Assembly: GCA_049515295.1 (NCBI GenBank)
Contig: JBEKUF010000001.1
Coordinates: 3,625-67,624 of the forward strand
Direction: 5' to 3'
Length of the DNA stretch: 64,000 bases
From: Verrucomicrobiia bacterium
Lineage (GTDB): Bacteria; Verrucomicrobiota; Verrucomicrobiia; Palsa-1439
Part shown: in pieces, positions 1 through 64,000 of the stretch
Position numbering within the stretch: position 1 is the first letter of the stretch
Layout of the letters: each line of letters begins with the position of its first letter
Made by a program: the position numbers and the translations under genes
Notes under the pieces: generated by a model
The model's input: the letters and a program-made list of their open reading frames with translations, nothing else
What the model was told of the DNA's origin: nothing
Databases searched by the model: none

Positions 1-346
1 CTAACCAACCACCTTTCATGCGCTTGGCAGCGGTCGTTGCAGGCCGCAAGCCGAGTTCGACGAGACCCGAGCCGTGTTTGCCGGGCTCGGAACCCTCACG
101 CGGCGGTTGTTCGCTGTGCACCCCCCGCCGCAGACTTGCTGGTGGCGCAACCCCAACACGGCGTTTTCTGCACGCAAAACCGATCCTTACCCCGTCTTCA
201 ACCCCCAAACGAAGCCATTCCGGTACAAACGAAGCCAAGTGACAAACTGACGCACTCAGCCACCTAACCACCTGTAAGTCAATTGGATCGACATTCACTA
301 GTACCTCGGAAAATTGGCTTCGTTTGTCAGAATTGCGTTTTTCGAA

Positions 347-370
347 GCGACCATGTCGTGCCTGGGTCGC
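347..370. repeat. REP-like palindromic element family A, copy 1 (core gcgaccatgtcgtgccYRggtcgc)
   Basis: 6-bp stem gcgacc/ggtcgc around a 12-nt loop. Near-identical cores also at 2143-2166 and 10290-10313, with about 40 nt of similar 5' flank. Confidence 0.6.
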
Positions 371-455
371 AATTCACTTCTTTTGCTTCCCCATCCCCTG
401 GGCCCAATCGAGACGCGAGGGAAGCTCCAGCCGATCCGCGCCGTACTCCCCGGGT

Positions 456-490
456 GTCACCCTGAGCGCAGCGAAGGGTCTCTGTCGTTC
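456..490. repeat. short interspersed repeat family B, copy 1 (gtcaYYctgagcgcagcgaagRRtctctgtcgttc)
   Basis: 35-nt near-identical copy at 4365-4399. Both are intergenic, and both translate to spurious 'SERSE(E/G)SLSF' peptides in the ORF track. Confidence 0.6.
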
Positions 491-799
491 GCCGTTCCCA
501 TCCTCCCTTGAACGCTGAACGCCATTCCCCATTAACCATCCCCCATTCCACATCCCCACCAGCATTCCCGAACTTATTCATACCGCGGCAAATATATCTT
601 AAATCGATATGGCAGTCAAATGAAAAATCGATTCACGATCCAGCGTCGTGCAACAGCGGCGAGTGGTTCGCGCCGCGCCAGCCGAATGCCGCAGCCAGTA
701 CTGACGGACACCCAATACTAATTGGCTTGCATGTCTGGTCGCCCTTCCCTATACTGACAGCCGTCATCCCGTTTGTTTAATCAGTAGCGGAGTCCAAGG

Positions 800-1762
800 T
801 TGAAGACAAACCTTCCAGTCAGCACCGCCTCGTTCGCCCTAAGCTTGCTTTTGCTCGCCGCACCGGGAACCGGCCAAGCGGACATCGTTTATGTGACCGA
901 CTCCGGAAGTGACACGATTGAGGAATTCAACTCGGCAGGCACGGGCACGATCTTTGCCACAGCCAGCTCAGGACTCAGCACGCCACAAGGTTTGGCCATT
1001 GATGGTGCAGGCAATCTCTACGTGGCAAATGAAGGAAACAACACCATCGAGAAATTCGACTCGTCGGGAAATGGAACGGTCTTTGCCAGTTCAGGTCTGA
1101 ACAACCCGGGATTTCTGTGTTCTGATAGCAGTGGCCATCTCTACGTGCTGAACGGCGACGGTACTATCGAGAAATTCGACTCCACTGGGAACGGGTCACT
1201 TTTTGCCAGTATCGGGCTGAACATCGACTCGGGCATTACCTGCGACGGTAGCGGCAACGTCTACGTAGTAAGCGATCTCCTTCCTCATAGTGAGCTTACA
1301 GTGCGTAAGATCGACTCCAACGGAAATGCGTCTACTTTTTATAGTATCCTCCTTATCCCGCCCTATCCTTTTCTAGCCTCTGGCGGAATCGCCTTCGACG
1401 GGAACAGTAATCTCTATGTCGCAGCCGATCCATTCTCTGGACTTAATGCGCGATCCGGTGTTATCGAAAGAATCAATTCCGTTGGCGCAGGGTCGCCCTT
1501 CACAAGCTCTGGAGCATCTCCCTTCGGAGCTCTTGCTTTTGGTAGCGATGGCGACCTGTACGCGGTAAGTGGGAGCATTATCGAGGAGTTTGATTCGAGC
1601 GGGAATGGAACACTGTTTGCCTCCGGATTGTTTGACGATGTGGGGATTGCAGTGGAGGCCGTCCCAGAGCCTTCCGCTGCGATGTTGCTCGCCGCCGCCC
1701 TGATCACGCTGCTTCCGTTAATGCGCCGACGGGTCTCTAGCAGCACCCCCGCTTACCGGTAG
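800..1762 (+). CDS. NHL-repeat protein with C-terminal PEP-CTERM sorting signal
   Basis: TTG start with a GGAG 7 nt upstream. Signal peptide (…SLLLLAAPGTGQA). Repeated YV(T/A)xxGxxTIExF(D/N)SxGxG NHL/beta-propeller blades. C-terminus VPEPSAAMLLAAALITLLPLMRRR (PEP motif, TM helix, basic tail) marks an exosortase substrate. Confidence 0.7.
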   Translation: MKTNLPVSTASFALSLLLLAAPGTGQADIVYVTDSGSDTIEEFNSAGTGTIFATASSGLSTPQGLAIDGAGNLYVANEGNNTIEKFDSSGNGTVFASSGLNNPGFLCSDSSGHLYVLNGDGTIEKFDSTGNGSLFASIGLNIDSGITCDGSGNVYVVSDLLPHSELTVRKIDSNGNASTFYSILLIPPYPFLASGGIAFDGNSNLYVAADPFSGLNARSGVIERINSVGAGSPFTSSGASPFGALAFGSDGDLYAVSGSIIEEFDSSGNGTLFASGLFDDVGIAVEAVPEPSAAMLLAAALITLLPLMRRRVSSSTPAYR

Positions 1763-2016
1763 TACCAGCCGCCGCCACGGTAGTAGTAATACCCGCGCGG
1801 TGCGCAATAATACCGATACGCTGGACGCCCGTAGTAGTAGGCCGGTGGCGCGCAATAATAGCCGTAGGCCGGGTAATACGCCGGACCGTAGAAGAACGGG
1901 AACCCAAACCCGACGTTCACAAACACGCGTGCCTGGGCCGGCGCTGACAGCAGACACACCAGCGTCACCACCGCTGCGAAACCACCAAGTGCTTTCAGGA
2001 TTCTTTTCATTTTCAA
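1753..2016 (-). CDS. small secreted Tyr/Gly-rich protein (87 aa, unknown function)
   Basis: GGAGGA sits 6 nt upstream of the ATG. Textbook signal peptide MKMKRILKALGGFAAVVTLVCLLSAPAQA. Mature 58 aa contain about 19 Tyr and two YYCAP(P/R) repeats. Convergent with the NHL gene and overlapping its 3' end. Confidence 0.6.
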   Translation of the reverse strand: MKMKRILKALGGFAAVVTLVCLLSAPAQARVFVNVGFGFPFFYGPAYYPAYGYYCAPPAYYYGRPAYRYYCAPRGYYYYRGGGWYYR

Positions 2017-2106
2017 TCCTCCAACTTACTTGTCCACCTTCACTATATTCCAACACCATTAGACGGCAAATGTGTCGCCCGGGTTACGCCTAAACCGGTG
2101 TAGCGT

Positions 2107-2215
2107 GCGAAGCCGAGTCCGACGGAGCCGAGTCTTCGAGACGCGACCATGTCGTGCCCAGGTCGCAAACGCGCCGAATGTTCGCCGGCGGCGCAATCCT
2201 CAGCGCATCCGGGCG
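2107..2215. repeat. REP-like element family A, copy 2 (extended element)
   Basis: gccgagtccgacggagccgagtcttcgagacgcgaccatgtcgtgcccaggtcgcaaacgcgcc… Intergenic between the Tyr-rich gene and the ABC permease. The 5' half also resembles 40-110. Confidence 0.6.
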
Positions 2216-2308
2216 GGCACTTGCATAGTTTCGGCTGGGACAGCCGACGCTACAGTGGTGGCAGTATTAAGGTGTCGTAGAACCTGGTCAGAAACCGCCC
2301 CTTTTTCG

Positions 2309-3319
2309 TCACCCTTTCAGCGCGCCCAACTGTATCCCGCTAACAAACCATTTCTGCCCCACAACAAACACAAGTATCATCGGCAGAATCATCATCATCG
2401 ACCCGGCCATCAGCAGGTTCCATTGCGTGCTGTACAGGCCCATGAACGACAACAGTCCCAAGGGCAGCGTCTTCATCGAATCCTGCGTCAGCACAATCAG
2501 CGGCCAGTAAAAACTCTGCCAGTTGCCCATGAACGTGAATATCGTCAGCGTCGCCAGCGCCGGTTTGCTCAGCGGCAAAATGATGGTCGTGAAGATCCGT
2601 AACAGCCCGCACCCGTCGATCGTCGCCGCCTCTTCCAGATCGCGCGGGATGCTCATGAAATACTGCCGCAGCATGAACGTGCCGTACGCCGAGAACATCG
2701 CCGGCACCGCCAGCGCAAAATACGAATCCAGCCCCACCAACCGCCCCGCTTCATACGTCCGCCCGAACATCGACACCGCGCGCGGCGTATCCCAATCCAC
2801 CATCGGCGCGACCGCCGTCAGCCATTCCGTAATCTTCCGCATCAGGATGAAGTTCGGAATCATCGTCACCGCGCCCGGGATCATCATCGTCGCCAGATAA
2901 CCGAGAAACAGCTTGTCGCGTCCCGGAAATTTCAGCCGCGCGAACGCATACGCCGCGCACGCGCTGGTCGTCACCTGACCGAGCGTGACCACCACGGCCA
3001 CCAGCAGGCTGTTCAAATACCACCGCGCAAACCCGCCGCCCATGGCCTGCGTCGTGTCGTACACGCGGGAAAAATTCCGCCATTCCGTTTTCGCCGGAAC
3101 CAACGCCTTGATCGGATTGTCCACCGAGGCGAACACGTCCCCCCCTGGTTTCACCGATGTCGACAGCATCCACAGAAACGGCAGCAGCATGAATAGCCCG
3201 ACGCCGCCGAGCACGAGATACGCCGCGGTCTTCCTTGCCGCCCGTTTCAGTTTCACCTCATCCTTCATCCCCCCGCCCTTATCCTTCAGTAGTGGCTTCG
3301 GTTTCGCCTCATCCCTCAT
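2309..3319 (-). CDS. carbohydrate ABC transporter permease (MalG/UgpE-like)
   Basis: Six-TM permease with EAA-loop region typical of the binding-protein-dependent transport family. Start could be the internal Met at 3268. Confidence 0.8.
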   Translation of the reverse strand: MRDEAKPKPLLKDKGGGMKDEVKLKRAARKTAAYLVLGGVGLFMLLPFLWMLSTSVKPGGDVFASVDNPIKALVPAKTEWRNFSRVYDTTQAMGGGFARWYLNSLLVAVVVTLGQVTTSACAAYAFARLKFPGRDKLFLGYLATMMIPGAVTMIPNFILMRKITEWLTAVAPMVDWDTPRAVSMFGRTYEAGRLVGLDSYFALAVPAMFSAYGTFMLRQYFMSIPRDLEEAATIDGCGLLRIFTTIILPLSKPALATLTIFTFMGNWQSFYWPLIVLTQDSMKTLPLGLLSFMGLYSTQWNLLMAGSMMMILPMILVFVVGQKWFVSGIQLGALKG

Positions 3320-3335
3320 CCTTCATCCCTCATCC

Positions 3336-4256
3336 TTAGTAGTGCACAATCCGCCCTCCCAGCCGCCAGTTCGCCAGCGTCACGGCGAACACGACTGCAA
3401 ACAGCGCCCACGCTATCGCCGCCGCGTAGCCCATGTGGTTCCACGCGAACGCGTGATTGTAAATGTAATAACTGATCGTCGTCGTCGCGCCCGCCGGTCC
3501 GCCCCGCGTCATGACAAATGCCTGCTCGAATCCGCCCTGCAATCCGCCAATCAGGCTCATCGTGAACACGAAAAACGTCGTCGGACTCACCATCGGCCAC
3601 GTGATCGCCCAAAACCGTTGCCAGGCGTTCGCGCCGTCGATGTTCGCCGCCTCGTACAACTCGGGCGACACGCCCTGCAGCGCCGCGAGATACAGAATCA
3701 TGTTGTAGCCGCCCACGACCGTCCAGAAACTCATGAACATCAGCGCGGGCTTGGCCCACGTCACTGAGTTCAGCCATTGCGGCGGCCAGTCCACGCCCAG
3801 CCCGCGAATCCCGTCGTTCAACCACCGCGGAAACCAACTCGCGATGATGGTATTGATCAGCCCGTAGTCGGGACTGTAAATCCAGCGCCACAACAGATAC
3901 GTGCCAACCCCCGCCACGATGCTCGGCAGGAAATACATCGTGCGAAACACGACGATCCCCCGCAGTTTCTGGTTCATCACCACCGCCAACAGCAGCGACC
4001 CCAGTATGTTCACGGGAATCGCCAGCATCAGGAACACCGTGTTGTACGCGTAATACCAGAAATCGCGGTCGCGCATCAGCGCGATGAAATTGTGTAGCCC
4101 GACGAACTTCGGCGGCGTGAACAGGTCCCACGCGTAGAAACTCAGCGCCAGCGACGCCACCACCGGCAGCAGCGTGAACGCGAGAAAGCCGAGCAGGTTC
4201 GGCAATAAAAACAAATACCCCGCCAGCGCGCCGCGCCCCCGTGTCGTTTGTGCCAT
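3336..4256 (-). CDS. carbohydrate ABC transporter permease (MalF/UgpA-like)
   Basis: N-terminus GYLFLLPNLLGFLAFTLLPV, and …EAANIDGANAWQRFWAITWPM… contains the EAAxxDGA permease signature. Confidence 0.85.
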   Translation of the reverse strand: MAQTTRGRGALAGYLFLLPNLLGFLAFTLLPVVASLALSFYAWDLFTPPKFVGLHNFIALMRDRDFWYYAYNTVFLMLAIPVNILGSLLLAVVMNQKLRGIVVFRTMYFLPSIVAGVGTYLLWRWIYSPDYGLINTIIASWFPRWLNDGIRGLGVDWPPQWLNSVTWAKPALMFMSFWTVVGGYNMILYLAALQGVSPELYEAANIDGANAWQRFWAITWPMVSPTTFFVFTMSLIGGLQGGFEQAFVMTRGGPAGATTTISYYIYNHAFAWNHMGYAAAIAWALFAVVFAVTLANWRLGGRIVHY

Positions 4257-4364
4257 CCGAGATCTCCTTGGAATCTCGCCGCCTTCTTACACCGCCCCCC
4301 GCCGCCACCGCAAGCCATTTGGCACCCGGGTGCATCGGGATACCTGCTCCGACCGAAAGGCTTT

Positions 4365-4399
4365 GTCATTCTGAGCGCAGCGAAGAATCTCTGTCGTTC
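4365..4399. repeat. short interspersed repeat family B, copy 2
   Basis: gtcattctgagcgcagcgaagaatctctgtcgttc versus gtcaccctgagcgcagcgaagggtctctgtcgttc at 456-490. Confidence 0.6.
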
Positions 4400-4564
4400 C
4401 CAGATGGACATTGGCATGTGGGCGTACAACTCCGCGTCTGCCCGTCGTGCCCAAATCATAGAGCCGCCGTTGTCAGAGCAATCCCAAGGCGGCCCCGGCG
4501 ACCAGGCTTGCACTCGAAGCGCAGACCTGTAAGCTGGGAGTAATTTCACAGGAGGGTACCGCGT

Positions 4565-4975
4565 ATGAGAAGATTACAAGGATTCGTCGTTCTGTCGCTG
4601 CTGCTCGCCGCGCCGCTGGCGTTGCGAGCGCAATCGAACAACCAGACAACGATTGGCGATGTGAAGCAGGCCGGCAAGAACGCCGCCGTGACTGCCGGAC
4701 ATTACACCGAGCAGCAGATCAAGGATCTCAACAAGGCCGCCGAGAAACAGTTCCACGAGCTGGGCAAGAAATTGAATGACCTGAAGTCCAATGCCCAGAC
4801 GCAAACCGGGCAGGCCAAGGCTGACATGGACAAGAAAATCGCCGAAGCCGAAAAGAAAATGGATGATCTCAAGCCGAAGCTGAAGGAACTCAAGACCGCC
4901 ACCACCAACGCTTGGGCCGACGTCAAGTCGGCCTTCGACAACGGAATCAAAGACCTGCAGAAAACGTTCCAGTGA
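4565..4975 (+). CDS. secreted K/E-rich coiled-coil protein (hypothetical)
   Basis: AGGAGG RBS. Signal peptide LLLAAPLALRAQS. The rest is low-complexity Lys/Glu/Ala heptad-like sequence. Confidence 0.55.
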   Translation: MRRLQGFVVLSLLLAAPLALRAQSNNQTTIGDVKQAGKNAAVTAGHYTEQQIKDLNKAAEKQFHELGKKLNDLKSNAQTQTGQAKADMDKKIAEAEKKMDDLKPKLKELKTATTNAWADVKSAFDNGIKDLQKTFQ

Positions 4976-4987
4976 CGCACGCGTTCA

Positions 4988-6112
4988 TCAAGCGCGCAAT
5001 TCTTCCCGCAACGCGCCGATGAACCGCCGGTTCTCTTCCATCGTGCCGACTGTCACCCGCACCCACGCGGGCATTTTGTAGCCGCGCATCGGACGCACGA
5101 TCACGCCCCGCCGTTGCAGCCCGCGGAAAACGGCGTCCCCATCGCCCACATTGACCAGCACGAAGTTGGCACAACTTGGCACGTATTCGAGCTTGAGCCG
5201 CTCGAATTCCCGGTAAAGATACGCCAGACCGCGCCGCGTCACCGACTTGGTCTTGCGAATGTGCGCGGTGTCGTCCAGCGCCGCCAGCGCGCCGGCCTGG
5301 GCGATGGCGTTGGTGTTGAACGGTTGCCGGACCCGTTGCAGCAGATCGATGCATTCCTTCTGCGCCATGCCGTAGCCGATGCGCAGCCCCGCCAACCCGA
5401 CAATCTTCGAGAACGTGCGCAGCACCACCACGTTGTGCTTGAGCGCCCAGTCAATCGATGGCGGCGGATCATCCAGGAATTCGATGTACGCTTCGTCCAG
5501 CACCGCCATGACGTGCGACGGCAAAGCGCGGATGAATTCATCGAGTTCGGCATTCGTCACGCGCGTGCCGGTCGGATTATTCGGATTGGCAACGAACACC
5601 AACTTCGTCTTCGGCGTGATCGCCGCCAGCATCGCTTTCAGGTCGTGCGTGTGACCCTTGAACGGCACTTCGATGCACCGCGCCTGAAACATCTTCGCCA
5701 TGATCGCGTAAATCACAAATGCCCGGTCGCCCGCGATGATTTCGTCGCCGGGTGAAACAAACGCGTGATACAAAAACTCGATGATCTCGTTCGACCCCGT
5801 GCCGAGAATGATGTTGTCAATCTCGACTTTGGAGGGCCTCGCTCCTGCGAGGCCGCCGCCGTTCAGTTTCTCCGCCAACGCCTGCCGCAGATAAAATCCA
5901 CCCCCATCGGGATACAGATGCGATGTCGCCAGCGCCTTGCGCATCGCCGCCACTGCTTTCGGCGACGGCCCCAGCGGGTTCTCGTTCGACGCCAGCTTGA
6001 TGATCGACTTCGGGTTCAGCCCCAACTCCCGCGCCACTTCCTCAATCGGCCGCCCCGGCTCATACACCGGCACATCACAGACATACCTGTTGGCAAGAGA
6101 TTGAAAATTCAT
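4988..6112 (-). CDS. hisC: histidinol-phosphate aminotransferase
   Basis: 374 aa class-II aminotransferase. N-terminal …YVCDVPVYEPGRPIEEVARELGL…IKLASNENPLGPSP matches the HisC family. Confidence 0.85.
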   Translation of the reverse strand: MNFQSLANRYVCDVPVYEPGRPIEEVARELGLNPKSIIKLASNENPLGPSPKAVAAMRKALATSHLYPDGGGFYLRQALAEKLNGGGLAGARPSKVEIDNIILGTGSNEIIEFLYHAFVSPGDEIIAGDRAFVIYAIMAKMFQARCIEVPFKGHTHDLKAMLAAITPKTKLVFVANPNNPTGTRVTNAELDEFIRALPSHVMAVLDEAYIEFLDDPPPSIDWALKHNVVVLRTFSKIVGLAGLRIGYGMAQKECIDLLQRVRQPFNTNAIAQAGALAALDDTAHIRKTKSVTRRGLAYLYREFERLKLEYVPSCANFVLVNVGDGDAVFRGLQRRGVIVRPMRGYKMPAWVRVTVGTMEENRRFIGALREELRA

Positions 6113-6270
6113 GACCGAATCCTATCAAATGCATTTCTCACAGGGAAGCCGAAGCGGAGCGGAGACGCGGCTACGCCGTTCAAATCCCACACGGAAACGT
6201 GCGTGCGTTGTCAGGACATCACACAGTCAACGTGAGCCCGGTAGTCGCCCCTGCCAAACCTTGGAATCGA

Positions 6271-7341
6271 CTACTCGTTCACATTTGGATAACTGCCGAG
6301 GATCTTCACGAACATCGTGTGCTTGGCCAGTTCGGCCAGTGCTTTCTTGACGCGCGCGTCTTCGCAATGTCCAAGCACGTCCACGAAAAAGTAATACTCC
6401 CACGCCTTCTTCTTGCTCGGTCGCGATTCGATCTTGGTCATGTTGATCTTGAACTTCTTGAATGACGCAATCGAATCATGCAACGCGCCGACGCGGTCCT
6501 GCACGCAGAACATCATCGACGTCTTGTCGTTGCCCGTCCGCCCGGGATATTTGCGTCCGATCACGAGGAACCGCGTCACGTTCTCGCTCGAATCCTGGAT
6601 GTTCGGCTCCAGAATCGTCAGCCCGTACATTTCCGCCGCCAGCACGCTCGCCAACGCGCCCGCGTTCGCCTCCTCCTTCGCGATCTGCGCCGCGCGGGTG
6701 CTACTCGAGGTTTCAATCACCTCGACATGTGGCAGGTTCGTCTGCAGCCATTGCCGGCACTGCGCCAGCACCTGCGGAATCGAGTACAGCTTCCGGATCT
6801 GGTCGCGCGGGCAGGCGGCCATCAGGTTGTGGCGAATCCGCAGGACAATCTGCGCGCAAATCTTCAGTTCGCTATCCAGAAACATGTCATAGGTGTGCGT
6901 GACCGCGCCCTCGGTCGAATTCTCAATCGGCACAACGCCGTAATCGGCGCGCCCCTTCGAGACTTCCATGAATACATCCGTGATGCTCGGCAGCGGCTCG
7001 TATTTGAGACTCGACCCGAACTTCTTAATCACCGCCATGTGCGAATACGTGGCTTCAGGCCCGAGATAAGCGATCACCAGCGGTTTCTCGAGCGCCAGCG
7101 ATGCGGACATGACTTCGCGATAGATGGCCCGCAGCGAATCCGCAGGAAGCGGTCCCTCCCCTTTCTCGACTATCCGCCTCAACACCGCGTCTTCGCGGTC
7201 GGGCGCATAGATCTCCTCGCCCGAGGCGTGCTTGATCTTCCCGATCTCGAGCACGAGTTTCGTCCGCTCGTTCAGCAGGCGCACGAGTTTCGCGTCGATC
7301 TCGTCGATCTTATTGCGCTGTTGCTGAAGTTTGTCCTTCAT
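6271..7341 (-). CDS. pheA: bifunctional chorismate mutase / prephenate dehydratase (P-protein)
   Basis: N-terminal CM_2 helix (IDEIDAKLVRLLNERTKLVLEIG), then a PDT domain (IAYLGPEATYSHMA…ESTEGAV) and a C-terminal ACT domain. Confidence 0.85.
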   Translation of the reverse strand: MKDKLQQQRNKIDEIDAKLVRLLNERTKLVLEIGKIKHASGEEIYAPDREDAVLRRIVEKGEGPLPADSLRAIYREVMSASLALEKPLVIAYLGPEATYSHMAVIKKFGSSLKYEPLPSITDVFMEVSKGRADYGVVPIENSTEGAVTHTYDMFLDSELKICAQIVLRIRHNLMAACPRDQIRKLYSIPQVLAQCRQWLQTNLPHVEVIETSSSTRAAQIAKEEANAGALASVLAAEMYGLTILEPNIQDSSENVTRFLVIGRKYPGRTGNDKTSMMFCVQDRVGALHDSIASFKKFKINMTKIESRPSKKKAWEYYFFVDVLGHCEDARVKKALAELAKHTMFVKILGSYPNVNE

Positions 7342-7996
7342 TCGCTTCGGATGCCTCTGGGGTCGTGTTCGCCGCGGCTTCCTTCGCCTTCGCTTCTTCC
7401 GCCTTTTGTTCCGCCGTCTTCAACGCCGCCGCCTGCAAACGCAACTCCGCCGCCTTCGGCATGTCGTCGATGTCGCGGAGGCCGAAATGTTCGAGGAACT
7501 TCTGCGTCGTGCCGTACAACATCGGCCGGCCCGGCGCGTCGCTCTTGCCGACGATGGTAATCAAATCGCGTTCCAACAACGTCTTGATCACGCCGTCCAC
7601 CTCCACCCCGCGAATCGCCGCGATGTCCGCGCGCGAAATCGGTTGCCGCAAGGCGATGATCGCCAGCGTCTCCAACGACGGCGGCGAAAGCCGGTGCGGA
7701 CGCGCTTCATCCAACAGTTTCTTCACCCACGGCGCGCACTCGGACCGCGTCACCAATCGCCACCCGCCGGCGATTTCCACAAGCTGATAACTATGCTGCT
7801 GCAGCTCGCATTCCGCTTTCAATTCATCCAGCGCCGCCACGATCTGCGCCTCGCGCACATTACGGAATGGTTCGGTCGCGCCGGGATTTTCTTCATCGGT
7901 CGCCTCGGCAAAAATGGTGCGGATTTCCTTCGGCGCGAGCGGTCGCTCCGCCGAGAACAGCAGCGCCTCAATGATTTTCTTCAGTTCCAGTGTCAT
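7310..7996 (-). CDS. scpB: segregation and condensation protein B
   Basis: MTLELKKIIEALLFSAERPL… with two winged-helix repeats and an acidic/Lys-rich tail. The tool ORF is extended upstream; the true ATG at 7994-7996 overlaps the scpA stop by 4 nt. Confidence 0.8.
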   Translation of the reverse strand: MTLELKKIIEALLFSAERPLAPKEIRTIFAEATDEENPGATEPFRNVREAQIVAALDELKAECELQQHSYQLVEIAGGWRLVTRSECAPWVKKLLDEARPHRLSPPSLETLAIIALRQPISRADIAAIRGVEVDGVIKTLLERDLITIVGKSDAPGRPMLYGTTQKFLEHFGLRDIDDMPKAAELRLQAAALKTAEQKAEEAKAKEAAANTTPEASEANEGQTSATAQ

Positions 7997-8748
7997 GCCA
8001 CTTTCAATACCCGTATTTCGCCAAACGCTTCGACCTGCAAAACCTTCAACCGCTTCAACCGGATCAATTCCAGCAAGGCCAGAAACGTCACCACCACCTC
8101 GGCCCGCGAACTGGCCGTCGCAAACAGCTCGCTGAATATCATCTCCGATCGGTCCCGCAGAGTATAGAGGATTTCTTCGATTTTGTCGCTGACCGTGAAT
8201 TTCTCCTCCATGATCTCGCGGAAATCCTCGCGGGCGCTGGCCTTCTTCAACACGTCGTTGAACGCGTTGATGAGATCGAAAATACTCACTTCCGCCAGGG
8301 GCACGTCTTTGTCGACCTCGATGCCCGAGGCCGCGCTTCCCCGTGAGAAGATGTTGGCCTGCTGCTCCTCGCGCCGGCCGAGTTGCAATCCCGCGTCCTT
8401 GAACTTCTTGTATTCGACGAGCTGGCGGATGAGTTCCCAGCGCGGGTCCTCGCCCTCCTCCGTCTCGGTGTCGGTGACCTGCTGGTCGACCGGCAGCAAC
8501 ATGCGGCTCTTGATGTACATCAGCGTGGCGGCCATCACGAGAAACTCGCCGGCGACTTCCAGATTGAGCAGTTGCATCAGCGTCAGGTACTCCATGTACT
8601 GGTTGGTGATGCGCTCGATCGGAATATCGTAGATGTCCACCTCCTCCTTCTTGATGAGGTAGAGCAGCAAATCGAGCGGCCCCTCGAACACCGCCAGTTT
8701 GACTTTGTAATCGGATTCCACGGTAAGTGTTTCGACCTTCCCTATCAC
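7993..8748 (-). CDS. scpA: segregation and condensation protein A
   Basis: …KLAVFEGPLDLLLYLIKKEEVDIYDIPI… is the ScpA kleisin N-terminus. GTG start likely. Confidence 0.8.
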   Translation of the reverse strand: MIGKVETLTVESDYKVKLAVFEGPLDLLLYLIKKEEVDIYDIPIERITNQYMEYLTLMQLLNLEVAGEFLVMAATLMYIKSRMLLPVDQQVTDTETEEGEDPRWELIRQLVEYKKFKDAGLQLGRREEQQANIFSRGSAASGIEVDKDVPLAEVSIFDLINAFNDVLKKASAREDFREIMEEKFTVSDKIEEILYTLRDRSEMIFSELFATASSRAEVVVTFLALLELIRLKRLKVLQVEAFGEIRVLKVA

Positions 8749-8825
8749 AAGCCGGCACCCCCCGCAATACGTGATTCAGGATTCCGCCTTGACGGGCTGC
8801 GCGGCGGCCCGTATGCAGTCGGGAC

Positions 8826-9461
8826 ATGGACGCAGCCAGCGTCGTCGCGATGATCGGTAAGGGCGTGCTGCTCGGTCTGGGCGCGGCGGCGCCAATTGGG
8901 CCCGTGAACGTCGAGATCGCACGACGGTCATTGCGCGGTGGATTCCGCGCTGGCTTCCTGCTCGGCTGCGGTGCGGTAACCGTGGACGTCACCTACGCGA
9001 TCCTCACCAGCCTCGGCGTGCGACCGTTGTTGGGTCGGCCCCGAGTGATGGCGGCGCTGGGGATTGCCGGTGCGGCGGTGTTGGTGTACCTGGGCGTGAT
9101 GTGCTTTGTCAGCGCCGCCCGGCAATGGCGCGGCGCCGCCACCAACGGCGACCCGGAGAAGCCAGCCGAGCGGCATTATGTGACCGGCCTGGCGATGACG
9201 AGCCTGAACCCGATGACCTTGGCGTTTTGGTGCGTGGTCGTGCCGGGCATGGTCGGGCAGTGGTCGGCGAACCCGGTCCGCGACCTGCCGTGGGTTTGCG
9301 TCGGCGTGTTTTCCGGAGCGATGTCCTGGGTGATCGCCTTTACCGGCACGATGAGTTGGCTCGGCCGCCGCGGCAAACGCGCCACCTGGCTCATCGCCGA
9401 TCTCGCCGGCGGCGCGATGCTCCTCGCTTTCGCCGCCTACGCCCTATGGCGCGTCCTTTGA
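8826..9461 (+). CDS. LysE/RhtB-family amino-acid exporter
   Basis: Six-TM, about 210 aa, Gly/Ala-rich helices (LGLGAAAPIGPVN…) typical of the LysE translocator family. Confidence 0.7.
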   Translation: MDAASVVAMIGKGVLLGLGAAAPIGPVNVEIARRSLRGGFRAGFLLGCGAVTVDVTYAILTSLGVRPLLGRPRVMAALGIAGAAVLVYLGVMCFVSAARQWRGAATNGDPEKPAERHYVTGLAMTSLNPMTLAFWCVVVPGMVGQWSANPVRDLPWVCVGVFSGAMSWVIAFTGTMSWLGRRGKRATWLIADLAGGAMLLAFAAYALWRVL

Positions 9462-9750
9462 CCGACGTGACGGCAATCTACATCCGACAGCCGTAGCGAG
9501 ACAAAGCGCGGGACGGTCGCCATCGAGCCTCACAACGTCAAGAGTACAGGCCTGGTCATATGTCGTTTCGTGTCATTCAACGACGTTCCCGGCGGTAGCA
9601 ATCTGGTGTTAGAATACCTAAAATTAACTTGTGGACAACATCACAGAGGATAAAGTGACGACAAATGCAACCCAACATCTCGCGATGGTGGCGGGCATAA
9701 GTCATATGGGAAACGTCGGCTAATACAGGTTAGACGAAGGTGCATGCAGC

Positions 9751-10146
9751 ATGAAGAAAATCGACGCCTTAATTCTCGCGTTTGTAATTAGCTCGTGGGC
9801 AAGTTTTGGCGTCGGCGGATTCGCGCGGCAGTTCATCGGTGGTGAAGCGCGTTTTGGCAAGGTCGAGGGGTCGCGTTACTATACGTACAGCCAAGGTAGA
9901 TACACGGAGGTGTCTCGTTGGATGTTCTACCTTAGCAAGGCCCACTCGGCGTACATCGTGATCACCGGGCCCATTTCCGTTGTGTGCGGCCTCGTCTGGA
10001 TGGCGCTGTTCACCCGTCGCACCCCACGCAGGGAGCAGGACGCCCTATTGAAGCAGGCCGCGAAGCGTTATTCGTATGTTAGTTGGGGCGTGCCGACGTT
10101 GTGGGTGCTTGCGTATTTGGTCTGCGCATTTATCCCGAGAGGATGA
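9751..10146 (+). CDS. hypothetical small membrane protein (low-GC islet)
   Basis: ATG ORF of 131 aa with two predicted TM helices in a stretch of visibly lower GC (9480-10150). No recognisable motif. Confidence 0.4.
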   Translation: MKKIDALILAFVISSWASFGVGGFARQFIGGEARFGKVEGSRYYTYSQGRYTEVSRWMFYLSKAHSAYIVITGPISVVCGLVWMALFTRRTPRREQDALLKQAAKRYSYVSWGVPTLWVLAYLVCAFIPRG

Positions 10147-10254
10147 TATTGTGTGGCAATCCGATTGCACGCACAACTTAGCCGTGATGATAGCAGTTGG
10201 GGTCAGACCTGCATTCGCAATAGCTTCGCTGACGCCGATACTTCTGAGCGTAGT

Positions 10255-10320
10255 AAACGTCGAGTCCGCCGCAGCCGAGCCTTCCAGACGCGACCATCCT
10301 GTGTCCCGGTCGCAAACACC
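10255..10320. repeat. REP-like element family A, copy 3
   Basis: cgagtccgccgcagccgagccttccagacgcgaccatcctgtgtcccggtcgcaaacacc, located between the low-GC ORF and trpS. Confidence 0.55.
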
Positions 10321-10323
10321 GCC

Positions 10324-11289
10324 CTACCGCAACCCGACCGCTTTCCTGACCTTCCCCATCGTCTCGTCGGCCACGGCGTTGGCGCGCTCCGCGCCCTTGC
10401 GTAACACCTCGTGCACGTAATCGAGGTTCTTCACGAGTTCCTCCCGCTTCTGGCGAAGCGGCGCAAAGTAATCCATCAACGCCGCGAGCAATTCCTTCTT
10501 GGCCTCGCCGTAGCCGAAGCCGCCCGCGGCCAGCTTCGCCTGCAATTCATTGGCTTTGTCCGGCGTTGCGACCAACTTGTAGAGCTGCAACGGGATATTC
10601 TTATCGAGGTCCGCTTTCGGCGCTTCCACGGGCTGCGAGTCGGTCACAATGCTCATGATTTTCTTGCGGGCCGCTTTCTCGTCACCGAAAATCTCGATGG
10701 TGTTATTGTAGCTTTTCGACATCTTGCGTCCGTCAATTCCCGGCAACGTGGCGACGTCCGGCTTGATATCGGCCTGGGGAATTACGAATACCTCGCCGTA
10801 TTGGCGATTGAACGTTCCCGCAATGTCGCGCGTCATCTCCACGTGCTGCTTCTGATCTTTGCCAACGGGAACCCGTTCGCCCTGCACGATCAGGATGTCC
10901 GCCGCCATCAACACGGGATAGGTGAACAGGCCCGCATTGGGCTTCAGCCCCTGGGCAATCTTGTCCTTGTAGCTGTGCGCGTTCTCCAGCATCGGCACGG
11001 GCGTCACACTGGAAAGGATCCAGGTCAACTCGGTCACCTGCGGCACATCGCTTTGCCGGTAGAACACCGTGCGGCTCGGATCGAGACCGCAGGCGAGGAA
11101 ATCGAGCGCGACATCCTGGACGTTCGCGCGTAACTCGTCAGGGCTGGAAATCGATGTCAGCGCATGGTAGTCCGCGATGAAATAGAACGCCTCGCCCTTC
11201 TGCGCCAGTTCGAGCGCGGGGCGCATCATGCCGAAGTAGTTGCCAATGTGCAACTTGCCGCTAGGCTGGATTCCAGAAAGAATTCGCAT
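10324..11289 (-). CDS. trpS: tryptophan--tRNA ligase
   Basis: Class-I aaRS signatures: HIGN(Y) at the N-terminus and KMSKS. Length 321 aa. Confidence 0.9.
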   Translation of the reverse strand: MRILSGIQPSGKLHIGNYFGMMRPALELAQKGEAFYFIADYHALTSISSPDELRANVQDVALDFLACGLDPSRTVFYRQSDVPQVTELTWILSSVTPVPMLENAHSYKDKIAQGLKPNAGLFTYPVLMAADILIVQGERVPVGKDQKQHVEMTRDIAGTFNRQYGEVFVIPQADIKPDVATLPGIDGRKMSKSYNNTIEIFGDEKAARKKIMSIVTDSQPVEAPKADLDKNIPLQLYKLVATPDKANELQAKLAAGGFGYGEAKKELLAALMDYFAPLRQKREELVKNLDYVHEVLRKGAERANAVADETMGKVRKAVGLR

Positions 11290-11356
11290 GTCCCGGGCAA
11301 GATACGAAATGCGCGGCGAGCGTTGCGAGGAAAAAATCAGCAGCCCGCGATGTCGC

Positions 11357-12115
11357 TCAGTACTTGTACACCAGCGAGCTGATCAACAGAATGTCGTTTT
11401 CCTTCTTACCCGATGCTGGTCGGCTGTCGAAGTGGTCGTCGGCCACAACTCGCAAACTGAAGCGGGTGTTGAAGGCAGCTTCCGCACCGACCTCACTGTT
11501 CAGTAGATAGTTATTGAAGTCGTCAACCTGTGGCATGAAATCGACTTCTTCCCAGACTTTCGCTGTTTTGGCTTTGTTTAGCGTGTGCTCGCCGCGTTCG
11601 GAGAAGCGTATCGTCACGTAACTCTCCGTATTGCTGCCCAACTTCTGGTCGACAAACGAGGGGCCAATCTCACCATTCAATTTCGATGCGTCGCTCTTGA
11701 TGAAGTAGTAGCCTGCCGCCGGCCCGACGATGATGCGGTATCGAACTTCCGCAATATCATCGTGGTACCCGTCAATGCGCGCACTCCCATAAAACCGCTC
11801 GGTGAACAGGCGTTTGTAGTCGATAAATCCGTGAATCGCTTCCGTCGACTGGGTTTGATTCGTCTGGCCCCAGTTGTTCAGCCCATACTGGCCATCGGCA
11901 CCCAACTTCAAGTGGTTTTGTTCCCAGATGTTTTCAGCCGTGGCGCTGCCGCTCAACAGGAACGTATTGGCGTTGCCCCGAGCCAACGACAAGCCGATCG
12001 ACCCGTCTCCATGCCATACCGGTGCACCGGACGCGGCGGAGGTTTGCGCCCATGCGCCATTACAGGCGATCAAGAACAGTACTGAAAGAGTAATTGCGAC
12101 GATCCGAGTTTTCAT
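11357..12115 (-). CDS. DUF481-family outer-membrane beta-barrel protein
   Basis: Signal peptide (VLFLIACNGAWAQ). Alternating hydrophobic beta-strand pattern ending …LISSLVYKY (aromatic C-terminus). Start refined to the internal ATG at 12113-12115. Confidence 0.6.
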   Translation of the reverse strand: MKTRIVAITLSVLFLIACNGAWAQTSAASGAPVWHGDGSIGLSLARGNANTFLLSGSATAENIWEQNHLKLGADGQYGLNNWGQTNQTQSTEAIHGFIDYKRLFTERFYGSARIDGYHDDIAEVRYRIIVGPAAGYYFIKSDASKLNGEIGPSFVDQKLGSNTESYVTIRFSERGEHTLNKAKTAKVWEEVDFMPQVDDFNNYLLNSEVGAEAAFNTRFSLRVVADDHFDSRPASGKKENDILLISSLVYKY

Positions 12116-12199
12116 GCGTTCCTTCTCCAGTTCGATTTCTGAATCCCTCACCAAGCGGGAGCAAAAATGCCCTAGAAATGCAGGATCGGTCAAGAGTTT

Positions 12200-13405
12200 T
12201 TAGTGCGCCTGCAGCAGCTCATTTCCAGACGATTCCATGGCTCGGGCGGCATCGGCGGGTGTCAACCGGCCCAGCGCCACCGCGTCGGCGATCTCGAAAA
12301 ATGCCTTCTGGTTGAATTCGTCCCAAAACGCGTAGCCCCACGGATTGTCGAGGTGCGAATACTTCAACGCGTCCATCATCGCCGGCGGAAACTGCGCGGT
12401 GGCGGCAGCCGCTTTCAACGCTGGGATCGCGTCGCGGCTCGTCGCAGCCAGCATCGCGCCTTCCGTCGAATAGAACCGTGCGAACTCCGCAGCCTCTTGT
12501 GGATGTTTCGTTCCGCGCCACACGCAGTTGCCGCCAATGGACAGTCGCGACCAGCGCACCTTGCCTTTCGGCACCGCCGCCACGTCCCATCGGAAATCCG
12601 AGACATGGTCAAATTCCGTCAACATGTACGTGCGGCCCACGAGCAGCGGGATTTTTCCGTCACGAAACAAATTCACGCCGTCGAACGCCTCCACCTCGCC
12701 CATTGCCGCCGTCGTGGGGGCCACTCCTCGCGCGACGAGATCCCGATAGAACTGTAACGCCGCAATTGTTTCCGGCGACTTTATCGTGCACTTGCCGCCG
12801 GCGAACAGGACGCCGCCGAACGATTGCACCAGAAGCAGCGGGCGCGGCAAAACGGTGGCGATCTTGTTTTGGCGCTGTGCCGCTTGTCCCGATCTGAGAG
12901 GGGCAAGACGAGAGCCGACATCGGCGAACTTCTGCCAGTCCCACGAGTCATCCGGCGGCGGCTCACCGCCCTTCTCAAACCAGTCGCGATTGTAGAAGAG
13001 CGCATCGGTGCTGAAATGAAATGGCACCATGTAGAGGACACCGTTGACCCGGCAGGCGTCGATCACCTCCGCATAATACCGGTCGGCCACCGGCGCGAGG
13101 TTCGTCGTCATATCAGCGACCTGACCGCGCTGCGCCAGCGACGGAAGGCGATCCACAATATAGTAAAACAAATCGGGAGCGGTTTTGCCCGCCAGTTGGA
13201 CGTTCAATTTTTGGAACTTGGATGTGTCGTAAATCACCCGCACGTGGATTTGCGGATGAGTGTGTTCAAACTGGGCGATAATCTTCTGATGAAGCGCCTG
13301 CTGCTGCGGCAGCGTCTCAATGGTCTGGTAGGTGATCTCCACCCGATTGTCCGCCGGTCGGGCGCAACTCGCGAGCAGCAGCAGGACGATCAGCAACCAC
13401 CTCAT
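12200..13405 (-). CDS. ABC transporter substrate-binding lipoprotein (family 1, sugar/muropeptide)
   Basis: Lipobox LLLLASCA after MRWLLIV (start at 13403-13405). Extracellular solute-binding fold. Overlaps the upstream murK-murQ stop by 4 nt. Confidence 0.7.
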   Translation of the reverse strand: MRWLLIVLLLLASCARPADNRVEITYQTIETLPQQQALHQKIIAQFEHTHPQIHVRVIYDTSKFQKLNVQLAGKTAPDLFYYIVDRLPSLAQRGQVADMTTNLAPVADRYYAEVIDACRVNGVLYMVPFHFSTDALFYNRDWFEKGGEPPPDDSWDWQKFADVGSRLAPLRSGQAAQRQNKIATVLPRPLLLVQSFGGVLFAGGKCTIKSPETIAALQFYRDLVARGVAPTTAAMGEVEAFDGVNLFRDGKIPLLVGRTYMLTEFDHVSDFRWDVAAVPKGKVRWSRLSIGGNCVWRGTKHPQEAAEFARFYSTEGAMLAATSRDAIPALKAAAATAQFPPAMMDALKYSHLDNPWGYAFWDEFNQKAFFEIADAVALGRLTPADAARAMESSGNELLQAH

Positions 13406-15111
13406 CGCAGGGCCTTTTTCACGTTCCAGCCACAACGAATCAACCGCCGGCGCGCTTCGTCCTCGCTGCCGCCCTGTAGCGCGGCCACGATGCGGCACGC
13501 CCGCGCGCGCAGCTTGGCATTGGTCGGTTTCACGTCCACCATTAGGTTGCTAACGACTTTGCCGAGGCGAATCATCGAGACCGTCGTCAGTGTATTGAGC
13601 ACGATTTTTGTCGCCGTGCCCGCTTTGAGCCGGGTCGAACCGGTGATTGCCTCTGGTCCCACGTGGAACAACAACAGCCTGTGCGTGGTCGACCGTGGCG
13701 GAGAAAAACACAGAAGGAACGTCTCGGCCCCCAATCGTTCCGCCTCGTCCAGCGCGCCCAACACGAACGGCGTCGAACCGCTGGCGGCGATGCCGACGAT
13801 CACGTCGCGCCGGCCAACGCCGCGTGCCCGCACGGCCTCCGCGCCCGCTGCCTGATCGTCCTCCGCACCTTCCACGGCCCGATGGAGCGCTGTCGCGCCC
13901 CCGGCGATGATCGCCTGGACCTTCTCGGGATCGGTGGAGAACGTCGGGGGACATTCGCTCGCGTCCAACACGCCCAACCGACCGCTCGTCCCTGCGCCGA
14001 TATAAAACAATCGCCCGCCCCGTTTGAATGCGCGCACGATGCCGCTGACGGCGCGTTCGATGGCGGGCTTGTTTTTCCGCAACGCGGGAACGACGCGCGC
14101 CTCCTCGCCCAGCATCACGTCGACAAGTTGCGACACGGACCGCTTGTCCAAATCCATCGTGCGTGGGTTGCGGTTCTCGGTAACTGGCACGGATAAGGAA
14201 GCGGTTTGCGGAGTCGATACAGACCGCGCGGACGCAAGGCCGGCCAGTTTCAACGCGCCGATCGCGGACTCGCCCCGCATCGGAATGATCTTCGCTCCCG
14301 GCAACAGGGTGCGGACACGGTTCCCGACGAGGATTGCCAGTTTTCGGTTGTGCCGTAACACGCCGCCGCTGAGCGCGACGCGCGGTTTCTCCAAGCTCAA
14401 TTTCTGCGCGACCGCGTGGCAATCCTGCGCGAGAAACGAAGCCGCCTGCAGCATCAACCCGGCATCCCCCTCGAGCATGTCCGTCGCCAGGGCCGCCACC
14501 GCATCCTTGCTGGCGTTCTGGATCCATCCCACAAGTTCGTCCGGCGAATTCAAACACAGGCGCCGAAGTGCGCGTTGCAAACGATGGCTAACGCGACCGT
14601 GCCGATCAAATTCACGGATCGCGGCTCTCAACCCCGTCAACGCGATCCAGTAGCCGCTGCCATGATCGCCCAACAGGTGCCCCCAGCCGCCCGCTCGCGC
14701 CACCCGCGCGCCGTTGCGACCGACCACACACGACCCGGTGCCGCTCACGATCACAATGCCGGAACCGTGCGGACCGAAGGCCGCCGCCAGAGCCGAATCG
14801 GTGTCACTGCCCACATACGCATCCGCGCCCGGCCAGACGCGCTCCGCCAGTGCGCGGGCCCGGGAACGGTCGGCATCTGTTCGGCAACCGGCGAGGCACA
14901 GGGCCAACGATGTGGGACGGGATGCGAGACCGCGTTTGATCCCGCGGAGCCGCTGCCGGGCCTCGGCGTCCGACAGAAGTTTGAGGTTGAAGGGACCGGA
15001 TTCGAGTCGAGAGAGGATTCGACCGTGTCGATCGGCCAGAAGCGCAACGGTTCGCGTGCCGCCGCCCTCGATGCCGAGAAAATATGCGTCAGGTGTGGGT
15101 TCCCCGCCCAT
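13402..15111 (-). CDS. murQ: fusion protein: BadF/BcrA-type sugar kinase (MurNAc/GlcNAc kinase-like) plus N-acetylmuramic acid 6-phosphate etherase
   Basis: N-terminal 300 aa carry FLGIEGGGTRT…GSGYWIA (ASKHA/BadF kinase). C-terminal 300 aa carry SIS-domain MurQ motifs (…NKPAIERAVSGIVRAFKRGGRLFYIGAGTSGRLGVLDASECPPTF…). Single uninterrupted ORF. Confidence 0.75.
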   Translation of the reverse strand: MGGEPTPDAYFLGIEGGGTRTVALLADRHGRILSRLESGPFNLKLLSDAEARQRLRGIKRGLASRPTSLALCLAGCRTDADRSRARALAERVWPGADAYVGSDTDSALAAAFGPHGSGIVIVSGTGSCVVGRNGARVARAGGWGHLLGDHGSGYWIALTGLRAAIREFDRHGRVSHRLQRALRRLCLNSPDELVGWIQNASKDAVAALATDMLEGDAGLMLQAASFLAQDCHAVAQKLSLEKPRVALSGGVLRHNRKLAILVGNRVRTLLPGAKIIPMRGESAIGALKLAGLASARSVSTPQTASLSVPVTENRNPRTMDLDKRSVSQLVDVMLGEEARVVPALRKNKPAIERAVSGIVRAFKRGGRLFYIGAGTSGRLGVLDASECPPTFSTDPEKVQAIIAGGATALHRAVEGAEDDQAAGAEAVRARGVGRRDVIVGIAASGSTPFVLGALDEAERLGAETFLLCFSPPRSTTHRLLLFHVGPEAITGSTRLKAGTATKIVLNTLTTVSMIRLGKVVSNLMVDVKPTNAKLRARACRIVAALQGGSEDEARRRLIRCGWNVKKALR

Positions 15112-15134
15112 ACAACAGCGGGATGTTAACAGAT

Positions 15135-16361
15135 TCAGGACGCCAGCGGCAAGTAGACGCTGAACGTGCTGCCTTGCCCGACCGTGCTCTGGACGTCGAT
15201 GGCGCCGCCGTAACGGGCGACGAGTTCACAGACGATGGCCAGGCCCAGACCCGTGCCTTCCTTCTTACTGGTGAAGTACGGCTGAAAGATCTTGCTGATG
15301 TTCTCAGGCTTGATCCCCGCGCCGTTGTCGGCCATAACAATCTTTGCCATCGGCCTCTGCGGATCAAACGAGTCCGGCCGGAAAGCAAACTCCGACGGCA
15401 TGGACGTGGCGACCGTGGCGGAAAGCTCCAGGGTTCCGCCCCCATTCATGGCATGCAGGGCGTTCACACCGAGATTGATCAGCACCTGCAGGATTTCGGC
15501 GGGACTGACTGTCAGGGTCGGATCCGGATCGCTGACCGTGAACTTGATTTCCGCGGCCCGGTTGGCAGGATGCGCCTTGATCAAGGCCGCCGCGTCTTCC
15601 AGCAGCTTGCTGGCACTGATTGTCTCTGGTGCCTCCTGACGGCCTCGCGAGAAATTCAAAAACCGCCGCGCGATGTCCTTGCAACGATCAATCTCCCGCT
15701 GAATGGACGCAAGGCGCTGTTTGACCTGTCGCGAGGTCTCCTGGTCGGAAACGTTGAGGGAAGCCAGATCGCGCCCGAGCAGGTCCGCGTAGCCGGCGAT
15801 GATCGCCAGTGGATTGTTCATCTCATGCACGACCCCGGCCGAGAGCACGCCCGCCTCGACGGCGCGGCTGAGTTGCGCCAACTCGCCCGCCAGTTGGTCG
15901 TTCGTTCGTTCGAGGGTGCGGAAGGTTTCCTCGGATGCGAGCTTTTCCTGGCGGCGTTTCATGCACTTGTCGAGCACCTCACGCACCGAGAATACATCAA
16001 ACGGCTTGTTGAGGTAATCCGCGGCGCCGTAGCGCACCGCCGCGCGAGCGGTCTCGATTGTCTCGTAGCCGGTCAGCATCACGCATTCGATGTCGGGGTC
16101 GATCTCCTTCAACTCGCGCAATACATCCACGCCGCTAAGGTCCGGCATCTTGATGTCGAGGACGGCCGCGTCCACGACGTGACTGCGCGCGTATTCAATG
16201 CCCTCACGACCGCAGGTGGCGATCACACAACTGTAGCGGTCCTTGAAAACAATGCGGAGCGATTCGCGTGGCCCCGGTTCATCATCCACGATGAGCAACG
16301 TCGGTTTCTCGCCCACCTTGGCTGGCGGAGGTTCTATCGTCAGTGTTTCCAATGTTCCCAT
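15135..16361 (-). CDS. hybrid receiver-histidine kinase (N-terminal REC, C-terminal HisKA+HATPase)
   Basis: REC (LLIVDDE…D…K). H-box VVHEMNNPLAII. N/G boxes (…NLGVNALHAM…, GTGLGLAIV). Confidence 0.8.
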   Translation of the reverse strand: MGTLETLTIEPPPAKVGEKPTLLIVDDEPGPRESLRIVFKDRYSCVIATCGREGIEYARSHVVDAAVLDIKMPDLSGVDVLRELKEIDPDIECVMLTGYETIETARAAVRYGAADYLNKPFDVFSVREVLDKCMKRRQEKLASEETFRTLERTNDQLAGELAQLSRAVEAGVLSAGVVHEMNNPLAIIAGYADLLGRDLASLNVSDQETSRQVKQRLASIQREIDRCKDIARRFLNFSRGRQEAPETISASKLLEDAAALIKAHPANRAAEIKFTVSDPDPTLTVSPAEILQVLINLGVNALHAMNGGGTLELSATVATSMPSEFAFRPDSFDPQRPMAKIVMADNGAGIKPENISKIFQPYFTSKKEGTGLGLAIVCELVARYGGAIDVQSTVGQGSTFSVYLPLAS

Positions 16362-16377
16362 GGTCTATTCTCGCTGG

Positions 16378-17610
16378 CTAGAATTTCAGACTGGTTGTGA
16401 GCAGGACCGCGTTGGCGCTGGTTTCCCACGTGCCGTCCGCTGCCGTCAGGCCGTTGGCGATCCGCGCCGGGCTGCTGCTGACCGTGCGATCCGGCGAGTA
16501 ACTGTATTGGTAAGCAATGTCCACACTGAATCGCGTCGTCGTGTAGCCGAGCCCAACGCTGAACACGTGCCGCTCGCTGTCCGGCAGCGTGGGGGAGAAC
16601 GTGCTATTGGGCACCGTGTTTTGGGAGTAGATATAGCCGCCGCGCACCGTCCAATGTTGGTTCACGTCGTATTGTACGCCGAACTCATAGAAGAAACTGT
16701 CCATCCAGTTGAAATGGATGGTCTCGCCATTGAGCCCTGAACCGGGCGCATGCACGACCACGTTGTTCAGTGTGTTCCAATCGGTCCACTCTATATCGGC
16801 TTCCAGCTTCAACTTCGGGACGGGCCGAAACGCGTACCCCGCAGCCACCGATTGCGGGAACGGAATCGATGTTTGAGCGGAGTTCGATGTCTTGATAACG
16901 GGCGGAACACTCACGTCGGCGTTGCCCTTCAGCGTGACCGTAAACGGGCTGCGATACACCAGCCCGATGGTGTGTTGCGGCGTAATCTTCCACATCAATC
17001 CCGCCGTGGCTCCCAACGCCAGGCCATCCCCATTAAAATGGGCATGACCATCCGGAAGTGGTGCCGCGGGAACGTGGCTGTTCAATCCACTATACGCGTC
17101 GTAGATGTTGAGGCCGGCCCCGAGTGACAGGTGCTCGTTGAACTTATAAGCCACCGTCGGCTGAATGTTGATTACCTGCAACGCGTCGCTCGTGAGGATA
17201 TATCGAAACGGCCCGTTGGGCGCGTAGTCCGCACGGTTGCCGTAGGGAACGTTGACACCGACGCCGAAACGCCACGGCGACTTCGATGCGCCGAAGTCAG
17301 TCGAGAGATACAGGTGCGGGATGAACGACATCGAATTCATTTCACCGCCCGAACCAGCCCCTTTCAACTGAAAATCCGGAAAGTTGACCATCCCGCCGCC
17401 CGTAACTTCCGTGCCTTGAATCTGAGTCAGCCCGCCCGGATTGTAATAGATCGCCGACGCATCATCCGCCTGCGCAACGAACGCTTCTCCCTGCGCCGTG
17501 GCGCGGGCATCCTGGTCGGGGTTCTTGAAGCCGAGCGCGAATACCTCGGGCATACCGGTACCGATTGCCAGCGCTACCGCGCCGATCATCCTGCATGTGT
17601 GCTTGTTCAT
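16378..17610 (-). CDS. FadL/OmpP1/TodX-family outer-membrane channel for hydrophobic compounds
   Basis: Signal peptide. Conserved N-terminal hatch region NPAG-like (…AIYYNPGGL…). About 410 aa beta-barrel ending …LTTSLKF. Start refined to 17608-17610. Confidence 0.65.
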   Translation of the reverse strand: MNKHTCRMIGAVALAIGTGMPEVFALGFKNPDQDARATAQGEAFVAQADDASAIYYNPGGLTQIQGTEVTGGGMVNFPDFQLKGAGSGGEMNSMSFIPHLYLSTDFGASKSPWRFGVGVNVPYGNRADYAPNGPFRYILTSDALQVINIQPTVAYKFNEHLSLGAGLNIYDAYSGLNSHVPAAPLPDGHAHFNGDGLALGATAGLMWKITPQHTIGLVYRSPFTVTLKGNADVSVPPVIKTSNSAQTSIPFPQSVAAGYAFRPVPKLKLEADIEWTDWNTLNNVVVHAPGSGLNGETIHFNWMDSFFYEFGVQYDVNQHWTVRGGYIYSQNTVPNSTFSPTLPDSERHVFSVGLGYTTTRFSVDIAYQYSYSPDRTVSSSPARIANGLTAADGTWETSANAVLLTTSLKF

Positions 17611-17836
17611 GGCTCCGTCCTCCTGGCTGCCGTGTCGTTCCGCCTGTCGAAACGAGACTGCTGCATCCCCATTCAGCAATGCGTATGCCACGGGACGACA
17701 GGGAGACAGAGAAAGTATCTGGGTTGCCCCGGAACCAGTAGTTCCGAAGGGCGTGTGTGCCTGGAAGCCATGGCCCCGTTCACCGGAGCGCAAAATTGGC
17801 CAACCAACTGGTGTTTTGCGGACAACTTTGGATGGG

Positions 17837-19321
17837 TCACATCGCCGCCGGCGTGTTCTTGTCCAACTCCTCCGGTTCTTCGTCCGGTTCTCCCGCCCGA
17901 CTCGAGGCTATGTGAAGCTTGTCCATCTTGTAACGCAGCATTCGCCGGGTGATGTGCAGCGCACGCGCGGCTTCCGTGATCACCCCGTCCGTGCGACGCA
18001 AGGCCTCCTCGATGGCGCGGCGCTCCAGGTCCTCCGTGACCTTCGGCAGGTCCAACCCGGTGTCGTTGAACTCCCATTTCTCCCCCAGATCGACCTGGGG
18101 CGTGGTCGCCGCCAGTCGCGAGGTGATTTGCGCAGTCGCCTGATCCGCCTGTGAAATCACAAACGGCAGGTCTTCCGCGCTGATCTTGGTGGCGTCGCAG
18201 GTAACCAACAAGCGCTCGATGGCGTGCTCCAACTCGCGCACATTGCCCGGCCACGGGTACGACAGCAGTAAGTCCATGGCCGATGGCGAAAATTGCGGGG
18301 CCTCGCGGTTCAATTCCTTGGCAAAGCGCTGCGCGAAATGCAACACCAACTGCGGGATATCGTCTTTGCGGTCGCGCAACGCGGGAACTGTGATCGGCAC
18401 CACGTTGATGCGGTAGTACAGGTCTTCGCGAAACGCGCCCCGGGCAATTTCCTTCTCCAGATCGCGGTTGGTGGCGCACACCAGCCGAACATTGATGCTG
18501 ATCGTTTCCTGGCCACCCACGCGGCGGATTTCGCGCTCCTGGATTGCCCGCAACAGCTTGCTTTGGGTGCCGAGCGGCATCTCGCCAATCTCATCAAGGA
18601 ACAACGTCCCCCCACCTGCCGCCTCGAACATTCCGATGCGCCGCTGCAGCGCGCCTGTAAAGGAGCCCTTCTCATGCCCAAACAACTCGCTTTCCAACAA
18701 CTCGCCGGGAATGGCGGCACAGTGTACGGGAATAAACGGGCCCTCCCGACGGACGCTGTTGTAATGCAGGGCGCGAGCGACGAGCTCCTTGCCCGTGCCC
18801 GTCTCGCCCAGCACCAAAACGGTCGTTTCCGTATCCACAACGCGTTGCACAAGGGCGTAGACCTTTTGCATCGCCGCGCTGGACCCGACAATATTCTCGA
18901 ACTTGCTGACCGCCTGGAGTTCTGTGCGCAACCGGCCCACCTCGCGTTCGAGCGCCTTCTCCTTGAGGATGCGATCCACCACCAACCGAATCTCGTCTAC
19001 ATCGAACGGCTTGTTCAGGTAATCGGCGGCACCCATCTTCATCGCCTGAACGGCCGGTTTGGCTTCGGTGATGGCGGTGACCATAACCACGGGCATCGTC
19101 GGATTGAGCTGCAAAATCTTTGAAAGGACTTCCAGCCCGTCCATGCCGGGCATTTTCATGTCGAGCAGCACGATGTCGAAACGCTCCTCCCGGCCCATCA
19201 CTTCCAACCCGCTGGTACCGTCCCCCATGAGCGTCACATCGTAGCGGTCCTTCAAAATGAACCGTAACGACTCGCGTGGACTCTCCTCGTCGTCAATGAC
19301 CAGAATCCTTGCCTTTGACAT
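17837..19321 (-). CDS. sigma-54-dependent response regulator (NtrC family: REC + AAA+ + HTH)
   Basis: REC (ILVIDDEE…D…K). AAA+ Walker A GETGTGKE. GAFTGA-like ESELFGHEKGSFTGA. C-terminal Fis-type HTH. Confidence 0.85.
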   Translation of the reverse strand: MSKARILVIDDEESPRESLRFILKDRYDVTLMGDGTSGLEVMGREERFDIVLLDMKMPGMDGLEVLSKILQLNPTMPVVMVTAITEAKPAVQAMKMGAADYLNKPFDVDEIRLVVDRILKEKALEREVGRLRTELQAVSKFENIVGSSAAMQKVYALVQRVVDTETTVLVLGETGTGKELVARALHYNSVRREGPFIPVHCAAIPGELLESELFGHEKGSFTGALQRRIGMFEAAGGGTLFLDEIGEMPLGTQSKLLRAIQEREIRRVGGQETISINVRLVCATNRDLEKEIARGAFREDLYYRINVVPITVPALRDRKDDIPQLVLHFAQRFAKELNREAPQFSPSAMDLLLSYPWPGNVRELEHAIERLLVTCDATKISAEDLPFVISQADQATAQITSRLAATTPQVDLGEKWEFNDTGLDLPKVTEDLERRAIEEALRRTDGVITEAARALHITRRMLRYKMDKLHIASSRAGEPDEEPEELDKNTPAAM

Positions 19322-19399
19322 CTGTTTGTCTCCTCCTTCGATCCATTCTCTGTTCCACCTTGTGGCCAACCGGCGACCGCGCCCTCCCCCGGTGCCTCG

Positions 19400-21739
19400 T
19401 CACGGCTGGTCGCTCCGACGGCCAGCGTCCGGATCCCAGCGTTCCGTAACCCGGTTGCGGACGGCGTTGGCTTCGGTTGACGGGGGCGGACCCGCCAAAG
19501 CTTCTGCGCTCAAGCCCTCGCTCAAAACATCGTCGTCCGCGGGTCGCTGGGCTTTGACCGGCACCACCATCGAGACGGTCGTGCCCCGGCCCAGCATGCT
19601 GTCAACGTCCAACCGGCCACCGTGCCGCTCGATGATCTTCTTCACAATCGTCAGCCCCAACCCGACCCCGACGTTGCGCGTGGTCACAAACGGCTCGGTC
19701 ACGCGTTTCAGATTTTCCAAGGCGATTCCCTCGCCCGTGTCCTGCCAATCGATCCGCACGGCACCACCTGCGGGTAGCGTTCCGCCCGGAAAATCCGTCG
19801 GCAGTGCATCGACCGTATTGATCGAGAGCCGGCCACCACGGGGCATGGATTGCACGGCATTCCGCAGCACATGCTCAAACGCCTGCATCAAGCGAATCCG
19901 GTCCCCCTCCAACCGCGCAAACTTGTGGGCGAAATTCTTCTTCACGGTCACCACGGGCGCCGGCGCGGGCTCGGGCGCTTTTTCGCCCACGGCCATTACA
20001 TACGCAATTTGTTTTCGGCTGAATTCCTGGGTCGCGTTCTTGACGCACGTGTCGATCAGGTCGCCCAGCACAATCTCCTCATTGACCAACAGCAACGGAT
20101 GCGCGAAGAACGTCAGATTATTCACCAGCACATCGACTCGGTTCACCTCGTTGGCAACGGTGGTGCTGAACTGCTCGCGAAACTCCTTGTCATCGTGCCG
20201 CTCGGGCAGCAATTGCGCGAAGATCTTGATGGACACCAGCGAGTTCTTCAATTCATGAGACAACCGCGCCGCCAGCCGCGTGAAAAACTCCTTATCGGCC
20301 AATTCGCGGGCCCGAGCCTGCTGCAGGCGGACCTGCGAGAGGTCTTCAATGAGCGCGACCGCGATCAATCCTTCTCCACCCGCCACGTGGCTGTCCGCCC
20401 CCATGTCAAACCGCGTGGCGCTGATGCCGAGCGGGCGATGTCCCCGGGGCAGCACCACTTCTCGCTGACGAATATCCCCGCCCGTCTGCAGGACCTCGAA
20501 CACGACGTCCGCGACCCGGCCCGGCAGCCGCCGGATGTCCTGCCCCACCACGGATTTCTCTTCGATGTCGAGCAATTCACACGCGCGGTGATTCACGGTG
20601 AGGATGCGATTGTTCTGCCCGACCACCACCACACCCGTCTGGACATGCGCCAGCACTTCGTTCACAAAGCGTTGCTGGCTGGCCACGCGCTCGCGCAGAC
20701 GAAGATTGCGAATCGCCTGGGCCAACTGCCCCATCAAGTAGTACACCAGCTCCAATTCCTGGTTGGTCAGTGGCTCTCCCGTGATCTTGCCGCTGAAAGT
20801 CAACACGCCCCACAACTGGTCTTCATCGAAAATCGGCACGGCGACATCGGCCCCGAGCGTATCGAATTCGCGGGCCACTTCCGGATCGTAATCCAGCGCC
20901 AGCGAGTCCGTGACTTGGGCCCGCAGCAGGATCCGCGCTTCGCGCGTCAGATAACTGACAATGCCGGAGTCGGCGCTCAACCGGAAGTGCTCCACCAGGT
21001 GCAGCGCCAGACCGGTGCTGCGAGCGACCACAAATTGTTCACCGCCAGCCGTGGGAGGTCCGGCAAACAGGTCGCTCGGCACCCGTCGGGTGAAAATCGC
21101 TGCCTTGCCGATGCCGAGCAACTCGCGGACGAGACGCAGGAACTCGGACACCAACTCGCCTTCGCTGACATACTGGCTCAGGATTCGCGACAAATCCTTC
21201 AGGGCACCGCGGTACCGGTATGCGTCAAACGCCGGAGCGAGCGACGGCAGGTGGGTCGGAGCCGCCACGGGGCGTGACTGCGAGGCGACCGCCGGCACTG
21301 GAGCTGCGGCCTGTCGCTGACGCGCGATCACGGCATCTGCCCGCTTTAGCTTCGACTGGGCGTCGCGCAATTCGAAAAACGTGCCCAGCGCCTGCTTCAA
21401 ACGGTCAGCAGAATCCACGTCGGAAACGACGAGCCAGTCTTCGGGAACGGAATACAGGGTTTGTTGGGCCGCCGTGGCCCGCATAACAACAGCCTGGTTT
21501 TCCTCTAGGCGCGAGGATGCCAGTGACTCCATCGCCCATCGCGTGGTTTCTCCCAATGAGACAGCGTCCAGGATCACGGCATCCACCAATCGCAACCAAG
21601 TGGAAAACAGGCCGTCGAATCGTTGTCGAGACGGTTCGGACGGCAACGGCAACAAGACGATGTTCGTTTTCTCACCGAGAATGTCCGTGAGAAGTCGCTG
21701 TGTCTCGGCCGAATTGGTCAGTAACAATGCTGTCTTCAT
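19400..21739 (-). CDS. soluble multidomain sensor histidine kinase (receiver-like N-domain, GAF, PAS, HisKA, HATPase)
   Basis: No TM segments. H-box LSHELKNSLVSIKIFAQLLPERHDDKEFREQF. C-terminal HATPase (GVGLGLTIV). Start codon overlaps the upstream ketosynthase stop (ATGA). Confidence 0.8.
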   Translation of the reverse strand: MKTALLLTNSAETQRLLTDILGEKTNIVLLPLPSEPSRQRFDGLFSTWLRLVDAVILDAVSLGETTRWAMESLASSRLEENQAVVMRATAAQQTLYSVPEDWLVVSDVDSADRLKQALGTFFELRDAQSKLKRADAVIARQRQAAAPVPAVASQSRPVAAPTHLPSLAPAFDAYRYRGALKDLSRILSQYVSEGELVSEFLRLVRELLGIGKAAIFTRRVPSDLFAGPPTAGGEQFVVARSTGLALHLVEHFRLSADSGIVSYLTREARILLRAQVTDSLALDYDPEVAREFDTLGADVAVPIFDEDQLWGVLTFSGKITGEPLTNQELELVYYLMGQLAQAIRNLRLRERVASQQRFVNEVLAHVQTGVVVVGQNNRILTVNHRACELLDIEEKSVVGQDIRRLPGRVADVVFEVLQTGGDIRQREVVLPRGHRPLGISATRFDMGADSHVAGGEGLIAVALIEDLSQVRLQQARARELADKEFFTRLAARLSHELKNSLVSIKIFAQLLPERHDDKEFREQFSTTVANEVNRVDVLVNNLTFFAHPLLLVNEEIVLGDLIDTCVKNATQEFSRKQIAYVMAVGEKAPEPAPAPVVTVKKNFAHKFARLEGDRIRLMQAFEHVLRNAVQSMPRGGRLSINTVDALPTDFPGGTLPAGGAVRIDWQDTGEGIALENLKRVTEPFVTTRNVGVGLGLTIVKKIIERHGGRLDVDSMLGRGTTVSMVVPVKAQRPADDDVLSEGLSAEALAGPPPSTEANAVRNRVTERWDPDAGRRSDQP

Positions 21740-23025
21740 AGGCCGCCAGCTTCGCCCCCGCCATTTCGTACGTTGGTCTGACCGTTTCGATATCGTTCGA
21801 CCACCAGGGTGGTGTTGCGCCCCCCGAACCCCAGCGAGTTGCTCACCGCGATGTCGACACGGCGGTGACGCGCCACGTTCGGGACAAAATCCAAATCACA
21901 TTCGGGATCGGGGAATTCGTAATTGATGGTCGGCGGGATAACATTGTCGCGGATGGCCAGGCAACAAGCTCCCAGCTCCACGGCGCCGCATGCGCCTTGC
22001 ATGTGCCCCAGTGCCGCCTTGATCGAGCTGATGGGCAGATCGTATGCCCGGTCTCCAAAAGCTTTCTTTATGACGGTGGTTTCCGCGCGATCCCCCAATG
22101 GCGTTGACGTGCCGTGGGCATTCAGGTAGTCCACCTGCTCCGGCCGCACGCCGGCCCGCGCCAGGGCTGTTCGCACGCAACGCACGGCCTGCGTCCCCTC
22201 GGGGTCGGGCTGACACATGTGGTAGGCGTCGCACGTGGACGCCCACCCAGTCAATTCCCCATGGATGCGGGCCTTGCGTTGCAACGCATGTTCCAACTCC
22301 TCGACCACTAGGACACCCGCGCCTTCGGACATGACGAATCCATCGCGCTTTTGGTCGAATGGCCGTGACGCGTGTGCCGGTTCATCATTTCGCGAGGACA
22401 TCGCGTGGCTGGTGCCGACCGCCGCCACAACGATCGGGTGAACCGGCGCTTCCGCCCCGCCAGCCAACATGACGTCCACATCACCAGCCACAATCATGTC
22501 GGCAGCCTGTGCAATGGCCGCACTGGCGCAGTCGCAACCGGTGGCAATCGTGAAACTGGGGGCGTGCAATCCAAAGTGCAGTGAAACCTGTCCACCACAC
22601 GACCCCGTGAACACGGCGATGCTGGTGTAGGCGCTCATGGCATCGAAGCCCCGCGTCTTAAACGTATCGTACTCCTGGCAGGCGAATCCCCAGCCCGCGT
22701 ACGCCGTACCCAGCGCCAAACCGATACGTTCGCGCGCCTCTTTCTCAAGTTTCAACCCGGCATCCGTAATCGCGATGTACGACGCCACAAGACCAAAGTG
22801 GGCAAAGCGATCCATGCGCCGCACGTCCTTGCGACTGATCCAATCCTCGGGACGAAAATCGCGCACCTCACCGGCAACTTTCCACGGGCAGTCGGAGTTC
22901 ATCAATGCGGGAGAAAGAGCCACGCCGGACTTTCCCGCGAGAATATTCGACCAAAACGGCTCGGTGCCAATCCCCAACGGCGTCAGCAATCCAATTCCCG
23001 TAATGACAACTCGACGTCTCTTCAT
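21736..23025 (-). CDS. free-standing beta-ketoacyl synthase (FabF-like, KAS II family)
   Basis: VVITGIGLLTPLG N-terminus, active-site Cys region (TIATGCDCASAA), His-His pair (YLNAHGTSTPLGD, ALGHMQGACG), C-terminal SNSLGFGGRNT. Start refined to 23023-23025. Confidence 0.8.
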   Translation of the reverse strand: MKRRRVVITGIGLLTPLGIGTEPFWSNILAGKSGVALSPALMNSDCPWKVAGEVRDFRPEDWISRKDVRRMDRFAHFGLVASYIAITDAGLKLEKEARERIGLALGTAYAGWGFACQEYDTFKTRGFDAMSAYTSIAVFTGSCGGQVSLHFGLHAPSFTIATGCDCASAAIAQAADMIVAGDVDVMLAGGAEAPVHPIVVAAVGTSHAMSSRNDEPAHASRPFDQKRDGFVMSEGAGVLVVEELEHALQRKARIHGELTGWASTCDAYHMCQPDPEGTQAVRCVRTALARAGVRPEQVDYLNAHGTSTPLGDRAETTVIKKAFGDRAYDLPISSIKAALGHMQGACGAVELGACCLAIRDNVIPPTINYEFPDPECDLDFVPNVARHRRVDIAVSNSLGFGGRNTTLVVERYRNGQTNVRNGGGEAGGL

Positions 23026-23192
23026 CAATAACACCTGTAGTACACGTAGACGAGGGACAAAATCGTCCGCCCGCGTCAGCGCGTACGACGCGTGCCTCCT
23101 CCAAACAGGTTCCCCACACCACAGATTATACAAGGATTGCCCATAGTGTAAAGCACTTATTTGATCGGTTGGACAATTTTGTCCGGCAGGCC

Positions 23193-25304
23193 CTACTTGA
23201 CGGGGAGATTGATCTGGAAAGTTGTTCCCTTGCCCTCGACACTCGAAACGGTGATGGTCCCGCCGTGGTCGCGGACGATCTTTTGTGAAATGGACAGCCC
23301 CAGACCCGTACCCTCCTTCTTCGTGGTGAAAAACGGGTCGAATAGGCGACCTCGAACCGCAGCGGGAATGCCGGGGCCGTTGTCTGATACCTCGATAACA
23401 GCGGAGTTTCGGCTCCCGTTGCCGCTGGCGCTGATGTCCAGTTGTGTCACCCCCGTTGCCACCCGGACCTTGCCTCGCTCCTGAAGCGCATCGGCAGCGT
23501 TGCCCAGCAAATTGACCAGCACTTGCAGGATCTGGTGCTTGTCTACCTTGATGGTTGGATTCCCGTGAAACGCCCGGGTCAATTCGATGCGCTTGGCCTT
23601 CAGGCGCGGCTGCACCAAAAGAATCGCCTCTTCGACAAGGTCATTGGCGGGCTGTTCCTGGATGTTCACCTGAGCCGGCCGCGCAAAGGCCAGCATGCTC
23701 TCGATTACCTTCGTAATCCGGTCCACGTCCTTCAGCACGAGTTTGCCGAATTCATTTCGGAACTCCGGGTCGTCGACGCGCTCGGGCATCAACTGCGCGA
23801 ACGTCTTGATGGACGCCAATGGATTACGTATCTCATGCGCGACACCGGCGGCGATCGTTCCCAACTCGACCAGGCGGTTTTTGCGGAGCGCTTCGTCTTC
23901 GATGCGGCGGTATTTCACCGCCAGTGCGACTTCAGTGGCAAGCGTTTCCAGAACACGCAAGTCACTGGCGAAAAACATGTCGCGGTTCAGTTTCTCGCCG
24001 AGACCAATGAGCCCCACCAACCGGCCGTCGAGGATCATCGGCACGCACAAGGCAACCTTGAGCAGGCTCATCTCCTCCTCCAACAGTTGTCGCACTCGCG
24101 GGGGCTCGCGCCGCATCATTTCATCGCGCACGAGTTCATCTTGCTTGTCCTGCAGCCATTTCATGATGGCCGCGTCTTCATGCAGAACGAGCGCGTCCAC
24201 ATCATCCTGGGGTCCCAGGCCACTTTCCGCCTGCAATCGGAGGTCTCCCGACAGCGCATCCTGCACCAGCACCAGCACCCGCGACACCTGCATCTGGGAA
24301 TGCAAAGTGGTCGCGACCGTCGCGAGCACCTGGTCAATCGTCGGCAATGTGCTCAATTCCCTGACCAACCCGGAAAGGGCGTCCTGATAGCCGTAACGCG
24401 TTCCGAACATCCGTTCCTGCATCATCCGTTCCGCGCGTGGCAGCAGTTTGGGCAGACTGATCGTCAGGCCCATGCCGATGGCCATGGCCATCGTAAACGA
24501 AAATATCAGCTGTGCCTCGTTCATGAATTGAGGCGCAATCAGGGTCACGCCCCCGATGAAGATCAGGCTGACAACGGCGGTCACAATCATGGTGACCAAG
24601 TAGAGGAACACCCGCGCGATGACCACGTTGTAGTCCGCCAACCGCGCCTTGTTCATGACCCGCACGAGGAAAATGAGGTTCAGCGGCAGAACGAAAAAGC
24701 CAAACGGCGGAATATTGACGTTGTACTCCAGCGGAAAGATGACCGAACTTGTCGTCAAGAACAGGATCAACCAGGCGCCAAGGAAATACATCAATTGCGA
24801 CCGGCGATACCCGACTTGCTGTTGGGCATTGCGCCAAACCAATGCCGCGCCCACAAATTGGGTGCTACAGAGATAGGCCATCAGCCATGGATAAAACGTC
24901 CGGTTGTAGTGGACGTAATGGTGCATGAACGGACAGGCGCGCAACCCGACAATCAGCTCTCCTCGCACCAGCAGAATCAGCAACAACGCTGCACTCCCAT
25001 AGGCGGCCAGGATTAGCCATTTCATTCGCCGCAGCCGGTCCGCCAGGGCACAGAGTGTGTGAAACCAGGCCGCATGCGCTGAAATGGAGAACGTCAATGT
25101 CAAGTAGGCGGCGAGCAACGCGTGGTCTCGCGACAATGGGTAGTAATAAAACGAAAACCCTGCAGTCCAGGCACCCATCACCCCCAAAGTCAGGCCGAAC
25201 AGCGGTCCCAAAGTTATGTAGCGATTTCGCCATGCCACAGCCGCCGCGGCCACGAAGCAGACCGCGGCGTTGACCCACACCACAAAAAAAATCAACGTCG
25301 TCAT
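23193..25304 (-). CDS. membrane sensor histidine kinase (N-terminal multi-pass 7TM-type domain, GAF, HisKA, HATPase)
   Basis: About 300 aa of 8-10 TM helices with no periplasmic domain, then GAF-like, then H-box VAHEIRNPLASIKTFAQLMPERVDDPEFRNEF, paralogous to the 19400 kinase. HATPase GTGLGLSIS. Confidence 0.8.
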   Translation of the reverse strand: MTTLIFFVVWVNAAVCFVAAAAVAWRNRYITLGPLFGLTLGVMGAWTAGFSFYYYPLSRDHALLAAYLTLTFSISAHAAWFHTLCALADRLRRMKWLILAAYGSAALLLILLVRGELIVGLRACPFMHHYVHYNRTFYPWLMAYLCSTQFVGAALVWRNAQQQVGYRRSQLMYFLGAWLILFLTTSSVIFPLEYNVNIPPFGFFVLPLNLIFLVRVMNKARLADYNVVIARVFLYLVTMIVTAVVSLIFIGGVTLIAPQFMNEAQLIFSFTMAMAIGMGLTISLPKLLPRAERMMQERMFGTRYGYQDALSGLVRELSTLPTIDQVLATVATTLHSQMQVSRVLVLVQDALSGDLRLQAESGLGPQDDVDALVLHEDAAIMKWLQDKQDELVRDEMMRREPPRVRQLLEEEMSLLKVALCVPMILDGRLVGLIGLGEKLNRDMFFASDLRVLETLATEVALAVKYRRIEDEALRKNRLVELGTIAAGVAHEIRNPLASIKTFAQLMPERVDDPEFRNEFGKLVLKDVDRITKVIESMLAFARPAQVNIQEQPANDLVEEAILLVQPRLKAKRIELTRAFHGNPTIKVDKHQILQVLVNLLGNAADALQERGKVRVATGVTQLDISASGNGSRNSAVIEVSDNGPGIPAAVRGRLFDPFFTTKKEGTGLGLSISQKIVRDHGGTITVSSVEGKGTTFQINLPVK

Positions 25305-25354
25305 ACCGCTACTCGATCGCGCCGCTTCGCCTGTGCACGAGCATTCTCCGTGGG

Positions 25355-25933
25355 CTAATGGTCCACAGTCCCCAGTCGCCGCAAGGGTAGGAACGCACAC
25401 ACGTGTCGGCGGTACTCTTCATATTCCGTCCCAAACTTCGCGATCATCTCCCGTTCCTCCCGCCGCCAACGAGCCAGCAGTAGCGGGATATACACTCCCA
25501 CCGATAGCACCATTGTCCACCAGGCATTTCCCACCAGCGGAATCGAAATCACCTCCAGCATAATGGCCGAATAGGCCGGGTGACGCATGTACCGGTAAAC
25601 TCCTTCACGAATCAACTGATGATCCCCCCGAATTTCCAGATTCAGACTCCAATACCGTCCCAAAGTCCGGATCGCCACGAGCCGAAGTGCCAATGATCCC
25701 GCAAACATGACCAGCCCAAGGATGACCAGCGGGATATTTACTGGCCGTCGCAGAAGGAAATACTCCAGACCGGTTGCCAAATAGATCAGCGAGTGCAGGA
25801 TGTGAAACGCCACATACGACCACAGCATCTTCACCTCGCCACGCTTGGCTTGGACGCTGAAACGGCGCTCATACAAGCGTTCGGCAACGGCGAAGACCAG
25901 AAAACCGAATAGAAACCAACCGAATTTCCCCAC
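25355..25933 (-). CDS. isoprenylcysteine carboxyl methyltransferase (ICMT)/phospholipid-methyltransferase family membrane protein
   Basis: Five-TM, 192 aa. C-terminal signature …YRYMRHPAY…E…EE… matches PF04140/PF04191. Probable GTG start. Confidence 0.65.
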   Translation of the reverse strand: MGKFGWFLFGFLVFAVAERLYERRFSVQAKRGEVKMLWSYVAFHILHSLIYLATGLEYFLLRRPVNIPLVILGLVMFAGSLALRLVAIRTLGRYWSLNLEIRGDHQLIREGVYRYMRHPAYSAIMLEVISIPLVGNAWWTMVLSVGVYIPLLLARWRREEREMIAKFGTEYEEYRRHVCAFLPLRRLGTVDH

Positions 25934-26003
25934 GAAGTCATTGTAACGGTTGTCTCCAGTCCGTCAAAGACTTAATTCCGCGGCGCGCCGATTGGCGAAA
26001 TAG

Positions 26004-28484
<2,481 letters not shown>

Positions 28485-28504
28485 TCTGCTAACGGGAACC
28501 GGCT

Positions 28505-28864
28505 ATGAAACTCACCATCCAAGCACTTAGCAGTTCGGGCGGAAACCACCCTGTCGATTTCACAGACGAATCTGGTGTTCTCCAAGTGTTCTGCCATTGT
28601 CAAGCTGGCGTATTACAGCAGATGTGCAAGCACAAACTTGCTCTTCTCAGGGGCGATTCCAAGATGCTCTATGACCTAAAGCAAACGAAACTGCTTCAAG
28701 AAGTTCTTTCTTCGAAGGCATACCCTGCGTTGAAGACCAGACTCGATGAGTATGAACTGGAGCTTGCCGAAACGGAAAGGGAGATGGCCAAACTCAAAGA
28801 GCGTGAGAAAAACCTGAAGACCGGGTTCGCATACGAGCTGACACATGGCCGAAGACCGCGGTAG
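28505..28864 (+). CDS. SWIM-type zinc-finger small protein (hypothetical)
   Basis: CHCQAGVLQQMCKH fits the SWIM CxCxnCxH signature, followed by a coiled-coil tail. Low GC. Starts 21 nt after ligA. Confidence 0.5.
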   Translation: MKLTIQALSSSGGNHPVDFTDESGVLQVFCHCQAGVLQQMCKHKLALLRGDSKMLYDLKQTKLLQEVLSSKAYPALKTRLDEYELELAETEREMAKLKEREKNLKTGFAYELTHGRRPR

Positions 28865-28911
28865 CCACAAATCCATGGCAATCCGTGTGAATCTGTGGCT
28901 AAAATTACGTT

Positions 28912-29460
28912 ATGTCAGACTGGCGATTGACTCCGCAAAATTCGGCGCTCGTGGTCATCGACGTGCAGGAGAAGCTGATGAACGCCATGCCCCGACGAGC
29001 GGAGCTTGTCGGGGCGATCCAGAAACTCATCGGTGTGGCGCGTGTGCTGAAGCTACCGACTTTGGTGACCGCGCAATACATCAAAGGGCTCGGCCCGGTC
29101 TGTACCGAGATCGTCGAGGCGACGCCGGGTATCACACCGATGGAAAAGATGGCGTTCTCCTGCTGCGGTTCCGAGGAATTCCTGCGCGCGGTGAAAGACC
29201 TGCGGCGTCAGCGAATCATTCTCTGTGGAATCGAGGCGCACGTCTGCGTCCAGCAAACCGCCATCGATCTGATGAAGGATTATTTCGTATACGTCGCCGC
29301 CGACGCGATCGGCTCGCGGGATCGACATGATCACAAGGTCGCCGTCGAGCGGATGCGCGATTGCGGCGCGGTCATCACCACCGTCGAGTCCGTCGTCTTT
29401 GAACTTCTCCGCGAAGCCGGCACGGAGGCATTCAAACAAATCCTGCCGCTCTTCAAGTAG
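28912..29460 (+). CDS. isochorismatase-family cysteine hydrolase
   Basis: …ALVVIDVQEK… and catalytic Cys region (…RIILCGIEAHVCVQQTAIDL…) typical of the YcaC/isochorismatase fold. Confidence 0.75.
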   Translation: MSDWRLTPQNSALVVIDVQEKLMNAMPRRAELVGAIQKLIGVARVLKLPTLVTAQYIKGLGPVCTEIVEATPGITPMEKMAFSCCGSEEFLRAVKDLRRQRIILCGIEAHVCVQQTAIDLMKDYFVYVAADAIGSRDRHDHKVAVERMRDCGAVITTVESVVFELLREAGTEAFKQILPLFK

Positions 29461-29464
29461 TACG

Positions 29465-29698
29465 TCAATGATGGTGCCGGCCGCCGACGCAACCACAGCC
29501 GCCGGGACGCCCGCAGGCGCGGGGCGTCGGCGCGGAGGCTGTCGAAGCACCACCCTGTGCGGCAAAGACAGAAAGTTTCTTCGTCAGCTTCTTCGAGCCG
29601 CAATGCGGACAGGCAACAGTGCCTTCCCAGTTGGCGGAACGCACGAGCGACTCGAAATCCTTTTCGCACTTGCTGCAGACAAATTCGTAGAGCGGCAT
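29465..29698 (-). CDS. FmdB-family zinc-ribbon regulatory protein
   Basis: MPLYEFVCSKCEKDFE…VACPHCGS is the CxxC…CxxC FmdB/Zn-ribbon pattern. AGGAGA RBS. The tool ORF is extended upstream; coordinates ±1 nt. Confidence 0.65.
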   Translation of the reverse strand: MPLYEFVCSKCEKDFESLVRSANWEGTVACPHCGSKKLTKKLSVFAAQGGASTASAPTPRACGRPGGCGCVGGRHHH

Positions 29699-29714
29699 AC
29701 GGTTTCTCCTCAAT

Positions 29715-30155
29715 CTACTGCGGCGTGGCATCCAACAATTGCTGCATCTCCGGGCTGGATTGTTTGCGCGGGGCCTGTACCGACCGAACGTGGGCCTGCG
29801 TGACATTCTCACGACAGGGGATGCCGAGGATGCGCTGGACGTAATCCACCTTGATGGTCACGAGTTTGTTGACAAAATCCACACCGATCTTCTTGCCGAC
29901 CAGATTCTGAGCGACGCTGCGTTGTTCCGTGTCCTCGTAGGTAATATGAATGTCGTTGGTTGTGATATCGATCCCCAGGCTCTTCGCGTCGGCAACGACA
30001 TTCTGCTTCACGGTGTCCATCGAATTCTCGTCGACAGAATCGAGCTGACGAGCCACGCGGTCGTTGAAGTCGATGTTCGTCTTGAAGATCTCCATCCACT
30101 GGACGATCCCGTACCCGATCAGCACAACGACCACGGCGATGATGATGCCCTTCAT
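29715..30155 (-). CDS. membrane-anchored hypothetical protein
   Basis: N-terminal TM helix (IIIAVVVVLIGYGIV), then a soluble 120-aa domain. Start overlaps the rnhC stop by 4 nt. Confidence 0.45.
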   Translation of the reverse strand: MKGIIIAVVVVLIGYGIVQWMEIFKTNIDFNDRVARQLDSVDENSMDTVKQNVVADAKSLGIDITTNDIHITYEDTEQRSVAQNLVGKKIGVDFVNKLVTIKVDYVQRILGIPCRENVTQAHVRSVQAPRKQSSPEMQQLLDATPQ

Positions 30156-31078
30156 TTCGGCGCTCCTTCCAACACTTTCTGTGACGTGCGAAAATGCATC
30201 TTGGCCACCTTGCCCAGCGCATCGCGTCCGTGTTTCGCTACCAGTTGCACCGCCGCTTCCTCCACGGCCGTGGACGCGCCCTTGGGCAATTCCACGCCAT
30301 ATTCCTTGCCCAACCGCCGCAGTTTCATCACAAATTCGTCCCGCGCGATGATCGACGCCGCCGCCACCGCCAGATCGCTCTCGGCCTTGTGCCGTTGCAC
30401 GAGTTGAATCTTCCGTCCGCGCTTCATCAACGCCTGCTCGATAATCCGCTTGTTGCCGAACTGGTCGGAGATGGCCTTGGGACTGTCCACCCGCTCCAGC
30501 AGGTTTTCAATCACCCGCGCGTGGCCCCAACCCAGCATCTCGTTCACGTTCTTCATCCTCGCGTGCAACTCATTGTACTTCTCCGGCCCGATGGCGACAA
30601 CATTGGTCAAGCAGCCTTCGGTCAGGCGAATCTGCTTCGCAATCTCGGCGATTCGCGCGTCGCTCTTGATGAGTTTACTGTCCCGCACCCCGATTTCCAT
30701 CATGTTCTGCGCCGCCGCTTCGTCGACAAACACGCCGGCGATCACCAGCGGCCCAAAAAAATCGCCCTTGCCGCTTTCGTCCACGCCGATGCGCGGCTCC
30801 AGCATCGTCGGATCCAGGATGTGTTCGTAACCGAGCTTCGCTTCGCCCAGCAGTTGCGGTTCGAGGTAGAACTGCACGAAATCGGTCGTCCCCTTCCCCT
30901 GCACGACCAGCTTGCCGCTGGTGTACATGGCGACGCTGACCTTTTCGCCACGGTGTTCGGCCCCAAAGTATGCGTACGGCACATCCCGAAACATGAACCC
31001 GCGCGCTTCCAGGTCCCGTTTCAACTGCGGAATCTTGCCAGCATCCAGCTGGCATGTGTAAGATGTGCGCTCGGCCAT
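30152..31078 (-). CDS. rnhC: ribonuclease HIII
   Basis: N-terminal TBP-like domain followed by an RNase HII-fold carrying DESGKGD. About 308 aa. Start refined to 31076-31078. Confidence 0.7.
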   Translation of the reverse strand: MAERTSYTCQLDAGKIPQLKRDLEARGFMFRDVPYAYFGAEHRGEKVSVAMYTSGKLVVQGKGTTDFVQFYLEPQLLGEAKLGYEHILDPTMLEPRIGVDESGKGDFFGPLVIAGVFVDEAAAQNMMEIGVRDSKLIKSDARIAEIAKQIRLTEGCLTNVVAIGPEKYNELHARMKNVNEMLGWGHARVIENLLERVDSPKAISDQFGNKRIIEQALMKRGRKIQLVQRHKAESDLAVAAASIIARDEFVMKLRRLGKEYGVELPKGASTAVEEAAVQLVAKHGRDALGKVAKMHFRTSQKVLEGAPK

Positions 31079-32120
31079 GGCGACACGATTCCACACACCC
31101 ACCGTGCGGGTCAACAACGGAGTGCGTGCCGCGTTTCACCGCCACCTGCGGCGCTGGTATCGGTGCCACCACCGCCGGCTTCCCTGGCGGGCCACGCGCG
31201 AACCGTATCGCATTTGGGTCAGCGAAATCATGCTGCAGCAAACACGGGTCGAAACCGTGCGACCGTATTACACGCGCTGGTTGCGGACGTTCCCGACCCT
31301 CCAGGCGTTGGCCCGCGCCTCAGACGACCACGTGCTGAAACTGTGGGAGGGCCTGGGCTACTACTCGCGCGCGCGCAACCTGCGCCGGGCGGCCCAAGCC
31401 GTCATCCGCGAACGCGGAGGCCAACTGCCCCGCACGGTCGAGGAATTGCGCCAACTTCCAGGAATCGGCCACTACACGGCTGGCGCCATCGCCAGCATCG
31501 CCTTCGGCGAACGGGTGCCGCTCGTGGACGGAAACGTGGCCCGGGTGTTCGCTCGAATCTTCGCCATCCGTGAAAGCGTGAAATCTCCCCGCACGTTGCA
31601 GTCGCTCTGGAGACTTGCCGAAGACCTGCTCCCCGACACCGACACGGGCGAGTTCAATCAGGCATTGATGGAACTCGGCGCACTGGTGTGCACGCCCGCC
31701 AACCCGCATTGCGACCCGTGTCCCCTGCGGCGGGTCTGCGCGGCGCAGGCGAGCGGGCTCGTCCATCGATTGCCGAACCGTGGCGACAAGCCGCGAACGG
31801 TGCATCTCGTGACCCGGGCGGCATTTGTCAAACGCGGCGGCCGGATTCTGTTGCGGCGGCGTTCCCGGCAGGGTCTGCTCGCGGATTTCTGGGAACTGCC
31901 GCCAGTCGATGCGCGGCAGTTCCGCGTGGGCCGCCGAATCCACGAACTGCGGCATACGATCACCCACCGCCGAATCCTCCTCCAGGTGCACGAATGCGCT
32001 CCGATGATGAAATTCCGTTCGAACGGGCAGTGGCGATGGGTCACGCGCAAAGACTTGAAGACACTGGCACTGCCCGCGGCGCACCGGCGGGCCATCGAAC
32101 ACGTTCTATCAGCGAAGTAA
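31065..32120 (+). CDS. mutY: A/G-specific adenine DNA glycosylase
   Basis: HhH-GPD domain (…LPGIGHYTAGAIASIAFGE…), [4Fe-4S] cluster loop CxxxxxxCxxC…C (CTPANPHCDPCPLRRVC) and C-terminal NUDIX-like domain. Exact start uncertain (ATG at 31065 or 31077). Confidence 0.8.
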   Translation: MRSAMATRFHTPTVRVNNGVRAAFHRHLRRWYRCHHRRLPWRATREPYRIWVSEIMLQQTRVETVRPYYTRWLRTFPTLQALARASDDHVLKLWEGLGYYSRARNLRRAAQAVIRERGGQLPRTVEELRQLPGIGHYTAGAIASIAFGERVPLVDGNVARVFARIFAIRESVKSPRTLQSLWRLAEDLLPDTDTGEFNQALMELGALVCTPANPHCDPCPLRRVCAAQASGLVHRLPNRGDKPRTVHLVTRAAFVKRGGRILLRRRSRQGLLADFWELPPVDARQFRVGRRIHELRHTITHRRILLQVHECAPMMKFRSNGQWRWVTRKDLKTLALPAAHRRAIEHVLSAK

Positions 32121-32936
32121 TAGCACGGGGCTGTCGGTCACCCGCAAAAGCTTGACCAAGACGTCGTTCACCAGCCGATTCGAGAATTTCGCCCGCGTCC
32201 TCGGGGCCATTACGATGAGGTCGATCGGCGTTTTCTTGACGAAATCAAGCAGGTTGGGCAGTCGTTTGTCGGGTTTGGCAAACAGCAGGATGTTGGTTTG
32301 CGCAGGCCTGATCCTGGCCACTTCGCGCAGGGGATGGTCTTCGGGCGAACTCCCCGTGCGACTCGTGATCAGCGGGAACACATGGAGCATGCTGTTGAAT
32401 TTGTGAACCAACGGCAGGATTTTCAGCAACGTTTCCGCGCCGGCCGCTCCCAGTTCGGTCAACGACAGCACGTGCTTGAATCGCGGCCGCTTCCAGTCCT
32501 TGTCCTTGATCGGGCGCCCGCGAACACACAGCACGTGGCAGGACGTGCCGGCGATGATCGACTCGATGACGCTTCCGACCGACCACCAGGCCAGATTGAC
32601 CCCATCGTTGTTGGAAGCCATACAGATGAGATCGACCTTCTTGCCCAGCGCCGATTCCGCAATCGCCGCGGCGCGGTCTTTCTTGTACAGGTACATCTTG
32701 GCGATGGGCACGGCTTTCCTCAGCGGCGGCAGGTCGGGGGCGCCCACATCGAGCGCCAACATCCTCGTCAGTTTCGGAAAATCCACGAGGTTCTCCGGCC
32801 CCTTGAGCGAAGCGGGATCCATCACATGCAGCAGGTACAGCTTGCTGTGGAATGCCTGGGCCAGCGTCACCGCATACGGAATGACGGAATTCGATTCGTC
32901 GGATAGATCGCTCGGTACGAGTATTTTCTCCAGCAT
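32109..32936 (-). CDS. tandem universal stress protein (2x UspA domain)
   Basis: Two about 135-aa USP repeats, each ending with the …DLIVMG/A… ATP-binding motif. Confidence 0.7.
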   Translation of the reverse strand: MLEKILVPSDLSDESNSVIPYAVTLAQAFHSKLYLLHVMDPASLKGPENLVDFPKLTRMLALDVGAPDLPPLRKAVPIAKMYLYKKDRAAAIAESALGKKVDLICMASNNDGVNLAWWSVGSVIESIIAGTSCHVLCVRGRPIKDKDWKRPRFKHVLSLTELGAAGAETLLKILPLVHKFNSMLHVFPLITSRTGSSPEDHPLREVARIRPAQTNILLFAKPDKRLPNLLDFVKKTPIDLIVMAPRTRAKFSNRLVNDVLVKLLRVTDSPVLLLR

Positions 32937-33244
32937 CGTCGGACGCGCGTCCTTTGGTTTGCCCCCTCGCGAGGAATTCTAGGAACTCCGCGCGCTCGAT
33001 GCAACGCATTTTCCGTGCTCGGGCTCTGTTCATAACATGCGGAGTCGGTGGTGCCGGTCGCCGCACGGCGGCGTCTTGATTTAACCTTGTCGTCTGAAAG
33101 CGAGAGGAGGTATCCTGTGGTGCATGTTACTCAACAGCCGGTTATGGCAGGCTGGGCTGGGGTTCCAATCCGATTTCGCCGAGGCCGCAGACCGTTCCGT
33201 GGACGGCAACGACCCGCTGACACCAATCGATTTGACCTTTGCAC

Positions 33245-34903
33245 ATGCGCGCTAGGCCTGGACCGACGTGGGCGCAATTTGTAGCCCGCCCGCACCGCGC
33301 GCTGGCTGTCATCCTTACTCTCGCGGCTGGTTATCTCCACATTCTGGTTGTTACCCACGCCGGTGCGCTCTGGCGGGATGAGGCCGGCACGCTGGGGCTG
33401 GCCACACTTCCAGATATTGCTGATACCTGGCGGATGCTGGCACACAATGCGGACCCGATTCTGTTTCCGTTCCTGGTTCGGGTCTGGGCAGCCTGGGGTT
33501 TGGACCGTACTGATCTTGGCCTGCGAATGCTGGGTTGTGTCATTGGACTCTCTCTGATCACAGCCATTTGGTTTGGCGGCCGACGGATGCGAATCACCTG
33601 GCCGGTGCTGTCGCTGGCCTTACTGGCGACAAATTTGCCACTCGTACGCTGGGGCGATTCATTGCGACCTTATGGATTGGGTAGCGCGCTCCTGTTGTTC
33701 GTCGTGGGTTCAGTCTGGTCTTTCGTAAGTTGTCCCTCCCGCAAACGTTATTTGATAGCCGCGATTGTGGGTGTATTGAGCGCGCAATGTTTGTATCAAG
33801 ACTCTTTTCTTCTCTTGGCGACGTGTTGCAGCGGCGCGATAGTTTGCCTGCGGCGCAAACAGCGGCGGGAAGGGATCGCTGCCTTATGCATCGGGCTTCC
33901 CGCGGCACTGTCCGTTGTGCCGTACGCTCGGTTGATTGTGGAGGCCCATGTCTGGCTGGCGACGCAATCAGCCGGGTTCCATCCCTTCCTCATGTGGATT
34001 CGTTTTTTCGATGTTCTCGATTCATCGGTCAGTGAAATGCACTGGGTCTGGCTGGCGCTGCTTCTGCTCGCACTGGGAGTCGGCGGGGCGACGCTCGCGA
34101 CCGGCGGGCAAACAGCCTCGGCGGATCCGTGCGACCTGCCCGTCTTCGCCAGCTTGAATCTGATCTTCGGCATGGCCGGGCTTCTTGTTTTCCACTGGAT
34201 CGCGAAGTTTCCAATCTATCCGTGGCATTGGCTGCCGGCCCTGGTGTTTGCCGCTGTGAACATGGAAGCGGCTCTCACCCGGTGGGCGCAACGTATCCAG
34301 ACTCCCTGGCTGGTTCTGCTCTGTTTGATGTCGCTCGCGTCATTTCCCGCCGCTGTCCGCGGCGCGAAATGTGCCCACACCAACTTGGACGTCGTCGCCG
34401 CTCAACTGTCGAGGCGCGCCGAAGCGGGCGACGTGATTGTCGTTTATCCGTGGTATCTTGGCATCACGTTCGCCCGCTACTACACGGGTTCCGTGGAATG
34501 GGTAACATTGCCTCCAGTGAATGACCTGCGGTTCCACCGCTACGACCTCGTCACGCAGGACATGCTTGCCGGTAAACCGATCAAACCCGTGTTGGATCGC
34601 GTCGAACAGGCGTTGGCTTCGGGTCACCGCGTGTGGCTGGTTGGCGGCCTGCCTGGCTGGAAACCAGGAGAAACCGAGACTCCCCATCTTCCGCCTGCGC
34701 CACCGCCCAACACCCCAACCGGATCTCTTGTCGCAGATTACTCGTATGATTGCGGCCGACAGGCGGCAGACTTTCTGTCGAAACACGCCCAACACACCTG
34801 GTTACTGGAAATGCCCGTGGATCATTGCCTGATCGGATTTGAAACGGCGCCAGTTTTCGTGGTCGCGGGCTGGAAAAGTACAAAGAATGATGTAAGTCCA
34901 TGA
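33245..34903 (+). CDS. polytopic membrane protein, possible GT-C (ArnT/PMT-like) glycosyltransferase
   Basis: About 10 TM helices in the first 380 aa, then a soluble C-terminal domain. Architecture resembles the GT39/GT83 families. Call is by architecture only. Confidence 0.4.
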   Translation: MRARPGPTWAQFVARPHRALAVILTLAAGYLHILVVTHAGALWRDEAGTLGLATLPDIADTWRMLAHNADPILFPFLVRVWAAWGLDRTDLGLRMLGCVIGLSLITAIWFGGRRMRITWPVLSLALLATNLPLVRWGDSLRPYGLGSALLLFVVGSVWSFVSCPSRKRYLIAAIVGVLSAQCLYQDSFLLLATCCSGAIVCLRRKQRREGIAALCIGLPAALSVVPYARLIVEAHVWLATQSAGFHPFLMWIRFFDVLDSSVSEMHWVWLALLLLALGVGGATLATGGQTASADPCDLPVFASLNLIFGMAGLLVFHWIAKFPIYPWHWLPALVFAAVNMEAALTRWAQRIQTPWLVLLCLMSLASFPAAVRGAKCAHTNLDVVAAQLSRRAEAGDVIVVYPWYLGITFARYYTGSVEWVTLPPVNDLRFHRYDLVTQDMLAGKPIKPVLDRVEQALASGHRVWLVGGLPGWKPGETETPHLPPAPPPNTPTGSLVADYSYDCGRQAADFLSKHAQHTWLLEMPVDHCLIGFETAPVFVVAGWKSTKNDVSP

Positions 34904-34965
34904 GGAAGTTCCATGCTTCCGGACGCACACGGGCGGGCGGCAAACCGCCAGATCCGTAAACCCGG

Positions 34966-35859
34966 TCACACCAACGGCAACTGCTCGTCGCCGTCGGGCA
35001 CGGTGCAGGCGGCGATGGATGGATAACGCTCCCGCAACGCGACGGGCGCGCGGATGGCGACCGTGAGCGCCAGGCGCGCTTTCAGTTGCAGCGCATTGGA
35101 GAACGCCTTGGCGTCCTTGTGATTGTTGAATACGGCGAACGTCTTCTTCGTGCGCGCCGCGATCTTCGCGATGTGCCCGAGGAGATCGTCCAACTCCGTC
35201 GCCGAGTACAAGTAATCGTATCGTCCGCCATACGCGTCTTGTTCTTCCCGGAACCAGTTCTTCGCGTTGCGCCCATGCAGACGGAAGTAGCCGACATCCG
35301 CGGTCGCATGCGCGGTCGGCGCGATGCAATGACCCAACACGGGCTGATCGATATTGCAAAACGCGATCCGTCGCTCGCGGAGGAATGTGAACGTGTCATC
35401 CACCAGCCACGAGTCGTGTCGGACTTCGACCGCTACCGGCCACTCGGCAAACGCGTCGGCGACGGCCCGAAGCCAGTCGCGGTTTCGCGGGTCGTTGCGG
35501 AACGACCAGGGGAATTGGAACAGCAGCGCGTCGAGCCGGCCAGCTTCCCGCAACGGCTCCACACCGGTGGTGAACAGGTCGAACTCGGCTCTTGACCAAG
35601 CCGACGAACGTTCATGCGTAAACCGTTGCCATGCCTTGGCCAGGAACCGGAATCGCGGTTGCTGATCGACGGCCCGGACCCAGCTTTCCGTGGCCCGGGC
35701 GGTCGGGGGACGATAAAATGAGCTGTCGACTTCCACGCAGTCGAGGTACCGGGCAATCGTGCCGAGCCGATTCCCTGCGTTACCGCGCGGATAAACCAGG
35801 TTCTCCCAGTCGGGATAACTCCAACCCGCAGTGCCGACGAGTATGGGGCCGCTGGCCAT
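34966..35859 (-). CDS. DUF72 (YecE-like) family protein
   Basis: …GTAGWSYPDW… N-terminus and overall TIM-barrel-like DUF72 pattern. Confidence 0.65.
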   Translation of the reverse strand: MASGPILVGTAGWSYPDWENLVYPRGNAGNRLGTIARYLDCVEVDSSFYRPPTARATESWVRAVDQQPRFRFLAKAWQRFTHERSSAWSRAEFDLFTTGVEPLREAGRLDALLFQFPWSFRNDPRNRDWLRAVADAFAEWPVAVEVRHDSWLVDDTFTFLRERRIAFCNIDQPVLGHCIAPTAHATADVGYFRLHGRNAKNWFREEQDAYGGRYDYLYSATELDDLLGHIAKIAARTKKTFAVFNNHKDAKAFSNALQLKARLALTVAIRAPVALRERYPSIAACTVPDGDEQLPLV

Positions 35860-35976
35860 GGTGCGGGTTCATTGTAGCGTGCCCGGCTCGCCTGCAAAAC
35901 CTTTTTGACTTTGGAGCAGGCTACTGACACACTTTGGCACACCGACTTGACCGAGCGAGCGTTGAAGGAGGCTCGC

Positions 35977-37713
35977 GTCGCACTGATGAGTCCCAAGAAA
36001 TCAGCATCCGTTTCCGCGGCACGCCAATCGCGACAGCCAGAAGCTGAAGCGGGTCCGAAAACCAGGCTGTGGCCAGCGGCCGGGTTCCTCACTCATGTAG
36101 CCGTCGCCTTCGTGCTCGGCGCCATCGTGTTGTTCACGTACTGCAACACGTTGTACAACACGGGGTTCGCGCTGGATAACAAGTTCATCATTCTCGAAGA
36201 TCCGCGCCTGCGCGAGGCCAACCAGCACAACCTCCACCTTGTTTTTACCCAGGACTATTGGTGGCCCAAAGCCGTGAGCGGATTGTATCGCCCGTTGACA
36301 ACGTTGTCGTATCTGTTCAACTACAGCACCCTCGGCAACGGCGCCCACGCCGCCGGCTATCACTGGGTCAACTTCGTCCTGCACTGGGCCAACGCGGTAC
36401 TGGTCTACTTTGCGGTGTTGGCGCTGATGAAGCATGTTTGGCCGGCATTTTTCGTGGCGGCGTTATTCGGCACTCATCCCGTCGCCACCGAGTCGGTGGC
36501 CAACATCGTCGGACGCGCCGACTTGTTCGCCACGATGTGGGTGTTGGTTGGCTTCCTCTGTTATGCCAAGAGCGCTGCCGCCGAGAGCAAGACCGAAACG
36601 GAGACCAAACCGCTGGTTGTGGCGGGAGCAATTTCCGCGCTGCTGGTGGCGTTCATCGTGATCAGTTGGAAACACCCGACACTGCTGCCCGCCAACGTGC
36701 AAAGCGGCTTGGTTGTCTCCATGGCGCTCGTCGCGCTCGGCGTAAGCACCGTGGCGTTGGCCTGCCTCGCCGGCGGCTGGAGGAAAATGCTGCCGCTGAC
36801 GATCTTGATGCTGACGACCGCCGTCAGCGTCTTCTGCAAGGAATCGGGTGTGGTGGTGTTCGGCGTGATCATGCTCTACGACTTTTTGTACCGCCTGCGC
36901 CGCAAACAACCCAACTGGCTGGCCAACCTCGTGTCGAATTTCTCGGAGTTCGCCCTCAAAGGTTACGTGGTCCTGGTCGCGCCCGTTCTGACGATGTTCT
37001 ACGTCCGCAGCCAGGTTTTTGGGCAACTGCGCCCGCCGGAGTTGCCCTGGGTGGACAACCCGTTGGCCATGCCGGGTGTGAGCTTCCTGACCGCGCGCAT
37101 CACGGCCATCAAGGTCATTGGCAAATACTTCTGGCTGCTCCTCTGGCCGCGACAGTTGTCCTGCGACTATTCCTACAATCAAATCCCCATCGTGACCTGG
37201 CATTTCAACACGTGGGAAGACTGGAAAGCCATCGTCGCCCTGGTGTCCATCGTGATCGTGCTGCTCGTCACGATCCGCAGTTATCACCGCAACAAGCCGC
37301 TGTTCTTCTTCGTGTTCTTTTTCTTCGGCACGCTGCTGCCTTCATCCAACTTGATCCCCAATCCAACGTTTGGTGGCCAGTCGCTGTTCGACAAGATCTC
37401 GTGGTGCATCGGCAGCATCATGGCCGAACGGTTTCTGTACCTGCCATTGATCGGGTTCGCCGGCTGCGCGGTGCTGGCGGTCTATGCGATCTGTCGTCGT
37501 CTGGTTCCGCACCTGGATGTCTCACCGTGGGCGCAACGCATCTGGTTGCAGGTGGTGGCGCGTACGGCCCTGAGCTTGGTCGTGGTTGCCTACGGCGTGC
37601 GGGCCTTTAACCGGAACGAGGATTGGAAGGATGATGAAACGCTGTGGACCAAAGCTGTCGGGACACGTCTCGACGGCCTTGGTCCACAGGTCCCTTGCGT
37701 TCGCGCTCTATGA
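35977..37713 (+). CDS. TMTC-like membrane protein, N-terminal DUF1736 membrane part (upstream fragment of a frameshifted TMTC-like gene)
   Basis: AAGGAGG lies upstream of ATG 35977. Many TM helices. …FNRNEDWKDDETLW… is the DUF1736 region. The ORF ends at TGA 37711 inside an overlap with the downstream TPR ORF. Confidence 0.55.
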   Translation, partial: VALMSPKKSASVSAARQSRQPEAEAGPKTRLWPAAGFLTHVAVAFVLGAIVLFTYCNTLYNTGFALDNKFIILEDPRLREANQHNLHLVFTQDYWWPKAVSGLYRPLTTLSYLFNYSTLGNGAHAAGYHWVNFVLHWANAVLVYFAVLALMKHVWPAFFVAALFGTHPVATESVANIVGRADLFATMWVLVGFLCYAKSAAAESKTETETKPLVVAGAISALLVAFIVISWKHPTLLPANVQSGLVVSMALVALGVSTVALACLAGGWRKMLPLTILMLTTAVSVFCKESGVVVFGVIMLYDFLYRLRRKQPNWLANLVSNFSEFALKGYVVLVAPVLTMFYVRSQVFGQLRPPELPWVDNPLAMPGVSFLTARITAIKVIGKYFWLLLWPRQLSCDYSYNQIPIVTWHFNTWEDWKAIVALVSIVIVLLVTIRSYHRNKPLFFFVFFFFGTLLPSSNLIPNPTFGGQSLFDKISWCIGSIMAERFLYLPLIGFAGCAVLAVYAICRRLVPHLDVSPWAQRIWLQVVARTALSLVVVAYGVRAFNRNEDWKDDETLWTKAVGTRLDGLGPQVPCVRAL

Positions 37714-38521
37714 GAAAGATCCCGAGGGAAAGAATATCGATCGCATCATCGAAGAAGGCGAAAAAGCCCGTCAGGTGACGGACCAGACGCAGATCGTCCT
37801 GCTCCATCTCGGTGCCTACTATCGCATCAAGGGCGACACCTACGCCCAACGCGCGACCGACGGAGTCACTCTGCTGCCGTCGCCGCAAAGCATGCCGTGG
37901 TATCAGAAGTCGGTGGAAGCGCTGTCGAAAGCCGTGCCCCTCGACAAGCAATTCAATGAGGATAACCACCGGAAAGAGTTGGCGCGCGGCCGCAATCCAA
38001 ACGAAATCCCGGACATCGGCAACCACGAAATCTATTGGAATCTCGGCATCTCCTACATGCGTCTGTCGGAATACCAAAAGGCACTGGATGCCTATTTGTA
38101 CATGCGCCATCTTTCGCCCACGAATCCGGACGCGTACCTGAGCATCGCTTCCGTATATCTCGCGACCGGCCATCCCGATGAGGCCGGTATTTCGCTGCTG
38201 GAAGCTTTGTTGTTGGATGGCAGCCGCACCCAGGCGTTGCGGCTGCTGGCGGATATCTACCGGCAAATTGACAAGGAAGGTTGCGCCGTCATCATGAATC
38301 AGGGAGAACCCCGCCTGAATTTGGACTGCGCCATTGTCCGCAATCATATCTGCTCGGCCTACTACGGATTGATTCAAGCTTTCCTTGAAACCAAGGACCA
38401 GGATTTGCATCGAAGAGCGGTGGAAGCAGAGCAAAACGCCGAGCACAACTACCGTTGCCCCGCCGATGCCTTCAAAAAGCTGTTCCCCGACCAACCGACT
38501 ACTGTGAGTTCGACCAAATGA
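37586..38521 (+). CDS. TPR-repeat domain (downstream, different-frame part of the frameshifted TMTC-like gene)
   Basis: Different reading frame from the DUF1736 ORF, with a 128-nt overlap. Several TPR units (…YWNLGISYMRLSEYQKALDAYLYM…). Sequence reads continuously across a putative +1 shift near 37660. Confidence 0.5.
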   Translation: MPTACGPLTGTRIGRMMKRCGPKLSGHVSTALVHRSLAFALYEKDPEGKNIDRIIEEGEKARQVTDQTQIVLLHLGAYYRIKGDTYAQRATDGVTLLPSPQSMPWYQKSVEALSKAVPLDKQFNEDNHRKELARGRNPNEIPDIGNHEIYWNLGISYMRLSEYQKALDAYLYMRHLSPTNPDAYLSIASVYLATGHPDEAGISLLEALLLDGSRTQALRLLADIYRQIDKEGCAVIMNQGEPRLNLDCAIVRNHICSAYYGLIQAFLETKDQDLHRRAVEAEQNAEHNYRCPADAFKKLFPDQPTTVSSTK

Positions 38522-39873
38522 CCAGAATTCTCCACGGCCTGGCGGCCGCTTCGATGATCTTATCCACCGTACGCCTGATCCAGGCAGCGCCCACCAACGC
38601 GATCCCCGAGACCTTGAGACTGCAGGATTGTATTGACCTCGCCCTCCGTCAAAACCCAACCATCCTCAAAGCCAGGGAAGAAATCCGCCGCACCCACGGG
38701 ATCATTATCGAAACCCGCGCCCAGGCGATCCCACAAATCACCGCCTCGGGCAGCTATCAGCAGGTCGCCAAGAGCACGATCGACTCAATTCCAGTCCCCG
38801 GGTTCCCCAGCGTCTTTGATAACCAGGAACAACCTTGGACCGCACAAATCCAGATCTCTCAGCTTGTCTACGCCGGCGGGCGCGTCAGCGCCGCGCTTCG
38901 CGCCGCGAATTTGTCCGATCAGGTGGCCGCCTTGGGGTTCCAAAGCACCGTGGCCGATACCGTCTTGGAAGTGCGAAAGGATTTCTACCAAATCCTGCTC
39001 GACACAGCGCTGGTCGAGGTTCGCCAACAATCGGTAACGCTCCTGGAAGAACAACTTCGCGACGCACAGTCCCGATTCGATGTCGGGTCCGTTCCACGCT
39101 TCAACGTCCTGCGGGCTGAAGTCGAATTGGAAAACGCCAAACCTCCGCTCATTCGCGCCCAGAACGACCTCCGCCTTTCGAAAGAGGCACTCGTGAAAGT
39201 TCTGGCTCTCGACAGCTCGAGCCGGACCAATGCGTTCACTCCTATCAATTTCGAGGGCAAACTCGTTTATGAACACCGTGATTGGGATCTGCCGGCCGCG
39301 CTGCAACAGGCTCTTCAACTCCGACCCGAATTACAGGCGTCGGAACGCAACATCAACGTTGCCAAAGCCAACGTTCAAGTCGCCTCCTCCGGCTATAAAC
39401 CCCAGGCATCCGTGTTTGGAAATTATGGGTGGCATGACTATGCGTTCACTAACCGGCTGGAAGACACCCGTGAGGGCTGGATCTTGGGCGCCAACGTGAG
39501 TTGGGCGTTGTTCGACGGCATGCTCACGCGCGGAAAAGTCACCGAGGCCCGCGCGCAATTGCAGGAGGCCAACCTCGATTACGCCGACACGCGCCGCCAG
39601 GTGGAACTGGAAGTCCGCCAGGCGTACTCCGACTACCTGCAAACGCTTGAATTGATTGAAGCACAGAAGAAAACCGTGGAGGAAGCCGAGGAAAGCCTGC
39701 GGTTGGCGGAAGCGCGCTTCCGCGCCGGCACGGGCACGCAGCTCGATGTTCTCAGCGCCCAGACCGCGCTCACCGAAGCCCGGTCCAACGAGATCCAGGC
39801 GCTCCACGACTACAACGTCGCCATCGCCACGCTCGAACGCGTCACCGGTATGACCGTGCGTATGGCCGATTGA
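38518..39873 (+). CDS. TolC-family outer-membrane efflux channel
   Basis: Signal peptide. Two TolC repeats with coiled-coil stretches (…DLALRQNPTILKAREEIRR…, …LDYADTRRQVELEVRQAY…). ATGA overlap with the TPR ORF. Confidence 0.8.
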   Translation: MTRILHGLAAASMILSTVRLIQAAPTNAIPETLRLQDCIDLALRQNPTILKAREEIRRTHGIIIETRAQAIPQITASGSYQQVAKSTIDSIPVPGFPSVFDNQEQPWTAQIQISQLVYAGGRVSAALRAANLSDQVAALGFQSTVADTVLEVRKDFYQILLDTALVEVRQQSVTLLEEQLRDAQSRFDVGSVPRFNVLRAEVELENAKPPLIRAQNDLRLSKEALVKVLALDSSSRTNAFTPINFEGKLVYEHRDWDLPAALQQALQLRPELQASERNINVAKANVQVASSGYKPQASVFGNYGWHDYAFTNRLEDTREGWILGANVSWALFDGMLTRGKVTEARAQLQEANLDYADTRRQVELEVRQAYSDYLQTLELIEAQKKTVEEAEESLRLAEARFRAGTGTQLDVLSAQTALTEARSNEIQALHDYNVAIATLERVTGMTVRMAD

Positions 39874-39876
39874 GCC

Positions 39877-40497
39877 ATGCCATGGGAAACCTTCGCGCCG
39901 TTGCGCCAGATCCCCTTTATCACCCACGCGTTCACCCTCCGCACGAGCGACGACACCAAGGCGGATGATTTTGAAGTCCGCGCCCTGAATTCGCTCGGTT
40001 TCTCCTCCAGCCAATTTGCTTCGGCGGAACAGACACACGGAAACGGCGTGGCCGCTGTGTTCGAAACCACGGGCGAGCGCGTGCCGATGGTCGATGCGCT
40101 GGTGACGGCCACGAAAAACCTGCCGCTGGTGATTCGCTGCGCCGATTGCGCCGCGGTGTTTATCGTGGACCAACGGACTCCGGCCATCGCTCTGGTTCAC
40201 TCCGGGAAAAAAGGTACGCTCGCCAATATTGTCAGAAATACCCTGATCGTAATGACGCAACGGTTTGGCACGGACCCGCGTGATTGCCGGGCGTTAATCA
40301 GCCCGTCGATCGGCCCGTGTCACTACGAAATCGACATCTGGGGCGGTATCGAAGGGCAACTTCGCGAGGCGGGCGTGTGCGACGTCCACAATCCGCGGGT
40401 CTGCACCGCCTGCCATCTCGACCGATACTTTTCGTATCGCGCCGAGAAAGGCAGCACCGGACGGATGCTGGCCATCCTGGCATTGAAATCGCCATGA
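39877..40497 (+). CDS. pgeF: PgeF/YfiH (DUF152, laccase-domain) peptidoglycan-editing/purine nucleoside enzyme family
   Basis: …QTHGNGV… and Cys/His cluster (…IRCADCAAVF…HSGKKG…CTACH…) of the Cu-oxidase_4 family. Confidence 0.7.
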   Translation: MPWETFAPLRQIPFITHAFTLRTSDDTKADDFEVRALNSLGFSSSQFASAEQTHGNGVAAVFETTGERVPMVDALVTATKNLPLVIRCADCAAVFIVDQRTPAIALVHSGKKGTLANIVRNTLIVMTQRFGTDPRDCRALISPSIGPCHYEIDIWGGIEGQLREAGVCDVHNPRVCTACHLDRYFSYRAEKGSTGRMLAILALKSP

Positions 40498-41210
40498 GCC
40501 TGCTCGTCCCGCCCCGACGGTTCGATCCTGCCGTCCCCGAAATGATGGACCGCCGAGGGAACGACCCCGCACTGCTTCGCGCCGATCTCCATGTGCTGGG
40601 AAACTTCAACCGCTTTCTGGGCGGCCATCGCATCGCGCTGGGGTACCTGGATGAACTTTTGGAAAAGCTGCCGACGAGTCGCGTCTCGGTCTTGGACCTG
40701 GCTACTGGCGGCGCGGACGTGCCGCGAATCATCGCACAGTGGGCGCGCCAGCGGGGTGTCCGCGTCGAGATCACCGCGGTGGATGGGAATCCCGAGATTC
40801 TGCGGATTGCGCGCGAACAATGCGCTTCCTGGCCAGAGATTCGAATCGAACAGCACGACCTGCTGACGTTGCCCTACCCAGTGGCCAGCTTTGACGTCGT
40901 TCTCTGTTCGCTCACGCTGCACCACTTCTCCGCGCCCAATGTAGTTGCAATCCTGCGACGCATCCATGATATTGCGCGGGTTGGTTACATCATCAACGAT
41001 CTGCGGAGGAATCGAGTCGCGATCGGGCTGAGCAAGCTCATGGCGCGCACGGTCATCAGCAATCCCATTGCGCGTTTCGACGCCCCAGCTTCCTGTGAAC
41101 GCGCCTTCAGCGTCGCCGAACTGCGCGTGATGGCCGTGCAGGCTGGTCTGGGCAACTTTGTGATCCGCCGACACGGGTTCTTTCGCATGGCGATTGCGGG
41201 ACGCAAATGA
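40494..41210 (+). CDS. class I SAM-dependent methyltransferase
   Basis: Motif I VLDLATGGADV, motif post-I/II …ITAVDGNPEIL…, Methyltransf_11/25-like. ATGA overlap with pgeF. Confidence 0.7.
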   Translation: MSLLVPPRRFDPAVPEMMDRRGNDPALLRADLHVLGNFNRFLGGHRIALGYLDELLEKLPTSRVSVLDLATGGADVPRIIAQWARQRGVRVEITAVDGNPEILRIAREQCASWPEIRIEQHDLLTLPYPVASFDVVLCSLTLHHFSAPNVVAILRRIHDIARVGYIINDLRRNRVAIGLSKLMARTVISNPIARFDAPASCERAFSVAELRVMAVQAGLGNFVIRRHGFFRMAIAGRK

Positions 41211-41656
41211 GCGTGCGCACCGAGAGTTCCATCGTCATCAAGGCCCCGCTGGCCAGGGTTTTCCAGGATACGTCCAATTTGCTTCTCTGGCCAAAGGTGC
41301 TTCCCCACTATCGCTGGATCCGCGTTCTGAACGTGGGGGATGATGGCCTCGTTGTGAAAATGGGGGCGTGCCGCGGCTGGCTGCCCATTCGATGGACCTG
41401 TCGATTTCAGGTCGACCCGAGCAGGCCGGAACTGCACTTTGAGCATCTCAAGGCGTTCACGCGCGGGATGAAGGTCCGATGGACGTACACCGCCACCCCC
41501 GACGGCGTGTTGGTCAGCATCACTCATGAACTCAATCGACCTTCCGCGTTTGGACGCTGGTTCGCGCAGCGTGTGCTGAGTGAAATGTTCATTCAGCCAA
41601 TTGCCGCTCGCACGTTGTCCCATTTCAAGAAGTACCTGGAACAGAACGAGGGCTGA
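41207..41656 (+). CDS. SRPBCC (Bet v1/START, polyketide cyclase/dehydrase-like) protein
   Basis: 149 aa, …VIKAPLARVFQDTSNLLLWPK… start and helix-grip pattern. Overlaps the methyltransferase by 4 nt. Confidence 0.6.
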   Translation: MSVRTESSIVIKAPLARVFQDTSNLLLWPKVLPHYRWIRVLNVGDDGLVVKMGACRGWLPIRWTCRFQVDPSRPELHFEHLKAFTRGMKVRWTYTATPDGVLVSITHELNRPSAFGRWFAQRVLSEMFIQPIAARTLSHFKKYLEQNEG

Positions 41657-41669
41657 GCACTCCCAATGT

Positions 41670-42932
41670 ATGGAAGCCATGTCACCACGCGTGGTCGTCA
41701 CCGGCATCGGGGCAATAACGGCCATCGGCAGCGGCCGAGACGGGCTGTGGCGCGGAATTTTGCGCGGCAAGTCCGGCATCCGCCCTATCGCCCACTTCGA
41801 TCCGTCACCGTTTGACTCCCAAATCGCCGGTGAGGTGACCGATTTCGACCCGTTGGCGTATTTCCCGGCGCGGCGTGTGAAACGCCTCGACCGGTTCGCC
41901 CAGTTCGCCCTCGTAGCCGCGAAAATGGCCCTCGACGATTCGAACGAGTGTGGCCGGCCGTTGTTCACGGAACGGCCTCCCCTCCCGCAGATCGGCGTCT
42001 GCACCGGCACGGCGTTGGGCGGTGTGGCGCTGGCCGAGCACCAACATGAGTTATTCATGCGTCAGGGCATCCGTGCGGTGAATCCGGCACTGGCATTTCT
42101 CGTGTTCGGCGGCTCCGGCGGTTCCCATGTCGCAATCGAACTTGGCTTCACCGGACCGGGTCACACGAATTCGAACAGTTGCGGCTCCGGTGCGATCGCG
42201 CTGGGAGAAGCGTTCCGCTTGATCCGGGGAGGTCAGGCACTGGCGATGGTAGCCGGCGCGGCCGAAGCGCCGTTGGCGCCGTTGACGTTTGGCGCGTTTG
42301 ACGTGCTCCACGCCCTGAGCCGGAACAACGCCGACCCGGCCGGGGCCTGTCGGCCATTTGATGCGACGCGCGACGGATTCGTTATGGGTGAAGGAGCGGC
42401 GATGTTCATACTCGAAGAGCGCCGCCATGCCCTCTTGCGCGGAGCGCATATCTATGCCGAGATCCTCGGCTACGCTTCCAACAATGACGCCTATCACATG
42501 CTGGCGCCCCGCCCCGACGCGTCCTGCGCGGCGCGCTGCATCCGCAACGCGCTGGCAGACGCGCGTGTTTCTCCGGCGGACATCGATTACATCAATGCCC
42601 ACGCCACGGGCACGGCACTCGGGGATGCCGCGGAAACGCTCGCCATCAAACAGGTGTTCGGCGAGCGCGCCCATCGGATCCCCGTCAGTTCCACCAAACC
42701 GTTTCACGCCCACGCGCTGGGCGCGTCGGGCGCGATGGAGATGGCCCTATGCGCCCTGGCGCTGGAGCACGATTACCTGCCGCCGACCCTGAACCTGAGG
42801 CAGCCCGATCCCGAGTGTGATCTGGATTACATTCCCAACGAAGGTCGGCGGGCACGGGTGAACCACGTTGTATCGAACAGCTTCGGCTTTGGCGGCATCA
42901 ATGCCAGCCTTGTTCTTGGCCGTCATGAGTGA
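41670..42932 (+). CDS. beta-ketoacyl synthase, FabF-like
   Basis: VVVTGIGAITAIG; Cys region TNSNSCGSGAIALGEA; His-His pair (YINAHATGT, HAHALGASG); C-terminal SNSFGFGGINASLVL. Confidence 0.8.
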   Translation: MEAMSPRVVVTGIGAITAIGSGRDGLWRGILRGKSGIRPIAHFDPSPFDSQIAGEVTDFDPLAYFPARRVKRLDRFAQFALVAAKMALDDSNECGRPLFTERPPLPQIGVCTGTALGGVALAEHQHELFMRQGIRAVNPALAFLVFGGSGGSHVAIELGFTGPGHTNSNSCGSGAIALGEAFRLIRGGQALAMVAGAAEAPLAPLTFGAFDVLHALSRNNADPAGACRPFDATRDGFVMGEGAAMFILEERRHALLRGAHIYAEILGYASNNDAYHMLAPRPDASCAARCIRNALADARVSPADIDYINAHATGTALGDAAETLAIKQVFGERAHRIPVSSTKPFHAHALGASGAMEMALCALALEHDYLPPTLNLRQPDPECDLDYIPNEGRRARVNHVVSNSFGFGGINASLVLGRHE

Positions 42933-44031
42933 ATTCGACGTGATCGTGGTCGGTGGCGGGCCGGCCGGCGCGGCGGCGGCCGCGGGTTGTGCGCAACGGG
43001 GATTGCGCGTCGCGCTGTTCGAGCACGCCCGGTTTCCCCGCCATAAGGTCTGTGGTGATGTTCTCAATCCGAATTGCTGGCCGATCTTCGAACGACTCGG
43101 CGTGGCGCGGAGAATCCAGCAGTTGCCACATCACGCGATTGAGGGCGCCTGTTTCACCACAACAGGCCGTCACACTCTCAGTGTCCCTCTGCCGCACACG
43201 ACGGTAGCCATCCGCCGCAGTCTACTGGACGCGGCGTTGCTCGATCACGCCGGGTCGTGTGGAGTGCATGTCATGGAAGGCGAAACGGTCCACGACGTCC
43301 TGACCAACGGACGCGTGCGAACCAGCCACGGGGAATACGTGGCCCGAAATGCCATTATCGGTGCTGACGGACGGCATTCGGTGGTTGCACGCAAAGCCGG
43401 TCTGGCCCGTTTCCGGCGCCGAGGCAACGAACATGTGGCGTTCCAATCGCATTTCCGGGCACCGACGACGCTGGATCACCGCGTGCAATTACACCTGTAC
43501 CGGGGCGGCTACTGCGGTCTGGTGCGCGTGGACACGGAGCGCGCCAATCTTTGCATCGTGACCGGCCCATGGGCTGCCCAATTCCACCGTGACTGCGAAG
43601 CGCTCTTTGCGCACACCGTCTGGCAGAACCCCCATTTCCGTGAGTTGGGAATTGCTCCCGAACCACTCGAATCTCTGCGAATCGCTCATCCACTCCAGGC
43701 ACCGGCCTGCCGTGCAACCGGACACGGGGTCTTCCTTGCCGGCGACGCGCTACGGGTGATGGAACCCTTCACGGGTCAGGGGATCTTCTTGGCATTGCGA
43801 ACAGGAGAGCTCGTAGCGGAAGCCATCAGTGATCATTCTCACAGCGAGCGTCTGTATGCGACCGCGGTGGCGAGACTATACCGGCAACGTGGCCGCACCA
43901 ACACATGCCTGCGTCACGCGATGTACCGAGAGCGGGCCGCGCGCGCCATCATCCCGCTCGTGCAACACGCGCCCCAACTGGCACGCTGGCTTGCTGACAA
44001 CGTTCTTGGCGGCGATACGGGATTTCGGTAG
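42925..44031 (+). CDS. FAD-dependent oxidoreductase (geranylgeranyl-reductase/monooxygenase family)
   Basis: N-terminal DVIVVGGGPAGAAAA (GxGxxG), GD motif VFLAGDALRVMEPFTGQGI. Overlaps the ketosynthase by 8 nt. Confidence 0.7.
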   Translation: MSEFDVIVVGGGPAGAAAAAGCAQRGLRVALFEHARFPRHKVCGDVLNPNCWPIFERLGVARRIQQLPHHAIEGACFTTTGRHTLSVPLPHTTVAIRRSLLDAALLDHAGSCGVHVMEGETVHDVLTNGRVRTSHGEYVARNAIIGADGRHSVVARKAGLARFRRRGNEHVAFQSHFRAPTTLDHRVQLHLYRGGYCGLVRVDTERANLCIVTGPWAAQFHRDCEALFAHTVWQNPHFRELGIAPEPLESLRIAHPLQAPACRATGHGVFLAGDALRVMEPFTGQGIFLALRTGELVAEAISDHSHSERLYATAVARLYRQRGRTNTCLRHAMYRERAARAIIPLVQHAPQLARWLADNVLGGDTGFR

Positions 44032-44043
44032 GCTGCGTCCTCG

Positions 44044-44178
44044 ATGAACCGCAACGCCAGCGATCGTGCTGTCTTCCTCGATCGGGACGGGACACTCATG
44101 GAGGATTCCAACTACGTCGGGGAGGTTGAGCGCGTCGTACCGATCCCGGACGCCGCGGAAGCGCTCCAGCAATTGCGG
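44044..44178 (+). pseudogene. gmhB: 5' fragment of a gmhB-like HAD-IIIA phosphatase (D,D-heptose-1,7-bisphosphate phosphatase family)
   Basis: AVFLDRDGTLMEDSNYVGEVERVVPIPDAAEALQQLRRPGF reproduces the HAD-IIIA motif I and the start of motif II. It then degenerates where the convergent HAD gene begins. Confidence 0.5.
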
Positions 44179-44197
44179 CGTCCGGGATTCTCAATCT

Positions 44198-44860
44198 CTA
44201 CTCTCGAATCGAATCTCGAATTAAGATCGGCAGACTTAATAATTCGGCGATGTTCTGCAACACGTGGTCGGCAGACGTAAGGTACTCTTTCCCCAAGGTG
44301 GTCTCGATGGCCACGCAGCGCATCCCCGCATTGCGTGCCGCCTCAATGCCGAGCGGCGCATTTTCCACTACAACGCATTCTTCAGGACGCAATCCGAGCT
44401 GGCGGGCCGCCGTAAGAAAGGGATCAGGAAACGGCTTGGCTCGCGGAACCTCATCGCCTGTGATGATGAAATCAAAACGGGCCTGCTGCTCGCCATTGAG
44501 GGAATGCTGCATGTTCTTTAAGGCGCAGGCCGTGACGAGCGCCACTTTGAATCCGCGCCGGCGCAGCTCGCCGATTGTCTCAAATGCTTCGGGATATGTG
44601 GTGACCCGCACAATGCTCCGATAATAGGCGCGCTTCTCCTCTATAAAAGCAGCCTGTCGGGCATCGGGAATCGTGACCCCTGTTTCCTTCATGAGAATCG
44701 GCAGAATCTCTCGGGAGTTCCTCCCTTCGTGCAGAAGCACCGTCAGCTCGCTTACAGGGGAGCCGCCGTGTTTTTCGAACATGTGCTTCCAGGCGAGATA
44801 GTGGTAGTGAAGGGTATCGACGATCACGCCGTCAAGGTCGAATAACACGCCGCGGATCAT
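44198..44860 (-). CDS. HAD-IA family hydrolase (beta-phosphoglucomutase/CbbY-like phosphatase)
   Basis: Motif I LFDLDGVIVDT, motif III lysine in …TGDEVPRAKPFPD…, motif IV …VVVENAPLGIEAARNAGM…. Confidence 0.75.
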   Translation of the reverse strand: MIRGVLFDLDGVIVDTLHYHYLAWKHMFEKHGGSPVSELTVLLHEGRNSREILPILMKETGVTIPDARQAAFIEEKRAYYRSIVRVTTYPEAFETIGELRRRGFKVALVTACALKNMQHSLNGEQQARFDFIITGDEVPRAKPFPDPFLTAARQLGLRPEECVVVENAPLGIEAARNAGMRCVAIETTLGKEYLTSADHVLQNIAELLSLPILIRDSIRE

Positions 44861-45060
44861 ATGGTCTCGTATTATTTATTTCCGTGCTTCTGACACTTCC
44901 CGACGCGCCTCGGCAAGTTCTGGTTATTGGTCATGACCTGCGCTCATACATGATACCACATGCTATGTGAGTGTTTCTAGTGTTTGATCGTTGGGGGCCA
45001 GACGCCAACGAGTCGTAACCCCTGTATTTCCTGAGTTGCAGTCCGAAGTCTTTTGAGGGA

Positions 45061-45930
45061 TTGTATGGACAAGTATTTCGACCCGTGAAAGCCCTTCGAG
45101 AACCTGATCGAAAAGCGCTGGCCAAACTGCTGGCGGACGAGGACCCGCGCACCGTCCAGTTGCTGCAGGAAACGCTGGCGGGACGGGGCGAAGAGGGCAT
45201 CCGCTTGCTGGAATCCGTCGTCCACGATGGGGAGCCCACGGCGCAACGCAACGCCACGCAAATCCTGCGGGTCCTGCGCGAGGCGGTGGCATGGGAGGCC
45301 CTGGCACAGTTTTGCGCCACGTGCGGAAGTCACTTCGACCTCGAGGTGGCCAGTTGGCTGGTGGCGAAGACGCGTTACCCGGAGTTCGATGAGCCCGCGT
45401 ATCGGACGCGGATCGATCAAATGGCCCAGGAGCTGCGCGAGCGATTGACGGGGCGGGAAACGCCGCGGGCAACTGTTGAGGTCTGCAACCATTACCTGTT
45501 TCGCACGCTCGGCTTCCGCGGCAACCGCCAGGATTACTATGACCCGGACAACTCCTACCTCAACCGCGTGCTGGATCGTCGGCTGGGCATCCCGATCAGT
45601 TTGTCGGTGTTGTATCTACTGCTGGCGCGACGGCTGCACCTTCCGTTGGTCGGCATCAACATGCCGGCGCACTTTCTCCTCAAATGGCATTCCACCACGG
45701 CGAGTTTTTATTTTGATCCGTTTCATGAGGGCGAGTTGCTGGACGAGGCGGATTGCCGGGAATTGTGTAAGCGATTGGGCGTGGCATTCAACCCGGTCTT
45801 CCTGACTCCCACGACACCGCAGATCATCCTGCTGCGGATGTGCAACAATCTTCAGGCCATCTATGCCGATCGTGAACCGGCGCGGGCGGAGCAATTGGGC
45901 CGGTGTGCCGCCAGGCTGTCGCGGGTGTGA
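45061..45930 (+). CDS. transglutaminase-like/SirB1 (UPF0162) family protein with C-terminal TPR-like region
   Basis: …VCNHYLFRTLGFRGNRQDYYDPDNSYLNRVLDRRLGIPISLSVLYLLLARRLHLPLVGINMPAHFLLK… is characteristic of the SirB1 transglutaminase-like fold. Non-ATG (TTG/GTG) start. Confidence 0.55.
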   Translation: MYGQVFRPVKALREPDRKALAKLLADEDPRTVQLLQETLAGRGEEGIRLLESVVHDGEPTAQRNATQILRVLREAVAWEALAQFCATCGSHFDLEVASWLVAKTRYPEFDEPAYRTRIDQMAQELRERLTGRETPRATVEVCNHYLFRTLGFRGNRQDYYDPDNSYLNRVLDRRLGIPISLSVLYLLLARRLHLPLVGINMPAHFLLKWHSTTASFYFDPFHEGELLDEADCRELCKRLGVAFNPVFLTPTTPQIILLRMCNNLQAIYADREPARAEQLGRCAARLSRV

Positions 45931-45993
45931 CGGACACCCCTTCCTGTGACGGTGCGGCTTTCACGCGCCAAGGCGCTGCCACCATGCCATTCA

Positions 45994-48222
45994 TTACGGG
46001 CTGGTAACCGTGATCTTCAGCTTGCCGTATTGGCCAACCGGGCCTTCCCCGACGATGTAGAACGTGTTGGTCCCGTCCGTGTTGAAACTGAGTTGCACTC
46101 CTTCGTTGCCGATGTTGTTATCCGCACAGGCCACTTCGGTGAGGCCGTTACTTCCGCAGGAACCCGTCCAAACGTCCAGCATCGTGTAGAAATTGCTCCC
46201 CGCCGTGGATACGGTGAACTGCCTTCCGTTGATACCGACGGTCGGGATGATTTGCCACACGGCATCCGGACCACCGCCGCCGGGACCCCCGCTGCTGCCC
46301 AGGCATATCGTCGAGGGCGGCATATTGTTCGTGTAGGAGTTCAGGCTGACACTTGCCGTGAACACGGCCCTGGCAAATGGGTCGGAACTGTTCGGGAACA
46401 CCACGACCTGGGCCGCTGCGCAGGAGTCGTTAACACCGGGACACGTGGCTTGTAGCATCGGGTCCTGGGAGATTTGCTTCAATGTGATTTTGTTGGTTTC
46501 GGTGCCAGATACGATGGGAATCTTGCCCGTCTGTGCGTTGCATTCCAGCAGCCCGTTTGGCAGATTGTTGGTCACGCCGCTGTTGTTGAATTTCTTGAGG
46601 AGCGCGGTCATGGTATTAATGGCCACGGGATCGTAGCCGGCGCCAACTGTTTGGGCCTGTGAGATCAAGTCGGGCGGAAAATTCGTCGTGACTTTACCGT
46701 TGAGGTATGTCGCATTGCCCGGGAAGGTGCCAAACAACGAGGCGTTAGCCGTGGCAGCGATCAATTCCACCGCCAACTTTTTTCGCGCCACACACAATGC
46801 GGAAGCCCTGAGCTTCGCAGCCTGTGAACCTCCGGGCTCACCAGTCACCCCGGTCGATCTCCAGTAGAAGCTGAGCGCCTCGATAAGGGTGTCGTAGGCG
46901 TCGATCACGTTGTCCGCGTTGCGGTCGGCCGTGGGCAGGACGGTAAATCCGAGGTTCATCACGCTGCCATTGGCCTGAATGGCGTTCAGCAGCGTGGCGC
47001 AATTCGTGTCCGTAAGAGAGAACCCATGGGTAAACCAAAAACGCGAGTTTCGCGTAACCACCTGGGTACTGGCCGTACTAGTCAGGCTGACATCCAGAGC
47101 GGACAGCACCGCCCCGATGGGATTGGCAAAGACGTTCTCACCAATTGAGTCTCCGGCAAACAGCAGGCCCACGGCATTGTTGTCGGCGTCGACAACCGGC
47201 GACCCCGAGTCCCCCGGCAAAGCGAACGCGTTTGTCGCAATGATCGGTTGAACCAGGATCTGATTGGTGAAAATCCCTGTCCCGCAGGTGGTGGTGCAGG
47301 GGGACGGTTCCGAATAGTCAACCGCGATTGTCATATTGATCCCGGCCACGATCCCTTCGGTGCAATCCGTGGTTCGCCCGTTTTTTCTGACGAACTGCCC
47401 GATGAAGGCGGGGACGACATTGTTCACCTGCGGCCCGAGATTCAGAATGTTGGCGGATATGGCCGCATCGGAGCATTGAACGTAGCCGCAGTCAACCTCA
47501 TTGTCTGCGAGGCCGGAAAAATCGATTGGGACGGTTCGGACAAGGGTGCCAATGTTCTGGCCCGGGTTGCAATTGACATCTACCGCACCGGGTTGATACT
47601 CCGGCGTGCCAAAGGGCGCCGTGCTCGGGCATCCATCGACGCCATGACCGACGACGTGGTTGTTGCTAATCCAACCGATCGCGCCGCTGGCGTTATCACG
47701 GACTTTGAACCCGATGGTGCCGCTGGCGCAACAGCCGCCAAACAGGAGCGCATTCCCTCCCGAAACCCCCAGTGGCACGGGGAGAGGGTACGCAATCTGA
47801 GGGTTGTTTGCCCCGCATTGCTCGGCGTGGATCACTCCCACCACCACCACCTGCACCGGAAAACCGTCCAAGCTGCTCGGCAGCAGAGCCGCAGTATTTG
47901 TATTATCGACGAGCACCAGCAGCGACAAGCTTTCGCCTGACCCGCCGATGCCGATCCCTTTCACGCCTTCGGTTGCGAGAAGCGCCGGTTGGTTTGCCGC
48001 TTGCACCGCCATCGCCCTGCCCAAATCCGGGTTGTACGGGAACGGTTGGAGAGATTGTGCGTCGGAAGTTGTCCCGCAGACCCCCAGGACTGCGATGAAC
48101 CCACAGACCAGCAAAGTCAGTACACGAATGCTGTTACGCTCCGACCGCCGCTTGTTGAGAACATCGGGTTGGCGCACGGTCAATTTCTCTTCCCGGTTCC
48201 TACATATGCGCATTCGTTTCAT
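45994..48222 (-). CDS. secreted multidomain protein with trypsin-fold (S1, alpha-lytic-like) serine protease domain
   Basis: Signal peptide (…IRVLTLLVCGFIAVLGVCG). His (…WISNNHVVGHG…) and catalytic-Ser motif ALPGDSGSPVV. About 400-aa C-terminal region of unknown fold. Start uncertain (48222, 48213, or an internal GTG). Confidence 0.65.
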   Translation of the reverse strand: MKRMRICRNREEKLTVRQPDVLNKRRSERNSIRVLTLLVCGFIAVLGVCGTTSDAQSLQPFPYNPDLGRAMAVQAANQPALLATEGVKGIGIGGSGESLSLLVLVDNTNTAALLPSSLDGFPVQVVVVGVIHAEQCGANNPQIAYPLPVPLGVSGGNALLFGGCCASGTIGFKVRDNASGAIGWISNNHVVGHGVDGCPSTAPFGTPEYQPGAVDVNCNPGQNIGTLVRTVPIDFSGLADNEVDCGYVQCSDAAISANILNLGPQVNNVVPAFIGQFVRKNGRTTDCTEGIVAGINMTIAVDYSEPSPCTTTCGTGIFTNQILVQPIIATNAFALPGDSGSPVVDADNNAVGLLFAGDSIGENVFANPIGAVLSALDVSLTSTASTQVVTRNSRFWFTHGFSLTDTNCATLLNAIQANGSVMNLGFTVLPTADRNADNVIDAYDTLIEALSFYWRSTGVTGEPGGSQAAKLRASALCVARKKLAVELIAATANASLFGTFPGNATYLNGKVTTNFPPDLISQAQTVGAGYDPVAINTMTALLKKFNNSGVTNNLPNGLLECNAQTGKIPIVSGTETNKITLKQISQDPMLQATCPGVNDSCAAAQVVVFPNSSDPFARAVFTASVSLNSYTNNMPPSTICLGSSGGPGGGGPDAVWQIIPTVGINGRQFTVSTAGSNFYTMLDVWTGSCGSNGLTEVACADNNIGNEGVQLSFNTDGTNTFYIVGEGPVGQYGKLKITVTSP

Positions 48223-48484
48223 ACAAGCCTCCAAAGATCCACGCATCCGCACCCACCACGAGGCTTCAGCGGCTGCCCGATACATGGTTCCGCTGGCACT
48301 CCCGTGGCGATCAGCCTTTTCACCCCATCGGTCATGCTTCTCACGGCCGTTCCTCTCATAGCTCCAAATCCCTTCACGAAAGAAGAAAGAATCAATCGTA
48401 GTCTGCCTCGTCTTCCAACCGGGCTGTCGACGATGCCGCCCGGTTTTCCGATGGCCGGCGCCAAGCCTTTCCATTGGTCCGGGC

Positions 48485-51400
48485 CTACTTCGCCAACGCC
48501 GTTATTCGCACCGTGTCTTGCTGCGCTGTGTCGCTGACCGATGTGAATGTCAATGTGAAGGTCGCCTGGGTCCCCTTCTTCACGAGGGTCTTGTCCGCGA
48601 ACACTTCCGCTCGAATCATCGTCGAATCCCCCGTGACCGCCCCCGTTTCCATCGCAGCGGTTTCATAGGTTCCCGCCTGGACCGCAGTTGTTATATCCAT
48701 GCTTTCGGACGGGTTCGCGCCAATGTAGTAATTCACCGTCCAGCCCGAGCCCCCGCTGACTTGCGTACTCTGCACTGTGAACTGGTCGGGCCCTGAACCG
48801 TCGTTCTCCACAGCCACATAGTACCTCACGCCATGTCTGCCCTTCTCAATAGCCTTCTGAATAGCAGTGGGCGTCTGCAGATTGATATTTTGAACAATTT
48901 CCTGTCCGACGCCGGTCGTGTTGATGACGCCAAAGCCCACGAACTTCTTCAAATTACTAAACGACTTGCTAATCGCGGCATCCGGCTGACTGAGCGCTCC
49001 CATGCCGCTCAGGGACACCAGTTGGGGCGGCAGAATATTGTTGCTGCTGATAATGGACAAAGTGGCCGACCGCAGCCCTCCAGCCGTGGGAGCAAACTTC
49101 AGACTAACCACGCAGGTGGCGCCGCTTGAAATCGTCGTGCATGGCGTGGAAACAACAAGGAAATCACCCGTATTTCCCGCCGTGGTGGCAATGTTGCTGA
49201 TCACCAGCGGAGCGGTTCCGCAATTCGTGATCGTCACGCTCTGCACCGATCCGGTGACATTCACGGCGACACTGCCAAAGTCTATCGAACTGCTGCTGAG
49301 GCAGATGGCGGGCGCAGGCGCGACGCCGACGCCCTGCAGTGTCACCGTGGTCGGACTGCCCGCCGCGTCATCCGCGATGACAAGATTCGCGTGAAAAGCC
49401 CCTGCGACCGTTGGAGCAAACGCCACGTTCATCGTGCAAGTGCCCTCAACAGAAATGGGCGAGTTCGTACAAAGCGTCGCCACTGAGAAATTCGCCGACC
49501 CCGCTCCGCTGATCGTCACACCGGAAACGGTCAGCGGGATCGAACCGCAATTCGTGAGGGTAACGCTCTGCACGCTGCCGGTTGTCCCGATCACTTGGTT
49601 GGAGAAGGTAATCGACGTGCCGGTACTCAGGCACACCAGTGGAGCCGGTGCCGTCGCGTAGCCGGTCAAGGGGATGCTGCGCGGACTGCCGGTCTGGTTG
49701 TCCGTAAACACCAAATTCGCCACCAACGTCCCCACATCGTTGGTCACCGGTGAAAATGCCACAGTCACGAAGCAATCGGCCCCCGGACCCACGCGTCCGC
49801 CCGTACAGCCGTCATTAACAACCGTGAAGTCAGCCGCGTTCGACCCAGTGATCGACACGCTTTGGATGCTTGCCCCGACAGTCGTACCGTTCATATAGGT
49901 GACGACCTGTTGGGTGCTGACGGTGCCGGCAACCTGGCTGCCGAACGTCAAACTCGTGGGAGAAATCGTGATCGGCACCGTGCCTGGTGGCACGTTCACG
50001 TTGAGCACCATGGTCCCGCCGTCGCCGTCGTTTTGCGGCTCGACCACGATATAATAATCGTTTGACCCATCCGCCGTGAAGTTGACCTGGGCCGGCACGC
50101 TATTGGTGGATACGACCTCCGTCAGCGCCCCACAGTCGCCACGCACATTGAGCGCCTCCGGAAGCACCTTCACTTCCCAGACTGACAATAGCGGGGGCCC
50201 GCCGGAAAACGAACTGCCAAGCGTGCTAATGGTGAACACGGCACCGGGAGTCGGCAATGCAATCTTGAAGAATTCGTCGGCACCACCACGCCCCGCCGTG
50301 GGACTGGGCTGCACGTTTCGGTAGACCGCCTTCGTGAGATTGTTCGTGAACGCAAACGGGAATTGCGTGACGGGCATGGCGGTCTGGCAGGCGTTGTTGG
50401 TCGCCAGATTCGGAACGTCGGACAGCGTATTGGTCGCCGCGTTGTAAATGACCAGGGCAAAATCCTGATTGAGGGTGTTGGACCCGCCCGGCGTCGGCTC
50501 GCCCACATTCGGCACGCCCTGGCCCGCAATATTCGCGGCGCGCACGATGACCTGGAACGGGGCACCGGACGTCACTCCGGGAATGCCGTTGAGCAGTGTG
50601 GACGGATTCAAGAACACACTCTGCAGGTTGTTGATGGTGTCGATTCGGGAATTGGCTGTCGACACGTTCTCGAAAAACTGGTTGCCATTGTAGATGGCGG
50701 CATTCGAGCCGGCTCCGAGGGTCACCTGCAAATTAAGGTCGTTGACGAGTTGATTGCTGGCCGAAGCCGCCGGGTTGCCGGGTGGGTCGAGCCACACCAG
50801 CGTCACGCGGAACGGTAAGCCGTTGCTGGCGATCCGGCCGGTGACTTCGTAAGACTGCCCCGACTGGCTGAAGTACGTCTGCTGCGGCGCGGGATTCGTG
50901 GCGATGAGGGGCGTGTCAATCGCTCGCGGGGAACTCTCATCCCGAATCGCCCGAGGCACCCCGTCAAACATCGTGGCCAAATCCAGTTCGCCCATGCCCT
51001 GGGCAATGGAGGGCAGGGTGTCCAGTGTTCCGGGATACTGAGGACTTTGAATCGGCATATATCGGGCTGCGTTGCACAGGTAGGCCTTGGCCATGGCCGG
51101 GCTGGGCTGCAGCAATGCGCTGCCGAGTTCGTTCGTCAGTCGATGCTGGAAATACCACCACAGAAGCTGGATCGCCCCGGAAACCTCCGGTGCCGCATAA
51201 CTGCTGCCGGAATCGCAGTCGTACTCCCCGCCTATGGGACTTGGAAAACTGTCGGGAAACGACGCACTAGTATTGGTGAAACAAGCGTCAAAGAGCTTGG
51301 GCGGACTACAGTAAAGATTCGTCTCCGAACAGGAAAACACCGCCCCGCCGCCAAGAACCCCATTAGGGTCCTCGTTTATTACAGGTATGATTCCAAGCAC

Positions 51401-53533
51401 GGGATCGATTGCCACCGCCAGCAATGACTTTGCCGCCCAAACCGAGGTGGCCGGCGCCACTATCTCGGGCTTGATCCGCCCCTCCAACGTTGGCCCGAAC
51501 TCTGAAAGGTCATACATCTCCAGCGAGTCAGTCGCTTGATCGTCACAGGCGCTGCCATCCAGGCGCACGCTCTGGGAAGAACAAACAGTGATGACGTTCT
51601 TCGCGGTGCCCGGAGAGGTAATTCGGATGTCTCCGATCCCGCCGGTGCCCGGTATCACGCCGACATCGCTGCGAATCGAGAGGCCCGCAAACACGATGAT
51701 AAACTCCTGATTCAAGGGGAATGGAGTGGGAACATTGTTCGAATCTCCCACCAGCAATGCATCGCGAACGCCCGTGTCATAGATTTGAGCGTCAAGATCA
51801 TACCTGCCGCCGTTGTCGCCGGTGGAACTCATTTCTTCGCCCCAGCTATCGTTCTGAATACGCGCCCCGAACGTATACGCATGGAAGAAGAGCGTCGGAT
51901 AGAAACCCTCCATGCACGGCAGAGTGGGTTGAGGATTGGGCAGCAGACGCGCATGGGGCGGCGTGCCAGTGGTGTCCGCCGCCTGGTGCCAGATGCGCGA
52001 GCTGCCGATCAAGCCGAACGGGGAAACGCCAAGCCCCAGTTGGAACCCGCTCGGATCCTGGTAGACGAAGCTAACCACCTGCGTGACAATCACCTCTGTC
52101 AGGAGATCCACTGTGAAAAACGGGATTCCAGGACCTGAGCAGTTATAAGTCTCATTTGTGGTGAGCTCACACGGACTCGTTGGGAAAGTAATGGTGATGG
52201 ATCCGCCGCCGGCACTCAGACACAGCCCGTTGTAACCGAACGTCTGCGTTACGATCGTCGAATAAATGGACAACTGATCAAGAACGTTCGTCCGTTGGTC
52301 GAATCCGACAATTACGGAAGCCACCCGTGTGCCGTGGTCGTAAAAATCTTCCGTCCCGATGAAATTGAGGCTGAGTGGCGAGCATCCCGAATCTACCGTG
52401 GAACCGTCGAAGTAACCATTCTGGCCGGGCTCCATATAGGCCACGCGACCGCGCAACGAGGGCTGCACCACGGGGTCGCCTACGTCAAGACCGGTGTCCG
52501 CGACGTCGACAATCGGGTAGTTGGTTGGTTCCAGAAAAGATGGCAATCCACCACCGACCGTGTTGGTCAGGAAATCGATGTAGTTGGTGAACAGGGCCGT
52601 TACGCCGCCCAGGTAATTCGTGAAGAACCTGGCGCCCCCGGTCGAATTGGTCGGCCCGAAGCCGGGTTGGCTGGAGGTCTGCTCGGCGAGAAGGAGGTCC
52701 TGGACTTCATCCAGCAAAATCTTTCGCTCCACGCTCTCAATCCACAGTACGCCTTCCAGCCGGGCAATGCGGGGAATGTCCGAAAACGGCACGGTCATTC
52801 GCGCGACCTTTCTGTCGGCGGCATGGTAGCCGGATTGTATCAGCCCAAACTTCTTGAGCGCAGCCATGGTTTGCTCCGCCGCCGATCCTCCCGCCATCGC
52901 GATCTGTACGTCGACCAACGACTGGCCATTCTCCTTGATGGCATTCAACAGTCCCCGCCCGATCTTGTAGTACGGGTGGTAGGAACCGATCCACTGAATT
53001 GGGCTGTCGGCGCCCTGCCCGCTGCGCAGTTCGCTCTCCGCCACCTCGTCGACCAGAACCAGATAAGCGTTATTCGGTACATACGACACGACTTGCGCCC
53101 CCTTGGACGTGATCAACCGCAGCCATTCCGGGGTGATGGGGCCACGAAATTGCACCAGCCGTAAGCGCTCGCCCTTGCCCTCCGCTTGCCGATACTGCGG
53201 CGGAACCGGGGGCTCACCAACGCTGGTGTCAAAGGATGCAGAGCCCAGCTCGATGCGATTGAACCGGTTATTCACTGCGGCCCGCGCGCCGTACAGGTGC
53301 GTCAACTCGTCTACTTGCGCATCCGTCGCTTCCACCAACCAGTAGGAACCGTAATTACGAACCCGGGTGAATCCCCGCTGTCGCAACTGGTCAAAGGTCT
53401 CGTCGCCAGTGGGGTAAATGATCACCTTGTTGTTGCTGGGCGGTAACGTGGGCGTAGCGTGGCTGTGCACCCCCATGAAAATAAGGCCCGCCAAAACAAC
53501 CAGTACGCACCACCTGCTTACGGAGAATTTCAT
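48485..53533 (-). CDS. giant secreted subtilase (S8 peptidase) with more than 10 C-terminal Ig-like/choice-of-anchor-type repeats (1682 aa)
   Basis: Signal peptide. D (…VADTGLDVGD…), H (…DHGTRVASV…) and S (…GSSYAAPEVSGA…) triad of the S8 family. The C-terminal half is about 100-aa repeats of …(T)NCG…PL.VS…FS…C…I..G.C.(V)..F.PT..G…A.L.I. Confidence 0.8.
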   Translation of the reverse strand: MKFSVSRWCVLVVLAGLIFMGVHSHATPTLPPSNNKVIIYPTGDETFDQLRQRGFTRVRNYGSYWLVEATDAQVDELTHLYGARAAVNNRFNRIELGSASFDTSVGEPPVPPQYRQAEGKGERLRLVQFRGPITPEWLRLITSKGAQVVSYVPNNAYLVLVDEVAESELRSGQGADSPIQWIGSYHPYYKIGRGLLNAIKENGQSLVDVQIAMAGGSAAEQTMAALKKFGLIQSGYHAADRKVARMTVPFSDIPRIARLEGVLWIESVERKILLDEVQDLLLAEQTSSQPGFGPTNSTGGARFFTNYLGGVTALFTNYIDFLTNTVGGGLPSFLEPTNYPIVDVADTGLDVGDPVVQPSLRGRVAYMEPGQNGYFDGSTVDSGCSPLSLNFIGTEDFYDHGTRVASVIVGFDQRTNVLDQLSIYSTIVTQTFGYNGLCLSAGGGSITITFPTSPCELTTNETYNCSGPGIPFFTVDLLTEVIVTQVVSFVYQDPSGFQLGLGVSPFGLIGSSRIWHQAADTTGTPPHARLLPNPQPTLPCMEGFYPTLFFHAYTFGARIQNDSWGEEMSSTGDNGGRYDLDAQIYDTGVRDALLVGDSNNVPTPFPLNQEFIIVFAGLSIRSDVGVIPGTGGIGDIRITSPGTAKNVITVCSSQSVRLDGSACDDQATDSLEMYDLSEFGPTLEGRIKPEIVAPATSVWAAKSLLAVAIDPVLGIIPVINEDPNGVLGGGAVFSCSETNLYCSPPKLFDACFTNTSASFPDSFPSPIGGEYDCDSGSSYAAPEVSGAIQLLWWYFQHRLTNELGSALLQPSPAMAKAYLCNAARYMPIQSPQYPGTLDTLPSIAQGMGELDLATMFDGVPRAIRDESSPRAIDTPLIATNPAPQQTYFSQSGQSYEVTGRIASNGLPFRVTLVWLDPPGNPAASASNQLVNDLNLQVTLGAGSNAAIYNGNQFFENVSTANSRIDTINNLQSVFLNPSTLLNGIPGVTSGAPFQVIVRAANIAGQGVPNVGEPTPGGSNTLNQDFALVIYNAATNTLSDVPNLATNNACQTAMPVTQFPFAFTNNLTKAVYRNVQPSPTAGRGGADEFFKIALPTPGAVFTISTLGSSFSGGPPLLSVWEVKVLPEALNVRGDCGALTEVVSTNSVPAQVNFTADGSNDYYIVVEPQNDGDGGTMVLNVNVPPGTVPITISPTSLTFGSQVAGTVSTQQVVTYMNGTTVGASIQSVSITGSNAADFTVVNDGCTGGRVGPGADCFVTVAFSPVTNDVGTLVANLVFTDNQTGSPRSIPLTGYATAPAPLVCLSTGTSITFSNQVIGTTGSVQSVTLTNCGSIPLTVSGVTISGAGSANFSVATLCTNSPISVEGTCTMNVAFAPTVAGAFHANLVIADDAAGSPTTVTLQGVGVAPAPAICLSSSSIDFGSVAVNVTGSVQSVTITNCGTAPLVISNIATTAGNTGDFLVVSTPCTTISSGATCVVSLKFAPTAGGLRSATLSIISSNNILPPQLVSLSGMGALSQPDAAISKSFSNLKKFVGFGVINTTGVGQEIVQNINLQTPTAIQKAIEKGRHGVRYYVAVENDGSGPDQFTVQSTQVSGGSGWTVNYYIGANPSESMDITTAVQAGTYETAAMETGAVTGDSTMIRAEVFADKTLVKKGTQATFTLTFTSVSDTAQQDTVRITALAK

Positions 53534-54083
53534 TCCTCGCTGTCCTCCAACCGAGCTGTCATTCGGAAAGATTTGTTGGTACCGTTAAAACTATCAAAAG
53601 GAGTTTTCTGATTGCAACCAGAATGTTCATCAAATTTCTCGGCCATAGGAGTCACCCACGCGGCATCCAGCCGCAATGCGTGAATCTCTCGCCCCTGTTT
53701 CGTAACACCAGAACCCTGGCGGCGTCTCGTGGAAAAATGGAATTACTACATTCCCTATTTCCGACCGGGAATTCACCCTAGAAAATTCACCCTGAAAAAG
53801 CTGTGACCGCTGCCGGCGGCAACGGGCAAGAGCACGACAACCAAAACGATGGTCAAGGCACCCTGTTCGTTTTCTTGTTTGCTTACGTCTGTTCCCTTGT
53901 AGTGCCGCCCGTCCTTCGCCCCGTGTCGTGAAGCTGACATTGGAGGGTTTTTACGGAGCCGCTCCAATGCGCGTGTAAAGGCCGATTGCGAGACCGACAG
54001 GTCTTTTTACACCACTGCCGCACCGCTCACCCGTGAGTAGCTGTTACGTCAGGCAGTTTTTGCAATGGCTCGCTGCAAGGTGC

Positions 54084-55235
54084 TTACCGCGCGCCTTCCA
54101 ACACCGATGTGATGACGCGCGCCGTGGCGTCCCAACTGAACTTCGCGGCGTGCCTGCGCCCGCCCTCACCCAATTGCTGTCGCAACACGGAATCAGCCAG
54201 CAGTCGCCGAAACGCCTCCGCCAGCGCCTCGATGTCACCCTCGGCCACCAGCAATCCCGTCTCCCCGTCCACCACCGCCTCCCCCACGCCGCCGCTGCGA
54301 TAACCGACAACCGGTTTCCCATGAAAGCCGGCCTCAAGGTAGCTGATCCCAAAGCCCTCCACGCTCCTCTTCAACGAGCGGCTTGTCATGGCGCAGATGT
54401 CACACTGGTGATACGTCATGGCGACCGTGTCCGGATTGATCTGCCCCAGATGCTCGAAACCAATCCCCGCCTCCCGACACACCGCCTCGACCTTGCGCAA
54501 GTACAACGCGTCGCCAACGCCCCCGATTTGGTAAATGATTCGCGACCGGAGCTCGTTCGGCAACCGCGCCAGCGCCTGCGCGGTGTCGAGCTGTCCCTTG
54601 CGTGGATGCACCCGGGCCAGGGTCAGGACGCGGACCCGTCCATCCGCGGCCACTTTCCCCGGGCACGGCCGCATCGCCGCCGTACTGCACGCGCAGGGAG
54701 CGATCACAATCCGCCGCGCCAACAACGAAAGGAAACTGTGTTGAATCAGCGATTGCGAGTACCTCGACACGGTGAATACGCATTCGACCCGCGGGAAAAA
54801 GCGCCGCGCCCAAAACCTCCACAACCCGCTGTTTTGGAATCGCAGCACCTCCGAGCCATGAAGCACCGAAAGGATGCGCCGGCATTTCACCCGACCCAAC
54901 GGCACAAGAACCATGAACGCCAGATGCGCCCCGACGCTCGTCAGCACCACCGTCGCCTCCTCCAATTGCTTCCGCCGGGACGACAGTTCAATGGCGAACC
55001 GGACCATGTCCCCGAACCGCAAACTCCCGCCTCCGCGCAGCCGCACCACCGGGAATCGGTCCCCATCGACCGCTCCCAACCCTCCATAATCCGGCGCCCA
55101 GACCTCGACCCCCTGCCCCGCCCGGTGCAGGGCCGCCGCCAGTTCCTCGCTATACGTGGCCACACCGCCACGAAACGGGGTGAATTCGTGCGTGCAGATC
55201 ACGATCTTCGGTTTGGGCTGTGGTGTGTGTGTCAT
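54084..55235 (-). CDS. GT4-family glycosyltransferase
   Basis: GT-B fold with the C-terminal E-x7-E-type region (…ISYLEAGFHGKPVVGYRSGGVGEAVVDGETGLLV…). Confidence 0.75.
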   Translation of the reverse strand: MTHTPQPKPKIVICTHEFTPFRGGVATYSEELAAALHRAGQGVEVWAPDYGGLGAVDGDRFPVVRLRGGGSLRFGDMVRFAIELSSRRKQLEEATVVLTSVGAHLAFMVLVPLGRVKCRRILSVLHGSEVLRFQNSGLWRFWARRFFPRVECVFTVSRYSQSLIQHSFLSLLARRIVIAPCACSTAAMRPCPGKVAADGRVRVLTLARVHPRKGQLDTAQALARLPNELRSRIIYQIGGVGDALYLRKVEAVCREAGIGFEHLGQINPDTVAMTYHQCDICAMTSRSLKRSVEGFGISYLEAGFHGKPVVGYRSGGVGEAVVDGETGLLVAEGDIEALAEAFRRLLADSVLRQQLGEGGRRHAAKFSWDATARVITSVLEGAR

Positions 55236-55370
55236 AGATCGACAACGATCATCTCACCAGACCCGTGCCGCCCTGCCAACCGAAAAATCTGGGCCGGCTT
55301 CCAGACCAACATCATCAGCGGCTTGACCAGCAATTGGCCAAGCCACTATTACGTCGGCTCCGGCAAGTGT
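55022..55370. repeat. segmental duplication, copy A (GT4 5' end, spacer, PEP-CTERM-gene 5' fragment)
   Basis: 55022-55085 is about 88% identical to 57586-57648. 55296-55335 matches 57841-57880 (38/40, encoding FQTNIISG(L/V)TSNW). Spacing is similar in both copies (about 200 nt). Confidence 0.6.
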
Positions 55371-55947
55371 TTTTGTGAAGGAAGCCCCGGCAAGCGGTAA
55401 CGGCGTCGCGGCAACGCAACCGTAGGTCGATTGGCGGACGCGCCGATCACAGCGGTTGCAACTTGCCCGCCGCAGACCCAGCGGATGTTCCGACCAGTAG
55501 GAAGAGCCGACAGCGGCGAACGCATTTGGGTCCGCCCGAGTCAGAAGAATCTCCCGCAACAAAAATGGACCCGGCAAAACCGTTGCAGACTGAACGCCAT
55601 CCCGCGGCGCAATCCTCCGACTTTGGTCATGGGGTCTGGCCGCGGTAGCTCGGGAAAACCAGCAATGCGTATAATCAACCAGTTCTTTGACGACTTGCCG
55701 GTTCCGGGTAAAAGTTGCCATTGAAAAAGTAATCGAATAAGCCGAACTTCGGTTGCACACGATGGTTTCGACCACAGTCTTATTAGGCCTATGAGCAGGG
55801 AACCTGAGATCATTGCGAAATCCAGTTTGGCTCCGAAACGGAATAACACCACTGGCAATTCGACAATCTCTGCTGATCTGCGAAGTCGGGAACTGGAAAG
55901 TGGTAAGACCAGCATTGGGTACTTGTTGGGCATGGAGGCAACACAAA

Positions 55948-57465
55948 ATGAGCGCTACGAAAACAAACGCTGACTGGGGCCGGAACGGCCCACAACTATC
56001 CCAAGCACGGCCGGCTGATGGACCGGGTCTACCGAAACGTTCTGCCGCCGCTCAAGGGCGATCATCGCTTCGACGCCAGTCGCTCGGTCAAGGAGACCGC
56101 TCGCGAAGTGCGGGACGCGGTCATGCACTTCCATTGCTTTTGCTCCTTCTGTGTGGCTGTGCCGCAACTCCGCCGACGCCCGCACCGACCGGTTCCGGCG
56201 TTTCGTGGCTGATGTGTTCCGGCGCCGGTGGCTTCTACAGCAACGGCGTGTGCTCGGCGGTGCCAACGACCCAAATCATCAACCGTGTCTCCCTGTGGCA
56301 ACCCGTATGGATGCACTTCGGTATTCCTATCCGTATCTGCTGCCCTAGTCCGGGAACTTGCGACTGGTCCTACGTGGACGCCGTCATCGCCAGCAACCGG
56401 ATCTGGCAGGCCCCGTACGAGACGAAGGTCAAGGCCTACATGGACTGGGGGTCCTACGTGACGCTGAACTACCGCAACGGCATCGCTATCTACAGCACCA
56501 ACACGACCTACGACATCATGCCACTGTGGTTCTACAATCTTGCCCGGAGACCCCAAGATCTGTCCGGCGGCGCCATGGCCGGCGCTGAACTCTTCGACGC
56601 GCAGGTGCCGGCTGCTTCCCGGATCGTCAGCAACCTGCTCGTCCACGAAGCCGGGAGGATTTCCGTTCTGGGACTCACGTGGGAACCAGATTGGGGAACC
56701 AACTACGCCATTCCTCTTGCGATGGTTGCCAGTTCCGTAGTGAACGTGGCGAGGTCCACCGGAGTTTCCCTGGCCATGGGTGAATTTGGCCAACCAGTCT
56801 ATGGAGTGTTCACTAGTTACTGCGGCTACTACAACGGCTCAAACTGGTATGACGCCATCGTCTGGCACGACGATCATTGGATTTCGTGGCCTCCGGATCG
56901 CCGGGCGGGCCCCAACAGTCCCCCCAACCTGCGGTATGACCAACTGTTCGACCGACTGGCATCGCTGGGCAAAATGATGATGCAGGACTACATGGAGTTT
57001 TTCTACTGCTGTGACCCAACGGAGGACGCCCTCTACGCCGACCGCATCGTCAAGGGCATCTTGATGATGCGAAAATCCGGTGTGGCAGTTATTGCGCCCA
57101 ACGCCTATCCCTACGCCTCGACTTGCGCCCCCGACAATGTACTCAGCAACAACTTCGGCGGGGCCTACACGGGATACGTGAACAACGCCATGACGGCGTC
57201 CGGCGTGGCCATTTCCAATCTGCTTTCGCTAATCGGCAACAGCGCCTGCTCGACCTCGTCAGTGCACTACCCATACTACTGCTATCAATTTGGGTCGAAT
57301 ACCTTTGCCTGGATCGCGGAGGGGTATCCATCGGAAGCCATGACGCTTTCGGGCTGGGCGTCCGGACCGACCTACGTCCGAGATGCCACTGCGGCCCCAA
57401 CCAATGCGCTGGGCAACAGCCCGATTGTGCTTTCCGGTACAGGCGAAATAAATACAGGACGGTGA
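55948..57465 (+). CDS. hypothetical secreted lipoprotein (Cys/Tyr/Trp-rich, about 505 aa)
   Basis: Lipobox LLLLLLCGCAATP after an unusually long basic N-region. No recognisable catalytic motif. Upstream 550 nt is low GC. Confidence 0.5.
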   Translation: MSATKTNADWGRNGPQLSQARPADGPGLPKRSAAAQGRSSLRRQSLGQGDRSRSAGRGHALPLLLLLLCGCAATPPTPAPTGSGVSWLMCSGAGGFYSNGVCSAVPTTQIINRVSLWQPVWMHFGIPIRICCPSPGTCDWSYVDAVIASNRIWQAPYETKVKAYMDWGSYVTLNYRNGIAIYSTNTTYDIMPLWFYNLARRPQDLSGGAMAGAELFDAQVPAASRIVSNLLVHEAGRISVLGLTWEPDWGTNYAIPLAMVASSVVNVARSTGVSLAMGEFGQPVYGVFTSYCGYYNGSNWYDAIVWHDDHWISWPPDRRAGPNSPPNLRYDQLFDRLASLGKMMMQDYMEFFYCCDPTEDALYADRIVKGILMMRKSGVAVIAPNAYPYASTCAPDNVLSNNFGGAYTGYVNNAMTASGVAISNLLSLIGNSACSTSSVHYPYYCYQFGSNTFAWIAEGYPSEAMTLSGWASGPTYVRDATAAPTNALGNSPIVLSGTGEINTGR

Positions 57466-57585
57466 TGGACAGCGGAAGCCCCAGCCAACCAGCGCTCAAA
57501 AATAATTACCGACGAGCGAGCCAGGGAAGACGGTCACATCTGGGCGGAGTGATTGTTCAACCGCCCAATCCACTGGACAGACACA

Positions 57586-57920
57586 ACTCCCGCCCCGCGC
57601 AGCCGCACCACCGGGAATCCGAACCCATCCGCCGCTCCCAAATTGTGAATGTTTTCACTTGGAATCCTGTCGGGACGGGAGCATACTCTTTTCCTGCCGG
57701 CTAGGGTAACTGTCACCACGCAGGTCTGGACACCACCAGACAAGAGGAACGCATGAAGGGATTGCGACGCCGCTATCTGATCGTGGGAATTCTCATTGGG
57801 GCCGTAGTCGGCCCCTGCCCCTCCAAGGCCCAGTACACCGCCGACTTCCAAACCAACATCATCAGCGGCGTGACCAGCAATTGGGACGACTTTTACGCCC
57901 TCGGAGCCACTAATTCTGGC
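57586..57920. repeat. segmental duplication, copy B (GT4 fragment remnant plus intact PEP-CTERM gene start)
   Basis: See copy A. Here the GT4 part is a non-coding remnant (minus-strand frame reads …FPVVRLRG… as in the real GT4), while the PEP-CTERM gene is intact. Confidence 0.6.
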
Positions 57921-59573
57921 GATGTGTTGCTCGTAGAGAACGGCGGCGTGCTCGTCGACGGCTTCGCCTCTATTGGGTCTCAAGCCGGAGCAAATAACAA
58001 TGTCGCAATTATCTCCGATCCAGGATCCATCTGGTCGAACGGCAGCTTTCTGAATATCGGAGAGTCGGGTTCGGGCAACGAGTTGTTCATCACTGACGGA
58101 GCTGCCGTTAATGACCAGTATGGGTACGTGGGCTCCAATGCTAGCAGCAGCAACAACACAGCGGTGGTCGACGGTAGTCGCTCAGTCTGGAATAACACGC
58201 AGGAATTCACTTTCGGCTGGTTCGGGTCGGGAAACAGATTGATTGTCACCAACGGCGGCGCGATCTATGGCTGGGATTGCTACTTGGGCGGGGGAAACAC
58301 GAGCGTCGGCAACACCGTTTCAGTAAGCGGGAGCGGGTCGACCGTGGGTGCAAGCAGTAACCTTTATATTGGCTATGTAAGCGCTGGTAATCGAGTCACC
58401 ATCAGTGACGGCGGCTTGGTCTTCGACGCAAACGGTTACGTAGGCACTTCCAGCAACAACTTCGTCGTGGTCACGGGCAGCGGCTCGGTGTGGAGCAACC
58501 GCGCCGATCTTACTATCGGGACATCTGAGTATATGCCCGGCAATCAACTAACCATCACCAACGGCGGAGCCGTCTATGACAACAACGGGTCTGTAGACGG
58601 GAGCCCGTACCCGACCAGCACCGTGGTGTCGGTCAGCGGCAATGGCGCCCGTTGGTGCAATTCCGGCAATCTCTCCGTCGGCGGCGGCGAGGGGCTGGGG
58701 AATTGTGTTACGATTGGCGAAGGCGGTTCCGTAGTGGCCAGCAACTCGTATGTCTCCCCTGTAACGGGATCGACTTCATACAATGGGATCACCGTCTGCG
58801 GCGGTGCCTTGTTTGTGACCAACGCTCTTCATACTGGCACGTATCAGAACACAGGCCTGCTCACTCTCAACAGCGGAACCCTCACCGTCGATAGCCTGAT
58901 CTCCACTCAATCATCACACATCGTCTTCAGTGGCGGTGTATTAAACGCTAAGAGTTCGGCCATCAGCACGCTTGCCGTCGGCAACGGCACGAATGTGGCA
59001 ATCTTCAATCTTGCCCCCGGTGGGTCAGGGATCCACTGGTTTACCTACCAGGGTTTGAGTATCTCCAGCAACGCCATGCTGACGGGCGGCGGCACGATCA
59101 TTGGCCGAACCACCGTCCAAGCGGGCGGCACGCTCGTCCCCGGTGGTGGTGCAGGCAGCATCGCCTTCAGCAGCAATCTGACGCTTGCGGCCGGATCAAC
59201 TCTCGCCATCACCATCGACGGTCCCGGAGCAGGTCAATACAGCCAGATCACCGGCTTGGGTACGATCAGCGTCAGCAACTGTGTCCTGAGCGTATCGCTC
59301 GGCTATACGCCATCACCGGGCGACTCGTTCACGATCATCAGCAATCTCACTTCGATGGCGGTGCTCGGGACCTTCGTGGATACAGCGGGCGCCGCGCTGC
59401 CCAACGGCGCCGACTTCGTCGTGGACAACACAACATTCCAGATTGATTACAGCGCTAACTGCGATGGCATGGATGTAGCCCTAACCGCGCTGATTCCCGA
59501 GCCGTCCTCGCTTTTGCTGACCGCCCTCGGCGCGGTCGCCCTGTGCGCGCTTCTGAGGCGTCGACGGCATTGA
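57753..59573 (+). CDS. PEP-CTERM protein with autotransporter-associated beta-strand repeats
   Basis: Signal peptide. Conserved N-terminus QYTADFQTNIISGVTSNWDD. Repeated (V/I)TNGG(A/G)(I/V)Y… units. C-terminus IPEPSSLLLTALGAVALCALLRRRRH is a PEP-CTERM signal. Confidence 0.75.
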   Translation: MKGLRRRYLIVGILIGAVVGPCPSKAQYTADFQTNIISGVTSNWDDFYALGATNSGDVLLVENGGVLVDGFASIGSQAGANNNVAIISDPGSIWSNGSFLNIGESGSGNELFITDGAAVNDQYGYVGSNASSSNNTAVVDGSRSVWNNTQEFTFGWFGSGNRLIVTNGGAIYGWDCYLGGGNTSVGNTVSVSGSGSTVGASSNLYIGYVSAGNRVTISDGGLVFDANGYVGTSSNNFVVVTGSGSVWSNRADLTIGTSEYMPGNQLTITNGGAVYDNNGSVDGSPYPTSTVVSVSGNGARWCNSGNLSVGGGEGLGNCVTIGEGGSVVASNSYVSPVTGSTSYNGITVCGGALFVTNALHTGTYQNTGLLTLNSGTLTVDSLISTQSSHIVFSGGVLNAKSSAISTLAVGNGTNVAIFNLAPGGSGIHWFTYQGLSISSNAMLTGGGTIIGRTTVQAGGTLVPGGGAGSIAFSSNLTLAAGSTLAITIDGPGAGQYSQITGLGTISVSNCVLSVSLGYTPSPGDSFTIISNLTSMAVLGTFVDTAGAALPNGADFVVDNTTFQIDYSANCDGMDVALTALIPEPSSLLLTALGAVALCALLRRRRH

Positions 59574-59703
59574 CGACGGCTGCTCCCCGCAGCGTTTCGC
59601 GCCGCCTGATTCTCCGCCGACCGAAAAAATCGCTTTCTCTTTGGCCCCGGGTTTGGTATCAGTCCCCTCGCCAGGAAGGACCAGCACACGCGCGTCGCTT
59701 CAC

Positions 59704-60630
59704 ATGAATATAACGTTGACTGATACCGAAGTGGCCGACCTCAAAGACGGATTGCGCCGATGCAGTCCCAAAACCATCGAAGCCGCCGTTCGCTACCGCG
59801 AAACGGGCGACCCCAACACCATCCCAACCATCGTGTACGGGATTCTGGAGCGCTATCAGCCCTCCACCGCGCCCGTGAAACTCTCCGCGGCCGATGAAAA
59901 CGCCCGGCTCATCGAAGACCTCGGCCTCGATTCGCTGACCTTGCTCGAAATCGTGCTGTCGATTGAGGAGGTCCTCAAGTTGCACATTGAAAATGAGGAG
60001 CTTCGCGAAATCCGTACGATGGGGAACCTGAACAGGTTTCTCCACGCCAAGATTACCGGCGCCGCCACCGGGGCGCCGTCGAAGGTTTATTCGCGCGAAC
60101 AGATTGCGCTCGTGCTCCCGCAACAGCCGCCGTTCATGTTCCTTGACGAAGCGTCGCTGAACGCCGAGACACTCAAGGCCAGCTATACCGTCAAAGGCAA
60201 CGAGTTCTTCCTCGAAGGCCATTTCAAGGACGACCCCGTTTTCCCCGCCTCGATCGTCTTCGAAGCCCTGGGCCAGGCCGCGTGCCTGTGGGTGCTGGAG
60301 AAAGCACCGGCGCAGATCGGCAAGGAGATCAAGTCCAACCACGTCTATTTTGCGTCGATGGACGGCGCGCACTTTTACCAAAAGACCAGGCCGGGGGATA
60401 AACTCGAGTTCGAGTTGAAGCTGGCGCGGCTTCGCGAGCCGCTGGCCGTTTTCGAGGGAACAGTGACCTCGCAGGGGCGGCGTGTGGCCAAGATCGAACG
60501 TCTCGTGCTCGCGTTTGGCGAACAACTTCTTCCCGAAAACCTGTCGTCATCCGAATCGTCCGCGTCCGACGCCCCCGCGCCGACCCCCGTTCCGGTCACG
60601 CCCAACGGCCCGGACGGTGGCCGGTCCTGA
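59704..60630 (+). CDS. fusion of acyl carrier protein and FabZ-type 3-hydroxyacyl-ACP dehydratase (hot-dog)
   Basis: N-terminal 90 aa carry the ACP helix-II motif LIEDLGLDSLTLLEIVLSIEE (pantetheine Ser in DSL). C-terminal part carries …FLEGHFKDDPVFPASIVFEALGQAAC… (His/Glu FabZ signature) and ends in a Ser/Pro-rich tail. Confidence 0.7.
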   Translation: MNITLTDTEVADLKDGLRRCSPKTIEAAVRYRETGDPNTIPTIVYGILERYQPSTAPVKLSAADENARLIEDLGLDSLTLLEIVLSIEEVLKLHIENEELREIRTMGNLNRFLHAKITGAATGAPSKVYSREQIALVLPQQPPFMFLDEASLNAETLKASYTVKGNEFFLEGHFKDDPVFPASIVFEALGQAACLWVLEKAPAQIGKEIKSNHVYFASMDGAHFYQKTRPGDKLEFELKLARLREPLAVFEGTVTSQGRRVAKIERLVLAFGEQLLPENLSSSESSASDAPAPTPVPVTPNGPDGGRS

Positions 60631-60647
60631 ATTCGCATCGACCCAAC

Positions 60648-61925
60648 TTGTCAATGAAGCGCGTCGCCGTCACGGGCCTGGGGTTCATCACCAGCATTGG
60701 CAACAACCGTCAGCAGGTTGTCCGCAGCCTCCGGGAATGTATCACCGGCGTCGAGCCATTCGACGAGTTTGACGTTCCCGATGCGCCGGTAAAACTGGCT
60801 GGCACCGTCAAGGGATTTCACTTTCCCACGGCCTACTTCGAGGATTGGACGCTTCCACCCGACTACAAGCTCACCCGCGAGCAATTGCGACCGATGGCGC
60901 CGAATTCCTTGTACGCCTACGGGGCCATGCAACAGGCCATCGCCGAAGCCAGGCTGACGCCCGACGAGGTGTCCAACCCGCGCACCGGCGTCATGTGCGC
61001 CTCCGGCGGTTCCATGTGGCTCGCTTATGACAACCTGCACACGATGGTCACTCGCGGCGTCGCCCGATGCCACCCCATGGCCATCATCAACAGCATCCCC
61101 GGCTCCTTGTACATCAATCTGGTCACTTGCTACAAAATCAAGGGCGGGGCCCTGGGCTTTTCCAGCGCGTGTTCGTCCTCCGCCCACGCGCTCGGCACCG
61201 CCGCCGACCTTATCCGACTCGGTCGTCAGGATATCGTCTTTGTCGTCGGCGCCGAGGACTGCAACAAGTTCAGCATTCTTCCGTTTGCCGGCATCCGTGC
61301 ATTGAGCCTGCAGACCGACCCGGCCAAAACACCGTGCGCGTTCGATGTGAAGCGCGATGGTTTCGTCGGCACGGGCGGGGCCGCGGTTCTGGTGCTGGAA
61401 GAACTGGGGCGCGCCCAACGCCGCGGCGCCCCGATCGCCGCCGAGGTCCTGGGTTGGGGCCAGTCAGCCGACGGATACAACGTCCTCGCACCCGATCCCG
61501 AAGGCGACGGATTGCGGCGCGCCATGGAAGAAGCGCTGGGCGATGCCCATCTGGCGAAGGAGGAAGTCGATTACATCAACGCTCATGCGACATCGACCAC
61601 CGTGGGCGATGTCAGCGAATGCCGCGCCATCCGCGCCGTGTTCGGCAACGGCCGGACGCCTCACGTCAGCAGCACCAAGAGCCTGACCGGCCACGGCCTT
61701 TCCCTGGCGGGCGCGATGGAGGCCGCCTTCTGCGTGCTGGCGCTGCAGGTGGGTTTCACCCCGGTTTCCGCGCACATCACCCAGCTCGACCCGCAGTGCG
61801 CCATCGCGCCCATCGTCACGAAACCGGTCCCGGACAAACCTCGCATCGCCCTGAGCAACTCGAGCGGCTTCGGAGGCACCAATGTTTGCCTCGCGCTACG
61901 CCGATGGGACAATGGCGCCGAATGA
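60648..61925 (+). CDS. beta-ketoacyl-ACP synthase, FabB-like (KAS I family)
   Basis: Recalled E. coli FabB matches block by block: GLGFITSIGNNRQQVVRSLREC, Cys SSACSSSAH, GRQDIVFVVGAED, His-His (YINAHATST, LTGHGLSLAG), SNSSGFGGTNVCLAL. Confidence 0.8.
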   Translation: MSMKRVAVTGLGFITSIGNNRQQVVRSLRECITGVEPFDEFDVPDAPVKLAGTVKGFHFPTAYFEDWTLPPDYKLTREQLRPMAPNSLYAYGAMQQAIAEARLTPDEVSNPRTGVMCASGGSMWLAYDNLHTMVTRGVARCHPMAIINSIPGSLYINLVTCYKIKGGALGFSSACSSSAHALGTAADLIRLGRQDIVFVVGAEDCNKFSILPFAGIRALSLQTDPAKTPCAFDVKRDGFVGTGGAAVLVLEELGRAQRRGAPIAAEVLGWGQSADGYNVLAPDPEGDGLRRAMEEALGDAHLAKEEVDYINAHATSTTVGDVSECRAIRAVFGNGRTPHVSSTKSLTGHGLSLAGAMEAAFCVLALQVGFTPVSAHITQLDPQCAIAPIVTKPVPDKPRIALSNSSGFGGTNVCLALRRWDNGAE

Positions 61926-62733
61926 CACTCCGAAGGTCTTCCTGACCGGTGCCAGTTCCGGCATCGGGCTGGAAACGGCCAAATTGCTTGCCGCGCAGGG
62001 ATTCGAACTCTGGGGAACCTCCCGCGACCCGGCCCGTCTGCCCCAACTGCCGCGGTTCCATGGCGTGCCGATGGATCTGACTCAAACGGATTCAATCCGT
62101 CAAGGTTTCGCCGTCGCCTTGAAGGAAGCGGGCGCATTCGACGTGTTGATCAACAACGCTGGTGCCGGCGCGTTCGGGGCCATCGAAACCATGCCCGCAG
62201 AAATGGTGCGCGAACAGTTTCAGCTGCTGGTGGACGCGCCCTTGGAGTTGATCCGCCGGGCGCTTCCCGCCATGCGCCAGCGCGGTCGCGGCACAATCAT
62301 CAACGTCACGTCGCTCGCCGCGCAATTCCCCATTCCCTTCATGGCCCCATACAGCGCGGCGAAATCCGCCCTCAGCGCGTTTACGGCGGGATTGCGGGTG
62401 GAACTTTCCAACACGCCGATCCGTGTCGTCGAGATTCGCCCCGGCGACATCAACACCCCGTTTCACGATCGGACAAGGCGTGTCGAAGTCGCGAGCAACC
62501 CGGAAGAGGAACGCCGGATGAAATCAGCTTGGGAAACCCAGTTGCGAAATATGGCGGCATCGCCGCGGCCGGATCGGGTCGCGCGGGCCGTGCTGCGGGC
62601 GATTAGGACACCGAATCCGCCACCGGTTCTGGTCGTGGCAGGTTTATTCCAGGCGTGGCTGGCGCCTTGGGGCGCGCGGCTCTTGCCGCTTCGAGTACAG
62701 GAATTCGTTCTGCGGAAATACTATCGGCTCTAA
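61912..62733 (+). CDS. SDR-family oxidoreductase (possible ketoacyl reductase)
   Basis: TGASSGIGLETAK (TGxxxGxG) and catalytic YSAAK. Start overlaps the ketosynthase 3' end. Confidence 0.7.
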   Translation: MAPNDTPKVFLTGASSGIGLETAKLLAAQGFELWGTSRDPARLPQLPRFHGVPMDLTQTDSIRQGFAVALKEAGAFDVLINNAGAGAFGAIETMPAEMVREQFQLLVDAPLELIRRALPAMRQRGRGTIINVTSLAAQFPIPFMAPYSAAKSALSAFTAGLRVELSNTPIRVVEIRPGDINTPFHDRTRRVEVASNPEEERRMKSAWETQLRNMAASPRPDRVARAVLRAIRTPNPPPVLVVAGLFQAWLAPWGARLLPLRVQEFVLRKYYRL

Positions 62734-63871
62734 CGCCGAGGCCGGCGATCATCTTCACAATATCGCTCGGATGCAACGGCGGACAGGCCCGTTGCATCGC
62801 CCGACGAATCGCCGCCGGCAACTCGGGCCGCGTCCGCCACTCGGTGATAATTCCCGCCAACTCTTCGGGGCTGCGCACCAGTTGCGCCACGCCGTGGTCA
62901 CGACAGAATTTCACCGTGATACGCTCCTGGGGCATGATCCCGCCGAGACTGTTCAGCAATAATGGACAACAACTCACAATCGCTTCGCTGGTTGTACCCG
63001 TGCCCGGGCGGGCGACGATCGCCGACACCGAACGCATCAATTGGCCAACATTGGTGTTGTGCGGGAGCAACCGCACCCGCGCCGACGGGTTGGCCTTGGC
63101 CCACGCGGAAATCTCGCTCTCGGCAATTGGCGATTTGCCGCACAACAATACCACCTGTATATCCACTCCCTGCCGCCGCAACGCGTCGAGAAACCGCACG
63201 TGATTGTGGGCGCCCCGGCTCGATGCGCTCAACAGAAGAATGAATTCGCCGGGGTCGAGCCGCAGTTTCTCGTGTATGAAGGCCGCGCGCTCCGTTTCGT
63301 CCTCCGGCGGATCGTAGAACGATCGACGCAATAGAAAGCCGCCCAGCCGGGTCCGTTCGGCGGCCATCCCCCAGCGTACCGCTGCCTGGCAGGTCTCCGG
63401 AACCGCGCCGATAAACAGGTCCGCGGACGGATTGACCCAGTGTCGGCTGAACCCGTAGCCGCCGGACAATTCACCGCAGTACGTGACGCACTTCACACGA
63501 TCTTCGCCCAGCACCACGCGCGCGTATTCAAAAAAACCGTGGTTCAGCGAGTCATGCACGCTGATCAAGACATCGGGCTGAAGTTCTTCCAGGACCTTCC
63601 GGTACTTGGCCGCGCCCAGCGGTTTGCGGGTGCGGACAATCGGCACCACCTCCAAAAAGTTGAAATACACGTGATGCAGAAACGGGGCGGTGCGCTGGAT
63701 CCAGTTGTACAGCCAGACGCCGAATGCGTAAATGGGGTGCGATTTTTCGAGCGGACGATGGAGTTGCACCGAGAGATCAAGCGACGGCTCAGCCTGCGCC
63801 CATTCCTGGAACGCGCGCGCTCGCATGTTGTGGCCTCCCCCGGTACTCGATGTGAGTATCAGAACTCGCAT
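62603..63871 (-). CDS. GT28-family glycosyltransferase (MGDG synthase / UgtP-like diacylglycerol glycosyltransferase)
   Basis: N-terminal VLILTSSTGGGHN is the MGDG_synth signature. GT-B C-terminal domain. The 3' end overlaps the convergent SDR gene by about 130 nt. Confidence 0.65.
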   Translation of the reverse strand: MRVLILTSSTGGGHNMRARAFQEWAQAEPSLDLSVQLHRPLEKSHPIYAFGVWLYNWIQRTAPFLHHVYFNFLEVVPIVRTRKPLGAAKYRKVLEELQPDVLISVHDSLNHGFFEYARVVLGEDRVKCVTYCGELSGGYGFSRHWVNPSADLFIGAVPETCQAAVRWGMAAERTRLGGFLLRRSFYDPPEDETERAAFIHEKLRLDPGEFILLLSASSRGAHNHVRFLDALRRQGVDIQVVLLCGKSPIAESEISAWAKANPSARVRLLPHNTNVGQLMRSVSAIVARPGTGTTSEAIVSCCPLLLNSLGGIMPQERITVKFCRDHGVAQLVRSPEELAGIITEWRTRPELPAAIRRAMQRACPPLHPSDIVKMIAGLGVRADSISAERIPVLEAARAARPKAPATPGINLPRPEPVADSVS

Positions 63872-64000
63872 GGGCAATCGGAGTATACAGATCGCCCCTC
63901 CCACTACAAGCCCCGAAGTGACCCCGGCAAAACCGCCGATAGCATCGGTCGTTGCCGGTCAACAATCCCGGTGCGAAGTATCCTGCCAAAAAAAGTGTTA

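Follow-up and report, generated by a model that had tools for sequence, protein, structure and literature searches.

The window, that is, the whole stretch of 64,000 nucleotides analysed, carries on its minus strand at 1753..2010 a gene for a Tyr-rich precursor of 85 amino acids, delimited from ORF calls, from in-frame conservation in 12 orthologous loci and from substitutions dominated by the third codon position. The gene ends in a TAA stop codon (1753-1755), is present as a single copy and is the sole Tyr-rich ORF of the 64-kb window. The NCBI entry for its product is MGA2602590.1 ('hypothetical protein ABSG14_00030'), annotated as a CDS. The minus-strand ORF spans 1753-2016 when counted from a TTG at 2016, the limits given in an initial annotation of this DNA; the ORF itself was found as described, but its true start is, judging from the upstream sequence, the ATG at 2010 and not the TTG, because the Shine-Dalgarno sequence GGAGGA (2017..2022, minus strand) lies 6 nt before the ATG but directly abuts the TTG. 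The strong Shine-Dalgarno sequence noted earlier was thereby located, and GGAGG is found in the same place, 5-8 nt 5' of the ATG, in all orthologous loci.

A promoter scan and the alignment of 12 upstream regions delimited a conserved upstream block, GGGCGACACATTTGCCGTCTAATGGTGTTGGAATATAGTGAAGG, at 2036..2081 (minus strand). The block contains a sigma-70-like motif, TTGCCG-16-TATAGT (2069-2042), suggesting that the gene probably has its own promoter. A sigma-54 reading of the block (GGC-N8-TTGC) was also considered; the -12 GC is missing in L003, L008 and L009 of the 12 aligned regions. An Rfam scan of 1400-2500 gave nothing meaningful. Short Logan/JGI contigs carrying the gene were considered as possible transcripts; assembly breaks are likelier, close to a repeat in the intergenic DNA that lies some 130-160 nt 5' of the ATG.

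The convergent neighbour, on the plus strand at 800..1762, encodes an NHL-repeat protein (PF01436, E = 3.8e-10) with a PEP-CTERM-like tail, and its stop end overlaps the Tyr-rich gene by 10 bp, tail to tail. The overlap and the NHL repeats had both been described correctly, but the PEP-CTERM tail (VPEP, a hydrophobic stretch and RRR, seen by eye) gave an HMM match below threshold (E = 5-7). The NHL gene is not a conserved partner: it is found in only four of the 12 orthologous loci, and is 43% identical where present. The Tyr-rich protein has neither a PEP motif nor a C-terminal transmembrane segment, and neither the loci examined nor the window's 20 largest ORFs showed an exosortase. With no sorting domain of its own, a neighbour in so few loci and no exosortase, its assignment to a PEP-CTERM/exosortase system was rejected, and the association suggested earlier was not supported.

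Conservation and neighbourhood of the gene

Forty-two homologues of 69-126 aa were found in peat and soil Verrucomicrobiia MAGs (11 species-level genomes). Across the 12 orthologous loci the Shine-Dalgarno sequence, start and stop are kept and every indel is in frame; substitutions at the three codon positions numbered 715, 705 and 2039, an approximately 3-fold excess at the third position. Pairwise dN/dS values were 0.03-0.25 (about 0.1), in the signal peptide and the mature part alike; between L008 and L009 the mature parts show 13 synonymous changes and not a single non-synonymous one. Purifying selection acts on the segment 1753-2010 (minus strand), which is a genuine protein-coding gene and keeps the same syntenic place in a peat/soil Verrucomicrobiia clade.

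The initial annotation had allowed that the ORF might be an antisense artefact if it proved unconserved in related genomes. The ORF is indeed short, of low complexity, and overlaps three other ORFs in a region of 59% GC, but a spurious ORF on non-coding or antisense DNA is refuted, with practically no probability left to it, by the conservation described above. In addition, GC3 is highest in the Tyr-rich frame (0.69 versus 0.47-0.48 in two overlapping alternative ORFs), and the overlap with another gene amounts to only 10 bp.

Two genes for sugar-ABC permeases upstream and one of the alanine dehydrogenase family downstream are its constant neighbours. With the ABC permeases always in front of the gene, a role connected with transport is conceivable, and the product could assist the sugar ABC importer next to it from the periplasm, binding or modulating the two BPD_transp_1 permeases: in 12/12 orthologous loci, a divergent subclade included, the two permease genes directly precede it on the same strand, and for the distant relative L021 an SBP-permease-permease operon is found about 2.2 kb upstream. 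However, synteny extends over the entire region (hisC ... permeases ... AlaDH ... rpoN), so that the adjacency may be plain vertical inheritance, and plain synteny is what the constant neighbours look like. Moreover, the promoter-like block and, in 8 of the 12 loci, an unrelated ORF separate the gene from the permeases, and the three other distant relatives have unrelated neighbours, which leaves the accessory role quite unlikely. The intervening ORF, of 270 aa and cytoplasmic, was rejected as a partner since it lacks both a signal peptide and a Pfam match and is missing from the window. No neighbour was common to the four distant relatives examined.

The exported peptide

The first 27 residues (1930..2010, minus strand) have the pattern of a signal peptide, with a charged n-region (MKRILK), an h-region, ALGGFAAVVTLVCLLS, of 16 hydrophobic residues, within the usual 10-20, and a c-region (APAQA) in which, by inspection, the -3/-1 Ala rule is satisfied; the predicted SPase I cut is AQA|R. 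This is in agreement with the model Sec signal peptide ending in AQA described previously. The segment is at least 90% conserved across the 43 members, and AF2 models a helix at residues 2-32. Sec export with SPase I cleavage after AQA is thus predicted from the sequence pattern. A lipoprotein (SPase II) was considered and rejected, because the h-region does not end in a lipobox, [LVI][ASTVI][GAS]C: the sole Cys of the signal peptide belongs to T-L-V-C-L-L, with Val at -1, and precedes the AQA site by 8 residues, and its context is A-A-V-C in most close orthologues. Attachment of the C-terminus to peptidoglycan as in Braun's lipoprotein was rejected as well, the conserved last residue being Arg and not Lys, and unconserved in the wider class.

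The mature part comprises 58 residues (Y18 G9 P7 R6 A6 F5 V3 C2 N1 W1), with a mass of 7.05 kDa and a pI of 9.4. Its 18 Tyr make up 31%, in agreement with the 58-aa, one-third Tyr product described earlier, and the median Tyr fraction in the family is 0.32. The alphabet is restricted to 10 residue types (41% aromatic, 10% Arg, 38% Gly, Pro and Ala together), with no Asp, Glu, Lys, Ser or Thr. With the 43-sequence alignment, AF2 gave a mean pLDDT of 52 and a pTM of 0.25, with residues 29-71 below 50 and a weak beta-hairpin at residues 75-84; having no confident AF2 fold and a strongly reduced residue alphabet, the peptide is predicted to be an intrinsically disordered, low-complexity protein. 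The initial annotation's reading of a genuine small gene with an extreme Tyr-rich, non-enzymatic make-up is supported.

A small peptide of net positive charge, without acidic residues, highly aromatic, with a signal peptide and encoded by a stand-alone gene might also be a Sec-exported cationic antimicrobial or bacteriocin-like peptide that attacks the membranes of competing cells, much as animal Gly/Tyr-rich antimicrobial peptides do. This is unlikely: no immunity, export or regulatory gene is linked to it in the 12 orthologous and four distant loci, a diderm producer would need an extra step across the outer membrane, and bacteriocins are usually accessory, patchy and fast-evolving, whereas this gene keeps its syntenic position in at least 11 species under purifying selection.

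Two parts can be distinguished in the mature peptide. The N-terminal block RVFVNVGFGFPFFYGPAYYP (1870..1929, minus strand) is hydrophobic and beta-prone and constitutes the family signature; its RVFVNVGFGFP-FYGPAYYP segment is the most conserved of the mature part. The first 13 mature residues, RVFVNVGFGFPFF, include three Val and five Phe, so the statement that hydrophobic residues other than Tyr were almost lacking had to be corrected. The remainder (1756..1869, minus strand) is a Tyr/Pro/Gly/Arg low-complexity tail which includes a duplicated 16-aa unit and the C-terminal YYYYRGGGWYYR. The internal tandem duplication extends over 1783..1872 (minus strand), with copies at 1783-1824 and 1831-1872 and two PAYxYYCAP..YYY units, PAYGYYCAPPAYYYGR and PAYRYYCAPRGYYYYR; it is also seen in the DNA as a direct repeat with a 48-nt period and 71% identity.

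Exactly two Cys are found in the duplicated unit of this protein, as had been observed, but the weight previously placed on them and on YYCAP was not sustained by the homologues. The consensus at this site is YYYAP, the 43 members have 0-5 Cys with no parity (five members have none), Cys and Tyr interchange freely and no Cys position is conserved. The Cys would be incidental Tyr-to-Cys (TAY to TGY) variants rather than required cross-link sites. The same data bear on the earlier idea of a RiPP-like precursor with Cys or Tyr modified by a dedicated maturase. The peptide is small, with a Cys-containing repeat, and some RiPP precursors, such as the bufferins, are described as bearing Sec signal peptides (10.1101/2024.03.18.585515). 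However, no Cys of a core is conserved, the entire mature peptide and not merely a core is of low complexity, and no rSAM, MNIO/DUF692, YcaO, cyclase, protease or exporter gene, nor any maturase-type Pfam domain, adjoins the gene in the window, in the 12 orthologous loci or in the loci of the four distant relatives, which share no neighbour. Membership among RiPP precursors was accordingly rejected as highly improbable.

Relatives of the Tyr-rich protein

No Pfam or NCBIfam match was obtained for the Tyr-rich protein, and a PDB sequence search gave nothing beyond a 16-bit match, due to chance, with a viral glycoprotein. No paper on the family was found in the literature on PXPV proteins, on Tyr-rich periplasmic, small or Verrucomicrobia proteins, or on periplasmic dityrosine.

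A profile search retrieved 148 representatives at E < 1e-3, with the common arrangement SP-AxA|RVFVGxGFGxP-FYGPxYYPPP. An independent profile built from 24 of these 148 retrieved 707 clusters and regained the Verrucomicrobiia proteins at about 1e-13; the resulting set of at least 700 unannotated clusters, defined at 90% identity, is mostly from Alphaproteobacteria. When only the mature parts were scored with an HMM, real sequences had a median of 28 bits and composition-matched shuffles a median of -13.6 and a maximum of 14.7. The similarity to the distant class is order-specific and is carried mostly by the N-terminal mature block.

The protein has the features of this exported RVFVGxGFGxP / Tyr-Pro-rich class as defined in this analysis: the AxA end, the head motif, FYGPxYYP and the Tyr/Pro-rich continuation. 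It shares with the class, as yet unnamed and represented in Acetobacteraceae, Stellaceae and many metagenomic clusters, the AxA|R boundary, which aligns despite N-termini of differing length, as well as reciprocal profile matches. Most members of the class are longer (110-135 aa), with an added C-terminal module that may be a 4-Cys CYAGPYVCPMD..CYCLGNGGQRVWGRAN, a 17-kDa-antigen-like C..C or a RHRYWRHHRWYWY tail, whereas the Verrucomicrobiia protein is a minimal form ending in YYYYRGGGWYYR. From these sequence comparisons the protein appears to belong to a new, uncurated family spanning Verrucomicrobiia and acid-tolerant Alphaproteobacteria.

The nearest named likeness is to the PXPV proteins (PF12778), which are small, exported and proteobacterial and have no assigned function. 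The general plan is common to both: a length of about 90-120 aa, a signal peptide for Sec, then, just after the cleavage site, a strand like G-V-x-V-G-(V/I)-x-I-G-V-P, and Pro/Tyr/Val low-complexity repeats followed by a basic aromatic C-terminus. The repeats of the Tyr-rich protein are, however, YY(G/A)P / PAYYY and not PxPVYV, it has far more Tyr, and it gave no match even at E <= 10 (the PF12778 gathering score is 23.1 bits), so membership was rejected. Two weak matches of the family profile, the remote neighbours P0160 and P0185, are bona fide PXPV proteins, and they alone pass the PF12778 threshold.

As to habitat, the Verrucomicrobiia carriers come from SPRUCE, palsa and Danish soils MAGs, and those distant carriers that have a name belong to acidophilic or acid-tolerant Acetobacteraceae (Rhodopila, Acidocella). 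All of the homologues are from MAGs or metagenomes. The peat and soil origin, the acid tolerance and the extreme Tyr density could fit an envelope buffer that binds metals, phenolics or radicals in acidic peat, by chelation of Fe(III) or Al(III), binding of humic or lignin phenolics or quenching of oxidants. This purely speculative function is very unlikely, since His, Asp and Glu are all absent from the peptide as ligands, the loci examined show no linkage to metal-homeostasis genes, and the habitat pattern may be sampling bias.

Possible role in the cell envelope

Judged by composition only, the structural or adhesive role first suggested in the initial annotation is still the most reasonable reading. 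By analogy, we tentatively propose, as a possibility still short of an even chance, that the protein is a Sec-exported, self-associating Tyr/Arg 'sticker-spacer' peptide of the envelope, without enzymatic function. The released product would be a cationic (six Arg), disordered peptide of 58 residues and 7 kDa in the periplasm or cell envelope, made up of a short hydrophobic, beta-prone head and a tail of almost only Tyr, Arg, Gly, Pro and Ala. Through Tyr-Tyr pi-stacking and Tyr-Arg cation-pi contacts it could condense, coat or glue envelope components, with anionic lipopolysaccharide, peptidoglycan and exopolysaccharide as candidate partners, and the head may serve as an anchoring or nucleating strand. 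Oxidative cross-linking of Tyr might harden the material; it is without genomic support here, because the window's 20 largest ORFs include no tyrosinase, laccase or peroxidase.

Plant extensins and GRPs are comparable Tyr-rich secreted wall proteins. Mussels and diatoms likewise use Tyr-rich secreted proteins as adhesive or wall material (PMC4220933), and the mussel primers mfp-3 and mfp-5, rich in Arg and in Tyr/Dopa, coacervate and adhere (PMC9705477). Small size, secretion, positive charge, disorder and a wealth of Tyr, Gly, Pro and Arg are traits that mfp-3, mfp-5 and the diatom protein AC3362 have in common with the peptide as predicted here, and the mussel proteins act by cation-pi and aromatic contacts, coacervation and oxidative Tyr/Dopa chemistry (PMC9705477, PMC4220933). 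The likeness to mussel proteins and extensins is an analogy of composition only, with no sequence homology, and the present peptide belongs to a bacterial host and, as predicted, to a periplasmic or envelope compartment; to the Dopa/dityrosine cross-linked adhesives, too, it matches by composition only, with no oxidase partner in the window. Among bacteria, the sulfur globule envelope proteins SgpA/B/C are Gly/Tyr-rich and repetitive. In Allochromatium vinosum they form the small, Sec-exported structural coat of an extracytoplasmic inclusion (PMC10386293). The comparison with SgpA/B/C is by description, and the carriers studied here are not known sulfur oxidisers and have no sulfur-oxidation genes nearby.

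The position-specific purifying selection (dN/dS about 0.1) is somewhat stronger than would be expected from bulk composition alone, which hints at a specific partner for the Tyr-rich peptide. A more extended form of the sticker-spacer proposal, rather unlikely as a whole, would make the protein the minimal member of the large uncurated family, in which the head anchors or nucleates a Tyr/Pro/Arg sticker tail to give a condensate-like or oxidatively cross-linked periplasmic or surface layer, possibly as an adaptation to acidic, phenolic-rich peat.

The family data correct the RiPP, PEP-CTERM and disulfide readings, which were tempting but unsupported. At minimum, a 'hypothetical protein' becomes part of a definable family with a clear signature motif, and the family would lend itself to curation as a new domain of unknown function. 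Should the proposed role be true, there would be a widespread, unnamed class of tiny exported Tyr/Arg-rich peptides which build or glue the envelope without enzymes, a bacterial counterpart of the mussel-foot, extensin or glycine-rich structural proteins. Biomaterials that adhere or coacervate could then be modelled on such peptides as very short templates from nature, and the mechanics of the envelope would be concerned too, as would the way in which microbes of peat and soil aggregate and adhere.

The small gene and its predicted product

The Tyr-rich small protein (85 aa) is encoded on the minus strand at 1753–2010 of the window. The ORF caller's start was a TTG at 2016, directly abutted by GGAGGA at 2017–2022; since this GGAGGA lies 6 nt upstream of an ATG at 2010, and GGAGG is found 5–8 nt ahead of the same ATG in every orthologous locus, the ATG was taken as the start. 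The gene was already annotated as a hypothetical protein (MGA2602590.1, 'hypothetical protein ABSG14_00030'). It is the sole Tyr-rich ORF of the 64-kb window, in which no paralogue was found, and its stop overlaps by 10 bp that of a convergent NHL-repeat gene (800–1762, plus strand).

The precursor consists of MKRILKALGGFAAVVTLVCLLSAPAQA followed by RVFVNVGFGFPFFYGPAYYPAYGYYCAPPAYYYGRPAYRYYCAPRGYYYYRGGGWYYR, with the predicted cleavage point between them. The N-terminus showed the tripartite organisation of a Sec signal peptide, positions −3 and −1 both being Ala, and inspection of the signal peptide revealed no lipobox; we infer Sec export and cleavage between AQA and R. The predicted mature peptide (58 aa, 7.05 kDa, pI 9.4) contains only ten residue types (Y18, G9, P7, R6, A6, F5, V3, C2, N1 and W1), with 31% Tyr, 41% aromatic and zero acidic residues. 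Its duplicated 16-aa unit is also visible in the DNA as a direct repeat (1783–1824 and 1831–1872, period 48 nt, 71% identity). An AlphaFold2 model based on a 43-sequence alignment (mean pLDDT 52, pTM 0.25) placed a helix in the signal peptide and a weak C-terminal beta-hairpin in YYYYRGGGWYYR; pLDDT stayed under 50 across residues 29–71. No relative was found by a PDB sequence search, and the mature peptide is best described as intrinsically disordered and of low complexity.

A database search gave 42 homologues, mostly of 80–90 aa and all labelled 'hypothetical'; those bearing organism names were all from Verrucomicrobiia MAGs. Within the species-representative genome set, 11 peat and soil MAGs (SPRUCE, palsa, Danish soils) carry the gene. 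In a codon alignment of 12 orthologues every indel was in frame, differences by codon position were 715/705/2039, and pairwise dN/dS was 0.03–0.25 for the signal peptide and mature part alike. In the mature region two of these loci, L008 and L009, are separated by 13 synonymous changes and not one non-synonymous change. GC3 was 0.69 in the frame of the small gene versus 0.47–0.48 in two overlapping alternative ORFs. The gene is shown to be real, selected and stand-alone, with a canonical export signal. A spurious ORF, for which the initial annotation had considered an antisense artefact, has a negligible probability and is refuted by the homologues, in-frame indels, codon-position bias, dN/dS and GC3.

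Conserved and variable parts

Among the 43 sequences conservation was strongest in the signal peptide and in the opening ~20 residues of the mature part (RVFVNVGFGFP-FYGPAYYP, the head); this V/F-rich mature N-terminus contradicts the earlier statement that the product has almost no hydrophobic residues other than Tyr. Conservation of the signal peptide is at least that of the mature peptide, which is unusual, and a Cys at its residue 19 (window about 1954–1956), within the h-region VCLL and outside any lipobox, is near-invariant family-wide.

The emphasis formerly placed on two Cys in YYCAP motifs did not hold. The family consensus at this site is YYYAP, Tyr and Cys being interchanged by a single TAY-to-TGY transition, and the mature part contains 0 (5 members), 1 (12), 2 (12), 3 (10), 4 (1) or 5 Cys (3), without parity preference among the 43 members. 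Because Cys is unconserved and its counts show no such preference, a required disulfide or Cys-based modification appears unlikely. In homologues P0022, P0045, P0047 and P0050 the signal peptide and head motif are intact and are followed by a shift to a different reading frame (P0022 ends ...GPRRIGIITVRAGITITGADAGTYR), a pattern suggestive of pseudogenisation or of indel errors in the repeat rich in Tyr codons.

Genomic context and upstream region

Two sugar-ABC permease genes (BPD_transp_1) precede the small gene, on its own strand, in 12/12 orthologous loci; in 11 of the 12 an alanine-dehydrogenase/PNT-family gene is found a few genes further downstream, in the opposite orientation. The entire region is syntenic across these loci, which accounts for the adjacency of the permeases, and a function as their accessory factor is quite unlikely. 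An antimicrobial peptide is unlikely, as immunity and export genes were not found in the 12 orthologous or four distant loci and the locus is fixed and core-like. The suggested PEP-CTERM link was not borne out: the NHL/PEP-CTERM-like gene occurs in only 4 of the 12 loci, is only 43% identical to other species' copies, and no exosortase adjoins. No rSAM, MNIO, YcaO, exosortase, tyrosinase, laccase or peroxidase gene adjoins the small gene in any locus or is found among the window's 20 largest ORFs. With no adjoining maturase and unconserved Cys, the RiPP precursor proposed initially is highly improbable.

In 8/12 orthologous loci the second permease and the small gene are separated by a 270-aa cytoplasmic ORF that matches no Pfam family (L001, 7098–7910; equivalents in L003, L008, L009, L010, L011, L012 and L013). 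It is missing from the L006/L016/L017 clade and from the window strain, which has in its place a 298-bp spacer with a REP-like element. Upstream of the permease pair, and divergent from it, most orthologous loci also encode a conserved protein (136 aa; 4565–4975, plus strand, in the window) that has a signal peptide and a weakly apolipoprotein-like coiled-coil region and belongs to no significant Pfam family.

Alignment A2 and a promoter scan revealed a conserved upstream block of ~45 nt (2036–2081, minus strand) holding a sigma-70-like TTGCCG-16-TATAGT, which suggests that the small gene may have its own promoter; the region gave no Rfam match. The block also contains an imperfect inverted repeat, CGACACC..N13..GGTGTTG, and a GGC-N8-TTGC resembling a sigma-54 −24/−12 promoter, the −12 GC being unconserved in three species. 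The same strain carries rpoN ~5 kb from the small gene (L026), and a sigma-54 activator is encoded at 17837–19369. Two short intergenic repeats, at 347–370 and 2143–2166 and at 462–484 and 4371–4393, are both present in two copies within the first 5 kb, against 0 expected by chance, and look REP/MITE-like (one hairpin-forming, GCGACCATGTCGTGCCCAGGTCGC; the other CTGAGCGCAGCGAAGRRTCTCTG). One of the copies precedes the small gene by ~130–160 nt, close to the break points of several short metagenomic contigs.

Elsewhere in the window, three separate beta-ketoacyl synthase genes and an FAD-dependent monooxygenase-type gene adjoining the second (21736–23133, minus strand; 41580–42932, 42868–44031 and 60648–61925, plus strand) may belong to a pathway for specialised lipids, aryl polyenes or pigments. 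A 1682-aa protein (48485–53533, minus strand) combines a subtilase (Peptidase_S8) with ASH/HYDIN-type Ig-like domains and DUF1573, and its gene is adjoined by an 826-aa ORF (45994–48474) without Pfam match.

The wider family and its possible role

When 1.84 billion representatives were searched with a profile of the 43 sequences, 148 matched at E < 1e-3, only 10 of them below 1e-10. The distant matches share a signal peptide ending AxA, R-V-F-V-G-x-G-F-G-x-P, FYGPxYYPPPxYY and a variable C-terminus. An independent profile, built from 24 distant matches and zero Verrucomicrobiia proteins, gave 707 clusters, all 'hypothetical' and none with a Pfam domain, and in turn matched the Verrucomicrobiia proteins at about 1e-13. 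Longer relatives carry one of three C-terminal modules (4-Cys, 17-kDa-antigen-like, or an RHRYW-type basic aromatic tail). As a composition control, all signal peptides were cut and the distant mature parts were made into an HMM, which was run on the Verrucomicrobiia mature parts and 50 shuffles of each. Real sequences had a median of 28 bits, falling to 4.3 once the first 13 residues were removed, against a median of −13.6 for the shuffles (maximum 14.7); the order-specific element common to both groups is therefore the head motif. These searches show an uncurated family, defined by the head motif and a Tyr/Pro-rich tail, for which no Pfam or NCBIfam model and no literature were found. No common neighbour was detected among four distant members examined, or between these and the window locus.

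The Verrucomicrobiia carriers are all peat or soil MAGs, and the few named members of the 707 clusters are Alphaproteobacteria that favour or tolerate acid (Rhodopila globiformis, Acidocella and other Acetobacteraceae, and Stellaceae), which may reflect a link to acidic, phenolic-rich environments or sampling bias. A metal, phenolic or radical buffer tied to acidic habitats is speculative and very unlikely.

The small protein is of a known general sort, the small exported low-complexity proteins, such as PXPV-repeat proteins (PF12778); a few remote family-profile matches are true PF12778 members, whereas the window protein itself has no match to this model. Its tail is nearly all Tyr and Arg, with Gly/Pro/Ala spacers between. 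Tyr and Arg are the two strongest 'sticker' residues. This sticker–spacer make-up points, tentatively, to a non-enzymatic envelope material that could self-associate or bind polyanions, in which the hydrophobic head might act as an anchoring or nucleating strand. The mussel primers mfp-3 and mfp-5, rich in Arg and in Tyr/Dopa, act in such a sticker fashion (PMC9705477), mussels and diatoms use secreted Tyr-rich proteins as adhesives or wall proteins (PMC4220933), and Allochromatium sulfur globules are coated by small Sec-exported structural proteins (PMC10386293). By analogy, the 'structural or adhesive peptide' of the initial annotation seems a reasonable reading; its observation of a tyrosine-rich small protein was largely right, and its YYCAP/Cys, RiPP and PEP-CTERM elements found no support. 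The main value of the finding lies in a new family that can be defined, is unusual in composition and prompts a testable hypothesis of the materials type.

Follow-up and report, generated by a model that had tools for sequence, protein, structure and literature searches.

A conserved module of a FabF-type ketosynthase, sensor kinases and a sigma-54 regulator in Verrucomicrobia: a candidate circuit for a fatty-acyl-derived signal

Introduction

In the Phc system of Ralstonia, the methyltransferase PhcB makes 3-OH fatty-acid methyl esters, which are sensed by PhcS/PhcR. The DSF/Rpf system consists of the synthase RpfF (a crotonase), the hybrid kinase RpfC and the REC-HD-GYP protein RpfG, and has no sigma-54 step. 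Photopyrones and dialkylresorcinols are made by PpyS and DarB, which are FabH/KAS III-like signal synthases paired with LuxR-solo receptors. In the alpha-hydroxyketone quorum sensing systems of Vibrio (CqsA/CqsS-LuxO) and Legionella (LqsA/LqsS), the gene for an enzyme acting on fatty-acyl thioesters adjoins that for a multi-transmembrane (multi-TM) kinase without a periplasmic domain. The Vibrio synthase gene adjoins the gene for its multi-TM receptor kinase, and an NtrC-type sigma-54 activator is the end point of the signalling (PMC3285556). In DesK/DesR-des, which serves membrane thermosensing in Bacillus, a lipid-modifying enzyme gene adjoins that of a multi-TM kinase without an extracellular domain. 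PrsK/PrsR joins a multi-TM, GAF and kinase sensor to an NtrC-type sigma-54 regulator, with an enhancer box and a sigma-54 promoter at its targets (PMC1569441).

Here we analyse a locus in a window of 64 kb (the whole stretch of DNA studied, 64,000 nucleotides) from a Verrucomicrobiia bacterium. The locus shares the enzyme-kinase adjacency of CqsA/CqsS, but its synthase is a FabF-type ketosynthase (KS) instead of the PLP-dependent CqsA, its sensor domain is HisKA_7TM-GAF and not CqsS-like, and it adds a second, cytoplasmic kinase, a FadL channel and a REC-kinase. By analogy with Phc, a SAM methyltransferase is encoded with a membrane sensor kinase, in variants that are ICMT-type, class-I or, next to the kinase gene, fused as LuxD-like::methyltransferase; however, the constant enzyme of this lineage is KS, and close relatives can dispense with the methyltransferase (7/21). 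An enzyme that would act on intermediates of fatty-acid synthesis is encoded with a membrane sensor kinase, as in DSF/Rpf, and a deltaproteobacterial form of the module even has a REC-HD_5 (HD-GYP-like) output under a sigma-54 promoter, whereas the enzyme here is a KS and the output in the window is FadL and a REC-kinase, not HD-GYP. The thiolase-superfamily condensing enzyme is analogous to PpyS and DarB, except that it is of the elongating Cys-His-His FabF type and has histidine kinases as partners. DesK/DesR differ in being HisKA_3/NarL-type and sigma-54 independent, in having the enzyme as a regulated target in its own unit, and in lacking FadL. Finally, the architecture of PrsK/PrsR is matched, but the local target is FadL and not PEP-CTERM genes, and PrsT, exosortase and EPS genes are missing from the neighbourhood.

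Results

The locus comprises seven genes, followed by one of uncertain membership:

25355-25933, minus strand: ICMT, ICMT/PEMT-family membrane carboxyl methyltransferase, 192 aa (PF04140 75.9 bits, PF04191 46.9 bits)
23193-25304, minus strand: HK7TM, multi-TM GAF kinase, 703 aa, TM segments then GAF-HisKA-HATPase
21736-23025, minus strand: KS, FabF-type beta-ketoacyl-ACP synthase paralogue, 429 aa
19400-21739, minus strand: HKsol, soluble kinase, 779 aa, pseudo-receiver-GAF-PAS-HisKA-HATPase
17837-19321, minus strand: RR54, NtrC-type sigma-54 enhancer-binding response regulator, 494 aa, REC, Sigma54_activat with GSFTGA, HTH_8
16378-17610, minus strand: FadL/TodX-family outer-membrane channel, 410 aa (PF03349 201 bits), with signal peptide
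15135-16361, minus strand: RECHK, REC-HisKA-HATPase, 408 aa
13402-15111, minus strand: BcrAD_BadFG plus GKRP/SIS fusion (GlcNAc-kinase-like plus MurQ-like), 23 nt after RECHK

An earlier note on this DNA had described the seven minus-strand genes and their domains, all of which we found by ORFs, domain search and public gene calls; the calls on identical metagenome contigs agree on all seven gene lengths. Its gaps of 50, 167, -4 (ATGA), 78, 226 and 16 nt were reproduced from the coordinates, and its H-box strings of the two kinases occur verbatim in the translations. Its single operon did not survive: promoter scans and footprinting across related loci indicate that the genes probably form three transcription units, namely ICMT–HK7TM, KS–HKsol–RR54, and FadL–RECHK behind a sigma-54 promoter. 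All of the relatives compared are MAGs or metagenomic contigs.

Judged by phylogeny and gene order, KS is a dedicated, conserved non-housekeeping FabF paralogue. It belongs to a verrucomicrobial clade that was monophyletic in 200/200 NJ bootstraps. Members are at least 59% identical to each other and about 46% identical to the acpP-linked verrucomicrobial FabFs, which themselves share a mean identity of 57% with FabFs of other phyla. No clade member is adjacent to acpP/fabG (0/26), whereas generic FabFs mostly are, and the clade's gene order is kept in every related locus. On these grounds, KS is not the housekeeping fabF with an unconserved gene order that the earlier note had allowed for. 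The broader idea that KS is an ordinary fabF, in a neighbourhood reflecting lineage synteny without functional meaning, is hardly credible. KS does just reach the cut-off of the fabF equivalog TIGR03150 (494.1 vs 493.75), and the flanks (ligA and the GKRP fusion) are syntenic across the Verrucomicrobia clade as well; however, this idea has to contend not only with the separate clade and missing acpP link but also with an altered back gate, three KS genes in the window alone, modules with unrelated flanks, and a second phylum that carries the module with the same cis-elements.

Cys163, His303, His340, Lys335 and Phe400 are retained in 26/26 clade members, and the Cys-His-His-Lys-Phe set is intact in the window KS. 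The back gate of FabF is formed by I108 and F202, and an I108F mutant elongates mainly C6 to C8 (PMC9006962). In the KS clade, position 108 is Tyr in 21 members, including the window KS, and Gln in 5 (n=26); T270 is replaced by Cys and L342 by Gln. An acyl-pocket gate changed in this way points to an unusual product, probably of medium chain length. The pocket argument is limited to the Verrucomicrobia clade, since the KS of Deltaproteobacteria scores close to a canonical FabF and carries I108L at the gate.

The stop codon of KS and the start codon of HKsol overlap or lie at most 3 nt apart in 26/26 loci, with an ATGA overlap in the window. Translational coupling of KS to a kinase, as claimed earlier, therefore holds for the soluble kinase, which is an invariant partner in this lineage; pairing with the membrane kinase is not invariant, and one locus (L025) retains KS-HKsol without an adjacent HK7TM. 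The N-terminus of HKsol contains a receiver-fold domain that Pfam missed (pLDDT 79). This domain has neither the acidic pair nor the Lys; no other part of HKsol is as conserved, and the domain is restricted to this clade. These features, together with the invariant coupling and L025, would suit a trigger enzyme, in which KS acts as co-sensor and, by its acylation or ACP-binding state, reports the pool of fatty-acid synthesis directly to HKsol through the pseudo-receiver, with no product as ligand. We regard this as distinctly improbable. Full purifying selection acts on the catalytic residues, as one expects of an enzyme but need not require of a sensor; the deltaproteobacterial KS is coupled to a membrane kinase without a pseudo-receiver; and an unrelated acyl enzyme can replace KS.

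HK7TM is membrane-embedded without a periplasmic domain, as the earlier note had stated: about nine TM segments, with loops of at most 25 aa, can be read from the translation, and seven exceed the threshold in a hydropathy scan. It scores below the Pfam HisKA_7TM threshold (22.2 vs 28.6 bits), which many orthologues and deltaproteobacterial homologues pass. Its sensor region matched only 100 representative clusters at E<=1e-3. The two kinases, called paralogues in the earlier note, share 30% identity over 241 aa of kinase core.

HK7TM aligns end to end with the PrsK model (TIGR02916), and RR54 matches PrsR (TIGR02915) with 430.5 bits. We also found the PEP-CTERM substrates that had been reported in the window, two proteins at 800-1762 and 57753-59573, and a PEP-CTERM gene lies downstream at one deltaproteobacterial locus. 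Verrucomicrobia are rich in PEP-CTERM proteins and have no PrsK/R (PMC1569441). These observations are what one would expect if the locus regulated PEP-CTERM/exosortase and exopolysaccharide genes in the manner of PrsK/PrsR, with KS incidental. Nevertheless, this alternative, also raised by the earlier note, is very unlikely. Both scores fall under the curated cut-offs (151 vs 300 bits; 430.5 vs 502.6 bits), while AtoS/AtoC and NtrC score higher; PrsT, exosortase and EPS genes are absent from the module and its flanks; the window's PEP-CTERM genes are preceded by neither a sigma-54 motif nor an operator box; and the conserved local target is FadL. The PEP-CTERM box, as far as its text description goes (a 17-nt motif ending TTTACA), does not match the operator ACAAAATTGT. 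RR54 reached 380 bits on LuxO (cut-off 800). The DarB model did not match the window KS at E<=0.01 among the best 25 of 33 hits, and gave a marginal 27 bits with the deltaproteobacterial KS (cut-off 550).

The promoters and candidate operators are as follows:

25940-25967, minus strand: sigma-70-like promoter of ICMT, TTGACG-16-TACAAT, 10/12 match, among the two best sites in 14900-26200
23171-23184, no strand assigned: operator box 1, GGACAATTTTGTCC on the plus strand, gene-strand reading GGACAAAATTGTCC (reverse complement)
23125-23152, minus strand: sigma-70-like promoter of KS-HKsol-RR54, TTTACA-16-TATAAT, 11/12, the region's best site
23055-23068, no strand assigned: operator box 2, gene-strand reading GGACGATTTTGTCC, within the 5' leader of KS, with the ATG about 30 nt further on
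17788-17801, no strand assigned: candidate upstream activating site, gene-strand reading GGCCAATTTTGCGC, with the sigma-54 -24 element 97 nt (about 100) downstream
17675-17690, minus strand: sigma-54 promoter of FadL, TGGCATACGCATTGCT, -24 GG / -12 GC, 64 nt upstream of the FadL ATG

The region's two best sigma-70-like promoters thus lie directly upstream of ICMT and of KS. The GTG start of ICMT is 6 nt past the -10 box, so its mRNA may be leaderless. At KS, the -35 and -10 elements are kept in related loci. Box 1, 18 nt upstream of the -35 hexamer, is the sole exact match in the 64 kb window and is kept upstream of KS in related loci; box 2 is the only match with one mismatch in the window's intergenic DNA, and its GGACGTTTTTGTCC is kept in related KS leaders. 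The only exact and 1-mismatch GGACAAWWTTGTCC sites of the window are accordingly those flanking the KS promoter. In 472 kb of related loci, 23/26 palindrome matches fall upstream of KS or FadL. At the candidate activating site, the position of the CAATTTTG core is conserved across related loci. The sigma-54 promoter motif TGGCAY-N5-YTGCT, with a variable spacer sequence, is present in 22/23 related RR54-FadL intergenic regions.

FadL, the first gene of the sigma-54 unit, scored 69.8 on the FadL equivalog (cut-off 585). RECHK follows it by 16 nt, and by 3-45 nt in 21/22 related loci, with a 9-nt overlap in the remaining one. The receiver domains of RECHK and RR54 are paralogues (38% identity) that have PRESLR and ADYLNKPFD in common. 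Directly after RECHK, 22/23 loci carry the BadFG/GKRP fusion, which is missing from L031 and from the non-syntenic module L173; it is possibly co-transcribed with RECHK, and its membership is uncertain. About 15 of the 22 loci with the fusion also have a solute-binding protein downstream. Both are genes of uptake or salvage and may share the transcript, the sigma-54 target is FadL, and in NCBIfam kinase and regulator match AtoS and AtoC best (under cut-off). One could therefore suppose that the locus, as with TodS/TodT-TodX or AtoS/AtoC, senses a hydrophobic substrate from outside and takes it up: the kinases would respond to a fatty acid or hydrocarbon in the environment by inducing FadL, and KS would help to assimilate or elongate the import. 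We consider this quite unlikely because the conserved module contains no beta-oxidation or oxygenase genes, KS is translationally coupled to a kinase instead of being placed among the induced genes, and the deltaproteobacterial module has no transporter output.

ICMT is co-oriented with HK7TM, and in distant loci it abuts or overlaps HK7TM. It scored 94.4 on NF040696 (cut-off 160). The earlier note had counted it as part of the locus. It is present here, but it is an accessory member, found in 14/21 related loci; an SDR occurs in 9.

The pairing of KS with a kinase extends beyond Verrucomicrobia. Among deltaproteobacterial metagenomic loci, 80/80 have KS immediately upstream of the gene for a HisKA_7TM-GAF kinase. 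Three genome loci of this type (L036, L039 and L054) have an equal adjacency, and L087 has a KS with a weak kinase match after it. SDR genes occur in 43/55 deltaproteobacterial loci, a class-I methyltransferase in 8 and the sigma-54 regulator in 8/11. This regulator is 47% identical to RR54, with a conserved recognition helix, and the ACAAAATTGT operator is common to the modules of both groups, at sigma-70 and sigma-54 promoters. The deltaproteobacterial TACAAAATTGTT boxes overlap the TTGACA-17-TATAAT promoter of the enzyme-kinase operon and also precede a sigma-54 promoter before the REC-HD_5 gene in 9/9 distinct loci. In L173/L174, HK7TM-KS-HK-RR54-FadL sits between unrelated flanks, which we read as probable mobility of the module. 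L179 and the P0279 locus carry, in place of KS, a LuxD-like acyltransferase::SAM-methyltransferase fusion overlapping the start of HK7TM, while the GAF-PAS kinase, FadL and the REC-kinase are kept. A fatty-acid methyl ester, which is not a membrane lipid, is a possible product of this fusion.

Discussion

Based on these results, we propose a model in which the locus is a self-contained circuit that makes and senses a fatty-acyl-derived signal. It is our best explanation and a tentative one, which we hold with somewhat less than even confidence. What the analysis shows is its gene content, non-housekeeping KS, three-promoter layout, conserved motifs and recurrence elsewhere. We infer that the KS product is the ligand and that it leaves the cell, and likewise the direction of regulation and the phosphorylation partners.

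The first part of the model concerns synthesis. The dedicated KS would take acyl-ACP and malonyl-ACP from the housekeeping fatty-acid synthase, and its product may, in many relatives, be modified further by a methyltransferase (ICMT-type or class-I) and an SDR. The second part concerns sensing. The fatty-acyl-derived molecule would be the cue for two co-encoded kinases, the membrane HisKA_7TM-GAF kinase and the cytoplasmic pseudo-receiver-GAF-PAS kinase, both of which would control RR54. In the final part, RR54 is predicted to have two binding places, both with GGACAA-NN-TTGTCC boxes. Binding at the sigma-70 promoter of the operon that encodes KS, HKsol and RR54 itself would give feedback, and binding upstream of the sigma-54 promoter would turn on FadL and the REC-kinase. 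FadL could allow passage of the hydrophobic molecule; long-chain AHL signals are handled by FadL (PMC9938287). As its receiver domain is a paralogue of that of RR54, RECHK would act as a phosphate sink or relay.

Some observations speak against a signal. The product of a FabF-type KS stays on ACP, and the core module lacks a thioesterase or releasing enzyme, ICMT and SDR being accessory. In addition, the deltaproteobacterial boxes overlap the -35 element and spacer, which suggests repression of the KS operon. Such negative feedback is commoner in homeostasis than in classic autoinduction. The locus could instead be a switch for lipid supply or membrane homeostasis, with DesK/DesR-like or FadR-like logic. 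The membrane kinase would then sense the bilayer state or an acyl pool shaped by KS, with no exported signal, and the regulator would repress the KS operon and turn on FadL for import of exogenous fatty acids. A multi-TM kinase without a periplasmic domain beside a lipid enzyme fits such a switch, as does the use of one motif both in boxes over or beside the sigma-70 promoter of the KS operon and in the activating site for FadL, an arrangement that would put synthesis and uptake under opposite control. ICMT also matches the phospholipid methyltransferase family PF04191, and FabF activity alters the input of the DesK thermosensor (PMC3996569). We nevertheless think homeostasis unlikely. The deltaproteobacterial sigma-54 output is a REC-HD_5 regulator and not a lipid enzyme or transporter; in distant variants a thioesterase-like::methyltransferase fusion takes the place of KS, and the methyl ester that it would be likely to make is no membrane lipid; and KS lies inside the regulator operon and is not a separate regulated target.

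In sum, what stands of the original lipid-signal idea is its core of enzyme, kinase, regulator and FadL, on comparative grounds, without the single operon and with ICMT moved out of that core. The comparison supports the view that fatty-acyl enzymes, HisKA_7TM kinases, the sigma-54 regulator and FadL are genuinely linked in function. The KS-kinase-sigma-54 module is undescribed, and it recurs in two bacterial phyla.

Organization and transcription units

Seven consecutive minus-strand genes occupy positions 15135-25933 and carry the domains that the earlier note had named for them.

Genes of the module, in gene order
25355-25933, minus strand: ICMT, a putative ICMT-family carboxyl methyltransferase
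23193-25304, minus strand: HK7TM, a multi-TM GAF kinase
21736-23025, minus strand: KS, a FabF-like ketosynthase
19400-21739, minus strand: HKsol, a cytoplasmic GAF-PAS kinase
17837-19321, minus strand: RR54, an NtrC-type sigma-54 regulator
16378-17610, minus strand: FadL-family channel
15135-16361, minus strand: RECHK, a REC-HisKA-HATPase protein

The intergenic distances (50, 167, -4, 78, 226 and 16 nt) agree with those reported earlier, both of the kinase H-boxes quoted then are present, and gene lengths are identical in public gene calls from identical peat-metagenome contigs. The genes had been described as a single operon. Their common orientation stands, but the promoters point to more than one unit. 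The two best sigma-70-like promoters of the interval 14900-26200 fall in the two larger upstream gaps, TTGACG-16-TACAAT before ICMT and TTTACA-16-TATAAT before KS, and a sigma-54 promoter, TGGCATACGCATTGCT, lies in the 226-nt gap between RR54 and the FadL gene, 64 nt before the FadL ATG. Because of these three promoters, we read the module as three putative units: ICMT-HK7TM, KS-HKsol-RR54 and FadL-RECHK. One relative in which two unrelated opposite-strand genes split HK7TM from KS agrees with this division. The sigma-54 consensus is not enriched over the whole window (35 matches compared with 34.4 expected), so the FadL site is credible only through its position and its conservation across loci; of 23 related loci, 22 have TGGCAY-N5-YTGCT here, and among them the GG and GC are constant while the spacer differs.

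The third unit may continue into the gene for a GlcNAc-kinase/MurQ-like fusion, which comes after RECHK in 22/23 loci. This BadFG/GKRP-SIS fusion is nearly always retained behind RECHK, with gaps of 20-80 nt. In the window it belongs to a minus-strand group (11357-15111) that also contains a solute-binding protein gene overlapping it and a DUF481 outer-membrane protein gene, and that looks like an amino-sugar or cell-wall salvage set.

RR54 is an NtrC-type sigma-54 enhancer-binding response regulator, as it combines REC, Sigma54_activat and HTH_8 domains (PF00072, 98.7 bits; PF00158, 242.8 bits; PF02954, 47.9 bits) with a -24/-12 target promoter; its AAA+ domain carries GSFTGA, a GAFTGA-type loop. 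The channel scores 201.2 against PF03349 (gathering score 29.7) and 69.8 against the E. coli-type FadL equivalog NF007988 (cut-off 585). Thus, it is a FadL/TodX family member, not a FadL orthologue. ICMT passes the PF04140 threshold (75.9 compared with 24) and falls below the protein-S-isoprenylcysteine O-methyltransferase equivalog NF040696 (94.4 compared with 160). Of 21 close relatives, 7 lack it, and in these ligA directly adjoins HK7TM. In several long-read MAGs this ligA is split into two or three ORFs (L013, 5400-7500; L011, 4643-6660), most likely by assembly frameshift errors and not as a pseudogene.

A conserved putative operator upstream of KS and FadL

A palindrome, GGACAAAATTGTCC (box 1, 23171-23184), lies 18 nt upstream of the KS -35 hexamer, and a second box, GGACGATTTTGTCC (box 2, 23055-23068), sits in the KS leader. 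No other site in the 64 kb matches exactly or with 1 mismatch, and both boxes are kept in related loci. A related box with a CAATTTTG core (17788-17801) is located about 90-100 nt upstream of the FadL sigma-54 promoter. A search of 472 kb of related loci with a relaxed palindrome gave 26 matches, of which 23 lie no more than 260 nt ahead of KS or 330 nt ahead of FadL. Most simply, RR54 would bind at both places, modulating the sigma-70 operon that encodes it and activating the sigma-54 operon; NtrC acts in this way at glnAp1/glnAp2. A 3-mismatch match at 40221-40234, upstream of a second ketosynthase cluster, was treated as chance because 12 such matches were found where 7 were expected (5 of 100 shuffles reach this number) and no sigma-54 motif lies nearby.

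We also considered an RNA element or attenuator in the KS 5' leader. An Rfam scan of 14000-27000 returned no RNA family, RNAalifold gave no consensus structure for the KS leaders, and the predicted fold of the window leader is not better than that of shuffled sequences (z -0.77). This explanation was rejected, and box 2 is read as a DNA operator. As a separate observation, the KS mRNA leader (23026-23120, minus strand; also the leaders of loci L010-L044) begins with a conserved G-rich motif, GTGGGGAAC, which has a counterpart, GGGGTGAC, in deltaproteobacterial operon leaders (L100, L163 and others). The motif is followed by GGAGG and a GC-rich hairpin of variable sequence.

The ketosynthase is probably a dedicated paralogue

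KS aligns full length with solved FabF structures (best E 1e-112) and matches only condensing-enzyme and thiolase-type models in profile searches. It belongs to a Verrucomicrobia clade of 26 members that is monophyletic in 200/200 neighbour-joining bootstraps and in which the Cys163-His303-His340 triad, Lys335 and the gatekeeper Phe400 are invariant. In a scan of one genome per species, all matches of at least 61% identity came from Verrucomicrobia MAGs, with the same neighbours in every such locus on a long enough contig. Below this group identity falls to 51% or less, and the matches are ordinary FabFs behind fabG-acpP, two of them verrucomicrobial. Most of the loci at 44-51% identity have acpP or fabG upstream, including the verrucomicrobial L088 and L091. 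Verrucomicrobial acpP-linked FabFs are 46% identical to the KS clade and on average 57% identical to FabFs of other phyla.

The earlier note had allowed that KS might simply be the housekeeping fabF of this organism, incidental to its neighbours. KS does reach the TIGR03150 (FabF) equivalog cut-off, albeit marginally (494.1 compared with 493.75 bits). However, neither acpP nor fabG is upstream of KS in any of the 26 clade loci, KS falls in a separate clade with conserved neighbours, and its I108 position is changed. We consider this explanation extremely improbable, and KS is best regarded as a dedicated paralogue.

The I108-F202 pair is the back gate of FabF and controls the pocket at C7-C8; an I108F mutant is limited to the elongation of C6 to C8 (PMC9006962). 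Position I108 is Tyr in 21 and Gln in 5 of the 26 clade KSs, compared with Ile in 42 of 48 generic FabFs. The F202 position is Leu, Phe or Val in 25/26, and further clade-specific changes occur at T270, L342, G198 and V134. From the changed I108 and the published gate and mutant data, it is reasonable to infer an altered, possibly medium-chain, specificity.

Within the window there is no acpP-fabF block, and there are two other ketosynthase genes. The second (41688-42932, plus strand) is 44% identical to the module KS and has the Cys-His-His residues. It lies in a plus-strand cluster (40284-44031) with a class-I SAM methyltransferase (40284-41210), a Polyketide_cyc2/SRPBCC protein (41207-41656) and a FAD_binding_3 oxidoreductase (42868-44031), which looks like a small type-II PKS-like or lipid-tailoring cluster. 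The third (60648-61925, plus strand), 31% identical, has a PP-binding(ACP)-FabA-like dehydratase fusion before it (59641-60630) and an adh_short/KR gene after it (61939-62478). We describe this plus-strand group (59641-62478), which adjoins a PEP-CTERM protein gene, as a further acyl or aryl-polyene-like cluster.

Kinases and receiver domains

The KS stop and the HKsol start overlap or lie at most 3 nt apart in 26/26 loci. The most conserved part of HKsol is its 145-residue N-terminal domain, which at the sequence level is found only within the KS clade. Its hhalign alignment with true REC domains is in the right register, weak and not significant (E 0.06), so structure prediction was needed to settle the fold. 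AF2 predicts a (beta/alpha)5 fold (pLDDT 79), for which the top Foldseek matches in the PDB are receivers and pseudo-receivers (E about 2e-4). Because this receiver fold is predicted, the beta3 Asp (D58) is invariant, and the acidic pair (T8-N9 instead) and the Lys are absent, we assign the domain as a predicted pseudo-receiver. The receiver of RECHK is paralogous to that of RR54 (38% identity, with PRESLR and ADYLNKPFD in common), which suggests that the two may compete or relay on the same kinases.

The N-terminal region of HK7TM scores 22.2 against PF16927 (HisKA_7TM; gathering score 28.6), and many of its orthologues and a deltaproteobacterial homologue (62.8 bits) score above the gathering score. 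HK7TM is 29-33% identical to deltaproteobacterial kinases over 550-657 aa. The sensor-domain family is small, with 100 representative clusters at E<=1e-3 among 1.84 billion proteins. The best 120 matches listed in protein word-index searches all belonged to the same clade; distant members of the module came from a representative search and a metagenome scan. Locus L180 (JGI 3300020640 contig), where three tandem HisKA_7TM kinases (955, 531 and 819 aa) adjoin PilN/PilO-like genes, shows a different use of this sensor class.

It had also been proposed that the module is a PrsK/PrsR-type regulatory pair of an exosortase system. HK7TM does align with the PrsK model TIGR02916 from end to end, but it scores 151 against a cut-off of 300; HKsol scores 60 against the same cut-off, and RR54 scores 430.5 against 502.6 for the PrsR model TIGR02915. 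AtoS/AtoC and NtrC models score higher for kinase and regulator. No PrsT, exosortase/EpsH or EPS genes were found in the module or its 10-kb flanks. PrsK/R/T were reported from Proteobacteria only, and not from Verrucomicrobium despite its 65 PEP-CTERM proteins (Haft et al., PMC1569441). The two PEP-CTERM genes of the window have no sigma-54 motif or operator box upstream. On these grounds the module does not appear to belong to the PrsK/PrsR systems, and we regard this explanation as highly improbable. The kinship of HK7TM with PrsK as a sensor class is real, and the module is thus informative on what PrsK-like kinases might sense.

The two PEP-CTERM proteins are encoded on the plus strand at 800-1762 (ending ...VPEPSAAMLL...RRR, with NHL repeats) and 57753-59573 (ending ...IPEPSSLLLT...RRRRH). 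The window also encodes two very large secreted-looking proteins (45994-53533, minus strand). One, of 1682 aa, has a subtilase S8 domain and ASH/HYDIN/DUF1573 Ig-like repeats; the other, of 826 aa, has no significant family match.

Recurrence in other lineages

The flanks of the module (ligA and the GKRP fusion) are also syntenic within the Verrucomicrobia clade, so conservation there is weak evidence by itself. This objection is removed by a deltaproteobacterial module, by non-syntenic flanks and by replacement of the enzyme. A divergent HK7TM-KS-HK-RR54-FadL module lies between unrelated genes (KS 53%, RR54 52% and FadL 35% identical). Near more distant HisKA_7TM kinases (24-26% sensor identity), the receiver-like-GAF-PAS kinase, FadL and REC-kinase are kept and KS is replaced by a LuxD-like acyltransferase fused to a SAM methyltransferase, overlapping the kinase start. 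One further locus has SDR/ICMT-HK7TM without KS.

In Deltaproteobacteria MAGs (Syntrophaceae and relatives) a KS lies immediately upstream of a HisKA_7TM-GAF kinase, and a metagenome scan seeded with the deltaproteobacterial kinase found KS directly upstream in 80/80 loci. Deltaproteobacterial loci contain an epimerase-type SDR in 43 of 55 cases and a class-I methyltransferase in 8; 8 of 11 have a sigma-54 AAA::HisKA fusion and a sigma-54 regulator. TACAAAATTGTT boxes overlap a perfect TTGACA-17-TATAAT promoter of the KS-kinase operon, and in 9/9 distinct loci a TACAAAATTGTT box and then a sigma-54 promoter (TGGCAAACTTTTTGC) precede a REC-HD_5 gene. Between the two phyla the regulators share 47% identity, and their recognition helix is conserved.

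The deltaproteobacterial operon (L093-L172, L036, L039, L054) has the order SDR-(methyltransferase)-KS-HisKA_7TM kinase-(sigma-54 AAA::HisKA fusion)-sigma-54 regulator, and the receiver-less sigma-54 AAA+ fused to a HisKA domain is an odd architecture. Downstream of it lie the sigma-54-driven REC-HD_5 gene and a gene for a conserved 252-aa cytoplasmic protein without a Pfam match. A deltaproteobacterial-type KS was also found on a 3.7-kb contig (JAEOUE010000133.1, L087) of the Asgard MAG Candidatus Hodarchaeum mangrovi, with a weak match to the kinase behind it (21% identity over a third of HK7TM). The bin is probably contaminated here, and the gene not archaeal. The Verrucomicrobia and deltaproteobacterial KS clades were never paired in neighbour-joining trees (0/200 bootstraps). 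We do not propose a shared origin for them; a loose grouping of non-acpP KSs in the tree may reflect long-branch attraction.

A model for the module

Based on this comparative evidence, all of it from uncultured organisms, we propose a model in which the module makes and senses a small lipid-derived molecule. What is constant across loci is a HisKA_7TM-GAF kinase and a fatty-acyl enzyme; FadL and the REC-kinase are usual, and the sigma-54 regulator is frequent. The adjacency of KS and a multi-TM kinase is that of autoinducer synthase/receptor-kinase pairs, and the layout resembles CqsA/CqsS-LuxO, PhcB/PhcS and RpfF/RpfC/RpfG. Additionally, there is a precedent for FadL as a conduit of hydrophobic signals (PMC9938287). 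We hold this model tentatively, as plausible and still short of probable. Several points count against it: the core module has no releasing enzyme, ICMT seems dispensable in the relatives that are missing it, the deltaproteobacterial operator position suggests negative feedback, and the KS product as signal is a prediction.

An alternative is membrane or lipid homeostasis with DesK- or FadR-like logic, and FabF activity does alter DesK input (PMC3996569). However, the swap to a thioesterase-like/methyltransferase fusion and the HD-GYP-type output in Deltaproteobacteria suit a signal and poorly suit pure homeostasis, which we consider unlikely. That the module senses an exogenous hydrophobic substrate seems to us quite unlikely, and that KS serves as a co-sensor, very unlikely.

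A broader form of the signal model, which we regard as possible although doubtful, is that HisKA_7TM-GAF kinases, including the PrsK class, act as receptors for molecules derived from fatty acyl chains, often as methyl esters. On this view the window would contain one example of a phylum-spanning, unrecognized family of lipid cell-cell signalling systems. A FabF-type ketosynthase and a LuxD-like thioesterase-methyltransferase fusion would be exchangeable as synthases in this family, FadL would be its dedicated channel, and its output would be sigma-54-dependent. In a still bolder variant, KS would dock on the HKsol pseudo-receiver and report the acyl-ACP pool directly. We know of no stimulus identified for PrsK since 2006.

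We place the module among synthase/receptor-kinase or lipid-sensing two-component circuits; its type of synthase is unusual, and its defined cis-regulatory logic is conserved in both phyla. The arrangement had not been recognized as a described one, and literature searches for a KS, kinase, sigma-54 and FadL module and for HisKA_7TM function likewise found nothing relevant. Peat, soil and sediments harbour Verrucomicrobia and syntrophic Deltaproteobacteria in abundance, and to our knowledge neither group has a described system of cell-cell or lipid signalling. The module is a concrete, testable candidate: it has few enzymes, two kinases and a single regulator whose operator is defined, and its one sigma-54 promoter is usable as a reporter. 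If homeostasis is the true function, FadR- and DesK-type control of fatty-acid synthesis versus uptake would have a new counterpart of the sigma-54/two-component kind. If the KS product is the ligand, bacterial signalling would gain a new chemical class and, with an elongating FabF-type KS, a new type of synthase; there would also be a first indication of what is detected by the HisKA_7TM/PrsK-type sensor domain.

Follow-up and report, generated by a model that had tools for sequence, protein, structure and literature searches.

Which compound is made by an operon that joins a methyltransferase, an SRPBCC protein, a ketosynthase and a flavoprotein to a TolC-family channel, and why are these genes held together? 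The operon is located in a region of Verrucomicrobiia DNA of 64,000 nucleotides, referred to here as the window, and its gene content points to an undescribed phenolic-lipid route. Its genes and boundaries, in window coordinates, are as follows:

34966–35859, − strand: divergent DUF72 gene (PF01904), the upstream boundary, at the orthologous position in L001, L003, L005 and L007
35986–38521, + strand: gene 1, multi-pass membrane protein of TMTC-like type, carrying a TPR domain at its C-terminus (PF08409 TMTC_DUF1736, 6e-9; TPR_1/2/8)
37651–37689, no strand: 39-bp foldback inversion, exact reverse complement of L007 6434–6472
38518–39873, + strand: TolC-family outer-membrane channel (PF02321 OEP, two repeats, 7e-74)
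39877–40497, + strand: short PgeF/YfiH-family (DUF152, 'Cu-oxidase_4') enzyme, 206 aa (PF02578, 1e-45)
40494–41210, + strand: SAM-dependent methyltransferase (MT), HidA/Mtr family, NCBIfam PRK06202-like (NF004851, 1e-39)
41207–41656, + strand: SRPBCC protein with an aromatase/cyclase (ARO/CYC)-like fold (PF10604, 4e-9)
41670–42932, + strand: FabF-like beta-ketoacyl synthase (KS) with a Cys-His-His triad, cassette-specific clade (TIGR03150, 482.8)
42925–44031, + strand: FAD-dependent oxidoreductase (FAD), HidB/Fdo family, geranylgeranyl (GG)-reductase superfamily (PF01494, 5e-22)
44198–44860, − strand: convergent HAD-family hydrolase, the downstream boundary, a flank that varies among relatives

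Organization and conservation of the operon

The first-pass annotation described eight genes and suggested that they form a single transcript. The six junction distances it gave (TPR to TolC −4 nt, TolC to PgeF +3 nt, PgeF to MT −4 nt, MT to SRPBCC −4 nt, SRPBCC to KS +13 nt, KS to FAD −8 nt) proved exact when start and stop codons were checked, and its family assignments were confirmed by Pfam and NCBIfam. Start and stop codons are present at each claimed gene boundary except position 35977, where the codon is GTC and thus not a start codon; gene 1 probably begins at ATG 35986, with AGGAGG just upstream. The gene count has to be lowered to seven, the number found in all relatives, as the TMTC_DUF1736 and TPR open reading frames (ORFs) are two frames of one gene. 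In the window, the first of them extends to 37713 and the second is readable from 37586 to 38521, leaving the membrane domain and the TPR domain both present but out of frame. The intact fusion is found only in relatives, as a single ORF in the near-identical strains L007 and L008 (853/872 aa) and in L001, L003 and L005 (747–853 aa). Gene 1 is split because of the 39-bp inverted segment, which entails a net loss of 2 nt, is flanked by sequences 100% identical to L007 and yields the perfect inverted repeat CTGTGGACC...GGTCCACAG.

In L001, L003, L005, L015, L016 and L017, the seven genes follow one another in the order seen in the window and overlap at the same junctions, and seven species-level Verrucomicrobiia lineages retain this order. 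The proposed transcript corresponds to one conserved, translationally coupled unit. Across these relatives, sequence identity decreases to 57% for the SRPBCC protein and to 69% for the methyltransferase, and the downstream neighbour alternates between a HAD gene on either strand (+ strand in L003) and a PAS sensor kinase (L001 and L005). Since the gene order is kept despite this divergence and the changing downstream neighbour, the linkage goes beyond chance. Part of it could nevertheless reflect inheritance within the window clade, because the upstream synteny (DUF72, MutY, RNase HII) is conserved as well. The linkage of the TMTC, TolC and PgeF genes to the remaining four genes, which is restricted to Verrucomicrobia, could also be inherited synteny. 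Judged by their names, the source records come from metagenomes of peat, palsa and soil.

The four-gene cassette and its proposed place in polyketide pathways

The methyltransferase, SRPBCC, ketosynthase and flavoprotein genes recur together in Bacteroidota, Ignavibacteria, Chloroflexota, Gemmatimonadota and Armatimonadota, without an ACP or AT of their own, as expected for the small-molecule cassette proposed in the first-pass annotation. The SRPBCC and ketosynthase genes sit between those of the methyltransferase and the flavoprotein in the window, and the latter two are adjacent in the cassette loci of Chloroflexota and Gemmatimonadota. This tailoring pair is reminiscent of the hidABC-type methyltransferase-oxidoreductase-type III PKS (T3PKS) operon known from cyanobacteria and from 58 strains of Planctomycetota (PMC10896814, PMC8086630). 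In the known hidABC/srs pathway, the T3PKS adds three malonyl units to a fatty acyl starter and cyclises the chain to a 5-alkylresorcinol; in hidABC systems, a flavoprotein of the HidB type and a methyltransferase of the HidA type then decorate the ring. In C. glutamicum, Mtr and Fdo of Gimesia maris led to the addition of one methyl group to alkylresorcinols.

For alignment, the G. maris genes were taken from the supplement of the paper describing the Planctomycetota operon. The methyltransferase of the window, a member of a large family (2323 representatives at E<1e-10), is 28–29% identical to Mtr, with the motifs PE.MD, ILD.A.GG.DV and NDL.R.R in common, and homologues with 38–42% identity adjoin a T3PKS gene in L027, L031, L062 and L082. 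The motifs FPRHKVCGD and GYCGLVRV of the flavoprotein are shared with Fdo, as FPR.KVCG and GY.GLVRV, and with every methyltransferase-adjacent flavoprotein giving a full-length match, including the T3PKS-linked one of L062, which has the same FPRxKxC motif and also the same NCBIfam profile. Based on these motifs and profiles, the two enzymes belong to the HidA/HidB family, whose representatives partner T3PKSs in hierridin/alkylresorcinol operons. This assignment fits the earlier guess of an alkylresorcinol- or quinone-like pathway, whereas the aryl-polyene alternative is unsupported, there being no KR, DH, CLF or ACP; no PP-binding ORF was found between 35.9 and 44.0 kb, the nearest being an ACP-FabZ-like ORF at 59641–60630. 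The best PDB sequence matches of the flavoprotein are halogenases. Its identification as a flavin-dependent halogenase was rejected, as the WxWxIP motif, present in the halogenases of L021 and L022, is lacking from the flavoproteins of the window and all other cassettes, and the flavoprotein alignment contains no conserved Lys in the region corresponding to the halogenase catalytic Lys. The flavoprotein, which keeps the Cys of the GG-reductase-type FPRxKxC motif and scores 135.1 with TIGR02032, under the cut-off of 158.8, may be either a hydroxylase or a reductase.

In other phyla, the methyltransferase gene adjoins either a T3PKS gene or an SRPBCC-KS pair. Among 80 loci anchored on this gene, a T3PKS gene is found beside it in nine, an SRPBCC-KS pair in 20 (the seven window-clade lineages plus L023, L029, L030, L032, L044, L045, L054, L058, L074, L076, L079, L085 and L093), and both together in none. 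Consistently, tblastn searches with six T3PKS queries detected no T3PKS within 10 kb in any SRPBCC-KS locus (E<1e-3) or anywhere in the 64-kb window (E<1e-2). The methyltransferase tree tracks taxonomy and the scaffold partner switches inside clades, a pattern that fits a module swap. Approximately 20 loci contain the methyltransferase and flavoprotein genes with neither type of partner within the DNA fetched, which indicates that the pair needs no adjacent scaffold gene; a T3PKS could be encoded elsewhere in these genomes.

The ketosynthase shares with FabF (KAS II) its catalytic triad, its length and a near-equivalog TIGR03150 score, but it remains under the cut-off of 493.75, which a FabF-like paralogue at 21736–23133 of the window passes (494.1), is encoded outside a fab/acpP neighbourhood and displays its own cassette-invariant substitutions flanking the catalytic Cys (A to S) and His (T to H). 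Its best PDB match is B. subtilis FabF (393 bits, compared to 318 bits for the act KS), and it is 41.6% identical to E. coli FabF, with triad and length in agreement. With 52–60% identity to the cassette ketosynthases of other phyla and 44% to the paralogue, it belongs to a separate FabF-like orthologous group. The operon and every cassette locus contain one ketosynthase gene only and no KS-alpha/CLF pair. For the SRPBCC protein, a phmmer search returned TcmN ARO/CYC as the best PDB match (5e-5), and the predicted fold (AF2 model, pLDDT 88.9) is ARO/CYC-like, with TcmN, ZhuI and WhiE ARO/CYC structures occupying Foldseek ranks 1–11 (TM 0.77–0.84; TcmN 0.84). Residues W28, P29, H34, Y35, R36, R56, W63, H80, M88, W92 and H107 are invariant across phyla, the polar ones among them including H34, R36, R56, H80 and H107, and equivalents of the TcmN pocket residues are retained (W28, Y35, W65, M91, W95). 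Of the catalytic Tyr35/Arg69 pair of TcmN, only Tyr35 is kept; the invariant His, Tyr and Arg residues look catalytic.

On this basis, we tentatively suggest that the four-gene core represents a variant form of phenolic-lipid pathways of the hidABC/srs type. Possibly, its FabF-type condensing enzyme and ARO/CYC-fold SRPBCC protein stand in for the absent T3PKS and build a phenolic lipid that is tailored by the methyltransferase and the flavoprotein. In such a scheme, the ketosynthase would draw on fatty-acid synthesis for acyl-ACP and malonyl-ACP and generate from them an unreduced beta-polyketo extension, which the SRPBCC protein would fold and aromatise. The flavoprotein would oxidise or hydroxylate the ring and the methyltransferase would methylate it, and the methylated product, an alkyl-phenol or alkyl-quinone, would partition into the envelope. 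Lone FabF-type ketosynthases are not known to produce unreduced polyketones in the absence of a chain-length factor. Counted against the scheme are also the closer relationship of the ketosynthase to FabF than to the act KS and the replacement of TcmN Arg69, which aligns to Phe68 at a position not conserved in the family. Moreover, it has to accommodate the methyltransferase-flavoprotein loci without a scaffold gene and the conserved upstream synteny; our confidence in it is below even.

It appears unlikely that the two proteins merely have an accessory role, with the ketosynthase tailoring or elongating an acyl starter, the SRPBCC protein serving as a lipid carrier or chaperone like Coq10/START proteins, and a ring-forming enzyme encoded elsewhere (a T3PKS or other) supplying the core for the methyltransferase and the flavoprotein. 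The global FabF-likeness of the ketosynthase, the missing Arg69 equivalent and the label 'RatA' (Coq10 family) given to the SRPBCC protein by JGI pipelines all agree with this role, as do loci of Nitrospirota and Geomonas in which the methyltransferase is found together with an ACP, a ketosynthase, a B12-radical SAM protein and a T3PKS, such that the ketosynthase accompanies the T3PKS instead of replacing it. However, the ketosynthase of these loci belongs to a different clade (42% identity), has its own ACP and lacks an SRPBCC partner. In addition, the absence of T3PKS genes within 10 kb of any cassette, the fold comparison, in which ARO/CYCs outrank generic proteins of the START and Bet v 1 type, and the catalytic-looking residues argue against an accessory role.

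Similarly, we see little probability in a housekeeping modification of lipids or quinones, in which a UbiE/MenG-like methyltransferase, a side-chain reductase of the MenJ/GG-reductase type, a Coq10 analogue that binds quinones and a second FabF serving the synthesis of envelope fatty acids would form an envelope-maintenance unit without any specialised metabolite. UbiE/MenG models do match the methyltransferase weakly (1e-8), and the flavoprotein matches MenJ (5e-23) and GG-reductase (4e-39) profiles and keeps the GG-reductase-type FPRxKxC Cys; the ketosynthase lies almost at the FabF cut-off, and the neighbouring TolC, PgeF and TMTC genes have envelope functions. Yet all of these equivalog models stay far under their cut-offs, and no prenyltransferase or men/mqn genes are found near the operon. 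Furthermore, the methyltransferase-flavoprotein pair partners T3PKSs in several phyla, its G. maris homologues methylate alkylresorcinols, and the nearest methyltransferase relatives outside the operon are found beside an aromatic amino-acid lyase and beside halogenases, a setting suggestive of aromatic substrates.

Envelope-related genes of the verrucomicrobial operon

In Verrucomicrobia, the cassette is co-transcribed with the genes for the TolC-family channel, the short PgeF/YfiH-family enzyme and the TMTC-like protein, a putative periplasm-facing glycosyltransferase of the GT-C type, which suggests that the product is delivered to, or active in, the outer envelope. The TolC-family protein, whose gene overlaps gene 1 by 4 nt, has a signal-peptide-like N-terminus without a lipobox and a TIGR01844 score of 178.5, under the cut-off of 225.15. 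It shares the OEP domain with the channels of tripartite efflux systems, but neither a membrane-fusion protein (MFP) nor an inner-membrane pump is encoded in the operon or within ~10 kb, and the channel may or may not be the dedicated duct named in the first-pass annotation. The PgeF-like protein passes the Pfam domain model but not TIGR00726 (128.8 versus 141.15). It aligns to YfiH/YlmD structures and contains the QxHG, DC and HxG motifs, although it is ~50 residues shorter, with the gap located between its residues 153 and 171. An envelope or export linkage recurs elsewhere, and we count this for the phenolic-lipid route, which as a whole we still regard as no better than plausible: a MarR-TolC-PgeF-MT arrangement is found in Chthoniobacterales, and in L023, the only locus with TolC-MFP-ABC genes beside the cassette, the latter is followed by Yip1-TolC-MFP-ABC. 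The Chthoniobacterales operons, which lack the flavoprotein, ketosynthase and SRPBCC genes, also weigh against this route, because the methyltransferase may act on another substrate there.

We consider very unlikely a system in which the channel, the PgeF-like enzyme and the methyltransferase oxidise, methylate and expel exogenous peat or soil phenolics, and in which the other three cassette genes were inserted into that operon later and function separately. Such a system would suit the Chthoniobacterales operons, the peat, palsa and soil origin of the records and the PDB entry 6t0y, a homologue of the PgeF-like protein deposited as 'Polyphenol oxidase | YlmD', the family having once been reported as polyphenol oxidase. 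However, it is disputed whether DUF152 proteins have laccase activity, 4-nt overlaps span the whole operon, and the methyltransferase is joined to SRPBCC, ketosynthase and flavoprotein genes in five other phyla lacking TolC and PgeF, which identifies the cassette as its primary partnership.

Comparison with known systems

The proposed phenolic-lipid route resembles several characterized pathways in part. The SRPBCC protein superposes best with type II PKS ARO/CYCs (TcmN, WhiE-ORFVI, ZhuI) and is encoded directly upstream of a Cys-His-His ketosynthase; however, the operon lacks a chain-length factor and an ACP, the ketosynthase resembles FabF more than KS-alpha, and TcmN Arg69 is not conserved. 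The DarABC pathway provides a T3PKS-independent route to resorcinols that likewise combines a stand-alone ketosynthase with a separate aromatase, although DarB is of the FabH type (KAS III) and DarA falls outside the SRPBCC proteins; homology between the two systems is not expected. This dialkylresorcinol pathway is mentioned in PMC3949708 and PMC6836626.

A further parallel concerns the order of events, which is proposed to follow the same logic as in SrsABC-type systems. In the latter, an alkylresorcinol scaffold is methylated and then oxidised by a flavoprotein to alkylquinones, which are located in the membrane and influence envelope properties or respiration. SrsABC (Streptomyces griseus), FtpA (Myxococcus) and the mycobacterial polyketide quinones (cited in PMC10896814) are T3PKS-based, and the likeness drawn here is one of pathway logic.

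The closest counterpart is hidABC (PMC10896814, PMC8086630), which has, in adjacent genes, the same co-oriented tailoring families, a HidA/Mtr-type methyltransferase and a HidB/Fdo-type FPRxKxC flavoprotein, and, like the window operon, no dedicated ACP; a starter derived from fatty acids, as used by hidABC, would also apply to the window. The first-pass annotation had considered that the enzymes might match a known pathway, which holds true for the methyltransferase and the flavoprotein but not for the FabF-like ketosynthase and the ARO/CYC-fold SRPBCC protein, which occupy the place of the T3PKS. The verrucomicrobial unit is, in addition, joined to TolC, PgeF-like and TMTC-like genes. If the phenolic-lipid reading is correct, a ketosynthase of the fatty-acid type and a protein resembling aromatase/cyclases replace the type III PKS usually found in alkylresorcinol (hierridin-type) pathways.

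Layout and conservation of the operon

The operon lies between a divergent and a convergent minus-strand gene; family assignments were made with Pfam and NCBIfam models.

Genes of the operon and its boundaries (window coordinates)
34966-35859, minus: DUF72 gene, divergent, upstream boundary
Open reading frame ending at 37713, plus: TMTC_DUF1736 membrane protein (PF08409, 6e-9)
Open reading frame ending at 38521, plus: TPR domains (TPR_1/2/8)
38518-39873, plus: TolC-family channel (PF02321 OEP, two repeats, 7e-74)
39877-40497, plus: short PgeF/YfiH-family protein (PF02578, 1e-45)
40494-41210, plus: SAM methyltransferase, MT (NCBIfam PRK06202, 1e-39)
41207-41656, plus: SRPBCC protein (PF10604, 4e-9)
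41670-42932, plus: FabF-like ketosynthase, KS (TIGR03150, 482.8 against a cut-off of 493.75)
42925-44031, plus: FAD oxidoreductase of the geranylgeranyl-reductase superfamily, FAD (TIGR02032, 135.1 against a cut-off of 158.8)
44198-44860, minus: HAD hydrolase, convergent, downstream boundary

On re-measurement, the junction distances reported in the first-pass annotation (-4, +3, -4, -4, +13 and -8 nt) proved to be exact. Its count of eight genes and its start of the first gene at position 35977 need to be revised. The codon at this position is GTC, and the likelier start is an ATG at 35986, which is preceded by AGGAGG. Moreover, the membrane and TPR reading frames form one gene in relatives, comprising a single open reading frame of 853 or 872 amino acids in the closely related loci L007 and L008 (100% identity in the flanks) and 747-853 amino acids in more distant ones. 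In the window, a 39-bp segment (37651-37689) is the exact reverse complement of its L007 counterpart, 2 nt being lost overall, and the resulting frameshift splits the gene, so that the unit actually comprises seven genes. The inversion, through which a perfect inverted repeat (CTGTGGACC...GGTCCACAG) arises, appears to result either from template switching (a foldback mutation) or from chimeric assembly. The window has a G+C content of ~60%, and its SRPBCC protein is 100% identical to an NCBI protein from a Verrucomicrobiia MAG. Scans for promoters, terminators, Rfam families and tRNAs returned nothing informative.

The first-pass annotation had called for a comparison of gene neighborhoods in relatives, and this analysis showed that the seven genes are linked in seven lineages at species level, all from one Verrucomicrobiia clade (window/L007, L001, L003, L005, L015, L016 and L017). 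The order TMTC/TPR-TolC-PgeF-like-MT-SRPBCC-KS-FAD and the overlapping junctions are the same throughout, while sequence identity drops to 57% for the SRPBCC protein and 69% for the MT. The DUF72 gene upstream is likewise syntenic, whereas the downstream neighbor varies between a HAD gene, on either strand, and a PAS sensor kinase. The constant gene order, combined with this variable neighbor, indicates that the block is more cohesive than its surroundings. In relatives, synteny with the operon extends to two further genes (45994-53533, minus strand), which encode a subtilisin-like (S8) protein of 1682 aa that carries Ig-like repeats and, adjoining it, a trypsin-like protein of 826 aa.

The tailoring pair and its scaffold partners

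The MT belongs to a large family (2323 representatives at 50% identity, E<1e-10). A scan anchored on an alignment of 12 MT sequences, using one genome per GTDB species, yielded 80 loci from many phyla, on which the window proteins were placed by tblastn within 10 kb on each side of the anchor. In most of the non-Verrucomicrobial loci, the MT gene is followed by a homolog of the window flavoprotein. A type III polyketide synthase (T3PKS) gene adjoins it in nine cases, either in the order T3PKS-MT(-FAD) (L027, L031, L062 and L082) or within a larger T3PKS-containing cluster (L034, L041, L052, L067 and L077). The T3PKS-MT-FAD loci match the hidABC operon, a published combination of methyltransferase, oxidoreductase and T3PKS genes that makes hierridin B in picocyanobacteria and is present in 58 Planctomycetota strains (PMC10896814, PMC8086630).

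To compare the window proteins with the Gimesia maris versions of the Hid-type methyltransferase (HidA/Mtr) and flavoprotein (HidB/Fdo), we used sequences machine-read from the supplement of the Planctomycetota operon paper and, because such text carries frameshift errors, aligned them by tblastn. The window MT showed 28-29% identity to Mtr, including the motifs PE.MD, ILD.A.GG.DV and NDL.R.R, and the window flavoprotein 26-28% identity to Fdo, including FPR.KVCG and GY.GLVRV. Every MT-adjacent flavoprotein with a full-length match, including that of the T3PKS-linked locus L062, contains the FPRxKxC motif and lacks the halogenase motif WxWxIP; in L027, the match is partial and FPRxKxC was not recovered within it. 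In addition, the NCBIfam scores of the L062 flavoprotein follow the same profile as those of the window flavoprotein. From the shared motifs and the correspondence with L062, we conclude that the window MT and flavoprotein are members of the HidA/HidB tailoring families. In published work with Corynebacterium glutamicum, T3PKS-made alkylresorcinols gained a single methyl group, probably bound to carbon, when G. maris Mtr and Fdo were both present; the role of Fdo was left open. The hierridin scheme assigns the introduction of an extra ring oxygen to HidB. The window flavoprotein may catalyze either a hydroxylation or a reduction. Its best PDB sequence matches are flavin-dependent halogenases, but we rejected a halogenase function, since the protein lacks WxWxIP and a conserved Lys and carries a GGR-type FPRxKxC motif.

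True halogenases do occur in Limisphaerales (L018-L022), whose MTs are closest to those of the window clade (53-56% identity) and lie beside two such enzymes and an aromatic amino-acid lyase. In L019 (1683-7267), L021 (5868-11980) and L022 (9923-16757), the MT gene is followed by a WxWxIP halogenase gene, and the opposite strand nearby encodes an aromatic amino-acid ammonia-lyase as well as another halogenase. By their gene content, these clusters look like ones for a halogenated aromatic product.

The combination of MT, SRPBCC, KS and FAD genes (the cassette) recurs outside the Verrucomicrobia in three arrangements.

Cassette arrangements in other lineages
MT-SRPBCC-KS-FAD: Bacteroidota (L044, L045), Ignavibacteria (L030; also L093, itself cut at the contig end), an unclassified bacterium (L023)
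MT-SRPBCC-KS: Armatimonadota (L054)
MT-FAD-SRPBCC-KS: Thermomicrobiales/Chloroflexota (L029, L032, L058, L079, L085), Gemmatimonadota (L074, L076)

An ACP, second KS or thioesterase gene is not a consistent feature of these non-Verrucomicrobial loci, and our literature searches found no published description of an MT-SRPBCC-KS-FAD cassette. A hidden ACP in the FAD-SRPBCC gap of the Chloroflexota and Gemmatimonadota loci was ruled out, as the gap is accounted for by a longer flavoprotein C-terminus. Across the 80 loci and the window clade, T3PKS (nine loci) and SRPBCC-KS (20 loci) never co-occur, and even relaxed searches detected no T3PKS within the 64-kb window. In a neighbor-joining tree, the MTs cluster by taxonomy, with the scaffold partner switching inside clades. 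Together with the mutual exclusivity, this is the pattern expected if SRPBCC-KS and T3PKS were alternative modules feeding one tailoring pair. It falls short of proof, because in about 20 loci the retrieved DNA has MT-FAD but neither partner and because the view extends over 10 kb per anchor side.

A distinct MT cluster is found in L034 (10001-16338), L041 (10001-16337), L077 and the Geomonas loci L052 and L067, combining genes for the MT, a weakly U32-peptidase-like protein, an ACP, a KS, a B12-binding radical SAM 'lipid biosynthesis' protein and a T3PKS, with no flavoprotein homolog detected beside the MT. Judging from this gene set, it may be a version of the hid pathway that works without oxygen. 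The U32-like gene (Nitrospirota, Geomonas), which gave a weak Pfam match of 23.9 bits and no NCBIfam match, is a lead as a possible O2-independent stand-in for the flavoprotein.

Candidate ring-forming enzymes

Among PDB sequences, phmmer matched the SRPBCC protein (E<1e-3) only to aromatase/cyclases (ARO/CYCs) of type II polyketide synthases (TcmN, BexL and WhiE-ORFVI). With an AlphaFold model based on 47 homologs (mean pLDDT 88.9), Foldseek placed the TcmN, ZhuI and WhiE ARO/CYCs at ranks 1-11 of its PDB matches (TM up to 0.84), above generic START, Bet v 1 and PYL proteins. The residues invariant across phyla are W28, P29, H34, Y35, R36, R56, W63, H80, M88, W92 and H107. The equivalents of TcmN W28, Y35, W65, M91 and W95 are retained in the window protein, while TcmN Arg69 aligns with Phe68. 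Given these matches, the invariant residues and the replacement of Arg69, the modeled protein looks like an ARO/CYC-type enzyme with a rearranged polar site.

The KS carries a Cys-His-His triad and is overall nearer to FabF (393 bits against Bacillus subtilis FabF versus 318 against the actinorhodin KS-alpha). It shares 52-60% identity with cassette KSs from other phyla, 44% with a FabF-like paralog in the same window (21736-23133), which scores barely above the FabF equivalog cut-off, and approximately 41.6% with E. coli FabF. At 13 positions, the cassette KSs are invariant and differ from both the paralog and the E. coli sequence, including an Ala-to-Ser exchange directly before the catalytic Cys and a Thr-to-His exchange two residues ahead of the second catalytic His. 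It is unlikely that the KS is the housekeeping FabF, in view of its sub-cut-off score, the better FabF-like paralog in the window and the greater similarity of the cassette KSs across phyla. We take the latter to be an orthologous group of their own rather than housekeeping enzymes.

The paralog gene lies on the minus strand (region 16378-25400) between genes for GAF/HisKA histidine kinases (19400-21739 and 23193-25400). Downstream follow genes for a sigma-54 response regulator (17837-19369) and for an outer-membrane transporter of the FadL/TodX type (16378-17793). For a gene of fatty-acid synthesis, this is an unusual neighborhood. On the plus strand (59641-61925), a reading frame with a PP-binding (ACP) region and a FabZ/FabA-like dehydratase is followed after 18 nt by a third ketosynthase gene, whose product scores about equally against FabF and FabB models; this ACP region, 16 kb away, is the nearest to the operon.

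We tentatively propose, with slightly less than even confidence, that KS and the SRPBCC protein build a phenolic ring, which is decorated by the HidA/HidB-type pair to give a lipid of the outer envelope. The KS would rely on fatty-acid synthesis for its acyl-ACP and malonyl-ACP and generate an unreduced polyketo extension, which the SRPBCC protein would cyclize and aromatize. The flavoprotein and methyltransferase would then modify the ring in the manner of HidB and HidA, and the lipid would arrive in the outer envelope, perhaps via TolC. The main weaknesses of this pathway are that the KS is FabF-like overall, that no lone FabF-type KS is known to perform such polyketo synthesis and that a T3PKS could be encoded elsewhere in these genomes. 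An accessory rather than ring-forming role of KS and the SRPBCC protein, with the phenolic core supplied from elsewhere, appears unlikely next to the mutual exclusivity of the two modules and the ARO/CYC-like fold. A housekeeping role of the operon in quinone or lipid modification would suit the resemblance of the KS to FabF, less so the partnership of the MT-FAD pair with T3PKS in other loci, and appears similarly improbable.

The TolC-PgeF linkage and the place of the operon among known systems

Aligned with YfiH/YlmD structures, the PgeF-like protein shows the His, Cys and His motifs and lacks about 50 residues between query positions 153 and 171. The same short form recurs between TolC and MT in the MarR-TolC-PgeF-MT operons of Chthoniobacterales (L048, L064, L071, L087, L091 and L094), which lack SRPBCC, KS and FAD (e.g. 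L087, 2-3360; L091, 6785-10687). TolC-PgeF-MT is thus a linkage of long standing in Verrucomicrobia. In other Chthoniobacterales, the MT gene is placed between a GT2 gene and panC-nadB. The gene found upstream of MT in many members of this group (c4) was ruled out as a divergent PgeF gene, since it shows no similarity. A second lineage, the unclassified bacterium L023, independently puts a TolC system beside the cassette. There, the cassette is followed (7441-11829) by genes for a Yip1-domain protein, TolC, a membrane-fusion protein of the HlyD type and an ABC ATPase, together making up a full tripartite exporter. In the window, no pump or fusion protein accompanies TolC, and a functional tie between TolC and the cassette product is something we infer. 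That the operon is a phenolic detoxification or efflux module with an inserted cassette, a reading that the cassette-free MarR-TolC operons bring to mind, is quite improbable.

A broader reading, possible but on balance doubtful, is that phenolic lipids of the alkylresorcinol type are made by a widespread, T3PKS-free route that escapes genome-mining tools. This route would use a homodimeric FabF-type KS acting on fatty-acid synthase ACPs, aromatization by a stand-alone ARO/CYC-fold protein and HidA/HidB-type finishing, occur in at least six phyla and, in Verrucomicrobia, be tied to an outer-membrane channel and envelope enzymes, with an outer-envelope lipid as its product. If KS and the SRPBCC protein indeed replace the T3PKS, the cassette would constitute a new minimal architecture for aromatic polyketide lipids, type II-like and devoid of a chain-length factor or an ACP of its own. 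It would also add a biosynthetic class that, as we expect, current genome-mining rules probably miss, and explain a large environmental 'RatA/SRPBCC' protein family, with the cassette SRPBCC profile matching more than 4800 proteins at E<=1e-5 among 8000 scored candidates, a number that may include unrelated SRPBCC proteins. Phenolic lipids change the properties of membrane and envelope, and some bacteria use them as alternative electron carriers. The link to TolC, PgeF and TMTC would therefore matter for envelope biology in uncultured peat and soil Verrucomicrobia, an abundant group. If the cassette is accessory or housekeeping, the finding shrinks to a conserved operon of ordinary enzymes. 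We rate the operon as a variant of the hid/srs-type phenolic-lipid operon, with its key biochemical claim as a prediction.
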